DNA of 64,000 nucleotides from an uncultured Candidatus Poseidoniales archaeon (GCA_964389655.1 CAYMED010000001.1:39770-103769); one strand, 5' to 3'. Shown: positions 1 through 64,000, counted from the first letter of the stretch. A program made the numbers and translations. Notes: generated by a model not told the origin, from the sequence alone.

Positions 1-573
1 GACACGATCTAGGGCACCTTGGTCGGGGGCGAGTATAAAATCTGGTTTGACTTTTGTATTGAGAAACTGGGATATCTCGGGTGAAATGCTTTCAAATATG
101 ACGTCAACACTTAATCCTTGAAATGGTTCTTTAGCGTGTATGTCAATCACGACTAGGCCATCGATTATGTGTGCAAATGTATTGGCCAAGGACCTTGCAG
201 ATATTGATTCCCCACGCAAGAACCTCTTGTCTTGCCGAGAATACCCATAGTATGGGGCGCATAGGATGAGTTTCTGTGGCGATGCCTCTTGCCGTTTATC
301 AAGGGGATTGTTGAGGCTTGCCACATCGCCTGATTGAACCTCTCGAACCATCTGCAGCATGAACAAGGATCGTATGATCCCCGAATCAGGGTATGTGTTT
401 GACACCACTATTGTTGGCTCTTTCCTAATTAAATCAAAGGAATGCTTGGGTAGTTTGACATAGGTTTCTCCATCGGGAAATTTGCGGGCTTCGCATAGGA
501 TGCATTCGAATTGTAGTTCGGCGGCAGCGGTACGCGCCGCATCTGCATGGTGTCCGGTTGTAATCACAGGCAT
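1..573 (-). CDS. prs: Ribose-phosphate pyrophosphokinase, 3' end truncated by the window edge
   Basis: Manual translation from ATG at 573 gives MPVITTGHH...RKFPDEETYVK...APYYGYSRQDKRFLRGESISA...IDIHA...LAPDQGA, which are PRPP synthetase motifs. Absent from the ORF track because there is no stop in the window. Confidence 0.93.
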   Translation of the reverse strand, partial: MPVITTGHHADAARTAAAELQFECILCEARKFPDGETYVKLPKHSFDLIRKEPTIVVSNTYPDSGIIRSLFMLQMVREVQSGDVASLNNPLDKRQEASPQKLILCAPYYGYSRQDKRFLRGESISARSLANTFAHIIDGLVVIDIHAKEPFQGLSVDVIFESISPEISQFLNTKVKPDFILAPDQGALDRV

Positions 574-653
574 AGGGGGTCTCAAATGATCGGAAACAGG
601 CTTTGGACATGAATGTCGCGAAGAGGGCTGTAGTGCTCTAAATCTGTACACTC

Positions 654-729
654 GGTGGGCGAGGCAGGATTTGAACCTGCGGCCTCCCGGTTATCAGCCG
701 GGTGCTCCACCAAGCTAAGCTACCCGCCC
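654..729 (-). tRNA. tRNA-Ile (GAT)
   Basis: Reverse complement GGGCGGGTAGCTTAGCTTGGTGGAGCACCCGGCTGATAACCGGGAGGCCGCAGGTTCAAATCCTGCCTCGCCCACC folds as a cloverleaf; anticodon stem CCCGG/CCGGG, loop CT-GAT-AA, T-loop TTCAAAT. Confidence 0.96.
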
Positions 730-779
730 TTGGCGGCCCCTCCACCGAGCCCTTCGCAATAATATCTGTGGTTCGTGTA

Positions 780-1463
780 TTATTCGTCCTCAAAAGGCGT
801 GTTTTCATCATTTAATTGGGCGAATGTCATGGTCTGGATGATTGAACTCAGGCGTTTTGAGAGTATTACATCATCTAGGAGGTCTCGTGTCCTGTCGAGT
901 GAACTTGTAGGGATGTGTATGGTCTTTGGTAAATTGTGCTGGTGTGATACCTGGGGGTGTAGGTCAATTTTGACTGCCTTGAATGTGCGTTTTATTTTCA
1001 CTAAATCTGATATTATCCCTATCTCTCCTCCGTCGGAATCACACACCCCGCGATCAATCATTTCATCGAGAGAATATAATTGGTTGTTGATCCGAACCGT
1101 CTGTCTCCATCTACGCTGTAGTTCTCTCATGGATTTTGAAAGTGCGATTGTTCCGTCGTCGCGCTGTCGTGTGATTAATTCCTTTGCCAAGGGTGCAGTC
1201 CCGGCAGGCCGCCGCATGTAGTTTTTCGCAATTTCGGGGAGTACTTCGATCCTCAGCGATTGTACGCGGTGCTGGTTGGGGTGGTTTCTTTCCCCTTTGA
1301 TCCTCCCAACGAGTGTGTTGTTTACGTATACGTCTTTGGCAACTAAATCGGCAATGTGGTAGTCTTCCATTCTATCCCCGTCGGTCTCCGGTAGATTGCA
1401 GTTGATAATCTTATCTAGCGTGACTTGATTTGATTTTCCAGCAATATCAATTATCTTTTTCAA
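780..1463 (-). CDS. PRC-barrel domain protein
   Basis: Repeated PRC-like segments (IADLVAKDVYVNNTLVGRIK; LDEMIDRGVCDSDGGEIGIISDL); TTG start uncertain. Confidence 0.55.
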   Translation of the reverse strand: MKKIIDIAGKSNQVTLDKIINCNLPETDGDRMEDYHIADLVAKDVYVNNTLVGRIKGERNHPNQHRVQSLRIEVLPEIAKNYMRRPAGTAPLAKELITRQRDDGTIALSKSMRELQRRWRQTVRINNQLYSLDEMIDRGVCDSDGGEIGIISDLVKIKRTFKAVKIDLHPQVSHQHNLPKTIHIPTSSLDRTRDLLDDVILSKRLSSIIQTMTFAQLNDENTPFEDE

Positions 1464-1535
1464 TTGAAAATATAATTGCCTCTTGAAGACACATTCCCCT
1501 CAACAATAATGTGTTGTCTCCCCCCCAGGGGGTCT

Positions 1536-2897
1536 ATGTCAATAGCGCCAGAAGCCGTTCACTCGGAGTTGTCGAAGCGCATCTTGGTGGATGGTTTTGA
1601 CATCGTCGTGGATTTGCAAGAATCACGTGGTAGTTGGATGCGGGATAAGCGGAATGGGCGCGATTATCTCGATTTTTTTTCCTGCTTCTCATCTCTTCCC
1701 CTGGGGTGGAATCACCCTGAAATGATTAACCGGCAGGGTGAATTAACTTCTGCAGCGATCAATAATATCTCTAACAGCGATTTGTATACTGTTGAATATG
1801 CGGATGCAGTTTCAACAATCGGTCGAATCGCTCAGCCAGTTGGGATGGAAAATATGTTTTTTGTAGCGGGGGGCGCTCTTGCGGTTGAAAACTGCCTAAA
1901 GGCAGCGATGGATTGGAAATATGTGGGTGTTAATTCTTCAATTGAAAAAACACCCGATCCTGCATTCGACTGGGGGTTGGATATGGCGCGGTCTAATGCT
2001 ATTTCCATCGGCCACTTTCAAGAATCATTCCATGGACGTACGGGCTATACTCTTTCAATAACCTGTACTGACCCTATGAAGACTAAGCGATTTTCCAAAC
2101 ACGATTGGCCCCGCTTTCCCAATCCAAAAATACACTTTCCTCTCGACCGCGCAGAATCCGCCCGCCTCGATGTATTGGAACAAGAAATTCTCAATGATGT
2201 GGGGGCTTCTCTCGATTCTGAAAATATGGCTGCAGTGATTATTGAACCGATTCAAGGGGAGGGGGGTGACAATCATTTCAGGGATGGCTTCCTGCGGGAT
2301 CTTGCAAATTTAGTTCAGTCGAATGATGCTTTATTTATTGTTGATGAGGTGCAATCTGGCGTTGGTGCCACTGGGAAAATGTGGGCGCATGAGCATGCCG
2401 GGCTCTCGCCAGATTTGGTGGCTTTTGGGAAGAAAATGCAAATATGTGGCTTTTTTGCAGGTGATCGGCTGAAGATGCATGATGACAATGTGTTGGAGAC
2501 AAGTGGCAGGATTAATTCAACGTGGGGGGGCAACCTCGTTGATTTCGTCCGGGGGTCCATTGGCTTGGAGGTTGTGGAGGCGGAGCGCCTCGTGGATAAT
2601 ACGGCCAAGAGGGGTGTGGAGCTTATTGCGGGGTTGGAAGAGCTCGCTGATGCTCCCTCTTCGGCTGTTTCGCAAGTTCGCGGAAAGGGGACTATGTGTG
2701 CCTTTACATTACCTACGGAGGCGCAGAGGGGTCAATTTCGTTCAGCGTGTATTGATCGAGGTGTGTTTACATTGAATAGTGGTCGCCGTAGCGTCCGTCT
2801 CCGTCCAAATTTGGCCTTATCCTCTGATGAAGTTGACATTGCGCTTGCCGCATTCTCTGAGGCATCTTCTTTTGTATCTTCACAAGAAATTACATGA
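1536..2897 (+). CDS. lat: L-lysine 6-transaminase (class III PLP aminotransferase)
   Basis: ILVDGFDIVVDL, YLDFFSCFSSLPLGWNHP, SFHGRTGY, EPIQGEGGDNHF, DEVQSG, FGKK, SGRINSTWGG; start set at ATG 1536. Confidence 0.88.
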   Translation: MSIAPEAVHSELSKRILVDGFDIVVDLQESRGSWMRDKRNGRDYLDFFSCFSSLPLGWNHPEMINRQGELTSAAINNISNSDLYTVEYADAVSTIGRIAQPVGMENMFFVAGGALAVENCLKAAMDWKYVGVNSSIEKTPDPAFDWGLDMARSNAISIGHFQESFHGRTGYTLSITCTDPMKTKRFSKHDWPRFPNPKIHFPLDRAESARLDVLEQEILNDVGASLDSENMAAVIIEPIQGEGGDNHFRDGFLRDLANLVQSNDALFIVDEVQSGVGATGKMWAHEHAGLSPDLVAFGKKMQICGFFAGDRLKMHDDNVLETSGRINSTWGGNLVDFVRGSIGLEVVEAERLVDNTAKRGVELIAGLEELADAPSSAVSQVRGKGTMCAFTLPTEAQRGQFRSACIDRGVFTLNSGRRSVRLRPNLALSSDEVDIALAAFSEASSFVSSQEIT

Positions 2898-2909
2898 TGG
2901 TGTGGGCCC

Positions 2910-3527
2910 GTGGGCAGTTCTCCAATTGAGATATTTTATTCTCCAATTGAAAATTCTGATTTAAATGGGGGGATTGCTCCCTCTCTAGCCTATTTTTCTG
3001 AAAATAACCTTTCGCGTGTGGAAATATTATCCTTTTTCGGGCCCCGGTCTTCAAATTCTAAATTCTTCGTGCTAGATCGTTATGGTTGGTTGGGCGCTGC
3101 TTCTTTCGAACCCTCTTTGTTGGACAAGAAGGTATTGTCGTTCGCTATTCCTATTTCAGAAGAGGGTGGCGCTGGTGCTCATTTCCACCCTCTTCACATA
3201 GGGGACCTTCAACGGGAAGTTGGTGCTTTCTTGGCCGAAAGGGGGGGTGTCATTCCCCCCAATATTCTTTTTGTTGGGGATAGGTGTACTAGTCTGTCAC
3301 AATTGCGTTGCTTAAGCGCTGGTTTTCGTGATAGAGTCCATTCCGCTAGAAAAAGGGGCCTTTCATCAATTGAATTATCGGGGACGGCAGTATTGCCTTC
3401 TAATCCGGTGGTGGATTGTGGTATGTTCTTGGATTCTAAAGAGGGTGTCGAGGTTGTATTGGTGAATTCCCAGATTGGTTTGCGGGCGGGGGTGCTCTCT
3501 GCAATTGCGCTACATGACCGGGGATGA
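2910..3527 (+). CDS. Hypothetical protein
   Basis: 205-aa ORF fills the gap between lat and dys; no motif recognised. Confidence 0.55.
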   Translation: MGSSPIEIFYSPIENSDLNGGIAPSLAYFSENNLSRVEILSFFGPRSSNSKFFVLDRYGWLGAASFEPSLLDKKVLSFAIPISEEGGAGAHFHPLHIGDLQREVGAFLAERGGVIPPNILFVGDRCTSLSQLRCLSAGFRDRVHSARKRGLSSIELSGTAVLPSNPVVDCGMFLDSKEGVEVVLVNSQIGLRAGVLSAIALHDRG

Positions 3528-3534
3528 ATCATGG

Positions 3535-4494
3535 CTAAAAAATCATGCAGCCAAGTAGTGGTAGCAGCAATGATGCCTCTCCTTCGACAACAATTTCGGT
3601 GGCATCGGACTTCAATTTCCCCCAGCTAATTGCTTCTTTTAAGCGCGCACCCGAAAGGGATCCATCCCATTCAGGGGCAGTTGTAATGGCGATTGCCCTG
3701 TCTAAACCCCCCCTGTATTGGTTCCACCACATCACGTGATGTTTGCTTATTCCCCCTCCAATCAATATCGCTTCGGAATTGGTGGAGGTCCATGTGAGGT
3801 TTGAAAGGTGCATTTGATCGGCCAGTAAGTCGGGGAATATCGTTGGTGTATCTTGGGCTGCTTGGATTAGTTGTGCTCCGACGGCCCCATCAACGAGGCC
3901 GGGGATGATTATTGGGATTTTTTTCTTCCACGCCTGTGTGCATATTGATTTTTCATCATTGAGCTGTTTTCCAATTGCCCAAACCAGTTCGATGCCCGTC
4001 CATTTTCTCTTTTTTTCAGTGCATAGGTGTTTTGCGATTAATTCTGTCATAAATTTTTCAATCGCATTACCATATGTGTCTTGTGGTACAATCACATTTC
4101 CTAGCCTACTGAGCCCCCTTTCTGCCAATTCTGAATCATCTAGGTCGAAAGATCCATGGTCATATGCTCCTAGTGTGCGTGCGATATCGTGGTCGAGTGT
4201 GCCGCATGTGGTGACTACAACGTCGGTTCCTTCTCTCGCTAATAATTCAACAAAAAACGATCTACTTCCTGTGGCGCAGAGGCACGCTGGGAATGAGGTC
4301 CATCGTAGTAGTCCCTCTTTTGGTTGTTGGCTAACTATTTTTTTTGCAATCCTCGCTGCCTTGGCGAATTTGGTGGCGGTAAACCCTCCTGCATTGCCCA
4401 TCGATGTGAGTAGTGCCTGGAATGGGCTTGGGTGTTTGAGTATTTTTTCGAATGGGTAGTCTTGGACTGGGTGTTCTGCTTGGTGGGTGGCCAT
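3535..4494 (-). CDS. dys: Deoxyhypusine synthase
   Basis: TTCGTLDHD, SRLGNVIVP, IGGGISKHH, WDGSLSGARLKEAISWGK with the catalytic Lys; start estimated at ATG 4494. Confidence 0.93.
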   Translation of the reverse strand: MATHQAEHPVQDYPFEKILKHPSPFQALLTSMGNAGGFTATKFAKAARIAKKIVSQQPKEGLLRWTSFPACLCATGSRSFFVELLAREGTDVVVTTCGTLDHDIARTLGAYDHGSFDLDDSELAERGLSRLGNVIVPQDTYGNAIEKFMTELIAKHLCTEKKRKWTGIELVWAIGKQLNDEKSICTQAWKKKIPIIIPGLVDGAVGAQLIQAAQDTPTIFPDLLADQMHLSNLTWTSTNSEAILIGGGISKHHVMWWNQYRGGLDRAIAITTAPEWDGSLSGARLKEAISWGKLKSDATEIVVEGEASLLLPLLGCMIF

Positions 4495-4513
4495 GGTATT
4501 GGGTGGCGGTCCG

Positions 4514-6702
4514 TCATGTAGCATCTTCGACATCTCGGAGGGTTGAGATTTTCAATTCAAATATCAAATCCCTCAATTGTGCGGCCCGCTCAAAATCCAA
4601 TTCGTTGGCGGCCCTCTCCATTTCACCCTGCAATTCGTTAATGGACATCTTTCTCTCTTCCCTCATTGTGCTAGTTGCCGGGAGTGGATCATTTGCTTCC
4701 CCTCTGCTCTTTTTTGCCCCCTGCCGCTTTTTCTCTTTTGGGCTACCATGGCCTTGGTCTAGTGTGGGCAGGGGCTTGGTTATGCTCTTTGCTTCATAAT
4801 GGTGTTTCAAATTATACTCGGATTGCAACTTTCTCCGCTTTAACGTGGATTTTATGGCGCCCTCCATAGCGGGGGATATCGCGTCAGCATACATCAAAAC
4901 GGTCCCTGAAACGTGCCTTGCTGCCCGCCCAATGGTTTGGAGGAGGCTTCGCTCATTCCGCAAGAATCCTTCTTTATCGGCATCGAATATCGCGACGAGT
5001 GATACTTCGGGTATGTCGAGCCCTTCTCTGAGTAGGTTGATGCCCACGATCACATCTATGTACCCTAGGCGCAGGGTTTTGATAATCTCACTTCTTTCTA
5101 TTGTGTCGATCTCGCTATGTAGGTAATGGGATTTGATGCCATTTCGATTCAGGTAATCTGCCACTTCTTCGGCAAATTTGATTGTCATGACGGTGATCAA
5201 TGTTCTTTCCCCATTGGCTATTCTATGGGTTATTTCTTCCATGAGGTCTTGCATTTGTCCTTTGGTCGCGCGAACTTCGATTGAAGGGTCTAGGAGGTGG
5301 GTTGGTCTGATAATCATCTGTGCAACGCCTTCGATGGAGTTGACTAGGTCCGATAGTGATCTGCCGCCCCCCCTCCTTTATCAATTGGGGATTTGATCTT
5401 TTTCTTCCCCCCCCCCTTGGGTGGCGCGTGTTCTAACTCGGGTGGGATGGCTTGCCCAGTGACTTCGCAAAGATGCCTCAGCTCGCGAGGTCCTGGTGTT
5501 GCGGAAACGTAGATCATTTTTGGGATCATTTCTTGAAACTCTCTAATTTCTAAAGGGCGGTTGTCATAGGCAGAGGGCAATCGGAACCCGTGCTGGATGA
5601 GATTTTCTTTTCTACTTCTGTCGCCAGCGTACATGCCCCCGATTTGAGGCAAAGTAACGTGGCTTTCATCCATAAATACGAGATATTCGTCTTGGTCCCC
5701 GTGGTACTTCTCCGCACATGTGCGCATGAAATCTAGGAGGCAATACGGTCGTTCACCAGGCCCCCTCCGGTCGAAATAGCGGCTATAATTTTCGACACCA
5801 TTGCAGTGCCCTGTTTGTCTCAACATTTCTAGATCAAATTCAGTACGCTGGCGTATTCTTGCTGCTTCGGGCCATTGTTCCCTGTCGTTAAACTGCTTGG
5901 CCCGAATTTCAAGGTCTCGTTCTATTTCGTTTAGGGCAGTGCTAAATGTTTCTGGGTCGGTCATGAAGAATTCTTTGGGGTGGATCCATACTTCCTCTAG
6001 GGTTTCAAGTTTCTTCCAATCAATGGGGTCGCATACACTAATTTCATGTATTTCGTCTAGCTCAAATTTAATTCTAAATGGCCGTTCCCTCGATGGCATC
6101 CATATGTCTAATATTTCTCCCTTCAGCCGTGCACATCCCTTAGATAGGTCACTTGTTGTTCGCGTGTATTGTAGTTTGACGAGTTCCTTGATCAGGTTTT
6201 GGGGGTCGGCCTTCGCTCTGGCTTTGATGTGTGTGTGTTGTCCAAGGAATGTTTTCGGGGGGTTGAGGCCGTAGATGCAACTCACGGAAGCTATGATGAT
6301 TGTGTCTGGTCGAGTGACTAGGCTGGCTACTGTGCTAAATCTCTCTTGTTCGATGCGCTCATTTTTGGATAGTTCTTTATCGATGTATAAGTCCCTTTGT
6401 GGTAAGTATGCTTCTGGTTGGTAGTAATCGTAGTAGCTGACAAAATATTCTACGGCATTTGTGGGGTACATGTCTTTCATTTCTTCCCATAATTGTCGTG
6501 CGAGGGTTTTGTTGTGTGATATAATGAGTGTGGGCCGTTGTATATTTTCGATAAGATGGGCCATGGTGAATGTTTTTCCAGACCCCGTAACTCCAAGTAG
6601 CACGCACCGCTCTTGCCCATTTCTCAATTGGGAATTTAATTTTTCAACAACTCCCTCCTGATCGCCTGCGAGTTGATGCGACGAGATAAGTGAAAACCGC
6701 AT
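4514..6702 (-). CDS. uvrB: Excinuclease ABC subunit B, split by a frameshift near 5367-5416 (ORFs 5344..6702 and 4514..5317)
   Basis: N part: GVTGSGKT, HNKTLARQL, YYDYYQPEAY, DESH, SATPG. C part: IRPTHLLDP, GINLLREGLDIPEV, QTIGRAAR and a UVR domain (ELDFERAAQLRD). The frame changes at G homopolymers. Confidence 0.93.
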
Positions 6703-6721
6703 CAACAAAGCCCCGTTTTTC

Positions 6722-7453
6722 TCAAGGGAGATATAATCCCCCATTAACGTGCAGTACGGCTCCTGTCACATATGATGAGGCGGGGCTAGCGAGGAAAGTG
6801 ATACATGAGGCGATTTCTTCAGGTTCAGCAATTCTCCCCAAAGGGACCTCGGACTCTCTTTGAATGCGCTTTTCCTTTGAATCTCCTTTGAGTATTGCGG
6901 TATCTACAAAACCAGGGGCGACAATATTCACGCGAATTCCTCGAGGGGCTAGGTCAAGTGCTAGCGACCTTGCCCAAGCATGTAACCCAGCTTTGCTGGC
7001 AGAATAATCTGCCCCATGTGCTGACCCCCGTATGCCTAACTGGCTTCCAACCGCAACAATCCGTGCTCCTTCAATGATGTGGTTTCGAAGTTTCCACCAC
7101 ACAGCATGGGCCCCTTCTAAATTCACTCGGATGGTATCGCGGAGAGTTATGGGGTCTAGCTCAGATGCAGCAACTCGTTCATAGATTCCATGATTTAATA
7201 CCAGCACGTCGACTCCTTCGGCAGTCCATGGGTGGCGTACCATTAATTCGATTTCACTATAGTCGCTGCAGTCTACTTTGATCGCAACAGCATCTCCCCC
7301 CTCGTTTCGAATTTCCTCTACAGTTTTTTCTGCACTTCTTGCATTATTGTTGTAAGTCAACAGTACTCTGTATCCTGCACTTGCCAGTTTAAATGAAGTT
7401 GAAGCGCCAATGCCACGCCCGCCTCCTGTGACGATGGCCAGTGCGCCCTCCAC
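6722..7453 (-). CDS. Short-chain dehydrogenase/reductase (FabG-like)
   Basis: TGGGRGIG, YSASK, NIVAPG, VTGAVLHVNGG. Confidence 0.9.
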   Translation of the reverse strand: MEGALAIVTGGGRGIGASTSFKLASAGYRVLLTYNNNARSAEKTVEEIRNEGGDAVAIKVDCSDYSEIELMVRHPWTAEGVDVLVLNHGIYERVAASELDPITLRDTIRVNLEGAHAVWWKLRNHIIEGARIVAVGSQLGIRGSAHGADYSASKAGLHAWARSLALDLAPRGIRVNIVAPGFVDTAILKGDSKEKRIQRESEVPLGRIAEPEEIASCITFLASPASSYVTGAVLHVNGGLYLP

Positions 7454-7562
7454 AACTCCCTCTCCAATGCCTGCGGGGGGTGCTTACGGAAAAGAGAAAC
7501 GTCTGTGTTCCAAGGGTGGTGCGCGGACACTTGATCAACGCACCGATTCTAGCCACCATCCA

Positions 7563-10076
7563 ATGGGCTTCATTGAAGGGCTCCCGGTCATTGCCGGCAT
7601 TGCCGCCTTTGCTCTTGCAGCGAGAATTCCCTCTTTTACAAAAAAAGGGCGAGCAGGAACCGATATTGCATTGGTTTTTCTTACGGGATTTCTTCTTGCG
7701 CTCCCTCTCTTTATTTTGAGTATTGACCTTCTTTTTGGCACAGGAGCATTCCGATACTCACAGCAAGTGCTTGAATCGGGGCTTCCATGGAAATATCGAA
7801 TCAGTGGCTTATGGTCTACCCGCGTTGGGCCCTTGGTTTTGTGGGCCACAATCATCGGGCTGTTAGGGTGTTGGCAAATTCATTCAAATGACTCCTCGCA
7901 GGGGATGGTTGCCATCCCGCTTTTACTTTTGTCGGGTGGGATGATGATCGTCGCCGCTAGATTTGAACCTCTCTCTCCCGCAATGGGAACTGCAGCCTAT
8001 GGTTCGATGAACCCGCTTTTGCAAACCGACTTGATGGTAATACACCCTCCCCTGATCTTTGTTGGTTACAGTGTTGCTTTACTTCTTGCATCTAAAGCTC
8101 TCGTTTTAGATTGGTCGGATCCCCGCACATCAGATTCTCTTCGAAAGTCGGCGAATTTAACCTTAATCATCCTAACAATCGGTATTGGGCTTGGGGGATT
8201 ATGGGCATTTATGGTCCTAGATTGGGGTGGATATTGGGCTTGGGACCCGGTCGAAACAGGGTCTCTTCTCCCTTGGATTCTCGTTCTTCTTCTTCTTCAC
8301 GTGCGTACTGTGCCGCAATTAAGTCAAAAACCAGCACTCGAGGCTGCAATAGCGGGCTCGACTGGCTGTGCTGTCCTTCTTGCTGCGCTTGTAACTCGCG
8401 CGGGGGGCGTTTGGGCATCCGTTCACGCTTTTGTCGGGAATGGTCCACAGATGGCGAATTCAAATGGACTTACGCGCATCCTTCTAGCGGGGCAAGATCC
8501 AATTTCAGGATCCGAGATTGGGTTTGAAATTGGCATGCTTACAATTCTTGCCAATGGGATGGTATTGCGGGTAATTCACTGGCAGACTGGCAATAAAATG
8601 GGCTTAAACCGCCAAATGGAAGTTGCCGCATTTTTCCTCGTTCTGCTAATAGCACCAATTGCATTTTCTAATAATCCATCGCAGTCATTGTTCTTCTTGA
8701 TAGTGATATTGGCCCTCCCTTGGATAGCCTCAAAAGAGGCATTATCATGCTTATTTTGGCGTATTTACTCGAGAAAACATGTTTTAACTGGCTTTGCATT
8801 GGTCCTTTCCACCCTTTCATTTGGTGCATTCTTGAATATAGATGCGGGTGCGTGGGGCTTCGGAGTAGACCCATTAATTGGGCTTATATCTTGCAGCTTG
8901 CTGCTTTGGTGGGGATCCAATGAGGGAGTCCTACCTCATTTTGCCCCAACATTATCTCTCGTTTCAATCCATATTATCGCAGCATGGGCTGGTTTGGCGG
9001 GCTTAGGTGCGTCTTCAATAATTCTTGGGGGGGTTTTGTATCCTTGGTTAATGGGCCAGGAACTGAATGAACCCCCCCCTGTGAATCATACAGCTCCTAT
9101 GGCGAGATTGTGGTTCTTGCTTGAGAAAACCTCGATCAAAGCCCCAATTTTTCTAGGATCATTATATTTCTTCATCACATTAATCTCCTTGTTTACATCA
9201 ATGGATTCTCCGCGCTTTGACCTCCACGAAACCCTAGGTGCTCCGATATTGTTCTTTATCTGCATATTCTTGTTTATCCGGTTTGGAGTTACGGGAACCG
9301 CCTCCAAAAAGAGAGGCATTTTCTCCATTTTCGGGGTGGTTTCAATTACCCTTGTTGGCCTCCTTTTCCTTTCATCTTCCCTCCCGGGCGATTCAGAAGA
9401 CCTGTTAATTGGGCCCTTTATCCGGGGCCACATTGCTTGGCTAATTCTTCCGGCTTCCTTGTTTGTTCTTCCAACACTCATCGCACACCTTATTCGGACA
9501 TCTCGCAATGAATATCATTTTGGCATAAGGTCTTTAATCCAAAAAATAGGGCCACACATTGCCCATTTTGGTATGGTGTTATTCATAATTGGGCACGTAT
9601 TTTCCACAACACTTGTTGCTAGGGGCGCCCTCAACCATGTTGTTACTTTGACAAAAGATGTTCCGTTGGAGGTGGATGGGAGGTCATTGACATTCACTGG
9701 AATTGAAGTCATTCCAGATGAATCTCCTTCATTTGACGAGAGATTTGACGTGGGTGAAGGGTATGTTGGCGTGATGGTCAAAGTCGATGGTGAGTCCGAC
9801 TTGCTTCAGCCTGGTGTGATTAGATTTGACAGGCCAAATGGACTTATTTCAACTAGATCTGAAGTTGCTCGTTCATCCGATGTCATGGGCACCACAGTTG
9901 TTGTTCTAGATTCAGAACAAGCATCGGAATTGATGCGTTCATCGATGTTTGGGGAAGATGTAGAGAGGGTGAGGCTGACTGTTTATTCCCTCCCGTTCAA
10001 TTGGATGATTTGGGGTGGGTGGCTCCTTTTGATTGTAGGAATGGCTCCCAGATTACTTGGTGAGCCTCCTAAATGA
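7563..10076 (+). CDS. ccmF: Cytochrome c biogenesis heme lyase, CcmF/NrfE family
   Basis: MNPLLQ, IHPP, WWD motif WGGYWAWDPVETGSLLPW, LLH, SVHAF, AHFG; many TM helices; start estimated at ATG 7563. Confidence 0.88.
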   Translation: MGFIEGLPVIAGIAAFALAARIPSFTKKGRAGTDIALVFLTGFLLALPLFILSIDLLFGTGAFRYSQQVLESGLPWKYRISGLWSTRVGPLVLWATIIGLLGCWQIHSNDSSQGMVAIPLLLLSGGMMIVAARFEPLSPAMGTAAYGSMNPLLQTDLMVIHPPLIFVGYSVALLLASKALVLDWSDPRTSDSLRKSANLTLIILTIGIGLGGLWAFMVLDWGGYWAWDPVETGSLLPWILVLLLLHVRTVPQLSQKPALEAAIAGSTGCAVLLAALVTRAGGVWASVHAFVGNGPQMANSNGLTRILLAGQDPISGSEIGFEIGMLTILANGMVLRVIHWQTGNKMGLNRQMEVAAFFLVLLIAPIAFSNNPSQSLFFLIVILALPWIASKEALSCLFWRIYSRKHVLTGFALVLSTLSFGAFLNIDAGAWGFGVDPLIGLISCSLLLWWGSNEGVLPHFAPTLSLVSIHIIAAWAGLAGLGASSIILGGVLYPWLMGQELNEPPPVNHTAPMARLWFLLEKTSIKAPIFLGSLYFFITLISLFTSMDSPRFDLHETLGAPILFFICIFLFIRFGVTGTASKKRGIFSIFGVVSITLVGLLFLSSSLPGDSEDLLIGPFIRGHIAWLILPASLFVLPTLIAHLIRTSRNEYHFGIRSLIQKIGPHIAHFGMVLFIIGHVFSTTLVARGALNHVVTLTKDVPLEVDGRSLTFTGIEVIPDESPSFDERFDVGEGYVGVMVKVDGESDLLQPGVIRFDRPNGLISTRSEVARSSDVMGTTVVVLDSEQASELMRSSMFGEDVERVRLTVYSLPFNWMIWGGWLLLIVGMAPRLLGEPPK

Positions 10077-10155
10077 CGATCAAGAGTTTTTGATAGATGG
10101 TCTTTCTTTCCGGTTTCCTGATATATCAACAGCCTTCCGGCACGTCGGCGATAGT

Positions 10156-10860
10156 ATGGAGGATGGCTCCGTTGTGCGGGTTGAGTATGCCTTATTTGAT
10201 GCAGATTCAGATGCCCTGATTGAGACGAACAAGGAATCAATTGCGAAAGATCATGAGCGATATGAGGAGAATCACAATTATGCTCCAATGCTCGTCGTTA
10301 TCGGTTCTGGACGCTTAATAGAGGGTTTTGATGAACACCTTTCAAGCGCTGAAGTGGGTCAATCACAATCAATAATCATCCCTCCTGAAAAGGGATATGG
10401 TGTGAGCGATTCTGAATTGATAAAAACGATTTCCCTCGACAAATTGGCGGCTCAAAATAGAGATGTGGAGCATGTTGGAATCGGCTCGCCGATCTATGTT
10501 GATGGCCGCGTTGGCACGTTGACTTTCGTCGCGGCGGGCCGTGCCCGGGTAGATTTCAATCACCCTCTTGCGGGTAAAACTCTGAAGTACGAATATGAAG
10601 TGGTGGAATTAATTGAAGAAGAGACCTCGCGTTTGACTGCACTTTTGGAGGCTGAAAGCAACCATTCAGGATTTGAAGTTGAGATTGCTGATGGTGAGGC
10701 CTCAATCACCCTCCCCCCGGCCGTTCGGTATGATCATAATTGGTCCAGTGTTAAGCCTCGCATCATCAATCTACTTCGTGAGCACCTAGACGCCTCTCGC
10801 ATTGTCCTGCGCGAGGTCTATGAGACACCCACTGCCTCGGCTCAGGATGAAGAGGAGTGA
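10156..10860 (+). CDS. FKBP-type peptidyl-prolyl isomerase (archaeal long SlyD-like type)
   Basis: VVRVEY, GSGRLIEGFDE, IPPEKGYG, VDFNHPLAGKTLKY; start at ATG 10156. Confidence 0.92.
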   Translation: MEDGSVVRVEYALFDADSDALIETNKESIAKDHERYEENHNYAPMLVVIGSGRLIEGFDEHLSSAEVGQSQSIIIPPEKGYGVSDSELIKTISLDKLAAQNRDVEHVGIGSPIYVDGRVGTLTFVAAGRARVDFNHPLAGKTLKYEYEVVELIEEETSRLTALLEAESNHSGFEVEIADGEASITLPPAVRYDHNWSSVKPRIINLLREHLDASRIVLREVYETPTASAQDEEE

Positions 10861-10863
10861 TCT

Positions 10864-12192
10864 GTGGGCCCCAGTGAATCGTCGGCTGCGATGAATTCGG
10901 AGAGCGAGCCACTTACGGCGATCGAATGGGCCTTGATTTTCGTTTTACTTTTATTGGGTATTTTGGTTGTGCAACAATTAGTTACGCCCGCGGCATCCCG
11001 AATTGAATTTGTTGAGACAGCTTTTGTGTCTCCTTTCACAGATGATCTAGGCGCGAAGGACGGGGATTATAACTGGGCTAATACGGCAGTTTATGCTGGC
11101 GTGTTGATCAGTTCAGTTGTGGTTATTGCTGGTTTACTGCGAATTGCGGGAATTGGGGCGGACGATCGCCTTTTGTTGGCTATGACTCCATGGGTTGTTT
11201 GGGCCGCACTTGCTCGTGTGCTGGAAGATACGGGCTTCCAAATTGGTTCAAATGCCGCCTTGTTTATCTCGCCAGCGATTCATTTTCACACTGCAGCGTG
11301 GGTGTCTTCTTGCTTATTTCTTGGTTCGATGATTGTTAAATCACCACCTATGAGGGCGCATTTAGTTGAAAAACACGAATCTCAGAGGGCATCCCTAGTT
11401 GCGACAATACTTGTTTGCATTCATTTTTTCCTAGTGATTCGGCCGAACCTATTAATTGGTCGCGGGATTCATCTGGAGTTGCTGGGTTTTATTGGATTAT
11501 TTGTGGGGGTAATTTCTCCTTGGTATGTGTCTCCTCGATTCCATCACCGCAGCCGCGTATCTGAAACACTGTTGCTGTCTACAGGGGTTGGGGCGTCTGC
11601 CTCGATTATGGGTATACTCTTACAATATGTGTTCTCTCCTTGGTCAGTTTCCAGCGGCGGATCTGTCTTCATAATCGCCCTTCCTGTAATTTTTTCAATT
11701 GGGATTTGTTCTATAATGGTAGTGAAGACCCGCAAAGATCGTGAAGAACTCGCTTTCCATGGCTTGATTCCGGGGGTACTCCCTCGTGGTATAACAATGG
11801 CGAAATGGATGGATGGTGAAAGTTCTTCAAAACCGGTAATCGAATCCCATTCATCGAGGGCAGCATTGGGGAGCCCCATGGTGGTCTTGCCCGTTTTAGG
11901 TCAACTTCTTGATGGTTCGGCGACTTGGATTGGGATTGATTTTTTGGGCTATTCGGAGAAACATGTTGTCGGCAGTCAAATCATGCTTTTTGGTCAAAAT
12001 TACTTGTGGGATGGGGGTTGGCTTTTCTTTGTTGTAAAAATAGGGATGGCGGCACTTGTAGGGTGGGTATTGGCCGCCAATTTAGTCGAACATAGGCAAA
12101 GGCATTTGCGGCTATTGATCAGCCTCGCTCTAATGGCGGTTGGCTTGGCCCCCGGGATACGTGACTTGGGGCGGATTGCTCTTGGTGTATAG
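10864..12192 (+). CDS. DUF63-family archaeal membrane protein
   Basis: YNWANTAVY, RVLED, LDGSATWIGIDFLGYSEKHV, GLAPGIRD; multiple TM helices. Confidence 0.75.
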   Translation: MGPSESSAAMNSESEPLTAIEWALIFVLLLLGILVVQQLVTPAASRIEFVETAFVSPFTDDLGAKDGDYNWANTAVYAGVLISSVVVIAGLLRIAGIGADDRLLLAMTPWVVWAALARVLEDTGFQIGSNAALFISPAIHFHTAAWVSSCLFLGSMIVKSPPMRAHLVEKHESQRASLVATILVCIHFFLVIRPNLLIGRGIHLELLGFIGLFVGVISPWYVSPRFHHRSRVSETLLLSTGVGASASIMGILLQYVFSPWSVSSGGSVFIIALPVIFSIGICSIMVVKTRKDREELAFHGLIPGVLPRGITMAKWMDGESSSKPVIESHSSRAALGSPMVVLPVLGQLLDGSATWIGIDFLGYSEKHVVGSQIMLFGQNYLWDGGWLFFVVKIGMAALVGWVLAANLVEHRQRHLRLLISLALMAVGLAPGIRDLGRIALGV

Positions 12193-12214
12193 TGAAATAT
12201 TGTAGTGTGATTAA

Positions 12215-13822
12215 ATGAAACGTCTTAACTCTTCCTTGGTAAAAGATGATGCTTTTTTGCGCAGGGGGGAACATCATTCGCGCCTTCTCTCTCAATTGGA
12301 GTCTTCCTTGGAAACGGCCAGGGGTGGTGGTGGCGAACGCGCGATCCAACGCCACCTTGCCCGTGGTAAGACTTTACCTCGCGAACGAATTGATGCGATA
12401 CGAGATGAGGGGACTTCCTTCCTAGAATTATCCCCTATGGCGGCAAATGGGATGTATGGTGGCTCGGCACATTCTGCAGGCATAATAACGGGAATTGGCA
12501 GTGTTCATGGCCAACCATGCGTCTTCGTCGCAAATGATGCGACAGTCAAAGGGGGTTCGTATTATCCCATGACCGTGAAAAAACACCTTCGGGCCCAGCA
12601 AATAGCCGAGGAAAATCACTTGCCTTGCATATATCTTGTGGATTCAGGCGGCGCATTCCTCCCCCTACAAGGTGAAGTATTTCCAGATCGTGAGCATTTT
12701 GGGCGAATTTTCCATAATCAAGCTATTATGTCCTCAAAAGGAATAGCGCAAATTTCAGCAGTTCTTGGCTCATGCACGGCGGGGGGTGCCTATGTTCCTG
12801 CAATGTCTGATGAGAGCATCATCGTCAAAGGGAATGGGACGATTTTTCTTGCTGGTCCCCCTTTGGTGAAGGCAGCTACGGGGGAAGAAGTGTCTGCTGA
12901 GGACTTGGGTGGTGCGGATTTGCATACGAGGCAATCGGGCGTTGCAGACCATTTTGCCAACAGTGAACCCGAGGCGCTTGGCATAGTCCGTGACATTGTC
13001 GAGAATTTGAATAGAAAACAATTAGATCAAGGGGCTTTTGTTCCTACAGAAGATCCAATCTATGATGCTGATGAAATTTTGGGAATTCTCCCGGAAGATA
13101 GTCGGACTCCATATGATGTCCGTGAGGTTATTGCACGTATTGTTGATGGGTCTAGGTTTCACGAATTCAAAGAGAGGTATGGGGTAACGCTGGTTTGTGG
13201 ATTTGCCCGCATCCATGGTATGTCTGTTGGGATTGTGGCGAACAATGGCATCCTATTCTCTGAATCAGCTCTGAAGGGCTCACATTTCGTTGAATTATGT
13301 GGGCAACGTGACATCCCCTTGGTGTTCTTGCAAAATATTACTGGATTTATGGTGGGGCGAGAATATGAGGCTGGCGGTATTGCAAAAGATGGTGCAAAAC
13401 TCGTAACTGCGGTCTCGTGCGTTCCCGTGCCAAAATTCACCGTCATTATTGGTGGTTCGCACGGGGCGGGGAATTATGGGATGTGTGGGCGGGCATATGA
13501 TCCCCGCTTCTTGTTTATGTGGCCGAACTCTCGCATTTCAGTAATGGGTGGCCCACAAGCCGCTGATGTCTTGGCCACGGTGAAACAGGACCAGTTGCGG
13601 AATTCTGGCGAGGGTGTCATGACTGCTGCTGAATTGGATGAATTTCGAGCACCGATCCTAGAGAAGTATGAGTCAGAGGGTTCTCCTGCATATTCAACAG
13701 CGCGCTTATGGGATGACGGCGTTATTGATCCGCGCACGACGCGAGATGTCTTAGGATTGTGTCTCTCGGCCAGTTTACACGCGCCTCCTCTAAGTGGACA
13801 GTATGGCGTATTTAGGATGTGA
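12215..13822 (+). CDS. liuB: 3-methylcrotonyl-CoA carboxylase beta (carboxyltransferase) subunit
   Basis: [58 protein letters not shown]-terminal GVFRM. Confidence 0.92.
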
Positions 13823-13856
13823 TTTATTGAACTTTCCAATTGAAGAATCAATTCCC

Positions 13857-14678
13857 ATGATGGAATATGTCGGCGTTGAGGTGAAGGGTGATGTGGCTAT
13901 TTTATCACTCCAGCGTGTTGAAGCTTTGAACGCATTAAATCCTCAATTAATAGTGGAGGTTGTTAAAATTCTCAATTGGATTTCAAATCATTCGGCAGCA
14001 ACATCCCAATTGGGAAATCGTGGATTTCGCGCCATTATCCTGCGGGCAGAGGGCCGACATTTCTGTGCGGGAGCGGATATTGAATGGATGCGTGCTTCAG
14101 GCGCTAAAAGTTTAGAAGAAAACCGAACAGATGCTGCCCGTCTTGACAAATTGTTTCATACATTATGGTCCCATCCTTGTTTTACTATTGGCTGGGTGCA
14201 GGGCGTTGCACTAGGTGGGGGTGCGGGTCTCGTTGCCTCACTTGACCATGTCATTGCAACTCCAAATTCAAAAATTGCACTTTCAGAAGGGAAATTAGGC
14301 ATTCTCCCAGCAGTCATTGGCCCTTATGTCCTGCGCCGCTTGGGCCCTGCCCAAACAAGGCGCTTGACGATGCTTGCGAGTCGGATAAAATCAGATGAGG
14401 CCTTGCGAATTGGATTAATTGATCAAATAGCAACTATGGATGACTTTTGGCTTGAAACTGAATCTATCGTTGATGAATTGCGGACCACTGGGCCAGTTGC
14501 AGTTGCCCGTGCCAAAACACTCGTAGAATCATTAGAAAACTGGACTGGAACTGTCGATGAAATGAGAACTTGGACTCTTGACTTGACATCTGAAATGCGT
14601 GGATCTGCAGAAGGGCAGGAAGGACTTTCTGCTTTCCTTGAGAAACGCACCCCTAATTGGGATCATAATGCAAAATAG
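13857..14678 (+). CDS. liuC: Methylglutaconyl-CoA hydratase (crotonase family)
   Basis: FCAGADIEWMR, GGGAGLVA, LSEGKLGILPAVIGPYV, EGQEGLSAFLEKR; sits between the MCC subunits. Confidence 0.85.
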   Translation: MMEYVGVEVKGDVAILSLQRVEALNALNPQLIVEVVKILNWISNHSAATSQLGNRGFRAIILRAEGRHFCAGADIEWMRASGAKSLEENRTDAARLDKLFHTLWSHPCFTIGWVQGVALGGGAGLVASLDHVIATPNSKIALSEGKLGILPAVIGPYVLRRLGPAQTRRLTMLASRIKSDEALRIGLIDQIATMDDFWLETESIVDELRTTGPVAVARAKTLVESLENWTGTVDEMRTWTLDLTSEMRGSAEGQEGLSAFLEKRTPNWDHNAK

Positions 14679-14689
14679 GTGATGGAAGC

Positions 14690-16201
14690 ATGTCCTTCTC
14701 AGTCTCTCAAGAACATTTTTTTGATACCATATTGGTGGCCAATCGTGGTGAAATTGCAGTCCGAATACTTGATGCAATACGTGTTGCAGGCTTTCGATCT
14801 GTAGCGATTTATTCTGCAATAGATTCTCAAGCAATGCATCTTTCTCATGCAGATATCACAGTTGAGATTTCAGGCGATGATTTACACAGCACATACCTCA
14901 ATATTTCTAGTATCATTAATGCAGCCAAGAGAACCAAAGCGGATGCAATTCACCCAGGATATGGCTTTCTTTCAGAAAATGGCGATTTTGCGCGGGCAGT
15001 TATCGAAGAAGGCCTTGTTTGGATTGGCCCACCTCCTAGTGCGATAGATTTGATGGGCGATAAATTAGCGGCCCGTCGCTGTGTACTGAACGCAGGTATT
15101 CCTTTGATACCCGGAATCGAAATCCCGAGTGCCTTGGATGAACATGCAGCCATAGACCTCATTTCATCATTGGGGACTCCTCTCATGCTCAAAGCAGCTG
15201 CTGGCGGCGGTGGGAAAGGAATGCGTCGTGTTACTCAGTTAGATGACATTGGTGAATCCTTTTCTTCAGCACGTAGGGAAGCCCAGTCCTCTTTTGGAGA
15301 TGGAAGAATTTATGCCGAAAAATTGCTTGAACATAGCCACCACGTAGAAATACAAATTGTAGCAGATCTACACGGCGAAGTAGCTCATTTATTGGAACGC
15401 GAATGCTCAGTTCAACGCCGCCATCAAAAAGTGATTGAAGAGGCCCCTTCGCCATTCATTAATGTTGAGACGAGGAATGCAATTTGTGAATCGGCAATTG
15501 CAGTTGCGCGATCAGTCAATTACGTTGGAGTTGGAACAGTAGAATTTCTAGTGGATCAGAATGGGGATCATTACTTTCTAGAAATGAATACTCGGCTACA
15601 AGTTGAACACCCAGTTACAGAAGCAATATCTGGTGTGGATCTAGTCGACCTTCAATTCCAAATTGCAAGTGGTTCTCGACTCCCCCCTGCATTGGCGGGC
15701 ATTTCTGCAAAAGGTCATGCCATGGAAGCCCGGGTTTATGCTGAAAGCCCGCATAATGGTTTTCTTCCTTCGACTGGAAAAATAGAATATCTTCGATGGC
15801 CAATTGGTCCGGGAATTAGAATTGATGCAGGTGTCTTGGAAGGTGACAAGATCGGTGTAACCTTTGACCCAATGCTTGCTAAAATAATTGCTCATGGGAC
15901 TAGCCGAGAAATTGCTCGGCGTCGATTAATTTATGCACTTAAAGAGACAATTCTCTTAGGCGTATCAACAAATATCGGTTTTCTGATTGACGTGTTAGAG
16001 CACCCTGATCAAATTGCAGGTCGAATCGATACGAATTGGATTGACCGACTAGGTCAATCGGAAATTATGCCGACTTTAGACCCCTCAATTGCAATTGCAG
16101 CAATTGCCTTTTTTTCTAAATCAGGTGCTTTGCCAACTTCTAGGGGTATCAAGGGCCCGCCTCAGAGTCCTTTCCTGACACTTTCTCGTACATATCCATA
16201 A
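14690..16201 (+). CDS. liuD: Acyl-CoA carboxylase alpha subunit, biotin carboxylase domain
   Basis: ANRGEIA, HPGYGFLSEN, GGGGKGMR, ERECSVQRRHQK, EMNTRLQVEH, FDPMLAK. Confidence 0.88.
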   Translation: MSFSVSQEHFFDTILVANRGEIAVRILDAIRVAGFRSVAIYSAIDSQAMHLSHADITVEISGDDLHSTYLNISSIINAAKRTKADAIHPGYGFLSENGDFARAVIEEGLVWIGPPPSAIDLMGDKLAARRCVLNAGIPLIPGIEIPSALDEHAAIDLISSLGTPLMLKAAAGGGGKGMRRVTQLDDIGESFSSARREAQSSFGDGRIYAEKLLEHSHHVEIQIVADLHGEVAHLLERECSVQRRHQKVIEEAPSPFINVETRNAICESAIAVARSVNYVGVGTVEFLVDQNGDHYFLEMNTRLQVEHPVTEAISGVDLVDLQFQIASGSRLPPALAGISAKGHAMEARVYAESPHNGFLPSTGKIEYLRWPIGPGIRIDAGVLEGDKIGVTFDPMLAKIIAHGTSREIARRRLIYALKETILLGVSTNIGFLIDVLEHPDQIAGRIDTNWIDRLGQSEIMPTLDPSIAIAAIAFFSKSGALPTSRGIKGPPQSPFLTLSRTYP

Positions 16202-16213
16202 GGAGGTTCAATA

Positions 16214-16714
16214 ATGAGTGAGTGGGTGGTAGAAGGTGATTCAAGACCATGGAGATGCTCAAAGGTTTCTACATCGGAAGTATGCATTTCTTCTGAAGAT
16301 TCTGATGACAGGATTTACTCTATCTCAGAGTATAGCGGCAATAATAAATATCTCATTTCCGATGGGTCTCAATCAAATCTTGCTCATGTTGTTCAACATG
16401 ATGGAAAATATTGGGTACATGTGAATGGAAGGATTCACGTATTGGTGGAAAGAGATGAAAAAAAAGCGAATTCTGACCTGAAATCACCATTGATCACAGC
16501 ACCCATGCCTGGTAAAGTGCTCGAGGTTCTAGTTGACCTTGGAGAGATTGTTGAATCAGGGCAGACGTTGCTGGTCATCGAAGCAATGAAGATGGAACAC
16601 AGAATTAAGGCCTCAATTGATGGCGTGATTGAAACAATAGAATTTGGAATTGGTGATCAAATTGAAGTCGGTGATTTCTTGGTCAGAATTGCTCCAATTG
16701 GTTTGGATCAATGA
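16214..16714 (+). CDS. Biotin carboxyl carrier protein (BT-like plus biotinyl domain)
   Basis: APMPGKV and the biotinylation motif EAMKME; preceded by a GGAGG RBS. Confidence 0.92.
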   Translation: MSEWVVEGDSRPWRCSKVSTSEVCISSEDSDDRIYSISEYSGNNKYLISDGSQSNLAHVVQHDGKYWVHVNGRIHVLVERDEKKANSDLKSPLITAPMPGKVLEVLVDLGEIVESGQTLLVIEAMKMEHRIKASIDGVIETIEFGIGDQIEVGDFLVRIAPIGLDQ

Positions 16715-17998
16715 CTACCAACCAGATGGCTCTAGAATAGATCTCCCATTCATTAGTGGTATCAAAACATCAGGGATGCGAACTTTTCCATCCTGCAATT
16801 GATATTGCTCCATTATTGCAACTAAAGCCCTACTTGTGGCAATTGCAGTTGAATTTAGCGTGTGAACTGATTTATTTCCATCTGATGTGCGAAATCTCAT
16901 TTTCAATCGATTCGCCTGATAATCAGTACAATTTGAGCATGACACGACTTCCTTGAATGAACCGGCTCCTGGAAGCCACGCTTCAAGATCATACTTTCTT
17001 GCAGCGATAGTCCCCATATCTCCTGTGCAGATATCAACAACTCGATAATGAATTCCCAGTGAATCCCAGATTTTTTGTGTATTTTTGAGTAGTTCTTCGT
17101 GACATTTCCATGACTCATCAGGATGGGATATGATGACTTGTTCAACTTTCGTAAATTGGTGAACTCGCCAAATTCCTCTATCTGAAAGTCCATGTGCACC
17201 AACCTCTCTTCTGAAGCAAGGGGATAGACCAACCATCCGAATTGGGAGCAAACTCGGTTCAATAACCTCTTCCATGAACATTGCAGTTAGTGGATGCTCT
17301 GACGTTGCTATTAGGTGATACCCGTCAGGCTGGATGCCATACATCACATTCTCAAAATCAGATAAGTCAGTCACGCCTTCGTATGCTCTCTTATTCATCA
17401 TAATCGGCGGCTGTACAAATGTGTATTTCTTATTTCGAAGCCAATCGACAGCAAATGTCTGTAAAGCAATTTCAAGCCGAGCCAAGTCTCCTTTTAGGAA
17501 GTAAAATCTAGATCCCCCTATTTTTACTGCTCTGGGCTGGTCCACCCATCCATTTAACTCAATCAATTCATTGTGTGAGCGTGGTTTAAAATCAAATTCA
17601 GGCTTTCTCCCGTGGAGTGATTTCTCATGATTTTCTTCATCATTTTCCCCAATTGGAACATCATCGTGAAGAATATTTGGTATGCGCATTCGAATGGCAT
17701 CTCTTTCACCTTCAAGGTGGTCTGCTTTTTTCCCAATTTCCCCAATTTTAGCGCCGAGATCAGCGACTTCTGTTAGAATTTTTTCCTCCTCTTCTTTATC
17801 TCCTACTTTTTTTGCCTCACCGATTCGCCTAGCAGCACGATTTCTCATTTTTCTCATTTCGTCTGCTTTAGAGCGAGTATCTCTCCATTCTATATCAAGT
17901 TGGATTACTTCTTCAATGGCAGAGTGCGGCAATCCTCTTCGATCATGATCCTTACGGATGCGGTCCGCCTCTTCCCGGAAGATCCTGATGTGAATCAT
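16715..17998 (-). CDS. serS: Serine--tRNA ligase
   Basis: N-terminal coiled coil, IATSEHP, CFRREVG...RVHQFTKVE, EVVSCSNCTDYQ, HTLNSTAIA. Confidence 0.96.
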   Translation of the reverse strand: MIHIRIFREEADRIRKDHDRRGLPHSAIEEVIQLDIEWRDTRSKADEMRKMRNRAARRIGEAKKVGDKEEEEKILTEVADLGAKIGEIGKKADHLEGERDAIRMRIPNILHDDVPIGENDEENHEKSLHGRKPEFDFKPRSHNELIELNGWVDQPRAVKIGGSRFYFLKGDLARLEIALQTFAVDWLRNKKYTFVQPPIMMNKRAYEGVTDLSDFENVMYGIQPDGYHLIATSEHPLTAMFMEEVIEPSLLPIRMVGLSPCFRREVGAHGLSDRGIWRVHQFTKVEQVIISHPDESWKCHEELLKNTQKIWDSLGIHYRVVDICTGDMGTIAARKYDLEAWLPGAGSFKEVVSCSNCTDYQANRLKMRFRTSDGNKSVHTLNSTAIATSRALVAIMEQYQLQDGKVRIPDVLIPLMNGRSILEPSGW

Positions 17999-18082
17999 AT
18001 ATTAGAGCGCACATGGCTTACCCCCTCAAGCATTGCGCGGATTCTACTGATCCAAATGTTGATCATAGAATGGCCTTGGAGA

Positions 18083-18154
18083 TGCGAGCGCCGGGATTTG
18101 AACCCGGGTTCCGGCGTTGGCAACGCCGGGTGATAACCGCTACACTACGCTCGC
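18083..18154 (-). tRNA. tRNA-Gly (GCC)
   Basis: Reverse complement GCGAGCGTAGTGTAGCGGTTATCACCCGGCGTTGCCAACGCCGGAACCCGGGTTCAAATCCCGGCGCTCGCA; anticodon loop TT-GCC-AA; CCA not encoded. Confidence 0.96.
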
Positions 18155-18226
18155 TGAGAATTTGGGCTTAGTGATCGAGTCTAATGCCTTTCGCCAATAG
18201 GCAACGTGTTGAAAAAGCAGCGGTGA

Positions 18227-18556
18227 TTGAGCCAAGATATGGTTGATGGGCCCCGGCAGATTATCATTGGTAGTAAACCGTTGCATGTCTATGTGGCAGC
18301 AGTACGCACCGTCATCGAGAATGAATCAACTCATATTTGCTTAAGCGGGCGTGGAAAATCAATCCGAACAGTCGTTGACGTTGCAGAAATATGCCGGCGC
18401 AGACATGGGACCATTGCGTCGGGACTTCCCGAAGGAATCCATATTGTTTCAGTCAATACGGATACTGAACAATTGAGCCGTGACGATGGCGGCACGTCAT
18501 CGGTCAGTGTTCTTCGTATCATCATGGATGTAGGAATAAGTGATGGGGAAGAATGA
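18227..18556 (+). CDS. albA: DNA/RNA-binding protein Alba
   Basis: IIIGSKPLHVYV, GRGKSIRTVVDVAEICR, SVSVLRIIM match the Alba pattern. Confidence 0.85.
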   Translation: MSQDMVDGPRQIIIGSKPLHVYVAAVRTVIENESTHICLSGRGKSIRTVVDVAEICRRRHGTIASGLPEGIHIVSVNTDTEQLSRDDGGTSSVSVLRIIMDVGISDGEE

Positions 18557-18652
18557 GATTATTTCAAAATAATAATGTTACTTTTTTCTTGGATTAGATA
18601 TTCCGATTTTCAAAACAGGGTTTGAAGAGTTAGTGCCCATTCGGCAGGCTGA

Positions 18653-19678
18653 ATGAGTTCTGATGTTGTCTCTCAGCATGATCCTAGCGATACAGTTGCA
18701 GGCCCAGAGGTGCGGGCTGAAATGGAACAAGCTTACCAATCCATGCGCCGTAAGATGAGAGTTCAATCACTAGGTGACCGAATAAAGCGTACAATCATGG
18801 TTTTATCTGGGAAAGGGGGTGTTGGAAAATCTACTGTTGCAGTTGGCCTTGCCCTGTCTATGGCTGAACGAGGGATGAAAGTTGGCTTACTAGATATTGA
18901 TATCACAGGACCTAATGTTCCTAAGATGCTTGGCATAACTTCAGCCGACCTTTCAGTTGAAGATGGCTTGATTGTACCTGTTTCAGCAACTCGCGGCGTC
19001 CGGATGATATCAATGGGCCTTCTCCTTGAGGAAGAAGATAAACCTGTAGTTTGGCGTGGCCCAATCAAACTTGGAGCCATTCAGCAGTTCATTGGGGATG
19101 TTGCTTGGGGGGATTTAGATGCATTGGTAATTGATTTCCCCCCTGGTACTAGTGATGAGCCTTTGACAGTGGCACAAACTCTCCCGCACGTGGATGGGAT
19201 GGTTGTGGTAACAACTCCCCAAGAAGTTGCGATCTTGGATAGCCGCCGCGCAGTGAAATTCGCTGAAACTCTCAAAATACCAGTGCTAGGGATTCTAGAA
19301 AACATGAGTGGTTATACTATTGAAGGAGTGGTAAAAACATCTGATGGGGCCTCTCTTTCTAGTGCAGAAGTAAGTATCATGGGCCCTCGCGAGATACCAC
19401 TGACTACGCAGATAAAAGATGATGGTAGTTGGTCAATCGAAATAGATCTATTCAAGCAAGGAGGCGGAAAATTAGCTGCTGATGATTTAGGTGTCCCATT
19501 TCTTGGCGCACTTCCATTTGACCCTGGTGTGGTTCGGAGTGGAGATGATGGTGTGCATCGCATCATATCAGACCCGGATGGGAGAACAGCTCTTGCATTT
19601 CAGGGTGCAGTATCTTTAATTCTTGAGCACCTAAATACTGATGCATCAGAAACACGCGAGTCTCCTCAAATATTGTAG
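18653..19678 (+). CDS. mrp: Mrp/NBP35/ApbC-family P-loop ATPase (atypical, no CxxC)
   Basis: SGKGGVGKST, DIDITGPN, WRGP, DFPPGTSDE, VTTPQ, ENMS, GGG. Confidence 0.9.
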   Translation: MSSDVVSQHDPSDTVAGPEVRAEMEQAYQSMRRKMRVQSLGDRIKRTIMVLSGKGGVGKSTVAVGLALSMAERGMKVGLLDIDITGPNVPKMLGITSADLSVEDGLIVPVSATRGVRMISMGLLLEEEDKPVVWRGPIKLGAIQQFIGDVAWGDLDALVIDFPPGTSDEPLTVAQTLPHVDGMVVVTTPQEVAILDSRRAVKFAETLKIPVLGILENMSGYTIEGVVKTSDGASLSSAEVSIMGPREIPLTTQIKDDGSWSIEIDLFKQGGGKLAADDLGVPFLGALPFDPGVVRSGDDGVHRIISDPDGRTALAFQGAVSLILEHLNTDASETRESPQIL

Positions 19679-19686
19679 CAATGGAG

Positions 19687-20370
19687 TTACGAAATACACG
19701 CTTTCCAAGCAGTATCAATATCAATCTCAGTAGCAACAGCGGAAGTAAGGTTTACTTCTGGGCGTGGGCGATTATTGACACCAGGGTTCATTTCGCTGAT
19801 TATATCTACAGTGGTCTGGCTTGCAGGATCTGAGACCCGTCCGAATGGCGAGTTTGAATCATTCAGTTCTGCTCCATCCCAATTGGTAGATAGAATCATC
19901 CATTGTGAACCTGCTGGCTCATCACTGCCTCGGATTGTAGTAATTACTCCAGTGTCATGTCCAAATCCAGTGTTATTTTCAGGAGGGATCAGCCAAGTTT
20001 CTGAATTTTCTTGGTCGCCAAGGCCATGATATGTGATTGCATGCCCGCCAGAACCATCACCATGGGTAAAATCTCCTCCCATTATTGCTCGATTTAGAAT
20101 AATTTGATGAATTGGGGTTTGGTTATAATATCCCGATTTTACAGTTTCTAGAAAATTCAGTGAATGATTGGGTTGTCCGGGGCAAAGATCAACTCGAACG
20201 GCTCTTGATGTGCGCCCATCTTCAGAGTCCCATTCAAAAATAAGTTCAACACGAAAACCACTTTTTTGCTCATCTTCAGACTCACTATTTGTTGCAGAAT
20301 CTTTTTGACCACTTAGACAACCCTGTAAAGCGACTAATAATACCACAAGAGAACAACTATATTTCCGCAT
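19687..20370 (-). CDS. Cyclophilin-family lipoprotein (degenerate active site)
   Basis: Lipobox-like ALQGC; NFLE..GYYN..IHQII, GGDFTHGDGSGG, GSQW, FGRV. Confidence 0.78.
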   Translation of the reverse strand: MRKYSCSLVVLLVALQGCLSGQKDSATNSESEDEQKSGFRVELIFEWDSEDGRTSRAVRVDLCPGQPNHSLNFLETVKSGYYNQTPIHQIILNRAIMGGDFTHGDGSGGHAITYHGLGDQENSETWLIPPENNTGFGHDTGVITTIRGSDEPAGSQWMILSTNWDGAELNDSNSPFGRVSDPASQTTVDIISEMNPGVNNRPRPEVNLTSAVATEIDIDTAWKACIS

Positions 20371-20379
20371 TTTTTCACA

Positions 20380-21546
20380 TCACACATGGATTGACAACAT
20401 GCGCCTTAATGCCAAAATAGCCTCATCTGCAGTTTCTTTTTCAACGATTATTTGGTTAGGTATTTTTCCTTCGCAGCATTGCTCAAGTACATCGAGCAAA
20501 TAAGGAGGCTGAATCATGTACATCGTTGAACAGGGGCATATTTTTTCATCTAAGCAGGTGATTTTAGTGTCAGGATATGCTAAATTTAATCTCCGGACCA
20601 GATTTATTTCGGTTCCAATGGCAATATTTGATCCTGAAGGCTGAGATGCTACAAAACGGCGGATGTATTCAGTTGACCCATAGGCATCAGCCGCTCTGAC
20701 AACTTCTTTGGTGCATTCCGGATGTACGACAACTATGCCATCAGGGTGTAATTTTCGAAAATTTTCAATTTGTTCAACGGTGAAGCGCTTGTGAACAGAA
20801 CAATATCCATGCCAAAGGATAAGTTTGGGATGGATTATACCGCTTCTTTTGTCCTCTTTTTGCCAGTCATTCGGCGTCCAAACAACCATTTCTTCCTCAT
20901 CAAGACCCATTTCTAATCCCGTGTTTCTGCCAAGATGCTGATCGGGGAAAAACAATACCTTTCCTTCGCTACCTGCTCGATCAAAGGCCCATTGAAGAAC
21001 ACCACTGGCATTAGATGATGTACAAACAATTCCTCCGTGAAGTCCAACAAATGATTTCAAATCTGCTGATGAATTCATGTAGGTTACTGGAATCAGAAAA
21101 GATTCCCCCGGTGGGGCATGCTCATCAGGGTTATTTCGGTGAATAGGGTCTCTCAGCCCCGTTGAATCTAGAATGTACTCCCACGCGAGTTCCACGTCTT
21201 CTAATACGGCCATATCTGCCATTGAGCATCCTGCTCGAATATTTGGTAGGATCACAACCTGATCATCACGGGTTAGTATGTCTGCACTCTCTGCCATGAA
21301 ATGAACTCCACAAAAAACAATCAATTCTGCTTGAGAATCTTGAGCCATTTGTGCTAGCATGAAGGAATCCCCGGTTTCGTCAGCATGCAAGATGATTTCG
21401 TCGCTCTGATAGTGGTGGCCGAGAATCATTAAGCGGTCGCCAAGGGTCTTCTTGGCAGAAATGATTCGTTGGCAAACGTCTTCTTCGCTTAGTGTCCAAT
21501 AGTGGTCTAGACGCGTTGATGGGGCCATGGGTAATGTGAACACCAT
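20380..21546 (-). CDS. nadA: Quinolinate synthase
   Basis: ILGHHYQ, FCGVHFMAE, GCSMADM, YMNSSA, CTSSNA, FPDQHLG, GYCSVH, HPEC, CPCSTM. Confidence 0.96.
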   Translation of the reverse strand: MVFTLPMAPSTRLDHYWTLSEEDVCQRIISAKKTLGDRLMILGHHYQSDEIILHADETGDSFMLAQMAQDSQAELIVFCGVHFMAESADILTRDDQVVILPNIRAGCSMADMAVLEDVELAWEYILDSTGLRDPIHRNNPDEHAPPGESFLIPVTYMNSSADLKSFVGLHGGIVCTSSNASGVLQWAFDRAGSEGKVLFFPDQHLGRNTGLEMGLDEEEMVVWTPNDWQKEDKRSGIIHPKLILWHGYCSVHKRFTVEQIENFRKLHPDGIVVVHPECTKEVVRAADAYGSTEYIRRFVASQPSGSNIAIGTEINLVRRLNLAYPDTKITCLDEKICPCSTMYMIQPPYLLDVLEQCCEGKIPNQIIVEKETADEAILALRRMLSIHV

Positions 21547-21615
21547 GTCTTATCAAACCGAACCGCAGTGCGCATTCATTTCAAACCATGCCCCTCTCAG
21601 AGACGGGGCTAGACT

Positions 21616-22263
21616 GTGTGGGTGGAGCATAGCCGGGTGCACGAAGGTGCCGAGGCAGTAGTGAGCACTGGTACTTGGATGGGGCTTCCTGCAGTGCTTA
21701 AAAAACGTAGAAAACGGGGATGGCGACACCCTAGTTTGGAAGAATCTCTTACGCGCCGCCGTATTATTGCTGAAGCCCGCATTTTAACTAGGCTTGATGA
21801 AAATGAAATTCCAGCTCCAAAAGTACTTGCGATTGATTTGCATTCACGCACCCTATTGTTAAGCCGTCTCAAAGGGGTGCCATTCGTTGAATTGATTGAT
21901 AATGGTCAATCAAACCATCAACATTTCGTAGATCTCGGAATGTCAATCAGGAACATCCATAACGCTGGAATTGCGCACGGAGATCTAACGACACACAATA
22001 TTTGGGTATCAGATGGTAACAGCATGATCATAATCGATTTTGGACTTGGAAAAGTAACTTCTGATGTAGAATCATTTGGTACTGACCTTCATGGCTTGTA
22101 TGAGAGTCTCAGTGCTCGCCACCCGGAGATCAAATACGCGATGGATTCAGTAATTGAGGGATATTTGGGTGAAACAGGGGTGGCCACTAGAAATAACCCC
22201 TCGTCACTTGAAGTAATTAAGCGATTAAACGTGATTCAAGAAAGAGTTCGCTATCATGGGTAA
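21616..22263 (+). CDS. bud32: KEOPS complex Ser/Thr kinase Bud32
   Basis: EGAEA, WRHPSL, EARIL, HGDLTTHN, IDFGL, C-terminal RVRYH. Confidence 0.92.
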   Translation: MWVEHSRVHEGAEAVVSTGTWMGLPAVLKKRRKRGWRHPSLEESLTRRRIIAEARILTRLDENEIPAPKVLAIDLHSRTLLLSRLKGVPFVELIDNGQSNHQHFVDLGMSIRNIHNAGIAHGDLTTHNIWVSDGNSMIIIDFGLGKVTSDVESFGTDLHGLYESLSARHPEIKYAMDSVIEGYLGETGVATRNNPSSLEVIKRLNVIQERVRYHG

Positions 22264-22267
22264 TGAG

Positions 22268-22663
22268 TCAAGTCCCAATGGTCAATTTGGTCCCGATCAT
22301 GCCTCCAATCCAAGCAAATGCAATGAAAAGTATCGGAGTTATGGCATATGCCACAGTTTCGAATGTAATCCCCTTTTGGCTCATTTCAGAAACTTGCCAT
22401 GCATATGCGCTCATTGTAGTGAAAGCACCTAGAAAACCCACCCCTAGGAGCAATACTGTGGCGCTTGTGGCCTCACTATTTCGGTTATTCAAGGCCAGCA
22501 CTATTCCAAGAGAAAAAGCTCCTGTAGCATTGGCGATGAATGTTCCAACAGGCCACCGATTTTCATCTAGTGTCTCGCTCAATGCCCAACGAGCTAGTGC
22601 ACCACCAGCCCCACCTAATGCGACCATGATGGCAGAAATGAAGTTCATGGTTGAACCATTCAT
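22268..22663 (-). CDS. crcB: Fluoride channel CrcB/Fluc
   Basis: GGAGGALARW, PVGTFIANATG, GFLGAFTTMS; four TM helices. Confidence 0.92.
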   Translation of the reverse strand: MNGSTMNFISAIMVALGGAGGALARWALSETLDENRWPVGTFIANATGAFSLGIVLALNNRNSEATSATVLLLGVGFLGAFTTMSAYAWQVSEMSQKGITFETVAYAITPILFIAFAWIGGMIGTKLTIGT

Positions 22664-22709
22664 CTCCTTCGCTTGGCTCTTTTGCCGAGAAACTGAAGAC
22701 CGATGCCCC

Positions 22710-23348
22710 GTGTATCACCACGTGGAAATCACACGGGTGATAGCCGGCACGAATAACCTAGGCAAAATTAGAGAATTTTCTGATTTTTTCTCAGATTTTC
22801 ATCTCACAGTAGTTCCTATAGGCCAAATCATCCCAAATTTTGCATTTTACGAGCCCCAATTAGATACACTTCAGCCAATTTGTGCATCCAAACTTCAACA
22901 AGCAACTGATGCTCTTAGCAAGAAAATCAACCCTTCTGATATTCTCCTTGTAGAAGATGCTGGATTATTTATCTCATCATTATCGGATTTTCCAGGTCCA
23001 TATAGTGCATATTTCTATTCAAAACTGGGTTGTGAAGGGATCCTCTCCTTGCTCAAAAATGAGAGAGACCGTAGTGCGAGGTTTGAGGCTGTTATTGGAA
23101 TTGCAATAAATGGAACTCAGTATTTTTTCAATGGAGTATGTAATGGGAAAATATCTTCTTATAAAATGGGTCAATTTGGTTTTGGTTTTGACCCAATATT
23201 TGTCCCCTCTCTTTCTTCTACAGGACTCACTTTTGGTGAAGATCCATCCTCAAAGAATGAATATAGTCATCGCACTTTAGCCCTATCTGCTTTGCAAGCA
23301 TCATGGACTGATTTGGTTCGAGATATTGACCCTAACTTCATAGCATGA
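22710..23348 (+). CDS. rdgB: Non-canonical purine NTP pyrophosphatase (RdgB/HAM1/ITPase)
   Basis: GTNNLGKIREF, VEDAGL, FPGPYSA, GFGFDPIF, KNEYSHR; start likely GTG 22710 or 22722 rather than 22263. Confidence 0.9.
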   Translation: MYHHVEITRVIAGTNNLGKIREFSDFFSDFHLTVVPIGQIIPNFAFYEPQLDTLQPICASKLQQATDALSKKINPSDILLVEDAGLFISSLSDFPGPYSAYFYSKLGCEGILSLLKNERDRSARFEAVIGIAINGTQYFFNGVCNGKISSYKMGQFGFGFDPIFVPSLSSTGLTFGEDPSSKNEYSHRTLALSALQASWTDLVRDIDPNFIA

Positions 23349-23372
23349 TTCGGTTGGCGGATAACGAGGGTC

Positions 23373-24182
23373 ATGGGAGGCGGTCTGCGGTTAATATGCG
23401 GATTCGGCCTAATTGGCAGCGCAGTTGCCTACTTTTTGCTGGTAGATCGATTGTCTGATGATGCTGCGTACGGACTTGTCGCATTTTCTATTATTTGCTT
23501 TGCAGGTTTGGTGTTGCTGAAAAGCTCACCAAAGAAAAGGCGCCCCCATCGGAAAACGGCGCGTTCTATCGTAGAAGAAAGCCCTCTTGACATTCCGGCG
23601 CCGGTCGTTCTAGATGACGATGGCGATGGGGCCAGCCGCCTTGCAGACAAGGAAGCCATGATTTCGGGTGGCGGTGTTGAAGAACCCTCTTTGGATGAGG
23701 TGGAATCGAATGCTGAGCCAAAAATAATTGATGAAGAATTGCTTGATGAGATCGATGCATTAGAATCCGAAGAAGAAAGTCATATTCTTGAAGCAATTGA
23801 AGAGCGCCGTCGAATTGACTCTAATGTCCGGGCCCGCCTTGCAGGAAACCGCCGAGTACGCCTCTCAAAAGTCCGAGCTGGAGAAGCAAAGAGGCGCTTG
23901 ATGGTGGACTCGCGAGAGGATTTGGTGAAAGTCATTGAAGAAGATGACGGCCACATTGTTGTCTTTGATGAACCAGAACATCCCCCTCCAGGTGCAGCAT
24001 ATGCTGGCGTTTTAGTTCGTATTAATGATGAGCACATATTGCGTCTGCGCCGCCCCCTCTCATCGATGATTTTTGAGCGACCAAGAATTCAAATTGAAAC
24101 TACTGATGACGAAGAGACTGATCAAGAAGATTCACGTCTGTCGGATCTAAAGGATGAATTTAATGGCGAAAATGATTCATGA
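23373..24182 (+). CDS. Hypothetical membrane-anchored acidic protein
   Basis: Two N-terminal TM segments, a basic stop-transfer stretch, then acidic and helical regions. Confidence 0.7.
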   Translation: MGGGLRLICGFGLIGSAVAYFLLVDRLSDDAAYGLVAFSIICFAGLVLLKSSPKKRRPHRKTARSIVEESPLDIPAPVVLDDDGDGASRLADKEAMISGGGVEEPSLDEVESNAEPKIIDEELLDEIDALESEEESHILEAIEERRRIDSNVRARLAGNRRVRLSKVRAGEAKRRLMVDSREDLVKVIEEDDGHIVVFDEPEHPPPGAAYAGVLVRINDEHILRLRRPLSSMIFERPRIQIETTDDEETDQEDSRLSDLKDEFNGENDS

Positions 24183-25025
24183 ACCAGTCCATTCAGGTTT
24201 AGTTCGCTCAAGAAAGGCAGTAACTCCGATCTTTTGGTCGTTTGTATCGAATAAGTTCGAGAATGCTGCTGCTTCAATTTCAATTCCTTTACTAATCGGC
24301 ATTTCAAGAGCAGCGCGTACAGTATTTTTTGCGACTTTAAGTGTATGTGGCGATTTGCTACCAATATTTTTTGCAATCTCGATCGTTTTTTGTTCCAAGT
24401 GATCCGCTTCAAAGAGGTGATTCAATAACCCAATTGATAACGCACGTTCGGCATCTATCATTTCTCCTCCAAGTATCATTTCCATAGCATGACCATAGCC
24501 TACTAGGCGTGGCAAGCGCTGTGTCCCCCCATATCCAGGAATCAATCCTAAATTAATTTCAGGAGTCCCAAAAAGTGCACGCTTGCTGCCAATTCGCAAG
24601 TCACAAGAACAAGCGAGTTCACAACCCCCACCGAGCGCATACCCATCAATCATGGCGATAGTTGGCTTGGATAAATTCCATATCGCTTCAATGGCATTAT
24701 TGAGAAACATTTGCCGGACCGCCTCAGAATTTTTGTCAACAAACTCTGAAATATCAGCCCCTGCAACAAAGGCATGGGGTTTGGCACGCTTTCCTTCTGA
24801 AGGTGGATTAGGTGGTGCGCCCGAAATAATAACAATTCTTACCGAATCCTCTTCTTCAGCCCATTTACACATATTCTTGAGCGCCGAAACCACTTCATGA
24901 TTCAGAGCATTCAGTTTATCCGGCCTACAAATCATTGCTTTGACAATGACTCCTCCGTCAGGTTTCTCTTGGTTGATCAAAATCTCATCGACCTGTATTG
25001 CCTTCGACTGGAATGTACTATCCAT
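24177..25025 (-). CDS. Enoyl-CoA hydratase (crotonase)
   Basis: RPDKLNALN, AFVAGADI, GGGCELA, PEINLGLIPGYGGTQRL; start estimated at ATG 25025. Confidence 0.92.
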   Translation of the reverse strand: MDSTFQSKAIQVDEILINQEKPDGGVIVKAMICRPDKLNALNHEVVSALKNMCKWAEEEDSVRIVIISGAPPNPPSEGKRAKPHAFVAGADISEFVDKNSEAVRQMFLNNAIEAIWNLSKPTIAMIDGYALGGGCELACSCDLRIGSKRALFGTPEINLGLIPGYGGTQRLPRLVGYGHAMEMILGGEMIDAERALSIGLLNHLFEADHLEQKTIEIAKNIGSKSPHTLKVAKNTVRAALEMPISKGIEIEAAAFSNLFDTNDQKIGVTAFLERTKPEWTGS

Positions 25026-25220
25026 GATGATGGGATGATGGCTCGCTTCATGACAATTATCTTTCGGACTTTGATTGCGAATGACAGCATTCATTCACCA
25101 TTTTCGGCAAAAAGAAGGGATGCAATATTTTGTATAATGAATTGTGAGCCGAGTTTTGATCGATAACCATGTTTTGGTCATTACTATTAGTGAATCCACC
25201 ATCACACAAGTTAGGACTTT

Positions 25221-25955
25221 GTGATGCGTGAAACCATTGTCGAAGCAAATTCAATCGCCAAGCGATTTGGTGAATTTATTGCATTGCAACCGATAGATGT
25301 CAAAGTGCATTCAGGAGAGTTTTTCGGTGTTTTCGGGCCCAATGGTGCGGGGAAATCAACATTCATTCGTTTATTGACTGGACAACTTCGTCCATCAAAG
25401 GGTACGGTGAGCGTTCTTGGAATTGATCCTACAAAAGACCCACATCGACTTAAAGCAAATATTGGAGTAGTACCAGAATCTGAATCACCGCCATCTTTTC
25501 TCACAGCAGAAGAAGTGCTCACTTTTGTTGCGCGCCTGAGGGATCTTGATGACATAGAGACAAAAGTAAATCATTGGTTAAAGTGGTACGGTATTGATGA
25601 CCGAAGACATACATTATGCAAAGACCTCTCAAAGGGGCAACGGCAAAAAATAATGCTTGCATCTGCTATGATTCACCAGCCGCGCGTACTTTTTCTCGAT
25701 GAACCTTTCGTAAATTTAGATCCTGTTTATCAACGAAGGTCCCGCGAGTTACTAACGGATTTTGTAGATCAAGGGGGTACGATTTTCCTTTGCAGTCATA
25801 TCCTTGAAATCGCAGAAAGATTATGCACGCGCTTTGCAGTTATCGATTCTGGAAATGTACTTGCGCATGGGACGATTGATGAAATGCGACATTCACCCGA
25901 AGAATCTCTTGAAGATGTCTTCATTCGACTTGTAGGTGGTGATGAATCAGAATGA
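25221..25955 (+). CDS. ABC transporter ATP-binding protein
   Basis: GPNGAGKST, LSKGQ, LFLDEP, CSH. Confidence 0.95.
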   Translation: MMRETIVEANSIAKRFGEFIALQPIDVKVHSGEFFGVFGPNGAGKSTFIRLLTGQLRPSKGTVSVLGIDPTKDPHRLKANIGVVPESESPPSFLTAEEVLTFVARLRDLDDIETKVNHWLKWYGIDDRRHTLCKDLSKGQRQKIMLASAMIHQPRVLFLDEPFVNLDPVYQRRSRELLTDFVDQGGTIFLCSHILEIAERLCTRFAVIDSGNVLAHGTIDEMRHSPEESLEDVFIRLVGGDESE

Positions 25956-27577
25956 AATTGACCCCGGGCCCAATTCATACACCTTTACACACGCGCTCAA
26001 TTGCATTACATTTGTTCAGACTGATGTTTTTTGAAGAATGGCGGCAAAGCCTTGAACAAGCAAAACGGCGACACCTTCTTCTTTTTCCAGTGCTTGTTTC
26101 ATCGTTTACGATTGTTTTTGTCATTGGCATGCGGTTCCTAGTCGAAGGGGGGATCCCTGGGACCGATCCAGAACGGGTTCAAACATTTACTTGGAATCAA
26201 CTAAAGTACTCTATGCACATTCCAGTTGTTCTATTCAGCCTTGGCATGGGCACTTTTGCTTTCATGGCTAAAGATGCGGCAGCACGTCGGGGGGGAAACC
26301 GCGCCCACTTGATCACAATTTGGATGTCAGAACCTGTAGATCCACGCGTGGTCTATTTTACATATTATGTCAAGGAAGTGGTCTTCTATCTATTGATGAT
26401 CTTGGGCCCAATTGCTATTGGCATGTCACTTGGAATACTAGTTAGCCAATTGTGGTCACTAGGTAGCCCTCTCAGGGTAATCAGTGTTCTGTGGGTTCTA
26501 ATTGGCCTCTCAATGACCCTTTCGTATGGCATTGCTCTTTCGTTTGCAGCAACCTCACTGCTCTCCTTTGGACGGCGCGGTCGCTGGGCAGTCCTTTTTC
26601 TGACTTGCTGGCTTTCCATTCCAGTCATTCTTGAATGGATCCCCTTGCATGTGCTAATTCCAGGACTAGCATTTCAGATCAATCACAATCCCTTGTGGAT
26701 TTTTATTTGGGCTTTAGAAACAATCATTCTTGCTTTATTTGGCTCATATATGGTGCGCGTTGAACAACTCCATTCAGCATCTTATACCCGCCCATGGTTC
26801 TCAAAATCATATCGCTACCTTTCCATACTTGGAAATGGTAGGCTCCGCATACTTGTGGCAAAAGAATTTGCAGATTTAGCACGTAGTGGGACAATTGCCA
26901 AAATGACGGCATCATATGCGATTCCACTTTTTGTACTTCTCCTCATTGCCTCACTAGTGGATGTTGCCAAAACCCCTATCCCGTTCAATCTATTATCATA
27001 TGCGCCTTTCCTCGGATTTTTTGGTTTCAATTTTTACAGTTGGCTGAATGGAATTGACCGCCCAGATGCTTACGATACCTATCCCATTACTGTCCCCGAT
27101 CTGATACGTGCAAAAGTAGCAGTATACCTTCTTTCAACTACATGGATTTCAATTCTCTTTCTCATTTTGATGGCTTGGAGGCTTGATCAATGGGCGGCAT
27201 TTTTTCCCGCTCTGATTGTCATGCTTGCAAATAGCATTTATATCGTATCTCTAACAGCATTTCTGATGGGCCTTTCCCCTAATAAAGCTATTTTTGACGT
27301 ATCAATCATGAGTTGGTTCTATTTGTTCACGACCATTCCGCTAATGATGCTGTTTCTTCTTTCATTCACTCAAGGCGATACTGCAATATTGGAAAACCTC
27401 GTCCAACAAGTACGCGAGGGTGGTCTTGATGCAGCAGCAACAAAATGGGATGATTCCCGTGCACAAAAAGGGTTTAGCGGAATTCTCATGATCTCAGCAT
27501 CTCTTGTCTTCGTTGGTGTTGGCTTACTTGCTATGATCTCAAGAAGATGGTCTGGAAAGCCCTTTTCTTCGTCGTGA
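25952..27577 (+). CDS. ABC exporter permease (multi-TM)
   Basis: About 12-14 TM helices; ATGA overlap with the ABC ATPase gene. Confidence 0.75.
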   Translation: MKLTPGPIHTPLHTRSIALHLFRLMFFEEWRQSLEQAKRRHLLLFPVLVSSFTIVFVIGMRFLVEGGIPGTDPERVQTFTWNQLKYSMHIPVVLFSLGMGTFAFMAKDAAARRGGNRAHLITIWMSEPVDPRVVYFTYYVKEVVFYLLMILGPIAIGMSLGILVSQLWSLGSPLRVISVLWVLIGLSMTLSYGIALSFAATSLLSFGRRGRWAVLFLTCWLSIPVILEWIPLHVLIPGLAFQINHNPLWIFIWALETIILALFGSYMVRVEQLHSASYTRPWFSKSYRYLSILGNGRLRILVAKEFADLARSGTIAKMTASYAIPLFVLLLIASLVDVAKTPIPFNLLSYAPFLGFFGFNFYSWLNGIDRPDAYDTYPITVPDLIRAKVAVYLLSTTWISILFLILMAWRLDQWAAFFPALIVMLANSIYIVSLTAFLMGLSPNKAIFDVSIMSWFYLFTTIPLMMLFLLSFTQGDTAILENLVQQVREGGLDAAATKWDDSRAQKGFSGILMISASLVFVGVGLLAMISRRWSGKPFSSS

Positions 27578-27586
27578 GGCATTTCA

Positions 27587-28159
27587 ATGGCTATTTCATC
27601 TACCAATCATCTAGCAATAGCGGTTTGTGGGATGCCAGGGAGTGGAAAGTCACTTGTTTCTGAAAATGCTAGAAAAAGATCGATTCCCGTTTTATCGATG
27701 GGCGATTTAGTTCGGCATGAATTAAAATTACGTGACTTAGATGAGACCCCAACTAATGTTGGTGAAGTGGCCTTGAATTTGCGGGCAACCTTCGGAGAAG
27801 GGATACTTGCATCCCGCTTGCTAGATGATTTAGGAAATGCCATGAAACATCATTCGACTGTATTCATAGAAGGGATGAGGTCACCTGCTGAACTGCAAAT
27901 CTTCAGGCAAACACTTGGCTCTCAATTTATTGTTATTGGAATACGATCTGATGAAGAAATTCGCTGGAAACGCATTTCAACACGAAAGAGAGGTGAGGAT
28001 GGAACACGGGAGGACTTTGCAGCACGAGATGCCCGTGAAACAATTTTTGAGCTCCCCAAACTAATCGATGAAGCACATATTCTTTTAGAAAATAATGGTG
28101 ATTTGACCGACTTCCAAATTTCGGTCGATGCCGCATTTGATAAATTAATGGTTTGGTGA
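27587..28159 (+). CDS. UPF0200-type P-loop nucleotide kinase (CoaE-like)
   Basis: CGMPGSGKS, SMGDLVR, IEGMRS, RDARE, ENNG. Confidence 0.82.
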   Translation: MAISSTNHLAIAVCGMPGSGKSLVSENARKRSIPVLSMGDLVRHELKLRDLDETPTNVGEVALNLRATFGEGILASRLLDDLGNAMKHHSTVFIEGMRSPAELQIFRQTLGSQFIVIGIRSDEEIRWKRISTRKRGEDGTREDFAARDARETIFELPKLIDEAHILLENNGDLTDFQISVDAAFDKLMVW

Positions 28160-28253
28160 TGCGACAGATGTTTAGGAAGGGGTTCGTAAGTATCTCTTAA
28201 CGCAGAAACCTCATAGATGCAGCGACTCCTCTCGGCCTTAGGGGCGGAAGTTC

Positions 28254-29783
28254 ATGGCACAACGCAGAGGTGGACGAGGTGGGCGTAAGCGGGCCCGCGC
28301 ACAGCAGCAGGCACAATATGAAGAACTTGACAAATATCCTGTGGCCCCACCCCACGCATATGCGAGAATTGTCCGGGATATGCGCTCTTTGAACATAATT
28401 TACCAAATTATTGAGCCGCCTCTAACTCGTAAAGAACAGGATTGGAAAGAAGAAATAATGGACATTTTTGTCAAATCCTTGTCGGCAAATATTGAGGAGA
28501 TTGATGCTGACTCCACCGCGTATCTCCGCACTGCGATGGATCGCATCATCAAAGCATATGGTATGAAGATCGCTAAGCGGGAAAAATCAAAGATTTTCTA
28601 TTACCTTCGTCGCGATTTAATTGGATATGGAAGGATGGATGTGCTGATGAATGATCCCAATGTGGAGGACATCAGTCTTGACGGGACTAACATCCCAATT
28701 TTTGCGTATCACCGCAAGTTTGAATCTGTTGAAACGACGTGTAGATGGGCCGAGGATGATGAACTTGAATCCTATGTTATCAAACTCGCCCAACGTTGTG
28801 GAAAACATATTTCTGTGGCGGAACCCCTCCTTGATGCAACTCTAATGGATGGAAGCCGAATTGTGATGAAACTTGGGCATGAGATTTCTACAAAAGGATC
28901 TACATTCTGTATACGAAGGTTCCGTGAGGACCCATTCTCTCCTTGTGATATCGTCGCTTTCCGAACAATGACGAGTTTGATGGTGGCGTATCTTTGGATA
29001 GCCTTTCAACAAGGGATTTCAATGCTGTTTGTGGGGGGGACTGCATCTGGTAAAACAACAACGCTGAATGCTATGTGTTTATTCATCCCATGGCAAATGA
29101 AAATTGTCAGTATTGAATCGACGCGTGAAGTAAATATCCCCCACCCAAATTGGATACCTGGCCTGACACGGCAAGGTTTTGGAGGCGAGACAAATGAAGG
29201 TGAAATCGGTGAGTTCGAATTGCTTAAAGCAGCATTGAGAGAACGACCAGAATATATTATCGTAGGTGAAATCCGTGGTGTAGAGGCATACGTTCTCTTC
29301 CAAGCAATGGCGACCGGACATTGTGCTTATTCTACAGTTCACGCGGATTCAGTCCCTTCACTCGTCCATCGTTTGGAGAATAAACCAATCAATATCCCAC
29401 GTGTTCTATTACCTGCACTTGAGGCAGTATCAATTCAAATGCAGACGAGAATCAATGGGAAACGTGTTCGGCGAACAAAGCAAGTTGTCGAAATTGTTGG
29501 AATTGATCCCCACAGTTTGGAAGTCATCACGAATGAAGTGTTCAAATGGGACCCAGCCACTGATGACTATGTATTTAGTGGAAAATCATACATTTTAGAA
29601 AAGATCATGGTTTTGATAAATTATGATCAAAATGAGATGAGGGAAGAACTTCGTACACGCAAGCGTATTCTCGATTGGATGGTCCTAAATGATATTCGTC
29701 GCTCTGATCAAGTTTCGCAAATCATAACCGAATATTATGTTCGCCCCCAAGCAGTGCTTGCCCGAGTTGACGGTCTCCAGTGA
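28254..29783 (+). CDS. Archaeal type IV pilus assembly ATPase (FlaI/TadA/VirB11 family)
   Basis: DPNVEDIS, GGTASGKTT, ALRERPEYIIVGEIRG, AMATGH, STVHADS. Confidence 0.94.
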   Translation: MAQRRGGRGGRKRARAQQQAQYEELDKYPVAPPHAYARIVRDMRSLNIIYQIIEPPLTRKEQDWKEEIMDIFVKSLSANIEEIDADSTAYLRTAMDRIIKAYGMKIAKREKSKIFYYLRRDLIGYGRMDVLMNDPNVEDISLDGTNIPIFAYHRKFESVETTCRWAEDDELESYVIKLAQRCGKHISVAEPLLDATLMDGSRIVMKLGHEISTKGSTFCIRRFREDPFSPCDIVAFRTMTSLMVAYLWIAFQQGISMLFVGGTASGKTTTLNAMCLFIPWQMKIVSIESTREVNIPHPNWIPGLTRQGFGGETNEGEIGEFELLKAALRERPEYIIVGEIRGVEAYVLFQAMATGHCAYSTVHADSVPSLVHRLENKPINIPRVLLPALEAVSIQMQTRINGKRVRRTKQVVEIVGIDPHSLEVITNEVFKWDPATDDYVFSGKSYILEKIMVLINYDQNEMREELRTRKRILDWMVLNDIRRSDQVSQIITEYYVRPQAVLARVDGLQ

Positions 29784-29792
29784 GGTTGTTGA

Positions 29793-30818
29793 ATGGTTCT
29801 GAGTACTTGGGAACGTTGGTGCACCCGGGTTGTTAATGCATTTTCTGCAGGTTCGGTCAAGAAACGCGCACGCGCAGATCCTGATTTAGCAAATACATTA
29901 GCAAAAGCACGTATGCAGATTGCTCCTGAAGTGTATCGGTCAACTGTTCTCGTTGCCACAATTGTGACGTATGGTGCTTGTATAGCAGCTGCATTTTTTA
30001 TCCGGGCCGTGGTCATGCCTGTAACCTATGAACAGATGCAAGCCCCATCATCAATGGAGGAATGCAGAAAATGGGAAACAGTTCACCCCGAGGAAATTAT
30101 AATCGATGCTGTTGCCTATGGGTGCCCTTATTATGAAACACGGGTATTTGGCATTGCTCCAACGATTATACTCTTTGTAGTCCTTGGCTTCTTCATACCA
30201 TTTGGTCTTCAGAAAATGTACAATGGAAGAGCTAAAGGGGAAGTTAAACGACGTGCTGCGAATCAAGAAAAATATCTCCCATATGCTGCATCATATACTG
30301 CTGCCATGTCTGCAGCGAATGCAACTCCAATGCGAATTTTCAGATCCTTGGCTCAAGCAGAAGACCTGTATGGTGAGATTGCTCATGATTCAGCCATGGT
30401 ATATCGAGATCTAAATGTTCTTGGATATGATTTACTAACTGCAATTAGATCAGCCGTAGAGCGTTCAGCATCTTTGTGGGCTACTGAATTTTTTCAGGGA
30501 ATGGCGGGAACGCTTTCTTCAGGAGGAAACCTAAAATTGTATTTCCTTAATCGCGCAGAGCACTATATGCGTGAAAATAGAACTAGACTTCAAGAATTCC
30601 TTGAGACGCTTTCTATGATGGCTGAATCCTATATCGTCGTTGCAGTTGCCATGCCTCTTTTCTTGATTGTAATGCTTGTAATTATGTATTGGGTTTCAGG
30701 TTCAGGATCCTCAATGAGTGATGGCTTCATCTACACAGTTGTCTTGGGAGTGATTCCAATGATTCACGTTGCCTATAGCCTGCTGGTATGGATGATGAGT
30801 GAAGAACAAAAAATGTGA
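29793..30818 (+). CDS. Type IV pilus platform protein (TadB/FlaJ, T2SSF domain)
   Basis: LAKARMQI, LPYAASY, YGEIA, LSSGGNL, ETLSMMAESY; follows the ATPase. Confidence 0.88.
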   Translation: MVLSTWERWCTRVVNAFSAGSVKKRARADPDLANTLAKARMQIAPEVYRSTVLVATIVTYGACIAAAFFIRAVVMPVTYEQMQAPSSMEECRKWETVHPEEIIIDAVAYGCPYYETRVFGIAPTIILFVVLGFFIPFGLQKMYNGRAKGEVKRRAANQEKYLPYAASYTAAMSAANATPMRIFRSLAQAEDLYGEIAHDSAMVYRDLNVLGYDLLTAIRSAVERSASLWATEFFQGMAGTLSSGGNLKLYFLNRAEHYMRENRTRLQEFLETLSMMAESYIVVAVAMPLFLIVMLVIMYWVSGSGSSMSDGFIYTVVLGVIPMIHVAYSLLVWMMSEEQKM

Positions 30819-30830
30819 GGTTGATTGTTC

Positions 30831-32381
30831 ATGGCAAGGAAGAAAAAGCCCACATTAAAGGTGGAACTTCATCTTCCCAAAGATGACAAAACTGAATCAC
30901 GTTTTATCATAATATTGATCATATCCATGCTTGTTGCAATCGGCTTTTTTGGATTTTGGCTGACTAATTTCCTTCCTCACCCAAATGGTGAACCCATTTT
31001 CATCAATCTAGCATGCCAGCGAGATACCACTACACTTCCCACGTGGGAAATGAATAATTCATGTTCGCTTACACAGGACATGGCGTCCACTGAAGTTTGG
31101 ACCGATACAATCCTCTCGGTTGATAAGGGGCGTGGGCGAGGATTCTCGGTTCCAGGTGTTCCCGAATGGGAAGAAAGTCCTGGTTCTTTCCAACACCCCC
31201 CAATTGCGATACGGGGAACATGTAAGATTACATTATCCAATTTACCCACTTACTCGATGCGCATATTTCGTGCAGCAGATTATGATATTGGACGTCCTGC
31301 AGTAGAAATTGCTAGTGGTACATTTGAATCGGGAGAGCCTTGCCAAATTTCAGGAGAGATTACTGGTTTGGGGGTCGATGTTCCTGGTGAGGGTTATCGA
31401 ATTGAAATTGTACCTGAGCCTGGCTCGGAGATTTCCCGTGAGGCCGAGTTTACCATTGAGGTAGACACGTATGATGGTGTACCTGAAATGATGAATAATA
31501 AATCAAAATTTTTGGGTCCCGAAATAAACACAGGGATCATTAGCCTACGCCCATTTAATTTCCTTAATTGGTTTGCATTTGGGATGTTCACCCTTTTATT
31601 CCCTGCATCATTTTATTGGGACCGCGTTCAAAAGAAAACCGAAGCGATGGAAAATAAATTTCCAGATTTCCTTAGAGATCTTGCAGAATATTGGAAGGGT
31701 GGCTTATCAATGACAGTTGCAGTTCAGACACTTACCACCGCTGAATATGGAGCATTGAATGATGAGGTTAAGAAGATGTCAGATCAAATTTCATGGGGTG
31801 TTGCATTTGAGAATGTACTTCTCCTTTTTGCCGACCGTGTTGGTACCCCCCTCGTTCGTCGTGCAATTTCATTGATTTGTGAGGCTAATCGTGCCGGAGG
31901 AAAAATCTCAGATATCTTGGTTACTGCAGCAAATGATACCCGTGAAATTAAATTCTTAGAGCAAGAGCGAATTCGCGCAATTGCCTCGTATAAGGCAGTT
32001 ATTTGGACTTCATACTTTGTGTTCTTAGGGGTAATTGTTGTTCTCGCTAAAGTCTTCATTCCTGCTATTGCGAGCAGCAATTCTAGCGGCGAGAGCGAAT
32101 CAATTGGTGCGATGACAATTAAATCAGTTGAACCATTGTTTTTCCTTACTGTGTTCTTTTATGGTGTTACGATGCAAGCAGTAGGAAATGGTGCAATGGC
32201 GGGGATAATGGCTACAGGGCGCATCTCTTCTGGCTTCAGAATCTCTGGAATGATGATTCTCGTTGCTCTGTTATCATTCAATCTCGTGGCATTTTCTCCA
32301 GATTTGATGGGTGTACCCATACCTAGAGGACTAAGTCCTGATCTTGGCGGTTATGAGACAACAGCATTTGTAGGTGGTTAA
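30831..32381 (+). CDS. Type IV pilus platform protein (TadC, T2SSF) with a large N-terminal inserted domain
   Basis: FPDFLRDLAE, YGALNDEV, QISWG, AGGKISDIL, GNGAMAG in the C-terminal half. Confidence 0.88.
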   Translation: MARKKKPTLKVELHLPKDDKTESRFIIILIISMLVAIGFFGFWLTNFLPHPNGEPIFINLACQRDTTTLPTWEMNNSCSLTQDMASTEVWTDTILSVDKGRGRGFSVPGVPEWEESPGSFQHPPIAIRGTCKITLSNLPTYSMRIFRAADYDIGRPAVEIASGTFESGEPCQISGEITGLGVDVPGEGYRIEIVPEPGSEISREAEFTIEVDTYDGVPEMMNNKSKFLGPEINTGIISLRPFNFLNWFAFGMFTLLFPASFYWDRVQKKTEAMENKFPDFLRDLAEYWKGGLSMTVAVQTLTTAEYGALNDEVKKMSDQISWGVAFENVLLLFADRVGTPLVRRAISLICEANRAGGKISDILVTAANDTREIKFLEQERIRAIASYKAVIWTSYFVFLGVIVVLAKVFIPAIASSNSSGESESIGAMTIKSVEPLFFLTVFFYGVTMQAVGNGAMAGIMATGRISSGFRISGMMILVALLSFNLVAFSPDLMGVPIPRGLSPDLGGYETTAFVGG

Positions 32382-32831
32382 ATGGGACCGCTCCGGTCCG
32401 ATGAGGAAGGGCAGGTTCACATTCTTGAGATGATTACCCTTTTCTGGCTCTTTTTTATGAGTGCAGCATTCATCTTGAAAATACAAATCCCCGACCCAGC
32501 GTCTCCTGCGGCAGATGCGGGTTTGGAGATCGTTGCTAGAGACACCATCAGTTTTGTTCTCTCAGACGGCCCGAGTGTGAATCAAAGTAGCGTTCACCAT
32601 TCACTTGGCATGGGAGACCGAAATGCTGCTTGTGCAACTGTTATGGAAGCACTTCCGGTGCAGTATGACGGAAATTGTTGGTTGTCGCTTGACATTGAAT
32701 GGCCACAAGTAGTTGGAAATTACGCTGAGCCAATTGGCCGTAGTTCCAGTACTCATCGGCTAGTTGTCGTCGATGAAGATGTCTGGACTCTGTCTCTTCA
32801 AGTTTGGGCACTTGGGGGGGGAGTGTCTTGA
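32382..32831 (+). CDS. Putative pilin (class III signal peptide)
   Basis: MGPLRSDEEG|QVHILE followed by a hydrophobic helix; lies in the pilus operon. Confidence 0.7.
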   Translation: MGPLRSDEEGQVHILEMITLFWLFFMSAAFILKIQIPDPASPAADAGLEIVARDTISFVLSDGPSVNQSSVHHSLGMGDRNAACATVMEALPVQYDGNCWLSLDIEWPQVVGNYAEPIGRSSSTHRLVVVDEDVWTLSLQVWALGGGVS

Positions 32832-33259
32832 AACGGACTATACACGAGGACGAAGATGCGCAGATGTTGCTGGCAACCGGTATGGTATTGCTCATGTCAC
32901 TTCTTTCAATGGTATTGCTTAGCCTTCAGTATGTTAGCATGGGTGAGCCCTATGACCCTTCACCTCGTGAAGCACTACGATGTTCCGATGAAATACAGAA
33001 ACAATTTCCACATCTGATTGAGGTGCGTGCATCTGAACTAATTCAGGCAGGTTCTGATGAAAGATCAGCGATTTGGGCGGCATTGAATTCGAGTGCATCT
33101 GACCTGAACCATCATGGAGAAATTAGGGGGATTGATGTAGCACTTCTTGATTCGACCGTGGATAATGAAGGAGGCGCTTGGAGAATCCAGTCTTCATTAG
33201 GTGTGGCGGATGACACGATACGCCTTGAAGTTCCCCTCTCGATCATTATTGACCTATGA
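32828..33259 (+). CDS. Putative pilin (class III signal peptide)
   Basis: KRTIHEDEDA|QMLLATG followed by a hydrophobic helix; TTG start overlaps the previous stop. Confidence 0.65.
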   Translation: MKRTIHEDEDAQMLLATGMVLLMSLLSMVLLSLQYVSMGEPYDPSPREALRCSDEIQKQFPHLIEVRASELIQAGSDERSAIWAALNSSASDLNHHGEIRGIDVALLDSTVDNEGGAWRIQSSLGVADDTIRLEVPLSIIIDL

Positions 33260-33299
33260 CCTCCGCTTGTCTTTTCTCCTATACTGCTTCCGGTAGAGT

Positions 33300-34718
33300 A
33301 TGGACGTGCGTGATTGTCTGTATATAGATGGCCAATGGACTAAGCCCCATGGGAGGAACAGCATCGATGTTGTGAACCCAGCGACTGAACAAATCATTGG
33401 TGCAGTTCCTGCTGGAAATATTGATGACATCAATGATGCAGTATCGGCATCGAAAACGGCATTTCTGACATGGTCTAAAAGCCCATTAGCAGACCGGATC
33501 CAAATATTGAATGGCCTTTCAACAATATTCAAGCAGCGCACTGATGAAATTGCAGAACTTATTACTTCAGAAGTGGGAACCCCCCTCGGTTTTAGCCGCA
33601 TGGCGATGGTCGGAACTCCGCGTGTAGTTTCACGTTCCTATGCAAAAATTCTAGAGAATTTTTCGTTTGAAGAACAAGTGTATAATTCTCTAGTGATCAA
33701 GGAACCAGTTGGGGTGTGTGCACTGATTACTCCTTGGAATTATCCTCTCCACCAGATTATTGGGAAAGTTGCACCTGCGATTGCAGCTGGTTGCACTATG
33801 ATTCTAAAGCCCTCAAAAGAAGCACCATTGAATGCATTCTTGCTAGCTGAGATTCTAGACGAACTTGGCTTGCCAAGTGGGGTATTCAACCTCGTGAGTG
33901 GCCATGGAAGCGATATTGGCGATGCTCTTGCTAAGCATCAAGATGTGGACATGGTGTCATTCACGGGATCCACAGTGGCTGGTGTCAAAGTTAGCAAATC
34001 CGCTGCCCCCACTATTAAGCGAGTAACTCTTGAATTAGGCGGCAAAAGTGCGAACGTTGTTCTCGATGAAGGGAGCGCGATCCGTGCAGCAAAGAGTTCT
34101 ATAAGTGCTTGTTTCTCTAACTCTGGACAAACATGTTCAGCATTAACCCGGCTCATTATCCCTGCAGGATGCAGGGATGAGGTGATCGAAATAGTCACTC
34201 AGCGGGTGAATGGATATCGTGCAGGTGACCCAATGGATGAAAACACCAAGTGTGGCCCGATGATCTCTGCCCGGCAACAGGAAATTGTAACTGAATACAT
34301 CCAAAGTGGAATTGATGAGGGCGCAAATCTGATCGCTGGTGGGCTTGGGATGCCTGATGGGTTAGAGAAGGGATTCTATGTTAGGCCCACGGCATTTGCT
34401 GACGTGTCGTCTGATATGCGAATATGGAGGGAGGAGATTTTTGGACCAGTATTGGTTATCTCAACTTATGAATCCGAAGAGGAGGCTCTTACTTTGGCTA
34501 ATGATTCCCACTATGGGCTTTCAGGGTGTGTGTGGTCTGAAGATGAAGAGATTGCCCTCAACTTTGCTCGAGGCATGCGAACCGGCCAAGTCAGCATCAA
34601 TGGTGGCCCCTTTAACATAAGTGCGCCATTTGGTGGATACAAGATGTCAGGTAATGGCCGAGAGTTAGGGGTACACGGTTTAACCGAATTTCTTGAATTA
34701 AAATCTATTCAAATGTGA
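33300..34718 (+). CDS. NAD(P)-dependent aldehyde dehydrogenase
   Basis: ITPWNYP, FTGST, LELGGKS, NSGQTCSA, EEIFGPV, PFGGYK. Confidence 0.95.
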   Translation: MDVRDCLYIDGQWTKPHGRNSIDVVNPATEQIIGAVPAGNIDDINDAVSASKTAFLTWSKSPLADRIQILNGLSTIFKQRTDEIAELITSEVGTPLGFSRMAMVGTPRVVSRSYAKILENFSFEEQVYNSLVIKEPVGVCALITPWNYPLHQIIGKVAPAIAAGCTMILKPSKEAPLNAFLLAEILDELGLPSGVFNLVSGHGSDIGDALAKHQDVDMVSFTGSTVAGVKVSKSAAPTIKRVTLELGGKSANVVLDEGSAIRAAKSSISACFSNSGQTCSALTRLIIPAGCRDEVIEIVTQRVNGYRAGDPMDENTKCGPMISARQQEIVTEYIQSGIDEGANLIAGGLGMPDGLEKGFYVRPTAFADVSSDMRIWREEIFGPVLVISTYESEEEALTLANDSHYGLSGCVWSEDEEIALNFARGMRTGQVSINGGPFNISAPFGGYKMSGNGRELGVHGLTEFLELKSIQM

Positions 34719-35510
34719 GTGGTGAATTTAATGGAAGTTGAACTGCAGACCATCGAAGGTGGCCTTGCTCTTCTTACTTTACCTTCAACAGGGCACTCAA
34801 ATGCGCTTACAGGATCTTCTATGGATGCCATTATCGATACGCTGCAGGCACTCAATGATGACCCCAATATCCGTGCAGTGATCTTGACAGGGAAGGGGCG
34901 AATTTTCTGTACGGGTGCAGATATTGATGCAATCAAAGAGTCCTTGGACGAAGGAAATATTGAATCTCATGTCCGACATCTTACAGATCGTCTTCACCCC
35001 ATGCTGATCAAGATGGCCTCATCTTCCACGGTTTATGTTGCAGCGGTCAATGGAAGTGCGGCGGGAGGGGGGCTTGGCCTTGCCTTAGCCTGTGACTTCC
35101 GGATTTCGACCGCAGATGCACGAATTGGTTCAGCTTACTTCAGCATCGGTTTGAGCCCAGATGGTGGGTCGACTTACTTCTTGCCTAGGCTAATTGGAAT
35201 GTCAACCACGCGACGTTTCTTGTTTGAGAAAGAAGTATTGACTGGGTCAGAAGCATATGCTTATGGCCTCGTGGATGAGATTGTTGAACCAGAATTTTTA
35301 CTTCAGCATTCAGTTAAAAAGGCAAAATTATGGTCTCAACACCCTCCCCATCTTGTTCAAGCGACAAAATCTCTGTTACGGTCAACATGGGATGTGGATA
35401 TGGGTGAACAACTCAGCCGCGAGCAATCCCTCATTGTTGCATCAGCAAGTAACCCTCATTTTGAGAAATGTGTCAAAGCCTTTCTTGGCAGAAGGAAAAA
35501 CAAGTCATAA
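34719..35510 (+). CDS. Enoyl-CoA hydratase/isomerase, PaaG-like
   Basis: FCTGADI, AAGGGLGLALACD, IGLSPDGGSTYFLPRL. It lacks the two crotonase Glu residues and has the PaaG-type Asp in PDGG. Confidence 0.82.
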   Translation: MVNLMEVELQTIEGGLALLTLPSTGHSNALTGSSMDAIIDTLQALNDDPNIRAVILTGKGRIFCTGADIDAIKESLDEGNIESHVRHLTDRLHPMLIKMASSSTVYVAAVNGSAAGGGLGLALACDFRISTADARIGSAYFSIGLSPDGGSTYFLPRLIGMSTTRRFLFEKEVLTGSEAYAYGLVDEIVEPEFLLQHSVKKAKLWSQHPPHLVQATKSLLRSTWDVDMGEQLSREQSLIVASASNPHFEKCVKAFLGRRKNKS

Positions 35511-36389
35511 ATGTAAGCGATCAATTTTTCCATCGTCATTCCACTCATAGATTCCCTTTCCACTTTTCTTGCCCAAATCACCTTTAGCGACAAGTTCTTT
35601 CAATAGGGGATGGGGTTCGTAAGAAGGGTCTTGAAAAGAATCTCGTAGATTTTCTAATATGTGCATGCGAACATCTAATCCAACCAAATCAGTCAATTCA
35701 AGCGGACCCATCGGATGCCGATATCCAAGCTTCATGGCCGTATCAATATCTGATGCTGAAGCGACACCATCAGCAAGCATGCGGATTGCTTCATTTCCTA
35801 ATATTACTCCAAGGCGGCTTGTTGCAAAACCAGGCATATCTTTGACTAGTATTGTTGTTTTCCCCATAGTAGTTCCTGCCAATTTTGCTAATGCAATAGT
35901 ATCTTCAGAACATAAATCATGTTTTACTAATTCAAGCAATTTCATTATAGGGACCGGGTTAAAAAAATGCATTCCAATGACTTTGTCAGGCCTTCCTGAA
36001 GCAGCAGCAATGTCGGCAATTGATAGGGAGGATGTATTTGTTCCTAAGAGGCAATCATCTTTTGTCTCTTCACCAAGAACATGAAAAATGCTTGCTTTGA
36101 TTTGAAGTACTTCAGGAACGGCTTCAATTACCATATCGGCATCTCTTACAGCAGCAACCATGTCTGAGAACGGATGAAGATTAGAGCTCCACTCTTTTTT
36201 CTGTTCTGGAGTTGTTTTACCACGTGCAATTCCTTTTTCCCAAAAAGCGTCAATAGCATTCATTCCTTTGTCTAACCCCTCTGAATATGCATCAAACAAA
36301 TTGGTTTTCCAACCTGCTTGTGCTGATACTTGTGCGATCCCAGCACCCATTGTCCCCGCACCAATAACAGCAACGCGCTGAATGTCCAT
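35505..36389 (-). CDS. 3-hydroxyacyl-CoA dehydrogenase (PaaH/Hbd family)
   Basis: GAGTMGAGIA, IEAVPE, TNTSS, GMHFFNP, PGF, HPMGPLEL. Confidence 0.94.
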   Translation of the reverse strand: MDIQRVAVIGAGTMGAGIAQVSAQAGWKTNLFDAYSEGLDKGMNAIDAFWEKGIARGKTTPEQKKEWSSNLHPFSDMVAAVRDADMVIEAVPEVLQIKASIFHVLGEETKDDCLLGTNTSSLSIADIAAASGRPDKVIGMHFFNPVPIMKLLELVKHDLCSEDTIALAKLAGTTMGKTTILVKDMPGFATSRLGVILGNEAIRMLADGVASASDIDTAMKLGYRHPMGPLELTDLVGLDVRMHILENLRDSFQDPSYEPHPLLKELVAKGDLGKKSGKGIYEWNDDGKIDRLHL

Positions 36390-36436
36390 GGGTTCTCGAA
36401 TAGGTGGGGGTTGAAATCGATTCGCACGAGTCGTTT

Positions 36437-37390
36437 CTAATTTTCCGTTCTTTTGAAATCCCTGCCATTTCCATCACTGCTGGCTAGAGTAACTCCACTG
36501 ACAATTAGTGCGAAAGAAACAAGCAGAGACCATCCAAACTTTTCTCCAAGGAGTAACCAACCAAAAAAAATTCCGAAGAGTGGAACAAGGTAAACGTACA
36601 GGGCAGCCTGTGCTGCACCGATGTCACGTACTCCGTCTGCAAACCAAACATATGAGATGACAGTAGAGATGACAGCAAGGAAAAGAATCGAAACCCATGT
36701 GATTTGAGAAATAACAGGGATCCCGAATTGAATTGTTTCCCAACTGGCCCATGGTGTAAGCAAAACTAACCCAATCAAAGATGCCCAGGCGGTTAATTCC
36801 AATGGCGTCATTGCATTTTGCCCACTTTCATCACCCACATCCAGTGCTTTTTTCATAAAAATTGTCGAACAAGCCCATGCAAATGCCCCTCCTGCAATCA
36901 ATGCATCTCCCCAAAGTCTCTCATTTAGGGGCAGATCAATGTTTGGACTTTTGTTAGCAATGACTGCAATTCCTAAGATACCTAGGACAATGCCTCCCAT
37001 GAGCCGTGGCGTCATTTTTTCTCCAAGAAATGGTATTGCTAGTATTGCAGTGAAAAGTGGGTTAAATGTGATCACAAGTGATGCATCACCGGCAGCGGTC
37101 CATCGCATACCAAACATAAACAATACTTGGTACAAAAACGCTCCAAAAAATCCAATCGATGCAATTTGAAACCATTCTTTTTGGTTTGGTATTCGTAATT
37201 CATTTCGCCATTCTAACCAGATTATGAAGAGGGGAACTGCAATTGCGTACCTCAACCAAGCGCCAGTAACTGGTGGGATATCCAATGCCAACCACCTCCC
37301 TGCGGCCCATGCAGCACCCCATGTGGCAGCGACAAAGAGCAATTTTGCATGTGTGGTTAATGGGCGTGGGGAGTCGCCACGTACATTCAC
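36437..37390 (-). CDS. DMT/EamA family transporter
   Basis: Ten TM helices in two EamA repeats (WG..., LGE motifs). Confidence 0.9.
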   Translation of the reverse strand: MNVRGDSPRPLTTHAKLLFVAATWGAAWAAGRWLALDIPPVTGAWLRYAIAVPLFIIWLEWRNELRIPNQKEWFQIASIGFFGAFLYQVLFMFGMRWTAAGDASLVITFNPLFTAILAIPFLGEKMTPRLMGGIVLGILGIAVIANKSPNIDLPLNERLWGDALIAGGAFAWACSTIFMKKALDVGDESGQNAMTPLELTAWASLIGLVLLTPWASWETIQFGIPVISQITWVSILFLAVISTVISYVWFADGVRDIGAAQAALYVYLVPLFGIFFGWLLLGEKFGWSLLVSFALIVSGVTLASSDGNGRDFKRTEN

Positions 37391-37436
37391 GACCTTGGGA
37401 GTGAATGAGGGGTGTTAATGTGAGTTGCCGTGCGTC

Positions 37437-37982
37437 TTAATCGACGTGAGCCCATTGCGCTAGTCCAATTTCAATGATGCGTTGTCTTGGCAAAGATAAT
37501 TCAGGTAATGCGTTTGCATGTGCGTATTCTATGAGTCCTTCTATTTGCATTACATAAATTCCATAGGATGCAATATCATATGGGTCCCATGATGTCTCAA
37601 GGCCAAGTTTAGCCAACCCTTTACATGCCATTGGTGAATAAATCGGGTAAACCAGACTTGTGAAATGCAACCAGTGGCTTAATCTGGTCACATCCATATT
37701 ATCAATCGAAAGCAATTTTTCAGCTAATGCTACATCTGGATAACGAAGTGTATCAAGTACAACTAATATCTCAAGTAGGATGCTTTCATCCCAACTCGTA
37801 TCTGCACGTCCCATCCATTCATCGATCAGTTTGAGATGGCTTTCTCTAGCTGGCTTTTCTACTTTGTACAGCAAGGCTTCATAGGTGTGATCTCTTACTG
37901 AATTTACAATTATGTTTGGCAAAAAATCAAAGAATTTCTTGCCTTTATCTATGTTGATTCTTTGCAGAAAGAGGGGGATCAT
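37437..37982 (-). CDS. Hypothetical protein downstream of the boxB-like gene
   Basis: 181-aa ORF with a GAGGGTG RBS-like element, starting 22 nt after the boxB stop. Confidence 0.7.
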   Translation of the reverse strand: MIPLFLQRINIDKGKKFFDFLPNIIVNSVRDHTYEALLYKVEKPARESHLKLIDEWMGRADTSWDESILLEILVVLDTLRYPDVALAEKLLSIDNMDVTRLSHWLHFTSLVYPIYSPMACKGLAKLGLETSWDPYDIASYGIYVMQIEGLIEYAHANALPELSLPRQRIIEIGLAQWAHVD

Positions 37983-38004
37983 TGTACACCCTCATTGGTA
38001 TATA

Positions 38005-39168
38005 CTATGCTGATACGCTCCCAATGCCAGATTCGATCATCATCCTAGTTGGGGCGCGAAATTCAATCCACTCTTGTTCAAAGATCTCTTTCAGTTCCTC
38101 TTCGTCCTGATCTGTTGGTAACAATTTAGCAAGGTACGATTCCCATTCCTGTTCTGAACCATCAAAAGCCACACCCTCGACAGTGAATCTCTCACCAGCA
38201 CATGAACCAATCTCTCGATTGAAGTTTTCATGTGCGACGTAGAGGGGGGCAGCATCTTCGGGTAAGAGACCATTCATCTTGTTAACTTCCCCTACTATCT
38301 CATCGTGGTAATGTCCTCGACTTTCCTCATTGAGATATTCTTTTGCCACATCTTCTCCATTCTCAAGTTTGACCCGTTCATCCCAGCGGCCCTTAATTCC
38401 CCAGACATAGGCCCATTCAGCTGAAGTTGAGGTATCTGTACCAAACAAGTCGTGTGCTGTTGATACCCATTTGTTAAAGTATCTCTGTAACATGTCCAAG
38501 GGGATGATTCCTGCCTTGATGATTCGGCGCAAGCCATTAGCTCCTGTTCCTAGGTGGAACGATTCTTCCTTGAGCATTGGACCCATGCTTGCGGCCAATG
38601 GCTTGAAGCCAGAGGTAGATAGCATGCCAAGTTGAAATTTACCATCTCTGTCAATGAACATCGTGTAGCAGAAGAAGTCGAGCCAATGTGGCATCAAACG
38701 GTTGAATGCACCCAGTAATCGGCTGCCATCTTGGGCGTTTCTCTCCAAGAGTTTCTGTGCTTCTCTAGCTCCCTGCTGTCCGAAATATGTCATCAAAAGA
38801 TAGCACATTTGCCAACCGTGGCGCTGTTCTTCTGCCATGATTCTAGCAGCAGCATAACGGTCATACTCAGTCGGTGCGGTCTCCAACAAGTGCTTCTGTT
38901 GTTCAACACTGGCAAATTCGGTGTCTCCTTGAACAGTGATCATAGAGAGAAGGCCATCCCTAATGTTCTGGTGTGGGATCTGAAGGGATCGATCCCACTT
39001 TGGCCTACCTTTGTAATCACCGAATTCAATGAAATCTCCTGCCCTTTCCCAATCAAATTTGATGGATAAGTCAAAATCTCCAATCCACTCTCGCTTGAAA
39101 CCTATGCGTTCTTGCCACTCATTGAAGTTCTCTACCCAGTCATCGAAGGTAACTGGCAACTGACCCAT
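38005..39168 (-). CDS. boxB: BoxB-like aryl-CoA epoxidase (ferritin-like diiron, BoxB/PaaA family)
   Basis: QGDTEFASVEQQ, EEQRH, YFG, LLER, GAFN, WLDFF, DRDGKFQL, PLA, EESFH; start at ATG 39168 with GGAGGT directly upstream. Confidence 0.82.
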   Translation of the reverse strand: MGQLPVTFDDWVENFNEWQERIGFKREWIGDFDLSIKFDWERAGDFIEFGDYKGRPKWDRSLQIPHQNIRDGLLSMITVQGDTEFASVEQQKHLLETAPTEYDRYAAARIMAEEQRHGWQMCYLLMTYFGQQGAREAQKLLERNAQDGSRLLGAFNRLMPHWLDFFCYTMFIDRDGKFQLGMLSTSGFKPLAASMGPMLKEESFHLGTGANGLRRIIKAGIIPLDMLQRYFNKWVSTAHDLFGTDTSTSAEWAYVWGIKGRWDERVKLENGEDVAKEYLNEESRGHYHDEIVGEVNKMNGLLPEDAAPLYVAHENFNREIGSCAGERFTVEGVAFDGSEQEWESYLAKLLPTDQDEEELKEIFEQEWIEFRAPTRMMIESGIGSVSA

Positions 39169-39391
39169 ACCTCCCCGAGAAGTGACACACGCATCAATCT
39201 CTCCCTTATCTGATCGCCCATTCAATTGGGCTAAATATTCGAACATCATCAAGATGGTTACATATTATTTTGTGTTTTGTGAGGTGGATTATCTGACAAA
39301 TAGTTGATCTTGATATTCAACTAATTTCGAGATATTGCAGAGGCTGATACGCCGAGGTGATACGTGGATGTTCGGGTGTATCTTAGGCAGC

Positions 39392-40246
39392 TTATTCTCC
39401 TTTGAAATTTGCCACACGCTTTTCTACATATGCAGCAATTCCTTCCTTTGCATCACTACTGTTGAAGAGTGCAGCTTGTAATTCACGTTCAAGTGCGAGA
39501 TGGTACTCAAATGGTATTTCGGACCCAGTTTGGACACTTCTTTTGATGTTCCCTACTGCTTTTGCGGCTTTATTTGGCAGGGTGAACTGGCCCGCCCAAT
39601 CAAGCACGTCTCGCCTGAATTCAGCAGCATTTCCCTCAAATACATGATTGATCAACCCCATTTCAATTCCATCTTCAAATGATTTGAGTTCTCCAGTGAC
39701 CATCATTTCCATCGCTTTCGCCTTTCCGATTAATCGGCTAAGTCTTGCAGTCCCTCCAGTTCCTGCAAGAACTCCCAAATTAATCTCGGGGAGCCCTATT
39801 TTTCCAGCATTCTTTCGAGCAATACGTATGTCTGCTGCCATTGCAATTTCAAGTCCTCCTCCCACTGCATGGCCGTTCATCGCACAAATCACCAATTTCG
39901 GAGTTTGTTCAAGTCTCGATAACGTTTCATTTGCATGAAGACAAAAGCAGTATTTGAAACCAGGGCTTACACTATTCAGCATCTGGATGCTAGCTCCCGC
40001 TGAGAAGAATTTCTCTCCGTGTCCGATTAGAACAATTACAGTTACATCATCATCAAACCTTGCACGAACAATTGCTTCGTCTAGGTCTCGCATCATTTCG
40101 TGAGTGTAGGTATTCGGACCTTGCCCTCCTTCCGCTAGAGGCTCGCCCGAAGAATCACTAGCCAATTCTATGATTGCAATTCCGTTGGGAGTGGTGCCAT
40201 AATTCACGAGTTTGTTCGGCATTGCTTCAAGAATATGATCATTCAT
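39392..40246 (-). CDS. Crotonase-family protein resembling the BoxC N-terminal domain (oxepin-CoA hydrolase candidate)
   Basis: NTY..RARFD, FSAGASIQML, FKYCFCLHANET, GGGLE, LPEI, GTGG; start at ATG 40246 with a GGAGA RBS. Confidence 0.75.
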   Translation of the reverse strand: MNDHILEAMPNKLVNYGTTPNGIAIIELASDSSGEPLAEGGQGPNTYTHEMMRDLDEAIVRARFDDDVTVIVLIGHGEKFFSAGASIQMLNSVSPGFKYCFCLHANETLSRLEQTPKLVICAMNGHAVGGGLEIAMAADIRIARKNAGKIGLPEINLGVLAGTGGTARLSRLIGKAKAMEMMVTGELKSFEDGIEMGLINHVFEGNAAEFRRDVLDWAGQFTLPNKAAKAVGNIKRSVQTGSEIPFEYHLALERELQAALFNSSDAKEGIAAYVEKRVANFKGE

Positions 40247-40340
40247 ATTTCTCCGAATCGGAAGAGATTCAAGAACTGATCGCAGGTTTGTTGATTGAAT
40301 TAAGGGGAGGATTTGAGGCCTTGAACCCTTTCGGAATGCT

Positions 40341-40766
40341 ATGGCCTGTGCCATTCACGTCGAAGTTGTGGAAGATGCTCTTTCTCCGGGTGAATTCCGC
40401 AAGCGACTGTCAGTCGAAAAAAGTGGCTGTATCGTTTCGTTTGAAGGAATTGTTAGAGGGATGGAAAAAGGTGTCCGCGTAAAGCAACTAGAATTCGATG
40501 CATGGCGTACCTGGTTAGTATCTATTCTTGTAGGCCTTGCACGTTCTGCGGCGATAAAGTGGCCTTTACATGGTATCGTGATTGCCCACCGTGTGGGTGT
40601 TGTGGGGCCGAGTGAGCCAATTGTATCTATTCATGTCAGTTCAGCCCATCGTGTAGATGCGTATGCAGCCAACAACTGGCTGATCGATGAGATGAAGTCT
40701 CAGGCCCCTTTGTGGAAGAAGGAAGTAACTGAGATGGGTGAGACCTGGCGCTCAGGACTCGGGTGA
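40341..40766 (+). CDS. moaE: Molybdopterin synthase catalytic subunit
   Basis: SFEGIVR, HRVG, SSAHR, IDEMK..PLWKKE. Confidence 0.92.
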   Translation: MACAIHVEVVEDALSPGEFRKRLSVEKSGCIVSFEGIVRGMEKGVRVKQLEFDAWRTWLVSILVGLARSAAIKWPLHGIVIAHRVGVVGPSEPIVSIHVSSAHRVDAYAANNWLIDEMKSQAPLWKKEVTEMGETWRSGLG

Positions 40767-41237
40767 GTGACGAATATGGAGAAAAGAGTCAACACGATTG
40801 TCGACATATCTGCCAAGGAAATTGTAAAGAGAACTTCGATCGCATCAGGTATGCTAATTCTATCAGAAGAGGGGTGTGCTGTTGCCAAGAATGGGAGAAC
40901 AAAAAAAGGTGATTTGTTTGAGGCTATGCGGATATCTGCAACATTGGCGATCAAAGAAACCCCTCGAATAATTCCGCATTGTCATTTGATTCCAATTACA
41001 AACACGATCATCTCAATTGAGGCTCAATCTAATGGCATTTATGTTGAAGTTGAAGTGTCTACTCTCGCCTCCACTGGTGTTGAGATGGAGGCTCTTTGTG
41101 GTGTAAATGCTGCCCTTTTATGCGCATGGGACATGCTGAAAATGTATGAAAAAAATGAGGGTGGACAATACCCTTGGACACGAATAGAATCCATATCTAT
41201 TCTAGAGAAACGAAAAGGATTTCCCGCGAAGGATTGA
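40767..41237 (+). CDS. moaC: Cyclic pyranopterin monophosphate synthase
   Basis: VDISAK, KKGD, IPHCH, TGVEMEAL, WDMLK, GQYP. Confidence 0.94.
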   Translation: MTNMEKRVNTIVDISAKEIVKRTSIASGMLILSEEGCAVAKNGRTKKGDLFEAMRISATLAIKETPRIIPHCHLIPITNTIISIEAQSNGIYVEVEVSTLASTGVEMEALCGVNAALLCAWDMLKMYEKNEGGQYPWTRIESISILEKRKGFPAKD

Positions 41238-41261
41238 ACATCCATTCCCTTTGGCGGATCT

Positions 41262-42218
41262 ATGGGCCAAGTTTCTGACCTTGTGGCACATTTTGTCGAA
41301 GCCACTCAACGAGCGGCTATTGCCAGCATTGCCTGGCGTGGAAAAGGTAACAGCAAGGCTGCGGATCAAGCAGCAGTGGATGCCATGAGGTCTGTGTTGG
41401 GAAGTGCTCCTTTTGATGGGCGGATCGCAATTGGTGAGGGTGAGAGGGACGAAGCCCCAATGCTCTACATTGGAGAAGAATTAGGCAAGGGTGTCGGAAT
41501 CGCAGGCTCAATTTTAGTGGATATTGCGGTGGACCCTCTAGAGTGCACGACGAATTGTGCAAAGAACTTGCCCAATGCTTTGGCGGTATTGGCAGCCGCG
41601 CCCCGTGGTGCCCTCCTACATGCCCCGGATACCTATATGGACAAAATTGCAGGCACTCCCGATCTCAAAGGGGTCGTTTCTCTTGATGCATCCATCGAAG
41701 AGAATATTCTCGCAGTTGCCTCTACTAAAGGGGTGCAAGTATCGGGCGTTCGAGTTGTAATGCTTGACCGCCCTCGTCATCAAGATCAAATCCACCAACT
41801 TCGAGAATTGGGCGTTTCACTCACACTGATGTCAGATGGCGACATATCTGCTGCAATTTGGGCTGCAAGGCCGGATGGTCCATTTGATTTACTGCTGGGT
41901 GTTGGTGCGGCCCCCGAAGGCGTTATCGCCGCCACTGCGATTAGGGGCCTTGGCGGAGTATTCGAGGGCCGCCTTTCCTTCCGTGACCAAGTAGATCGCA
42001 TGCGGGCTGAGAAAATGTTACCTGGGGTTGATTTAGATCGTGTTTTCTCTGCAGAGGACTTGTGCACATCAACTGATGCGATTTTTGTTGCAACTGGTGT
42101 TAATTCTGGCTATCTAGAGGGGGTTGTAGAAACGACAAATGGTATGCAGACGACCACCGAAGTCATTGATGTACAATCTAGAACTGTGCGCCTGATCAGT
42201 GAGTTGAAAGAGCAGTAA
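41262..42218 (+). CDS. glpX: Class II fructose-1,6-bisphosphatase
   Basis: ADQAAVDAMR, IGEGERDEAPMLYIGE, DIAVDPLE, YMDK, DRPRH, DGD, APEGV. Confidence 0.95.
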   Translation: MGQVSDLVAHFVEATQRAAIASIAWRGKGNSKAADQAAVDAMRSVLGSAPFDGRIAIGEGERDEAPMLYIGEELGKGVGIAGSILVDIAVDPLECTTNCAKNLPNALAVLAAAPRGALLHAPDTYMDKIAGTPDLKGVVSLDASIEENILAVASTKGVQVSGVRVVMLDRPRHQDQIHQLRELGVSLTLMSDGDISAAIWAARPDGPFDLLLGVGAAPEGVIAATAIRGLGGVFEGRLSFRDQVDRMRAEKMLPGVDLDRVFSAEDLCTSTDAIFVATGVNSGYLEGVVETTNGMQTTTEVIDVQSRTVRLISELKEQ

Positions 42219-42269
42219 CATCTCACCGTTCGGTTCAAGCCAACTTCCCGGTTCGGTTTGTTGATCACC

Positions 42270-43196
42270 ATGATGGATGTTCACGTCCCAGCAGATGTGC
42301 CGGAAGATATGCGCTCACGTTATCTTGAGAATTTTCGTCGCGCAACTTGTGGGACTGGAATGCTGAATTTGTTTGCTTGTGACCAAAAAATAGAGCACTT
42401 AAATGATGATTTCTATGATGGTGGGGAAAAAATTCCGCGGTCCAGCAATGATCCTTTGCATCTATTCAGCATAGGTCAAGCAGCTCATCAGGCAGGGACT
42501 CTAGGTGTATTGGCCGGGCAATTGGGTCTAATTGCGAGATATGCGGATGAGTTCCCCCAAATTCCATATTTGGTTAAACTCAACAGCAAGACCAATGTGG
42601 TAAAAACAGCACAAAGGGACCCAGTAAGTCTTGCTATGAATAATATCGACGATGTAGTTTCCCTGATTGAGAATGGAATTAATGTGGTTGGCATTGGATA
42701 TACGGTATACCTTGGTTCCGAATTTGAAGCAGATATGCTGACTGAAGCGGCACACTTTGTCCGGCAGGCGCATGAGATCGGGCTCATTGCAGTTACTTGG
42801 ATGTATCCGAGGGGACAGTCAATCTCAAACGAGAAAGACCCTCAACTAATCTCTGGTGCAGCTGGTGTTGCGTTATGCATTGGCGCAGATTTCACAAAAG
42901 TAAACCAGCCAGAGGCGTGGAAAGGGATGGATCGGTTTGAAAGCCTCAAAGTCTCTGTTGAAGCGGCTGGAAGAACTGGGGTGATTTGTTCAGGGGGGAG
43001 TAGCAAACCAGTAGAGGAATTTTTTGAGGATCTTTGGAATCAGGTAAATGTCGCAGGGTGCCGGGGTGCTGCAACAGGCCGCAATATTCACCAAAAAAGT
43101 ACGGAAGAGGGCACCCGAATGGTTGCTGCTTGTCACTCAATAATTTGCGCTGGTGCATCAGTAAAAGATGCTCTTAAACTGTATATAGGGGAATGA
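42270..43196 (+). CDS. Class I fructose-bisphosphate aldolase (DhnA/FbaB family)
   Basis: ACDQKIEH, VKLNSKT, GYTVYLGSE, WMYPRG, GADFTK, SGG, GRNIHQ; adjacent to glpX. Confidence 0.88.
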   Translation: MMDVHVPADVPEDMRSRYLENFRRATCGTGMLNLFACDQKIEHLNDDFYDGGEKIPRSSNDPLHLFSIGQAAHQAGTLGVLAGQLGLIARYADEFPQIPYLVKLNSKTNVVKTAQRDPVSLAMNNIDDVVSLIENGINVVGIGYTVYLGSEFEADMLTEAAHFVRQAHEIGLIAVTWMYPRGQSISNEKDPQLISGAAGVALCIGADFTKVNQPEAWKGMDRFESLKVSVEAAGRTGVICSGGSSKPVEEFFEDLWNQVNVAGCRGAATGRNIHQKSTEEGTRMVAACHSIICAGASVKDALKLYIGE

Positions 43197-43220
43197 ACCG
43201 GCCGGCCCTAAGCCAACAAT

Positions 43221-43505
43221 CTAATTCAATAGAATGGGGTCTCCATCTCTCCATTCAGGTACATTTTCAGATACCCATGTTCTCGTAGCCCACTCACAGA
43301 TCTCATAGCCCCCGCTCAAAAGCCCGGACCGTTTGATGTAGCCTACTTTCAGAATGTCTTTGTCTTTGGATAACACATTGCCTAACTGCTGGCTTGTAGT
43401 TCCGTGGCGCATCGTACTATTGATGTGCTCTAGGATTTCCGCGGTATTCCGCGGCTTATCACTCAAGAAGGCCTTAATTTTTTGTCGAATCCGTACTGTC
43501 TTCAT
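43221..43505 (-). CDS. DUF3860-like small winged-helix protein
   Basis: MKTVRIRQKIKAFL..PRNTAEILEHIN..MRHGTTSQQLGNVLSKDKD..YEICEWA; GGAGG RBS; start at ATG 43505. Confidence 0.75.
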   Translation of the reverse strand: MKTVRIRQKIKAFLSDKPRNTAEILEHINSTMRHGTTSQQLGNVLSKDKDILKVGYIKRSGLLSGGYEICEWATRTWVSENVPEWRDGDPILLN

Positions 43506-43706
43506 CTGATTTTCCTCCCTGTCATTGTCGCCACATGGGGCGGCAAAGCACAGGACATATGGAGCCCATATAACCGTTCCCTCATTGTCAGCAATTCCTT
43601 GCATTAGATTGCACGTTAGGTGGCAATAATTTGCATTAGACCCCCCCATGCAAAAACATCAGAGGTAAGGTGCAATAATATAGTAGTTATTCATGTCCGG
43701 AATGTC

Positions 43707-46205
43707 ATGAGGTCGACATATAGGCGTCATATCCTTCGCAGTCTATCGCGCGGGGATCGTACAATTTCTCAAATCACTAAGGATACTGGCCTTGATTTAG
43801 CGCACGTATCTCGCCACGCGAGTAGAATGCGTGATGACGGGTGGATCGAAGATATCGTAGATGGAAAACAGAGGGGCCGCCAACATCGAATTACTTCACT
43901 TGGTTCTCTAGAATTGAAGGAACACGAAAAAGCAGTTGTAGCTAGATTTGCCAAAATGGATCGACCCTTGGATTCAGTGCTTTGTGTGTGTGAACGATTA
44001 GGCGACCGCGCGTTGCTGATTTGTTTGCAGAAGTCCGAATCAAAGTTACACCCCTGTGGGGTTCTTGATGGACTGAGTGTTTCCAGTGGAAATGAAGGGG
44101 TGCGTACTGTTGAAACTTGGCTGGTTGAAGAAGAAGGAAGTTCTAGTTGGCTTGACCCTGAAACATTAGAGCCAGTTTCTTCTCCGCCAGTGGGTGGATT
44201 GTTGGGTTTTGACCGATTGCACCCAATCCGAATTGTCCGTGCACGAGTATTTGCATGTCATGGCCGTTTTTCTCCGTCTTTGGGATGGCAAACTTCAATC
44301 CCCTCATTGCGGGGAGAGGGCAGGGTCCTTGCAGATCTCCACGATGGTGACTGGGAATGCGGATGGCTAGACCCTCGTCTTTCCCCTATTCGCCCCCAAA
44401 AGACAATCTTTGCTACAGCAAGGGATCCAATAGCGCGTGCAGCATTGTTGCGAGCAGCAGCACCAGGTGCACTGACTCTTACCCAGTCCCCTTCTCCGCA
44501 TCTAACACATACTCTTCCAGCTTCAATTCTTAATCACTGGATTTCCATGATGCATCCCCGAACGAAGCATGCTGCCGAACTTGCAGAAATCCTCATCTTT
44601 GACACGGAAAAAGAGATTTATGGCACATTGCCCCCATCCCTTGATCGCCTTGTCCGGCGTAGTCGAACACTGCTTCATCACTCATTTCCTGGATGGCGAT
44701 TTACACATGATGCAGCACCCCCCGAATGGTTAGATCTTGGGAGGCTTAGTTCACGTGCTCGTGAGTGTGTGATTGATTGGTCACTGCATCAAATCGACCG
44801 TCCCGTATCAATCGAAACAGAATTTCCCGATATTGGCCAAATAAGATCTGCACGGGCTTCTGTGAGGCTTATTCTTTCTCAAAGAGAGCCCAAGCACCTT
44901 GAATTGGTACGGCTTGATGTACATGCACATTCTGGGAGAATATTATCTGAACTTTGCCTACCTGGGATACCAGAACCCGTCCCTCTCAAATTTGGAGTAG
45001 TTATGGAACGCATAGATGATCGGGCCTCACGGCGTAATCTCGCCGCATCGAGGTGGTTAGCACTGCTAAATAGACACCCTGCTGGATATTTAATTCTAGC
45101 AGACCCCTCCCTTCTTGAGGACCCGATGATTCAATCTGCTATCGACCGCCCGATAGGTGGTGATGAGGCATGGGCAAATTCAGTTGAAGCACTCCATCCA
45201 CTAGCAGCTTGGCTTGCGACTCCCTCTGATGAGCATCGATCTCGCTGGCAACGCATTCATAGCTCTATTGATGACAGGTGGATTGGATTGATTGACCCCT
45301 CGTCTCTCCCATTTGATGAGTTAGTGTCTTGGTCTATGCGTGCACCTGAATCTTGGCGTTCTAGGGCTGCAAAGGTGATTGAGCGCCAAATCTCCCGACA
45401 TCCAGACCGACTAGCAGAATTAGTTGTTGAAATCGCTAGGCAGGATTCTGATGCATCATCTTGGCTATCAACGATCATCATTCAAGGGCACCGTAATCTT
45501 CCTTCCGAACTTGCCCACCAGTCGCTTGAAATCTCTATTTCTAGGTGGTGTGCCCGTCCCTGTAAACCTGTAGTATCAACACTTGAATCTCTTGTTGACC
45601 AAGAATTGGTTGATGTGGATTGGGGCCACCTCAAACAATCAGGAAGAATCCGAACCGACCTGATTCAATTGTCTAATTGGATTTCTCTCGTCGAGCAGAT
45701 TGAACATGGCCGATCCCCTTCTCAAGAATGGGCGTCATTACACTTACTTGAATTGCCAGAATCATGGTGGTCGGCGAAAGCACCTGATTGGCTGAACCAC
45801 TGGGTAGAAGAACGCACAAATGGGCCCTGGCTTCTTTCAATAATCGAGTCTTGGCCGAATTTACTTCTCCGTCCCGCAGGGTCGTTATCAGGCCCCCCTT
45901 CAACACCCCCTCTCCAATATCCGGGGATTGATTCTACTTTCCTCCCAGTATTGGAGGACATTCGTGGAGCATGTCTATCCAGTGGTCAGAACCTCAATCT
46001 TGGGCATTTAGCAAGTTTAGATGATGTAATTGATGCCTTGAGGGATGCTGCTGCAGAACGCCCGCCAATTTCTGGCCGCACACACCCATGGGTAAGTCTT
46101 CTCACGCGCGAAAAATCAACATGGCCTATTCCTGACAGTTCTTGGACTAGGGGCGATCAAAAGGTAACAAGTCTCCTTTTTGAGCAATTTATACCCCATA
46201 ATTGA
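43707..46205 (+). CDS. Large protein with an N-terminal ArsR-like winged HTH and an unknown Trp-rich C-terminal region
   Basis: RHILRSLSRGDRTISQITKDTGLDLAHVSRHASRMRDDGWI...ITSLG; start estimated at ATG 43707. Confidence 0.72.
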   Translation: MRSTYRRHILRSLSRGDRTISQITKDTGLDLAHVSRHASRMRDDGWIEDIVDGKQRGRQHRITSLGSLELKEHEKAVVARFAKMDRPLDSVLCVCERLGDRALLICLQKSESKLHPCGVLDGLSVSSGNEGVRTVETWLVEEEGSSSWLDPETLEPVSSPPVGGLLGFDRLHPIRIVRARVFACHGRFSPSLGWQTSIPSLRGEGRVLADLHDGDWECGWLDPRLSPIRPQKTIFATARDPIARAALLRAAAPGALTLTQSPSPHLTHTLPASILNHWISMMHPRTKHAAELAEILIFDTEKEIYGTLPPSLDRLVRRSRTLLHHSFPGWRFTHDAAPPEWLDLGRLSSRARECVIDWSLHQIDRPVSIETEFPDIGQIRSARASVRLILSQREPKHLELVRLDVHAHSGRILSELCLPGIPEPVPLKFGVVMERIDDRASRRNLAASRWLALLNRHPAGYLILADPSLLEDPMIQSAIDRPIGGDEAWANSVEALHPLAAWLATPSDEHRSRWQRIHSSIDDRWIGLIDPSSLPFDELVSWSMRAPESWRSRAAKVIERQISRHPDRLAELVVEIARQDSDASSWLSTIIIQGHRNLPSELAHQSLEISISRWCARPCKPVVSTLESLVDQELVDVDWGHLKQSGRIRTDLIQLSNWISLVEQIEHGRSPSQEWASLHLLELPESWWSAKAPDWLNHWVEERTNGPWLLSIIESWPNLLLRPAGSLSGPPSTPPLQYPGIDSTFLPVLEDIRGACLSSGQNLNLGHLASLDDVIDALRDAAAERPPISGRTHPWVSLLTREKSTWPIPDSSWTRGDQKVTSLLFEQFIPHN
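44079..44101 (+). promoter_or_regulatory. Origin recognition box (ORB)-like element
   Basis: GTTTCCAGTGGAAATGAAGGGGT has the dyad TTTCCA-G-TGGAAA plus a G-string, matching the archaeal ORB consensus. Confidence 0.6.
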
Positions 46206-46410
46206 GACTCAAATAAGCGATGTATTGATGTCTGCTGGCCAAGACCGAGGTTTGTCCTGGACGCAACCCTCTTGTGAGTTCTGCGATGAACAAGAATACC
46301 AATTCAGGATCCAGCCTGCGCATCGAAGGAGGGAGTGATTTGGTGATCTTCCTTGCAGCCGCAGGAATCGACTGATGCATGGGTCCCCACCGGACGACAG
46401 AATGATGCAT
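46189..46410 (-). CDS. Possible small hypothetical protein
   Basis: 63-73 aa ORF in an otherwise empty 300-nt gap; no homology recognised. Confidence 0.35.
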   Translation of the reverse strand: MHHSVVRWGPMHQSIPAAARKITKSLPPSMRRLDPELVFLFIAELTRGLRPGQTSVLASRHQYIAYLSLNYGV

Positions 46411-46541
46411 GGGACAACCCCATCAGCCTACACCCCGGCAGGGGTCAACCCCCCGAGGACGTGTCCGATGACGGCGGGCGTTCCTGTCGGGACCAAAAAT
46501 GTGCATGATTGTTATTTGCTATAAGCCAAAGAAGTGGGATA

Positions 46542-47576
46542 ATGAACAATTACAACACATCGAATTTTCTTCCACCCCATAAATTGGGCCTTGTAGGGGG
46601 TACATTCGATTATTTTCATTTGGGCCATAAGTCTCTTTTTGCATCAGCGTTTGAAACATCTGAGAATATCCAAATTTGGTTATCGTCAGATGAAATGGTA
46701 ACAGCCAAAGGGATTCCTCCTACTTCTTGGCAATCTCGAGTAGATGTGATTAAAGAGAATTTAATGGCCTATCAAGGACGTTTTACATTCCATAAATTAG
46801 TTGATGAATTTGGATGTTCTAGAACGACAACAGAATGCAGTGCAATTTATTGCACTCCTGAAACTAAAGTGACATGCAATGAAATTAACCTCATACGTGT
46901 ATCGAGTGGTTTAACCCCTCTTGTAATCATTGAAGTACCCCATTACAGGGGTGAGAATGGCCTAATTCTTAGTTCAACTAGAATTCGAACAGGTGAATGT
47001 GACCTTGAAGGGAATATTTGGATTAGTGAGCAAGAGATTAACACAGGTCGTAGAATTACGTCAGACATGGATACCATACTAAAAAAACCGCGTGGAGAAA
47101 TCATCGAAGGTCCGCCAACATCCCCCCTTGTCGCAATGAAATCTTGTCTTGAAGTGCTGGGTGGAGTGAGGCCTCTTATCTCGGTTGGAGATGTTTGCTT
47201 GCGTGCCTTATTGGATCTAGATGAAATTCCAGACCTTGCCTTGGTCGATGGGCACACGCGCCGAAATGATTTGATGCCTGTTGATGCTTCAATGCGTTCA
47301 CATTTTTCCAACATATTAAGAGCCAGAAACTCTCCTGGTGAGGTTTCAGCATCCCTTTTCCACGCGGTGTCTGATTCACTTACACTAGAGGGCTCAACTT
47401 TGATTGAAGTAGATGGTGAAGAAGACCTTGCCCCCTTTGCAATTCTGTTGTCGTATCCTTTGGGGGGATCGATCGTATATGGGCAACCGAATCATGGAGT
47501 CGTGCTTAGGTCAATTGATTTGGCATCTAAATCGGATGCAAGGGAGTTGTGGCAGTTGATGGAACCGCTTGAATGA
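46542..47576 (+). CDS. coaD: Phosphopantetheine adenylyltransferase fused to DUF359 (GTP-dependent dephospho-CoA kinase)
   Basis: N: GGTFDYFHLGH, LSSTRIR. C: SVGDV, LVDGHTRR, NSPG, VDGEEDLAP, YGQP. Confidence 0.88.
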   Translation: MNNYNTSNFLPPHKLGLVGGTFDYFHLGHKSLFASAFETSENIQIWLSSDEMVTAKGIPPTSWQSRVDVIKENLMAYQGRFTFHKLVDEFGCSRTTTECSAIYCTPETKVTCNEINLIRVSSGLTPLVIIEVPHYRGENGLILSSTRIRTGECDLEGNIWISEQEINTGRRITSDMDTILKKPRGEIIEGPPTSPLVAMKSCLEVLGGVRPLISVGDVCLRALLDLDEIPDLALVDGHTRRNDLMPVDASMRSHFSNILRARNSPGEVSASLFHAVSDSLTLEGSTLIEVDGEEDLAPFAILLSYPLGGSIVYGQPNHGVVLRSIDLASKSDARELWQLMEPLE

Positions 47577-47585
47577 GGTGATCAT

Positions 47586-48683
47586 GTGGAAGTTAGTATT
47601 ACTGTCTGCGTCCGTAATGGTGCACAATTCATTGATGAATGTCTAGATGCATTAGTCCAGCAATCCCACCGCCCGATTGAAATTATTGTAGTTGATGATG
47701 GATCATCAGATTCAACTTCAAAATTGCTGGAACCATGGGAAGATGAAGAAGGAACATTGAGAGGCATATCAATCCGAGTTATACGAACAGAAGCTAAAGG
47801 GCTATCATCCGCCAGGAATACGGCTCTTCTTGCTGCAAAATATCCGTTAGTTGCTACAACAGATATTGACTGTAGGCCCAGATCGATGTGGATTTCCGAA
47901 TTGGTTCGGCATTGGACCGAAAGCAAAGACAAATTGGCAGCAGTAACTGGCAGAACGATATTTCAGCGTGGCACAACGACAACAAGCCGGCTCCGCGCAG
48001 GCGACATTGCTCGAAAATATGTAGGAAGAGGGCGCAAAACATCTCTCGCAAATGGCCCTTGTAGCATGTATGATCGGGCCTTGTTAATTTCATCAGGTGG
48101 CTTTGAACCACATTGGTATCATGCAGAAGATATGGAGGCCAGCCTTCGCTTAACGGCATTAGGTGGCCAAATTGAATATGTGCCCACCGCACTTGTCGAC
48201 CATGTTGCAGAAAGCCAACTTCGTGTATTCTTAAAGAAGCGAATTCGTGATGCACGAGGGCATGTCAGAATAATGCGAAAATATGGGAAAAAGTCCCATT
48301 CTGAAATGGGAAATTTCGATTTTCTAGGGAAGTCTTGGAATATTTTGTGGTCTTTCCCATTTTTCCTTACAGGAATCATGTTGCTTTTCTATTGGTTTTT
48401 TTCAGATTTTTCCCATCATCTGCCTACTTTATTTCCCCACCCCTTCATTCTGCTTTCTCTGGCAATCCTGTTGTTAATTGTAGACTCTTTACTCCTACTT
48501 TTTGCCAATCCTCTGCCCCTGATAAATTCGACAAAGGAAGAACGGATCATCGATCTAATATTCTCAAAATGGATTTTACGCGCATGGTCATTCTCTCTTT
48601 GGATGGGTGCTATTCTAGGATGGTGGGACGGTATACGAGGACGCCATCAACAGGCCTCACTTGCAGAGCAAAAGATCAACTGA
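47586..48683 (+). CDS. Family 2 glycosyltransferase with C-terminal TM helices
   Basis: VVDDGSSD, GLSSARN, TDID (DxD), GGF..AED; GAGGTGA RBS. Confidence 0.9.
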   Translation: MEVSITVCVRNGAQFIDECLDALVQQSHRPIEIIVVDDGSSDSTSKLLEPWEDEEGTLRGISIRVIRTEAKGLSSARNTALLAAKYPLVATTDIDCRPRSMWISELVRHWTESKDKLAAVTGRTIFQRGTTTTSRLRAGDIARKYVGRGRKTSLANGPCSMYDRALLISSGGFEPHWYHAEDMEASLRLTALGGQIEYVPTALVDHVAESQLRVFLKKRIRDARGHVRIMRKYGKKSHSEMGNFDFLGKSWNILWSFPFFLTGIMLLFYWFFSDFSHHLPTLFPHPFILLSLAILLLIVDSLLLLFANPLPLINSTKEERIIDLIFSKWILRAWSFSLWMGAILGWWDGIRGRHQQASLAEQKIN

Positions 48684-49233
48684 TATTTTCAGTTTCTTCT
48701 AGTGAAACAAGATGTGCTAGAGATAGGCCAAATCCAATCAAAATGATACTAACAGAATAGACTCCCACATCAATCCAAGTCCAATAAATGGCACTCCACC
48801 CGAAGTAGAATGAGAAACCGATCAAAATGCACCAACAAGCCGCAGATGCCTTCCACCCACTGGCTTTGGTGGGGCCCGTAAGACCTCCCCATACTGCATG
48901 ATTTGCAAGGCCCTTTGCCCAGACAAGAACTCCCCCGTCGACCAATTTCGCAATAGCCATTAAACCCCAAAAAAGAATCAGGCAAGCAATGGCCGTGAAG
49001 ATGAGGTGGGAGCCGCCAAATCCAATGGATGCATCAACATAATATCCGTCACCGATGTTTCCAAAGGAAAGAAGATGTGGCCAATTTGCCCTCAATGCAC
49101 CATCTCCGCGCCTGACAACACCCCATATGAGGTCAATGAAGGCGAGTAAAAGGAGCCACGTTCCTATCAGCACAATCGTGGGGGCGATCCCTCTCGAAAG
49201 GAAGAGCGCGGAGGTGCTGCGGTCATCACTCAT
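48676..49233 (-). CDS. Hypothetical integral membrane protein
   Basis: About four hydrophobic helices; follows cdc6 on the same strand. Confidence 0.7.
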   Translation of the reverse strand: MSDDRSTSALFLSRGIAPTIVLIGTWLLLLAFIDLIWGVVRRGDGALRANWPHLLSFGNIGDGYYVDASIGFGGSHLIFTAIACLILFWGLMAIAKLVDGGVLVWAKGLANHAVWGGLTGPTKASGWKASAACWCILIGFSFYFGWSAIYWTWIDVGVYSVSIILIGFGLSLAHLVSLEETENIS

Positions 49234-49274
49234 CAGCGGCCCATCGGTGATCCTTGTATAACCGTTTCAGATAA

Positions 49275-50513
49275 CTAGCGGAGGCTTCCTTGAACGCTAT
49301 ATGTTGCTTTGATTACTGGGCTCATCGTATCATCTGACTTGACCATGATGGTTGCAGCATCAAGGGTTGATGGAATACAAGATGTGATTTCCTTGCTTCT
49401 CCCATACCTCCCTCTGGAGATCGTATTTGCCGAAATCAATCCAAGCATATCAAGATTTGAGATGAGGTCCGTAATTCTTCGAGCAGTCAAGGGGATTGAA
49501 TTTGCATTGCGGCATGCTTGCTTGTATACTTGATACACCTCTCCCGTCGAGATTCTACGGACACCGCGACGATCATGCACCAATACTGAAAATAGAACCA
49601 ACTTTTGATGGAGCGGGAGGGTGCTTATTGTAGGCGTCATTTGATCCCTCTCTAATCGATTATGCGCAATACGAACATGTCGTGTTTCAATTATATCACC
49701 GTTTTCTCGTTCTGCTTCTTCTGCAGAAGCACGTAAAAGGTCAAGTGCGCGACGCGCATCTCCATGTTCCCTCGCTCCCATAGCAGCGCATAACTCAATA
49801 ACTCCGTCATTAACACAGCTTTCGCGGAGTGCATCGAGTCGATTACGCAGAATTTCTTGCAATTGATTTGCATCATAGGGAGCAAAGAAAACATCTTCTT
49901 GTCCAAGACGGCTGCGTACTCTTGGATCAAGGTGTTCAGTAAATGTTAGATCATTGCTGATTCCAATCACGCACATTCTAGCATTGCGGAACATGGTATT
50001 CATGCTGGTCAAATTGTACAGCAAATCATCACCTGATTTCTTTACAAGGTGGTCAACTTCGTCAAGAACAATAACATGGACGCCTCCATTCGAATCCATC
50101 CTTTTCATCAATTCACTATACACTTTGTCAGTGGGCCATCCTGTAAATGGGATTTTTTCTTCAAAGTCATCAATGATGCTGTTTCCTAGGTGTGCTAATA
50201 CGCGATATTGTGTGTCAATATTTCGACAATTTATGTCGGTTGTTGAAACATCGCTTCCTATTTCTCGTGCTTTTTCCTCTAGTTGTCCTAATACAAATCT
50301 AGTAACTGCTGTTTTGCCAGCTCCAGTCACTCCATATAGGATCATGTTTGAGGGGATATTTCCAGATAGTGCCTCAACAAGGTTGCGCCTTAATGCGTCA
50401 ATTTCCCCATTTCGATGGGGGAGTCTATTCGGTATATGCGTATGTCGAAGAAGTTCTTTGTTTCGAAACAGACCAGGTTCATTGTGAATGTTTTTGAATA
50501 TGTTTTCAGACAC
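49275..50513 (-). CDS. cdc6: Orc1/Cdc6 replication initiator
   Basis: LPHR, YGVTGAGKT, INC, VLDEVD, LDPRVRSRL, GDARRALDLL, winged helix with SRGRYGR. Confidence 0.96.
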   Translation of the reverse strand: MSENIFKNIHNEPGLFRNKELLRHTHIPNRLPHRNGEIDALRRNLVEALSGNIPSNMILYGVTGAGKTAVTRFVLGQLEEKAREIGSDVSTTDINCRNIDTQYRVLAHLGNSIIDDFEEKIPFTGWPTDKVYSELMKRMDSNGGVHVIVLDEVDHLVKKSGDDLLYNLTSMNTMFRNARMCVIGISNDLTFTEHLDPRVRSRLGQEDVFFAPYDANQLQEILRNRLDALRESCVNDGVIELCAAMGAREHGDARRALDLLRASAEEAERENGDIIETRHVRIAHNRLERDQMTPTISTLPLHQKLVLFSVLVHDRRGVRRISTGEVYQVYKQACRNANSIPLTARRITDLISNLDMLGLISANTISRGRYGRSKEITSCIPSTLDAATIMVKSDDTMSPVIKATYSVQGSLR

Positions 50514-50628
50514 GTTCGTTCCCTCACTCTTGGTTCATGCCGACCCACTTCACCCGCAGTTGGCTCTCTGCAAAATCCCGAGCGAGGACCCGCGGATTTA
50601 ACCATTCTCCGAATGCTTCGGTCAGAGA

Positions 50629-51402
50629 TCAATTTGGATCAGGTATTGTAAGTTCAAACCCATCGTTAGCCCATACTGCATTTTTAGGCATCGGGGGCAA
50701 TTTGGTTCCAGATTTAACATTTGGATCTGGCATAAATAAATGTGTCAATATGAATTTTGTATTTGGGTGATTACCGATCAAGTCTGCAGCAGTAGACGGG
50801 CTAAAATGCAGGTCGTTTTTGACATGGTTTGGGAGTCCAACTTCTAGAATAACAACATCTGCTTCACCAGCACGTTCTTCGATTGCCTCACAGGGGCCGC
50901 TATCCCCACAATGCATGATTTTAGTCCCACTACTATGTTGCAAGTACCATCCATGAGGATGGACAAGGGGCTCATGCTCAACTTCAAACCGCTCCCCAAT
51001 CCAATCTGGGGCATTTTCTAGTTTTGATGGTGAATCTGTTTTCCAATTTATCCGTTTATCGAATACACTCTCAAATGTTCCTGGATAAGCAAGATGAGAT
51101 AATTGTTGTAACCAACCAACACCCCCCCTTCGCGTATGAACTTCTAGGGGGTGAGTCCCTTCCCTATCAGACATAAACAATCTTTCAAGCAAGAGGAATG
51201 GGAATCCGAAAACATGATCACCATGCCAATGAGTGATCAGAATTGTATGTATCAAAGCTGGGTTGATTTTTGCGCGTCGTAATGATGCGAGTGCCGTGGG
51301 GGGTGCGTCTATGAGTATCCCTCCATCAATGATTAGCAGTGAATGGTGTCGTCCTTCGGGCAGGAATGCATTCCCCGTCCCAAGCAACTGGAGGTGAACC
51401 AT
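50629..51402 (-). CDS. MBL-fold metallohydrolase (RNase Z/AtsA-like)
   Basis: LGTGNA, THWHGDH, VEH, CGDS, LTH; start at ATG 51402. Confidence 0.85.
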   Translation of the reverse strand: MVHLQLLGTGNAFLPEGRHHSLLIIDGGILIDAPPTALASLRRAKINPALIHTILITHWHGDHVFGFPFLLLERLFMSDREGTHPLEVHTRRGGVGWLQQLSHLAYPGTFESVFDKRINWKTDSPSKLENAPDWIGERFEVEHEPLVHPHGWYLQHSSGTKIMHCGDSGPCEAIEERAGEADVVILEVGLPNHVKNDLHFSPSTAADLIGNHPNTKFILTHLFMPDPNVKSGTKLPPMPKNAVWANDGFELTIPDPN

Positions 51403-51463
51403 GGGTAGCGAGTAGGGCTTCGTTTCATAAGCCGCACCCGGCACCGATGGGGAGAGGGATTCG

Positions 51464-52711
51464 TTGTCTAAGGTATGGAGTAGCAAAAATCCCTTTCTGG
51501 CCCGCATGTCCGATAGAGATATTCTCAATTTGCGCCCCTCATCCAAAGAAACCCGCCATATTGTGATTGAACTAGGCGATAGTGGTATTCAGTATAAAGT
51601 GGGAGATGCACTTGGCATCATCCCTCAGAACCCTCCACATCTAGTCGATGGCCTCATTGAGTGCATGGGTGCATCACCTGATGACAAAATAAAGACGAGT
51701 AAAGGGGATCGGAAATTATCTGATGCCTTTAGAGAAGATGTTGAAATTCACCGTTTATCGAAGAAAGTCGTTCAAGCATTAGCATCTAAATCGTCAGGTT
51801 CTACCGGTGCGCCAACAATACGGACGATCAGCAACCAGCGCCACAATCTTTCTTCAAGAGAAGAAATGATTGCTGAATGTCCAAAGCCATCTCGACAAAA
51901 TGGTAACCCCTTTGACAGGATTGCCCAGGTCGTCTCAAGTCCATCATCATTGGACTCTTATATTGGTCAGAGAGATTACATCGACTTGGTTAATGAAATT
52001 GGGACAGATGTGCTCTCCGGGCAAGAAATATATGATCTTATGGACCGGATGAAACCTAGGCTTTATTCAATTGCATCTTCGTTGGATGTGCACCCAGGAC
52101 AGGTGCAATTGACAGTTGCAATCGTGCGCTATGAAACACTGGGGCGGCGGCGCGCAGGATTGTGCACTGGATGGTTGGCTGATGTTGCCGAACTTGATGC
52201 AACAGATATTCCAGTTTTCCTTTCTCCCACCCGTTCATTTGTACTTCCCCCCGACCCCAACACAGATGTCATCATGATTGGACCCGGAACTGGCATCGCA
52301 CCTTTCCGTGCCTTCCTAGAACAGCGCGCTTTCGATGGCGGAAATGGGAGGAATTGGTTATTCTTTGGGGACTGGACTGAATCGGGAGATTTTCTTTATC
52401 GTGATGAACTGGAAAAACATCAATCAACAGGTGTTTTGACAAGTTTAACAACAGCATTCAGTAGGGATCAAGATACAAAAGTGTATGTCCAGCACCGCAT
52501 GCAAGAGCATGCATCAGAAATCTGGAACTGGATTGAAAATGGCGCACACTTCTATGTTTGTGGTGATAAAAGTAAGATGGCAAAGGATGTTCATCAAACT
52601 CTCATAAAGATCGCTATTGAATACGGCCAGCGCACTGAAGAAGATGCCACACATTATGTGGAAAAAATATTGATGCGTGAGGAAAAGAGATATCTCCGTG
52701 ACGTGTACTGA
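51464..52711 (+). CDS. CysJ-like FAD/NAD(P)H-binding reductase lacking the flavodoxin (FMN) domain
   Basis: KETRH, YKVGDALG, PRLYSIASS, GLCT, MIGPGTGIAPF, AFSR, YVQH, YVCG, RYLRDVY. Confidence 0.88.
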   Translation: MSKVWSSKNPFLARMSDRDILNLRPSSKETRHIVIELGDSGIQYKVGDALGIIPQNPPHLVDGLIECMGASPDDKIKTSKGDRKLSDAFREDVEIHRLSKKVVQALASKSSGSTGAPTIRTISNQRHNLSSREEMIAECPKPSRQNGNPFDRIAQVVSSPSSLDSYIGQRDYIDLVNEIGTDVLSGQEIYDLMDRMKPRLYSIASSLDVHPGQVQLTVAIVRYETLGRRRAGLCTGWLADVAELDATDIPVFLSPTRSFVLPPDPNTDVIMIGPGTGIAPFRAFLEQRAFDGGNGRNWLFFGDWTESGDFLYRDELEKHQSTGVLTSLTTAFSRDQDTKVYVQHRMQEHASEIWNWIENGAHFYVCGDKSKMAKDVHQTLIKIAIEYGQRTEEDATHYVEKILMREEKRYLRDVY

Positions 52712-52752
52712 CTTCCGCTTCTCTGATGTACTTGAGTGGTCTGGGGTGTCTT

Positions 52753-54093
52753 ATGGGCTTCGACCGTGTCCTCATCGCCAACCGCGGAGAGATTGCGTTA
52801 CGAATTCTTCGAACACTGCGTGCGAGAGGCACTGAATCATCAATAATCTACGCCCCTGAAGATCGTTTATCGCATCCAGTTCATTTAGCAAACTCTGCAA
52901 TTGAGATTCCAGGAGGAGGTCCGTCTTCTTACCTCGATGTCGAAGCAATAATTGCAGCAGCGAAATCAGTTCAAGCAGATGCAGTACATCCAGGCTATGG
53001 ATTCCTTGCAGAAAATCCCGTGTTTGCGGAACGTCTTGCCGAGGAAAGTATTGTATTTATAGGTCCGTCACCGGATGTTCTGAGGCGTTTGGGGGATAAA
53101 ATCCAAGCACGCTCAATTATGTCTAGTGCTGGCTTACCTGTTGCTGCAGGTTCAGATGAACCGATATCTGACCCCCATCTTGCAGAATCATTGGCGGACG
53201 AAATAGGATATCCTGTCATCATTAAGGCCGCCGCAGGGGGGGGTGGAATAGGCATGCAAGTAGTTCATGAACCATCTTCTTTCAGAGACGCTCTTCGGCA
53301 ATGTACTTCACGCGCACAATCAGCCTTTGGTGATGGGAGGGTATTTGTCGAGAAGTTTATCATTGGTGGACAACACATCGAATTTCAAGTGCTTTCGGAT
53401 GGTAAACACGCCATTCACTTTGGGGAGAGGTTTTGCAGTATACAACGACGCCATCAAAAGATCATTGAGGAAGGCCCATGGCTGAAAGAAAGCGTTCGTG
53501 ATGATATTGGCTCTAAGGTTTGTGCAGGTGCTTTAGCGGTAGGATATCAGGGCCTTGCAACGTTTGAATTCCTAAGAGATTCAGACGGTAAGTTCAGTTT
53601 CCTCGAAGTTAATCCGAGGGTTCAAGTTGAACATACAGTTACTGAGATGATCACGGGCATTGACCTTGTGGAGGCCGGTATTTCTGTAGCGGAGGGTTCA
53701 CCGCTTAGCCTTCAGCAAGGTGACATCATGTGGAATGGTCATGCGATCCAGTGCCGGTTAAATGCGGAAGATCCTCACACATTCAAGCCGAGCCCGGGCC
53801 GAATTTGGGATTGGCACATGCCTGATGGGTTTGGCGTGCGGGTTGATACGCATGCTCATGCGGGATATGAGATGCCTGATTGCTTTGACTCGTTACTGGG
53901 AAAGTTGCTTGTTCACGGAACGAACCGCCAAGAAGCGATTCAAAGAATGCGCTCTGCACTTGATGAATCGATGATAAGTGGGGTTGAAACACTCATTCCC
54001 CTGCACCGGAAAATTATGGAAGAGCCTGATTTTATATCAGGTAACATTACAATTCGGTATCTTGATGAGCATCCTAAATTGGTAGGTGCTTGA
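52753..54093 (+). CDS. Biotin carboxylase subunit (AccC/PycA type)
   Basis: ANRGEIA, HPGYGFLAEN, GGGGIGM, CSIQRRHQK, EVNPRVQVEH, DSLLGK. Confidence 0.9.
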   Translation: MGFDRVLIANRGEIALRILRTLRARGTESSIIYAPEDRLSHPVHLANSAIEIPGGGPSSYLDVEAIIAAAKSVQADAVHPGYGFLAENPVFAERLAEESIVFIGPSPDVLRRLGDKIQARSIMSSAGLPVAAGSDEPISDPHLAESLADEIGYPVIIKAAAGGGGIGMQVVHEPSSFRDALRQCTSRAQSAFGDGRVFVEKFIIGGQHIEFQVLSDGKHAIHFGERFCSIQRRHQKIIEEGPWLKESVRDDIGSKVCAGALAVGYQGLATFEFLRDSDGKFSFLEVNPRVQVEHTVTEMITGIDLVEAGISVAEGSPLSLQQGDIMWNGHAIQCRLNAEDPHTFKPSPGRIWDWHMPDGFGVRVDTHAHAGYEMPDCFDSLLGKLLVHGTNRQEAIQRMRSALDESMISGVETLIPLHRKIMEEPDFISGNITIRYLDEHPKLVGA

Positions 54094-55042
54094 GTTGGAT
54101 GTAGTAATTGTTGGTTCGATTGCTTATGATGATATTGAGAGTGAAGCAGGATTGTCTCCAAACACACTAGGGGGCTCAGCCACTTATGCCGGAATTGCAT
54201 GTGCTTTCCACAAAGCCGATGTAATGGATGTTGGAGTTGTTGGGGTCGTAGGCTCTGATTTCTCCAACGATGATTGGGAACTTCTTCAATCACGTGGACT
54301 TGATCTGAAAGGCGTCACTCGTCTTGACGGTCTGACGTTCCGATGGCGAGGTCGTTATGATGGTGCAATGGAATCTGCTCAGACATTAGAAACCCATCTC
54401 AACGTATTTGAGCATTTTAGTCCCAAAATACCAAAAGAATGGTCCACGCCTAGGATCGTTTTCTGTGCTAATATCCACCCTGGAATTCAGCGCATTGTCT
54501 TGGATCATTATAGCAAGTCTTCTCTAAAAATACTTGATTCAATGAATTTGTGGATTGGCATCGAACGAGATGCGCTTTGCGATGTTTTGCGTTCAGTAGA
54601 TATTGCCATCCTCAATGAGGATGAAGTGATGCAATTGGCAGATGATGCCAACATTGTTCGTGCAGCTCGGAGCATTGTCTCAGGAATTAGTATCAGCAAT
54701 GGGAAAAATGCCGGAAAAGGACCTAATTGGCTTATCGTAAAACGAGGGGGCGCAGGTGTGCTTGCGGTTAGCAATCATGACCTCATATCATTGCCAGCGT
54801 GGCCTACAGATGACCTAGTTGATCCAACTGGATGTGGTGACACATTTGCCGGGTCCTTCATTGCAAAGTTATTCTTGATTGAGGGCGAAATTACGACAGA
54901 TGAGTTACGGTCATGCCTTATTGATTCGATAATTACTGCATCATTCACGCTCTCTTCTTTTGGCCCAAAAGGCCTTCTTAGCTTAGACAAAGAGCAGTTT
55001 GGAAGGCGACGTCAAGCATATTGTACAATGCTTGGATATTAG
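54086..55042 (+). CDS. PfkB-family carbohydrate/nucleoside kinase
   Basis: GSIAYD, LGGSATY, NEDE, VDPTGCGDTFAG. Confidence 0.92.
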   Translation: MLELDVVIVGSIAYDDIESEAGLSPNTLGGSATYAGIACAFHKADVMDVGVVGVVGSDFSNDDWELLQSRGLDLKGVTRLDGLTFRWRGRYDGAMESAQTLETHLNVFEHFSPKIPKEWSTPRIVFCANIHPGIQRIVLDHYSKSSLKILDSMNLWIGIERDALCDVLRSVDIAILNEDEVMQLADDANIVRAARSIVSGISISNGKNAGKGPNWLIVKRGGAGVLAVSNHDLISLPAWPTDDLVDPTGCGDTFAGSFIAKLFLIEGEITTDELRSCLIDSIITASFTLSSFGPKGLLSLDKEQFGRRRQAYCTMLGY

Positions 55043-55045
55043 CCA

Positions 55046-56668
55046 TCACCCTATCCGTCGTAGTCCTAGTACCCCTTTTTGCTCCTTGCTCATGGTAGAT
55101 TCAAGTGATGAGAAATTCATAGGCCCATCTTCTGTACTTTTTAGCAATGCACTTTCATCATTACTACCTTCTTCGATTAGTCCACCAAATGATTTTCCGT
55201 CAGATAAGATGTGCTGGTGGGATGCTCGTAACCTTCTTCGTATTGAACTTGACATTTTGGCATCAGGAACTACATCGAGTGGATGCCCCCCTTCATCACC
55301 GTATGTTGCTCGATATCCTTCAGTGTCTGATGCTTCAATTAGTGTTGTAGACCTCCGCTTTATGAGTTCAAATGAGGCATTATTAGCATTGTTACGTTTG
55401 CATTTTCGCATACGGATCATTCTCTTTTTCTTCCGTTCTAGCCGGCTTAAGATGATATTGGCAACGGTTGGATGAGTCCGTCTCAACTGCACAAACGAAT
55501 TTCCTTTGTCAGTTTCTTGTTCTTGATGCCCATAGTTTCGTTCAGAGACGATTTTAGGACTATATTCATGCTCATTTGGCAGTACATCAATCCGCGCACC
55601 AGCAACTAAACCCCTTTCAGAGGTGAACAAGGATTCCATGGTTTTTGTCTCCGAACCTCCCCCCCCATATGGATCTGAAAATAGATCGCTATCAAATGCT
55701 GGGAATATCGATTCACCTTTTTCAAACCATGATGGTGCGGTCTCCGCTTCTTCCATCCCTACTTCTATTCCACTTGTAGGGTGATAATCTGAATTTTCAT
55801 GAGTCGAATGAAGATCCAATGGCATTGCAGGCGCATGTGGGTCAGACCATGGTGATGCATTGATTGAATCTGTGAATGAGCCTTGTGCATCATGGCTGCT
55901 TCGTATTTCCCTCATTGCCTTAAGCGCTCTAGATTGAGTGCCTTCAAGTGAAGGGGCAATAGGCGGGGGCTCAGCAACTTGAATTTCTTCCTTTTCAATG
56001 GGTTTCGCATCATCCCATATGAGAGGTGTAAGAAGACTCTCAACTATTTTTGTACCATCACTCAGTGGATCGTGATCGATTTCAGGCTCATTTTCCCTGA
56101 AATCATCCGTGTCAATTTGACCTGCCTCAATGACTTGATCAGTAATCATTGGCTTTTGTTTATTTCTTGCACTAGGTGGTGATGTGTAAAGCAGTTCTTG
56201 AACGGCTTGCCTAGCAATAGACAAATCTTCGCCCGAACGCAGGCGTGAAGAAATCATCCATAGGCGTGTTAGAATTTTTTCACTCCCCAAAAGGTTGATT
56301 CTCTCCCCCTGCCGGGTATCGATCGTTAGTGCTGGTCGGCGTGCAAAGCACCATGTGGCTGCAATTAACCCTCCAAGCGCAGTAAGGGGAGCAGCCAAAG
56401 GCCCCTCAATGATTCTCAATCCAAAATATGTGATGGCGAGGGAAGCAGCACCAAGCCATCCGGGAACGATCCAATCACTTCTTTGGCGTATTGCAGCCAC
56501 ATCATCCAGATTCATTCCAATTTCTACAGATCCTTTCCGGAAAAGGATGAATTGTTCTTTTGACACAATAACTCGGCAAGGTCCATTCCGCCCCCCTAGC
56601 CGAATCCCTTCGAAAACTTCGCAGTCCGAAGATACCGGCCGGGCAGAGCCCGATTCGGTTGTGTGCAT
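55046..56668 (-). CDS. Hypothetical membrane protein with two TM helices and a long acidic disordered tail
   Basis: 540-aa ORF: beta-rich N-terminus interrupted by a TM hairpin, then low-complexity sequence. Confidence 0.68.
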   Translation of the reverse strand: MHTTESGSARPVSSDCEVFEGIRLGGRNGPCRVIVSKEQFILFRKGSVEIGMNLDDVAAIRQRSDWIVPGWLGAASLAITYFGLRIIEGPLAAPLTALGGLIAATWCFARRPALTIDTRQGERINLLGSEKILTRLWMISSRLRSGEDLSIARQAVQELLYTSPPSARNKQKPMITDQVIEAGQIDTDDFRENEPEIDHDPLSDGTKIVESLLTPLIWDDAKPIEKEEIQVAEPPPIAPSLEGTQSRALKAMREIRSSHDAQGSFTDSINASPWSDPHAPAMPLDLHSTHENSDYHPTSGIEVGMEEAETAPSWFEKGESIFPAFDSDLFSDPYGGGGSETKTMESLFTSERGLVAGARIDVLPNEHEYSPKIVSERNYGHQEQETDKGNSFVQLRRTHPTVANIILSRLERKKKRMIRMRKCKRNNANNASFELIKRRSTTLIEASDTEGYRATYGDEGGHPLDVVPDAKMSSSIRRRLRASHQHILSDGKSFGGLIEEGSNDESALLKSTEDGPMNFSSLESTMSKEQKGVLGLRRIG

Positions 56669-56733
56669 CCCGGAGGTTGTATTTGCGATGACGTCTTAAC
56701 CATTGCCACCATAATAACTCGATAGTGGCGTGA

Positions 56734-57741
56734 TCACAACTTTTCGATAGATGCCACTTTTCCAATAATTCGCTGCGGGGCCGAATCAAGCCGTGCTAGA
56801 ATTCCTCTTGCTCCCTTACGTAGGGCAAGGTTAGCATTAAGAGCAAGTTCTAGATTATGGTTTTGCTGAGATATGATTTTCCCTTCAATAAATTGGCCAT
56901 CACAAAATAGGTGCACGATAGAACCCACTTTCGTTATCGGGGGATGAGCCTCTGTCCGATCAAGGTTTATGGCAATTCTTTCAGAAACAAGGATTTGTCT
57001 ATTTTTGACCATTTCTGGAGCAACTAGCATCCCTCCTTTGTTGATTTGACTTGGATGAATATTTCTGATTGCAATTCCAACTCTGCATCCTAGGCCAGCT
57101 TCATCAACATCCTCATCTAAGACTTGGATTGAACGAATTGTCCCGATGATTTCATTGCGGACTGAGCGAATTGCATCTTGGCGATGCACAGTCCCTTGCA
57201 CCACTCGCCCTATCGCTACTGTACCAATACCGGGTGGGCTTAGAACTTGTTCAATGACAATTGCAAACCCTTCTGGGTGCTCTTGCATTTCCTGTAATTC
57301 ACCATGCTGAAATAGGTCAGTGTGAAGGTCAGCAGGTTTTGGAATTGAAAGATGAATTGGCCATTCACTTAGGCCAACTTGTGATGCAACTAATTCCACT
57401 TGCTCAGGATCAATCCATCCCCCCTCCTCTGGCGCTAAAATAAAATGCCCATGTTTAATCCCTGCCGCTGCAATTGAGACAATAATCTCCCCAAATATTG
57501 CATCGAAGTGAGTGATATAAATAAGTGCACTTGATGCCCCATCGAGGGACGCTAGAAGGGGCCTTATTCTTTCAGGGTGGCGTGTCGGTCGAGCAAATAC
57601 GAGAGCACTTGTTCCGTCTTCATTGCGGATTTTATGAACATATGTTTCGACATCTCTTTTGTCACTGGTCTTCCCAAGTGTTCGTCCGATTTCATCCGAT
57701 CCGATGAGGGTGATGTGCTGAATTGCTAAACCCATGTCCAT
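56734..57741 (-). CDS. SelB/EF-Tu-like protein with a degenerate G domain
   Basis: EF-Tu domain II motifs IEQV..PGIGTVAIGRV, IRSIQVLDEDVDEAGLGCRVGIAIRN; no GxxxxGK; start at 57741 or 57735. Confidence 0.8.
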   Translation of the reverse strand: MDMGLAIQHITLIGSDEIGRTLGKTSDKRDVETYVHKIRNEDGTSALVFARPTRHPERIRPLLASLDGASSALIYITHFDAIFGEIIVSIAAAGIKHGHFILAPEEGGWIDPEQVELVASQVGLSEWPIHLSIPKPADLHTDLFQHGELQEMQEHPEGFAIVIEQVLSPPGIGTVAIGRVVQGTVHRQDAIRSVRNEIIGTIRSIQVLDEDVDEAGLGCRVGIAIRNIHPSQINKGGMLVAPEMVKNRQILVSERIAINLDRTEAHPPITKVGSIVHLFCDGQFIEGKIISQQNHNLELALNANLALRKGARGILARLDSAPQRIIGKVASIEKL

Positions 57742-57760
57742 GGCCACGTAACTGCATTGA

Positions 57761-58240
57761 TCAACCCGTCGCTCTTTTCCTATTTTCACGATCAATAAGG
57801 TGTGTCCGAATTTCGTCTGCTTCTTCCCACAAATTTCTTTCTTCAGTGTTGGTGGGTTCAAAAGAAGGAATGGGAATGGGTCTCATTGCAGCATCAATGG
57901 CTACCATAAAAAAGAAGCCGCTACAAATAATATCGTATTCCCAATCCACCTTCCCCATCCGTTGAGCAATAACATGGCACCCGGCGGTATGGGTTGATGT
58001 ATACACTATTTTTGCCTTGATTTCGATAAGATCTCCTTGTGTTGCAGGCCTTCTGAATTTCAGCCCATCAATTGAAATTGTTACAAACTCACGATGCGCA
58101 AATTTTGAGGATACAATTCCTGCTGCTTTGTCCATTAAAGAGAGGAGTCTCCCCCCAAATAGTGTGCCATAAGAGTTAGTGTCTTGGGGAAATACTTCTT
58201 CGATCAAAGTTACTGGCTCCGTGGAATATGGCTTTTCCAT
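57761..58240 (-). CDS. Acyl-CoA thioesterase (hotdog fold, YciA-like)
   Basis: VFPQDTNSYGTLFGG..LMDKAA, VTISID, F..P..GD, FMVAID. Confidence 0.92.
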   Translation of the reverse strand: MEKPYSTEPVTLIEEVFPQDTNSYGTLFGGRLLSLMDKAAGIVSSKFAHREFVTISIDGLKFRRPATQGDLIEIKAKIVYTSTHTAGCHVIAQRMGKVDWEYDIICSGFFFMVAIDAAMRPIPIPSFEPTNTEERNLWEEADEIRTHLIDRENRKRATG

Positions 58241-58340
58241 GGGATTCGGCAGTAGGGGGTTGGGGATGAAATTCACGGACGCCTGATCATGGATATTTTA
58301 TACAGCGCCGGCAGGTGGAATCAATGATTGAAGGGTTCTT

Positions 58341-61300
58341 ATGCATCGGTCACGCACTGTTAGCCTGCTTGTCGTACTTCTATTAGTTCCCAGTCTTGCT
58401 TCAGCAGCACTGATTCAGAACTTCGCTAATAGCAGTAGTGAAGCGACAGCCATCATGACGCCAGATGTCATGAATCCTCTAGAAAACCTTCGAGATTCTA
58501 CTTCCGCTCAAATCGAACTTTCTGTAGGTGAAACGGTTGTTTCAGCATCGGCGAACATTAGTTCCTCTTTTGCCCTTTCTAATGGTGTAGAGGCTTACAA
58601 CTATGAGACCGTGTCCGATGGAAAGCCGTGGGGCCAACCTTCGATAGATGTTTATGCATCCACATTGGGCGACACAGCAGACCCCTCAACTCTAGTAACG
58701 TCAGAAAACCCAGACCTTCGCCTAGCAGGAGAAGGTTGGAGTTCAGATTTTGAGGGTTCAGATGAGGGTTTCAGTGATCAGACAGATCAAGGCCCTTTCA
58801 CTTCTATAACAGGTTGGTCTCATGATTCGGTTCAGCCTACGATGTACCGATACCGATCGAACAATGCGCTCAATGACTACTCTTTTGGATCTCTTGCCTC
58901 GGGTTGCAAATCTGGCGATGACTGTTTTGGCACTTATTTTCGGGATGATTACTATCCTAATGATGGTTCAAACAATCAGTTTACTTACACAATGGAATCT
59001 CCAATCCTTGAAATGCCAAATACACAGAAAGAGCTATCTTTCCAAAGTTTCCATGCGCTTCTCACTAGGAACGGAGGGCAGATACGGCATGATTGTGCAT
59101 ATGTAGAGTATGTTGCTTCAAATAATGTGGACAACCTTGCTTCACTTTCATGGAAAACTCTATCCATCAATGAAACTTTATCGAATGGTGAAATTGTTGC
59201 CACAATCGTCAATTCACAGGTCATTGATCCAACCAAGGTCCCAAACACAGAATGTGCTGCTGAAGTAGGGAGCAAGGTATTGGTCGGTCGCAGTGAGGTT
59301 TCAGGAAATCCAAGCGGTTGGGCTGAAATTGTTTACGATTTACAGGGAAATATCACTGAGAAATTTGTTAAATTCAGATTTATCATGGAATTCCAGGGAG
59401 TTCAGTCAGGATATGATAATGGATCACTTCCTGGCTGGTATATTGATGATTTGCGATTGGGTGGTGAAAAGCCACAACGTGCTCATCTTCTAACCCCTCA
59501 ATTTGAGCCACAAAATTTCGGTGCGGCTGTAGGGCACGGGATTCTCAGTATTGATGCCAATGTCCCCCCAAGTGCGGGTCTAACAATCGATATCTTGAGC
59601 CCTTCGACAGGGTTGGTGGTGAATGATAGTTCAGGTATACCAATGCAAGGCCTCCAAGCCCCATTGATTGATTTATTCAGTATAGATGCGACAGATCATC
59701 CACAAATACGCGTTCGAATGAATCTTGATTCAGGTTCTTCAAGAATGCGAAGCCCATCAGTCCATGGCATGTCACTTGGACATCGAATTGGAACATCATT
59801 CAATCAAACCACTGATATCTCTTTCAGCCCAGGTGCTGAGAATATTGAAGATGGTGCCTGGAATGTTACCAGCAATGGGTCGGGATTTACCTATTCACCC
59901 CGATGGAGCAACTCGGTGAGTGTTTCTTCTGCGCGCTTAAGTCACCCTATTCAAGCATTAACTCCTATGTTGGTTCACAATTGCTCGACAGAGCCGTGGG
60001 TCAACATTACCTCCATCAATGGTGAGATATTCACAGGTAGGGCACCAAATAAGATCCCACTTAATGCAAGTACTGGAATTTCCATTAATGTTGAGTGGGA
60101 TAATTTAGCAGGGTGGTGCCATGTCCAATCTGCATGGTTTGATCTTGATGTAGGTATAGCAGCAACTGGAATTTCTATTGATGTTGGGGGCGACGGAGAT
60201 GTTGAATGGAGACATCAGGCGTCGGGACTTGGAGCATGGGGGAGACAAAACTCATTTTTGCAGGCCGTATTTTCAGGGGAGCCAATGGGTTCTCCTTCTC
60301 TGAACATTAGCGTAGCATCTTCGGGACAAAACCGTGGAAATGGCTCTGGTGCTCCGTTTTTGCTACCAGCCGGGTCCTCAATCGATATGGCGGAGGTTGG
60401 TTTCGACTTAGCAGATATCGGTGATTTTGAATTATTCCTTTTTGCACAGGTGGAAGTACCAACCGGTATGTCGCCTTTGATCCACGAAGTCCATCTTGCC
60501 AATATTTCATCGACGAAGTCATCCTCTCTTCCATCCTTAGGTGACTCAATATCGTCATTTTCCCCCGAATTGAATGAAGTAATGGATAACCTTTCACAAG
60601 AGCCATATATTTCTGACTCAAATGGAAACCATTGGGTTAGGATATGGTTTGGAGTGCGAAATGCAAGTGATCCAAGCACTGGTGCCGGAGTTTTGAGGAT
60701 GCGTGATTTAGATGTGATTTGGGACATGTCCATGCCTCTTGACGATGATCATGGCTTAACGCGTGAATTGAATCAAGGGGCATCTCTTGCTACACCATCA
60801 GGAGGTAAGGTACTCGTCCCGTTCGTAGTTACTTCTACTGCTGCCGGTGCTCTGAGGTTCACAAACTTATCTATTTCGACCACAACTGGATTAAGCACAA
60901 GTATTGATGTCCTAGGATTTGAAGGCCTATATCCAACTGGCGAAATTTATACCATCCGTACTTCACATGGAATTGGACCTTCAACAACTCTTCTTGGTGC
61001 ACGCCTCCTCTTTGAATCACAGACGGGTGATGTATCTGTTCGTTATGATTCTTCAATATCTGACTGGATTGAAGAGGATCCTCTCGATTTGATTCTTTTT
61101 GAGAAATCAGAGAGTTCTGTTGTTGAGACAGCTGGTGGTATGACTATGCGCTGGGCTTTCAGAATGAATACAGTATGGGAGGACACTCCTGAAGTTCGAA
61201 TCTACGCATCAACGCTTGCCAATCCCGGTTCCGGAATGGTTGAAGGGATTCCTGGTGCACGCCTCCTTGATCCAGCGCAGGGTGATGCGATTGAGAACGA

Positions 61301-64000
61301 TGCAAGAATCTCTGATTTCAAGATATTTAATACTGCAGATGTTGAACAGAGTGACCTCACGATGGTTATGACAACTCCATCAATAACGATAGAAGCCGAC
61401 CTGCGGTTGGAAGATCTCCCTGTATCCCCCGACCCACAATTGTATAACCTAGTTGTTGAGCGGCAATCAGAATCAAATCATTCAAATTACATCTCTGAAG
61501 CAGCCTGTAACCCGGCAACAGGGGATGGTGGGTGTATCTACAGTGATGGGCACGTGAGCTGGCCGATTACACTCTCATCATCTCTTATGTCGACTTATCG
61601 TTTCCGCATTGCTTCCTACATAGGTGGTGACATCTTACAAGTTCCAGTATCATTTCGTCCATCTGCCCTTTTAGATCCTGTAAATGATACAGCAGTCTAT
61701 TTCCGTGCAAATGTATCTACAAGCGTGAGTGCACCTAAACTTCAGTCCATTGATGTATCTAAGGATGGTACAATTTGGAGAGGCCTAGAATTAGGTGCTG
61801 ACACTTGGATCATGCCTAACTTTGACAGAACACTTGGTGGCAACTTTGTCCCAGGAACTCCAGATATATTCCGGTTTGAAGTTCAAGATGACAAGCGAAC
61901 TCTGACGAGCATTATGGGGCATTATTGGATCGAGGCTTTACATGATGGCTCGACAAACCTGTCTCTACTTGACGGGATGGCGCAGCCCGAAGAATATGTT
62001 TCTGTACCATTGGCCCTCACTTCACCAGCGAATAATGTTTCAAAGACATTCACCCTTTCCATACCGGATCAAAAACCAGAATATCGTGACAACAACATCT
62101 CATTGTATATTTCAGGGACCGATGCCTTTGGAAATATTCTCAGCACAGATGGTGAGGATCTTGTAGATGCTGGCGGGCCAGGATTTGATCAAGATTTGAT
62201 CACATACAAGGCCATGCAGAGTGAATCCCCTCGTGCATTTACAATGAAAATTGAAGATTCAGAAGGCCGTCAGTTTACTGCAGATGATACCTACCGAGTG
62301 ATGTATGCTGGAAATGTCTACCAACTTTGCCTTGTGGGAGAAGATCTCAATGGATGGACTGACTTGGACGAAGTCGTCTTTGATGTTATTTCGCCTGGGT
62401 CAGCAAATTCAGCAGGTGGTGGCATCATTAAGGTAACTTATCAGCCCAACAACAGAAGTTCAGAATTTGCACAAGGTGCATTCAGTTCTGAAATATCCAC
62501 ATTCTTATCCAATGGTCTTTCCATTCCTCTTGCGGAAATTATCGGGGAAGTAAGCATATCGAGGCCAAATGGGGACAAAATTCAGTCCTCTTTTGAAACC
62601 GACTTCCGAATTTGTTTCCACTTACGGTTGGCCTGGGATGCACCAATTGATCGAAGCACAGTAATTGGCAGTGAAGTGATTGTTTCTGATAAATCAGGAA
62701 GCACAACTGTGATTATCCCTCAACTTGACCCTCAGATATATTATCTTCAAGAATGGGGCTATTCTAGTGGGCTGAAATTGGTAGACCTTTCAGTTCACCA
62801 TATCGACGGTGAAGAGGATATTCAAGGATCATGGATTTTTACTGGAGAGCAATTGGTAGTTAGTGGTCATTATGTATTCATAGATGCCATAGGAAATCCC
62901 ACTGATGTATCTCCTGAAGTTGAATTGACTTTATTGCTGAAGCGAAACCGGGTCTCTAATGATCAAACGAGAGGATGGTTATCAGCACCAGAGGCCTATG
63001 ATTGTTTAAACACAACAAATGGTCAGTTTAATCTCAGTTTTCAATCACCATTGCAAACTCAGGAATTTGAGTATGAAATAATGATTGCTGAATGGGTGCC
63101 TAGTTCTAGATGTGATGATGCTCAAGGTGTCATCCCAGTACGTAGTCTACGGGACAAAACAATTGATCAAGCCCGAATTTTTGAGGTTAAAACAGATAAT
63201 AACCGTCCTGAATTGATTGAGATGTCTACTATGTCTGAAACATCATCCGGATCTGGAATTCTTGCTACAGTGAATCTAGAATGTTTTGACATACGCACCC
63301 TCATAGAAGATAATGAGGCACCATTGGCCCCAAACCTTCCAGACCATTCAGCGTATACTCTCAATTGGGTATACTTTGATGGTAATGATGTTTGGTCAAA
63401 GAACCCTACTCTATGGTCTGCACCTCTTGATCATTTTGAAAGAACAGCTGATGGTTTTCTTACTACAATGACATGCATTGACCTATGGGAACCTCTAACA
63501 CGCATTCCTGATGATATTGTAGGTGTTCGGCTGCACATATGGATCTCTGGAGAAGACCCAGCAGGTAACCTCATCAAATCAGGAGGAAGCGCAACAGCAC
63601 CTCGCATGTCCTTTGACCTTGCTTATCAACAACCAGAATTTGATGTGATATTTGCAGATTTATCAGTTCAGACACCAGTTGTTGACGAGAGCTTTGAAGT
63701 CATTCTTAGAATCAAGAATATTGGTACAGGTAAAGGCAACCTCTCATACTCTCTTTGGCTGATTGAGGCAGAGAGGGACACCCTGATTGCCAATGGAACT
63801 TGGGGTGACGGCTTAGAGCCAAATGGAGATGCACAAAATCTCCGCATAACCGTTCCCGGAATTCAGTTTGAGCAGACCGGATATGTCATTGAGTTTATGG
63901 ATGAATCAGTCAATCAATCGCTCTGGAATACAACTTTCAATGTAGTTCCAGACTCCACTTCATCATCAGGTGGTGTATTTGGTGGAGCATTAACTGGTGA
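58341..64000 (+). CDS. Giant secreted/surface protein (>1880 aa), truncated by the window edge
   Basis: ATG 58341 gives a signal peptide MHRSRTVSLLVVLLLVPSLASA. The same frame reads LPGWYIDDLRL at about 59430 and DSTSSSGGVFGG at the window end. No ORF in this frame is listed in the track, which is consistent with no in-frame stop. A CARDB-like segment lies near 63630-63950. Confidence 0.85.
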   Translation, partial: MHRSRTVSLLVVLLLVPSLASAALIQNFANSSSEATAIMTPDVMNPLENLRDSTSAQIELSVGETVVSASANISSSFALSNGVEAYNYETVSDGKPWGQPSIDVYASTLGDTADPSTLVTSENPDLRLAGEGWSSDFEGSDEGFSDQTDQGPFTSITGWSHDSVQPTMYRYRSNNALNDYSFGSLASGCKSGDDCFGTYFRDDYYPNDGSNNQFTYTMESPILEMPNTQKELSFQSFHALLTRNGGQIRHDCAYVEYVASNNVDNLASLSWKTLSINETLSNGEIVATIVNSQVIDPTKVPNTECAAEVGSKVLVGRSEVSGNPSGWAEIVYDLQGNITEKFVKFRFIMEFQGVQSGYDNGSLPGWYIDDLRLGGEKPQRAHLLTPQFEPQNFGAAVGHGILSIDANVPPSAGLTIDILSPSTGLVVNDSSGIPMQGLQAPLIDLFSIDATDHPQIRVRMNLDSGSSRMRSPSVHGMSLGHRIGTSFNQTTDISFSPGAENIEDGAWNVTSNGSGFTYSPRWSNSVSVSSARLSHPIQALTPMLVHNCSTEPWVNITSINGEIFTGRAPNKIPLNASTGISINVEWDNLAGWCHVQSAWFDLDVGIAATGISIDVGGDGDVEWRHQASGLGAWGRQNSFLQAVFSGEPMGSPSLNISVASSGQNRGNGSGAPFLLPAGSSIDMAEVGFDLADIGDFELFLFAQVEVPTGMSPLIHEVHLANISSTKSSSLPSLGDSISSFSPELNEVMDNLSQEPYISDSNGNHWVRIWFGVRNASDPSTGAGVLRMRDLDVIWDMSMPLDDDHGLTRELNQGASLATPSGGKVLVPFVVTSTAAGALRFTNLSISTTTGLSTSIDVLGFEGLYPTGEIYTIRTSHGIGPSTTLLGARLLFESQTGDVSVRYDSSISDWIEEDPLDLILFEKSESSVVETAGGMTMRWAFRMNTVWEDTPEVRIYASTLANPGSGMVEGIPGARLLDPAQGDAIENDARISDFKIFNTADVEQSDLTMVMTTPSITIEADLRLEDLPVSPDPQLYNLVVERQSESNHSNYISEAACNPATGDGGCIYSDGHVSWPITLSSSLMSTYRFRIASYIGGDILQVPVSFRPSALLDPVNDTAVYFRANVSTSVSAPKLQSIDVSKDGTIWRGLELGADTWIMPNFDRTLGGNFVPGTPDIFRFEVQDDKRTLTSIMGHYWIEALHDGSTNLSLLDGMAQPEEYVSVPLALTSPANNVSKTFTLSIPDQKPEYRDNNISLYISGTDAFGNILSTDGEDLVDAGGPGFDQDLITYKAMQSESPRAFTMKIEDSEGRQFTADDTYRVMYAGNVYQLCLVGEDLNGWTDLDEVVFDVISPGSANSAGGGIIKVTYQPNNRSSEFAQGAFSSEISTFLSNGLSIPLAEIIGEVSISRPNGDKIQSSFETDFRICFHLRLAWDAPIDRSTVIGSEVIVSDKSGSTTVIIPQLDPQIYYLQEWGYSSGLKLVDLSVHHIDGEEDIQGSWIFTGEQLVVSGHYVFIDAIGNPTDVSPEVELTLLLKRNRVSNDQTRGWLSAPEAYDCLNTTNGQFNLSFQSPLQTQEFEYEIMIAEWVPSSRCDDAQGVIPVRSLRDKTIDQARIFEVKTDNNRPELIEMSTMSETSSGSGILATVNLECFDIRTLIEDNEAPLAPNLPDHSAYTLNWVYFDGNDVWSKNPTLWSAPLDHFERTADGFLTTMTCIDLWEPLTRIPDDIVGVRLHIWISGEDPAGNLIKSGGSATAPRMSFDLAYQQPEFDVIFADLSVQTPVVDESFEVILRIKNIGTGKGNLSYSLWLIEAERDTLIANGTWGDGLEPNGDAQNLRITVPGIQFEQTGYVIEFMDESVNQSLWNTTFNVVPDSTSSSGGVFGGALTG

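Follow-up and report, generated by a model that had tools for sequence, protein, structure and literature searches.

The described systems closest to the locus reported here include the Box pathway, which comprises BoxA, BoxC, BoxD and the benzoyl-CoA 2,3-epoxidase BoxB of Azoarcus/Aromatoleum evansii (PDB 3PER/3PM5). The paa pathway of E. coli (PaaABCE, G, Z, F, H, J, K) is related through the diiron superfamily PF05138 of its oxygenase. Among the planktonic archaea of surface seawater, the Poseidoniales are the most abundant, and they are described as degraders of proteins and fatty acids. Aromatic catabolism is not mentioned in the main comparative paper on MGII (PMC6461757), and a literature search that left most subscription journals beyond reach returned no paper on the module in MGII.

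We analyzed a 64,000-nucleotide stretch of a Poseidoniales genome (the window); the named loci most similar to it come from Candidatus Poseidoniales and Poseidonia. The candidate module occupies positions 33300-40246 and consists of seven intact ORFs without interruptions, all present on the strands described in the initial annotation (Table 1). The stop codons of the convergent crotonase and 3-hydroxyacyl-CoA dehydrogenase genes overlap (35505-35510). Scans for sigma-70 promoters and terminators gave matches at chance level only. Our searches upheld the reported lack of a CoA ligase, a thiolase and boxA inside the cluster. Like the Box system, the module combines a single catalytic oxygenase subunit without PaaC, a BoxC-related two-glutamate crotonase and downstream beta-oxidation enzymes. 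Unlike it, the module lacks BoxA (which has two [4Fe-4S] clusters), BoxD, BoxR, DUF4863 and benzoate-CoA ligase, and in archaea it has an additional 181-aa partner. The best reading of these sequences is that the module is probably a pared-down relative of the bacterial O2-dependent machinery for opening the rings of CoA esters.

Table 1. Genes of the candidate module and two further genes of the window
Feature	Position	Strand	Remarks
Generic ALDH	33300..34718	+	Candidate semialdehyde dehydrogenase, not BoxD
PaaG-type crotonase	34731..35510	+	Isomerase signature; ATG preceded by GGTGA
3-Hydroxyacyl-CoA dehydrogenase	35505..36389	-	PF02737+PF00725; putative PaaH-like role (3-hydroxyadipyl-CoA)
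EamA/DMT transporter	36437..37390	-	PF00892; probable passenger
Conserved 181-aa partner	37437..37982	-	Predicted all-helical, most like HhH DNA glycosylases
Short-form BoxB-type diiron aryl-CoA oxygenase (predicted), 387 aa	38005..39168	-	ATG preceded by GGAGGT site; module core
Half-BoxC single-domain crotonase, 284 aa	39392..40246	-	Probable ring-opening hydrolase
PaaF-type enoyl-CoA hydratase	24177..25094	-	8 kb off, outside the module; may act in the lower pathway
CysJ-type FAD/NADPH reductase domain protein	51464..52711	+	Possible electron donor, not module-specific

We compared the diiron protein, the only PF05138 member encoded in the genome, with both oxygenase families. The BoxB side was favored over PaaA (216.7 bits with TIGR03225 vs 32.3 bits with TIGR02156), although the BoxB cut-off of 499.1 was missed, as was the PaaA cut-off of 280. 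The best PDB match is A. evansii BoxB (E 3e-50; 36.5% identity), whereas identity to E. coli PaaA is 22.6% (32 bits). At 387 aa vs 475 aa the protein is about 90 residues shorter than BoxB, which has five stretches of its own. In the phylogeny, short forms and canonical BoxB formed one clade against the PaaA-like enzymes (100/100), and the window protein fell outside the canonical BoxB clade (100/100); the bootstrap was not fully settled. All six iron ligands of BoxB (E120, E150, H153, D211, E240 and H243) are kept as E84, E114, H117, D173, E202 and H205. The "BoxB-like" label needs a qualification: the protein groups with BoxB rather than PaaA and has the full ligand set, but it is a short form that lies below the BoxB cut-off and outside the canonical clade. 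PDB 4MUD, a still shorter diiron relative related to ring oxidation and carrying only a generic name, aligned at 64 bits and has different pocket residues.

The pocket was compared on an alignment basis only, as the alignment-free fold of the oxygenase was unusable (pLDDT 37). Using the BoxB residue numbering of PMC5489048, five of seven benzoyl-pocket residues are identical (Q116, T119, S123, F193 and F203), and F206 and T210 are replaced by Y and I. PaaA residues are smaller at several of the kept positions, so the pocket does not appear to be enlarged for a longer substrate. Two positions that are near-invariant in canonical BoxB shift toward PaaA: P121 is F in all 262 short-group sequences, including that of the window, and T210 is V or I in 258 of the 262.

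The initial annotation described the crotonase next to the oxygenase as BoxC-like. This holds for the catalytic-domain signature but not for the architecture. Canonical BoxC has two crotonase domains (~550 aa), and the 284-aa window protein aligns only to the N-terminal half of the 556-aa BoxC (35% over 175 aa), scoring 70.2 bits with TIGR03222 (cut-off 712.3). It retains both catalytic glutamates and a K..FC...NET signature, shared with the N-domains of BoxC and absent in PaaF and PaaG, and it groups with these N-domains (support 98). The closest solved structure, a Geobacillus kaustophilus enoyl-CoA hydratase known by a generic name only (PDB 2PPY; 222 bits), shares the signature; we found no functional papers on the 2PPY or 4MUD proteins. 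Neither half-BoxC nor the diiron protein matches any curated family.

The module's second crotonase is without the catalytic glutamates and has the single aspartate of the PaaG isomerase signature, as seen in both the motif table and the tree; its scores are below the cut-offs for oxepin_alt (170 vs 300) and PaaG (123.6 vs 345). In the tree, the PaaF-type hydratase joins E. coli PaaF and PaaF-like genes from related clusters (support 98); it is 41% identical to a gene of a bacterial locus, L110, whose gene content is like that of a paa operon. The 3-hydroxyacyl-CoA dehydrogenase is 40% identical to E. coli PaaH and 49% to its L110 counterpart, and several Thermoplasmatota families have its gene close to that of the oxygenase. 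An unlinked thiolase (contig C5) is 51% identical to PaaJ, with 3-oxoadipyl-CoA thiolase as its best model (536/605). Both the benzoyl-CoA and the phenylacetyl-CoA routes require the PaaG, F, H and J steps, so these genes do not discriminate between substrates. The rest of the paa set was not detected by tblastn of the genome (PaaB, C, E, K, I, X, Y and the PaaZ hydrolase domain).

We surveyed 201 Thermoplasmatota genomes, 67 of which have the oxygenase or half-BoxC and 65 the diiron gene. The diiron gene is present in 40 of 41 Poseidoniales, and the module is a near-universal core trait of the order, not peculiar to one genome. Its seven genes might nevertheless not form one pathway: the diiron protein would then have no role in ring epoxidation, and its neighbors would be fatty-acid beta-oxidation genes in a generally conserved order. 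Gene order is indeed conserved, but moaC/moaE, glpX and pilus genes are equally syntenic, and synteny, which the initial annotation had proposed as a check, is therefore weak evidence for a pathway. Also consistent with unrelated neighbors are an inversion that parts half-BoxC from the oxygenase in most MGIIa loci, the exchange of the ALDH between lineages and the occurrence of the short oxygenase on its own in some bacterial loci. Against this, the oxygenase and half-BoxC occur together in 62 of the 67 genomes with either, even when unlinked; the remaining 134 genomes have neither. The two proteins are closest to enzymes known as a working pair, and in most of the order half-BoxC shows 73-83% conservation. 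The pairing also recurs in bacteria, where half-BoxC orthologues (60-64% identical) lie near short oxygenases; Acidobacteriota, Gemmatimonadota, Binatia and Zixiibacteriota commonly carry the pair, which is automatically labeled boxB or as a phenylacetate gene. We consider this alternative to a single pathway very unlikely, and the module is very probably some aryl-CoA epoxidase with a ring hydrolase. The proposed box-like reading survives as an O2-dependent aryl-CoA epoxide route, favored by the BoxB grouping, the ligands, the BoxC signature and the co-occurrence, but with an uncharacterized pair of short and half-length enzymes in place of BoxB and BoxC proper.

Not all neighbors belong equally to this route. 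The ALDH is neither BoxD- nor PaaZ-like: it reached no NCBIfam cut-off among the best 25 models, is 27% identical to the PaaZ ALDH domain and sits on a separate branch. Its slot holds 67-71% identical orthologues in four of six MGIIb loci and an ALDH of another subfamily (33%) in MGIIa and the closest relatives. EamA is present in 75 of 80 close loci and in none of 20 from MGIIb and other Thermoplasmatota, and it is missing from the loci beyond the two closest families; it is probably a passenger. In contrast, each of the 54 genomes that encode the 181-aa protein also has the short oxygenase, and the two genes are adjacent in 52. The 181-aa protein has no Pfam or NCBIfam match. Its structure model (pLDDT 91) is probably of a helix-hairpin-helix fold: the top eight structural rows were all HhH glycosylases, although the best (3n0u; rmsd 4.4 over 158 aa) reached Z 7.9, where Z 13 is the safe level for helical folds, and Foldseek returned no match. 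The HhH-GPD catalytic residues are Lys and Asp, and neither is invariant in the family (31 sequences).

We weighed three substrates. The initial annotation considered benzoate or phenylacetate derived from aromatic amino acids or lignin-related compounds. For import of the free acids or of lignin monomers and their activation, no dedicated ligase turned up in Poseidoniales: neither benzoate-CoA ligase nor phenylacetate-CoA ligase (PaaK) was detected in the 36 searched, and the three AMP-binding enzymes of the genome resemble acetate and fatty-acid ligases. ADP-forming acyl-CoA synthetase gave weak partial matches only. We rejected Pad-type side-chain oxidation to benzoyl-CoA (no PadB or PadG match in the genome) and a phenylalanine ammonia-lyase route (the ammonia-lyase adjoins histidine-utilization genes). 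BoxA was not found in the Poseidoniales searched, this 93% complete genome included. The CysJ-type protein is 33% identical to the BoxA flavin domain (TIGR03224 74 vs cut-off 459) and occurs in 19 of 19 MGII tested, but two genomes that lack the oxygenase also have it and 28 other carriers all lack it; given this unspecific distribution we rejected it as a dedicated reductase.

A possible supply of benzoyl-CoA comes from an unlinked three-gene relative of Thauera aromatica HcrCAB (4-hydroxybenzoyl-CoA reductase, PDB 1RM6), found in this genome and in 19 of 19 MGII tested. Its HcrA-like protein has HcrA as best model and 1rm6 as best PDB match (648 bits; next 269), and its beta subunit has the four-cysteine loop. 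Unlike the Thauera enzyme, it scores below the cut-offs (815/994.6 and 218/404.6) and resides in an aerobe, and its function is a candidate one. A true HcrA (1008 bits, cut-off 994.6) comes after the short oxygenase in one locus of a bacterium (L112). No benzoyl-CoA-reductase-family subunit that would consume the Hcr product was found in the genome. Hcr chemistry requires a thioester conjugated to the ring, and the link therefore favors benzoyl esters. In addition, a plasmid of Thermus carries a basal member of the half-BoxC clade clustered with a thiolase, ALDHs and a gene of the benzoate-CoA-ligase family (588 bits, cut-off 375), which we counted for benzoyl-CoA; the benzoate-ligase-family genes of other carriers mostly adjoin salicylyl/anthraniloyl-CoA monooxygenase instead, which we counted against it. 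Benzoyl-CoA is thus favored by the kept iron ligands and five pocket residues, the BoxB/BoxC-side grouping, the Hcr link and the PaaJ-like thiolase, and opposed by the missing ligase, BoxA and side-chain route, the P121/T210 changes and the HcrA-like score. We give a minimal Box-type ring-cleavage module acting on benzoyl-CoA about an even chance.

Alternatively, the same module may act on phenylacetyl-CoA formed from phenylalanine by transamination and oxidative decarboxylation of phenylpyruvate, the single-subunit BoxB-type enzyme replacing PaaABCE and half-BoxC the PaaZ oxepin hydrolase. This route requires no ligase, in keeping with the lack of PaaK in all 65 genomes with the diiron gene, and the genome holds a 2-oxoacid dehydrogenase complex and two 2-oxoacid oxidoreductases. 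PhhA and HppD were detected in none of the 36 Poseidoniales, whereas the sister order, without the oxygenase, has HppD (2/2) and PhhA (1/2); HmgA was absent from this genome by tblastn only, and the HgmA_C profile is insensitive, as it missed an HmgA-like gene present in locus L119. Moreover, MGII are proteolytic (PMC6461757), the cluster adjoins tyrosine and tryptophan catabolic genes in other families, the PaaG-type isomerase accompanies the module in most lineages, L110 is paa-like, and crotonase-type oxepin-CoA hydrolases have been proposed for other organisms (PMC9007349). On the other hand, the predicted ring pocket retains BoxB-sized residues, the Hcr link speaks for benzoyl esters and canonical BoxB does not oxidize phenylacetyl-CoA (PMC4498308). 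We rejected the argument that a PaaA-like partner in one family (f28) proves a phenylacetate role for half-BoxC, since this partner clusters with divergent Thermus/Haladaptatus enzymes and not with E. coli PaaA. Overall, phenylacetyl-CoA is a credible but unlikely substrate. Less likely still is a different CoA ester, aromatic or heteroaromatic, such as hydroxy- or aminobenzoyl-CoA or 4-hydroxyphenylacetyl-CoA. The substitutions conserved at positions 121, 206 and 210, a partial salicylyl/anthraniloyl-CoA monooxygenase (C83) and a LigB-type dioxygenase (C17) in the genome, and UbiD decarboxylases and CoA transferases near related clusters would point to such an ester; across lineages, no gene for any specific substituted substrate shows a consistent link.

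From the genes, residues, phylogeny and co-occurrence we infer the reactions, substrate, reductase and origin of the CoA ester as follows. Using O2 and electrons from a flavoprotein encoded elsewhere, the short diiron enzyme would epoxidize the ring of an aryl-CoA, likeliest benzoyl-CoA. Hydrolysis of the epoxide/oxepin by half-BoxC would give an acyclic semialdehyde and, if the substrate is benzoyl-CoA, release formate; the ALDH would oxidize the semialdehyde. The PaaG-type isomerase, PaaF-type hydratase, 3-hydroxyacyl-CoA dehydrogenase and unlinked 3-oxoadipyl-CoA-type thiolase would then yield acetyl-CoA and succinyl-CoA. The HcrCAB-like molybdoenzyme may feed the module by converting 4-hydroxybenzoyl-CoA to benzoyl-CoA. 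More speculatively, and less likely than not, MGII may degrade phenylalanine and tyrosine rings without a ligase, in an undescribed route where an Hcr-type dehydroxylase of the "anaerobic" kind is coupled to a minimal, ancestral Box system. That system would consist of the short epoxidase of one subunit, the hydrolase of one domain and the HhH-fold accessory, and canonical BoxB and two-domain BoxC would have descended from it later.

A single assay on the short/half pair would settle how thousands of proteins should be annotated, and assay of the short form would show what stands between the Paa and Box epoxidases. The module may be the means by which protein-eating MGII degrade aromatic compounds. 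If true, a near-universal ring-cleavage module would add the turnover of aromatic carbon to the core metabolism of the Poseidoniales.

The layout described in the initial annotation as a box-like aryl-CoA epoxide pathway is borne out: all seven genes are intact, with two plus-strand genes (an ALDH and a crotonase) converging on five minus-strand genes. The diiron gene truly begins at 39168 and the upstream crotonase at 40246. The source genome (93% complete) belongs to a small third family of the Poseidoniales (Marine Group II, MGII).

Features of the window, of other contigs of the source genome (C) and of comparison loci (L)
Feature	Position	Strand	Remark
Carboxyltransferase, crotonase, biotin carboxylase, carrier, in a row	12215-16714		By eye, looks like an ordinary leucine-degradation (methylcrotonyl-CoA carboxylase) cluster
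PaaF-like hydratase	24177-25094		
Secretion ATPase, two TadC-like membrane proteins, two small pilin-like genes (one weakly DUF7261)	28254-33259		Putative archaeal operon of type IV pilus-like genes, stopping 40 bases short of the ALDH
ALDH	33300-34718	+	
PaaG-type crotonase	34731-35510	+	
3-Hydroxyacyl-CoA dehydrogenase	35505-36389	-	
EamA transporter	36437-37390	-	
Unknown gene	37437-37982	-	181 aa
Diiron protein (short oxygenase)	38005-39168	-	387 aa
Partner crotonase (half-BoxC)	39392-40246	-	284 aa
CysJ-type FAD/NADPH reductase	51464-52711		No flavodoxin domain
Three-gene molybdoenzyme	C3 64020-68411 (L170:2021-5793)		Nearest to 4-hydroxybenzoyl-CoA reductase (Hcr)
Double-domain aldehyde dehydrogenase (793 aa)	C5 17539-20871		Adjoins deoxyribose-phosphate-aldolase-like gene and family III CoA transferase
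Two-subunit LigB-type ring-cleavage dioxygenase with ALDH	C17 49453-54028		Probably tryptophan or aminophenol catabolism
DMSO-reductase-family molybdoenzyme, NrfD-type partner	C26 6944-10730 (L169)		No close model match for the molybdoenzyme; could be a formate dehydrogenase
Fragment, 54% identity to salicylyl/anthraniloyl-CoA monooxygenase	C83 (1251 bases)		Short contig, may be contamination
NuoE/NuoF-like pair immediately behind short oxygenase	L113:11156-12739, L114:9686-11272		Bacterial loci; candidate alternative reductase
Second, divergent paaA/paaC-like clusters	L164:7475-14170, L166:5598-9796 (Thermus thermophilus plasmid AP031329.1), L165 (Haladaptatus plasmid)		Possibly a benzoate route with PaaA-like subunits

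The diiron protein scored 216.7 bits against the BoxB profile (cut-off 499.1) and 32.3 bits against PaaA; among solved structures, the closest match is A. evansii BoxB. In BoxB numbering (PMC5489048), it keeps six of six iron ligands and Q116, T119, S123, F193 and F203, and carries Y for F206, I for T210 and F for P121. Position 121 is F in all 262 short-form sequences and position 210 nearly always V or I; at these sites the 32 canonical BoxB sequences have P and, nearly always, T. Compared with canonical BoxB, the short form lacks five stretches of 8-24 aa each. In a maximum-likelihood tree (midpoint root, rough bootstrap values), canonical BoxB and the short forms group together to the exclusion of PaaA-like enzymes (100/100); the diiron protein falls outside the long-stemmed canonical sub-clade (100/100). 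We predict a BoxB-like working without membership of the BoxB family. That the protein epoxidizes no ring at all is very improbable. The short form occurs in 40 of 41 Poseidoniales, at least eight further Thermoplasmatota families, and the bacterial Acidobacteriota, Binatia, Gemmatimonadales and Zixiibacteriota. In one genome family (loci L144, L146, L148, L150 and L151), a 2Fe-2S ferredoxin and a PaaD-like gene lie close to a PaaA-like diiron gene, with PaaB and PaaC not detected; the half-BoxC of those genomes adjoins a TPP enzyme resembling 2-hydroxyacyl-CoA lyase.

The partner crotonase, annotated as BoxC-like, is a single domain with 35% identity to the BoxC N-terminal domain only and scores far under the BoxC cut-off. 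The likeness survives at domain level: it clusters with BoxC N-domains in a tree and shares with them both glutamates and a signature absent from PaaF and PaaG. Catalysis in BoxC is confined to its N-terminal domain, and BoxB co-purifies with BoxC (PMC4498308). Of the 201 Thermoplasmatota genomes searched, a diiron-family match is present in 65 and the partner crotonase in 64 (both, 62; neither, 134); kin genomes are not independent, and the pairing spans many families of archaea and bacteria. Two bacterial loci encode crotonase orthologues (60-64% identity) within 5 kb of a short oxygenase. No other evidence speaks as strongly for joint action of the two proteins as this pairing across genomes. 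BoxC-clade crotonases also occur in the Thermus and Haladaptatus clusters, whose paaA-like genes are 29-30% identical to E. coli PaaA; the Haladaptatus cluster includes UbiD decarboxylases.

Gene order is kept in 80 related loci, but within MGII carries little evidential weight because moaC, moaE, glpX and pilus genes are equally conserved in order. The dehydrogenase and PaaG-type isomerase adjoin the oxygenase again in distant families; EamA is confined to the closest ones. The ALDH is not BoxD-like in sequence, contrary to its proposed role. Its slot is filled by one or the other of two unrelated ALDH subfamilies, 33% identical (compare L026, L027, L028 and L136). This genome has the MGIIb type, with orthologues in four MGIIb loci, although MGIIa and its own closest relatives have the other ALDH, which suggests in-place replacement. 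An HTH_10 regulator upstream and a nearby flavoprotein, usual in relatives, were not found in this genome. This archaeal gene order also occurs in L026, L032 and L060, whose genomes carry the labels Yoonia, Deltaproteobacteria and Rhodobiaceae; these are probably mis-binned Poseidoniales contigs.

The unknown gene has no protein-family match. A profile search recovered 54 genomes with this gene, every one belonging to the 56 that have a full short form; in 52 it lies directly downstream of the oxygenase. It was not found in the bacterial loci examined. Its confident structural model resembles helix-hairpin-helix glycosylases (modest Z), and no catalytic residues are invariant in the alignment; an accessory subunit or a nucleic-acid-binding regulator are our guesses.

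We consider benzoyl-CoA an evenly balanced proposition as substrate. The predicted pocket is BoxB-sized, the Thermus plasmid cluster unites the same crotonase clade with a benzoate-ligase-family gene, and an HcrCAB-like enzyme adjoins the short oxygenase in locus L112 and is present in 19 of 19 MGII tested. Also on this side, a search of this genome for a subunit of the benzoyl-CoA-reductase family found none; against it, no amino-acid route to benzoyl-CoA was found. Phenylacetyl-CoA is a more doubtful substrate; it is obtainable from phenylalanine without a ligase by enzymes that are present, and the cluster adjoins tyrosine or tryptophan genes in other lineages. PhhA and HppD were not found in the MGII searched, and the oxygenase-free sister order has both. 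Another aryl-CoA is unlikely.

The C3 molybdoenzyme shares the four-cysteine loop of 4-hydroxybenzoyl-CoA reductase, in an aerobic host. Because an Hcr-like gene and HppD never co-occur in 47 carriers of the diiron gene (Hcr-like alone 32, HppD alone 7, neither 8; about a dozen families), there are hints that the Hcr-like enzyme handles tyrosine-derived carbon. In a genome of the sister order that lacks the oxygenase, L181 (that genome's contig C55) places an HcrA-like gene with a cyclohexadienecarbonyl-CoA-hydratase-like gene, an anaerobic benzoyl-CoA context, though this might also be a mis-binned contig.

A search for the ligase and thiolase missing from the cluster recovered a PaaJ-like thiolase (51%) on contig C5 but neither aryl-CoA ligase: PaaK was found in 0 of 65 carriers and benzoate-CoA ligase in 0 of 36 Poseidoniales. 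The ligase-family gene of other carriers mostly adjoins salicylyl/anthraniloyl-CoA monooxygenase. Searches of this genome yielded no BoxA, PaaB/C/E, PaaK or PaaZ hydrolase domain. The candidate electron donor is not constant. Three loci drawn from other metagenomes have NuoE/F-like genes behind the oxygenase; the candidate here is the CysJ-type flavoprotein, 12 kb away and not specific to the module (21 of 21 Poseidoniia genomes tested, 0 of 28 other Thermoplasmatota).

In a literature search with limited coverage of subscription journals, no paper came up on the short/half pair or on an MGII module of this kind. Ring cleavage via a CoA-epoxide is known chemistry, and databases already auto-label the short form as boxB or a phenylacetate gene; the module is therefore a variant of known chemistry.
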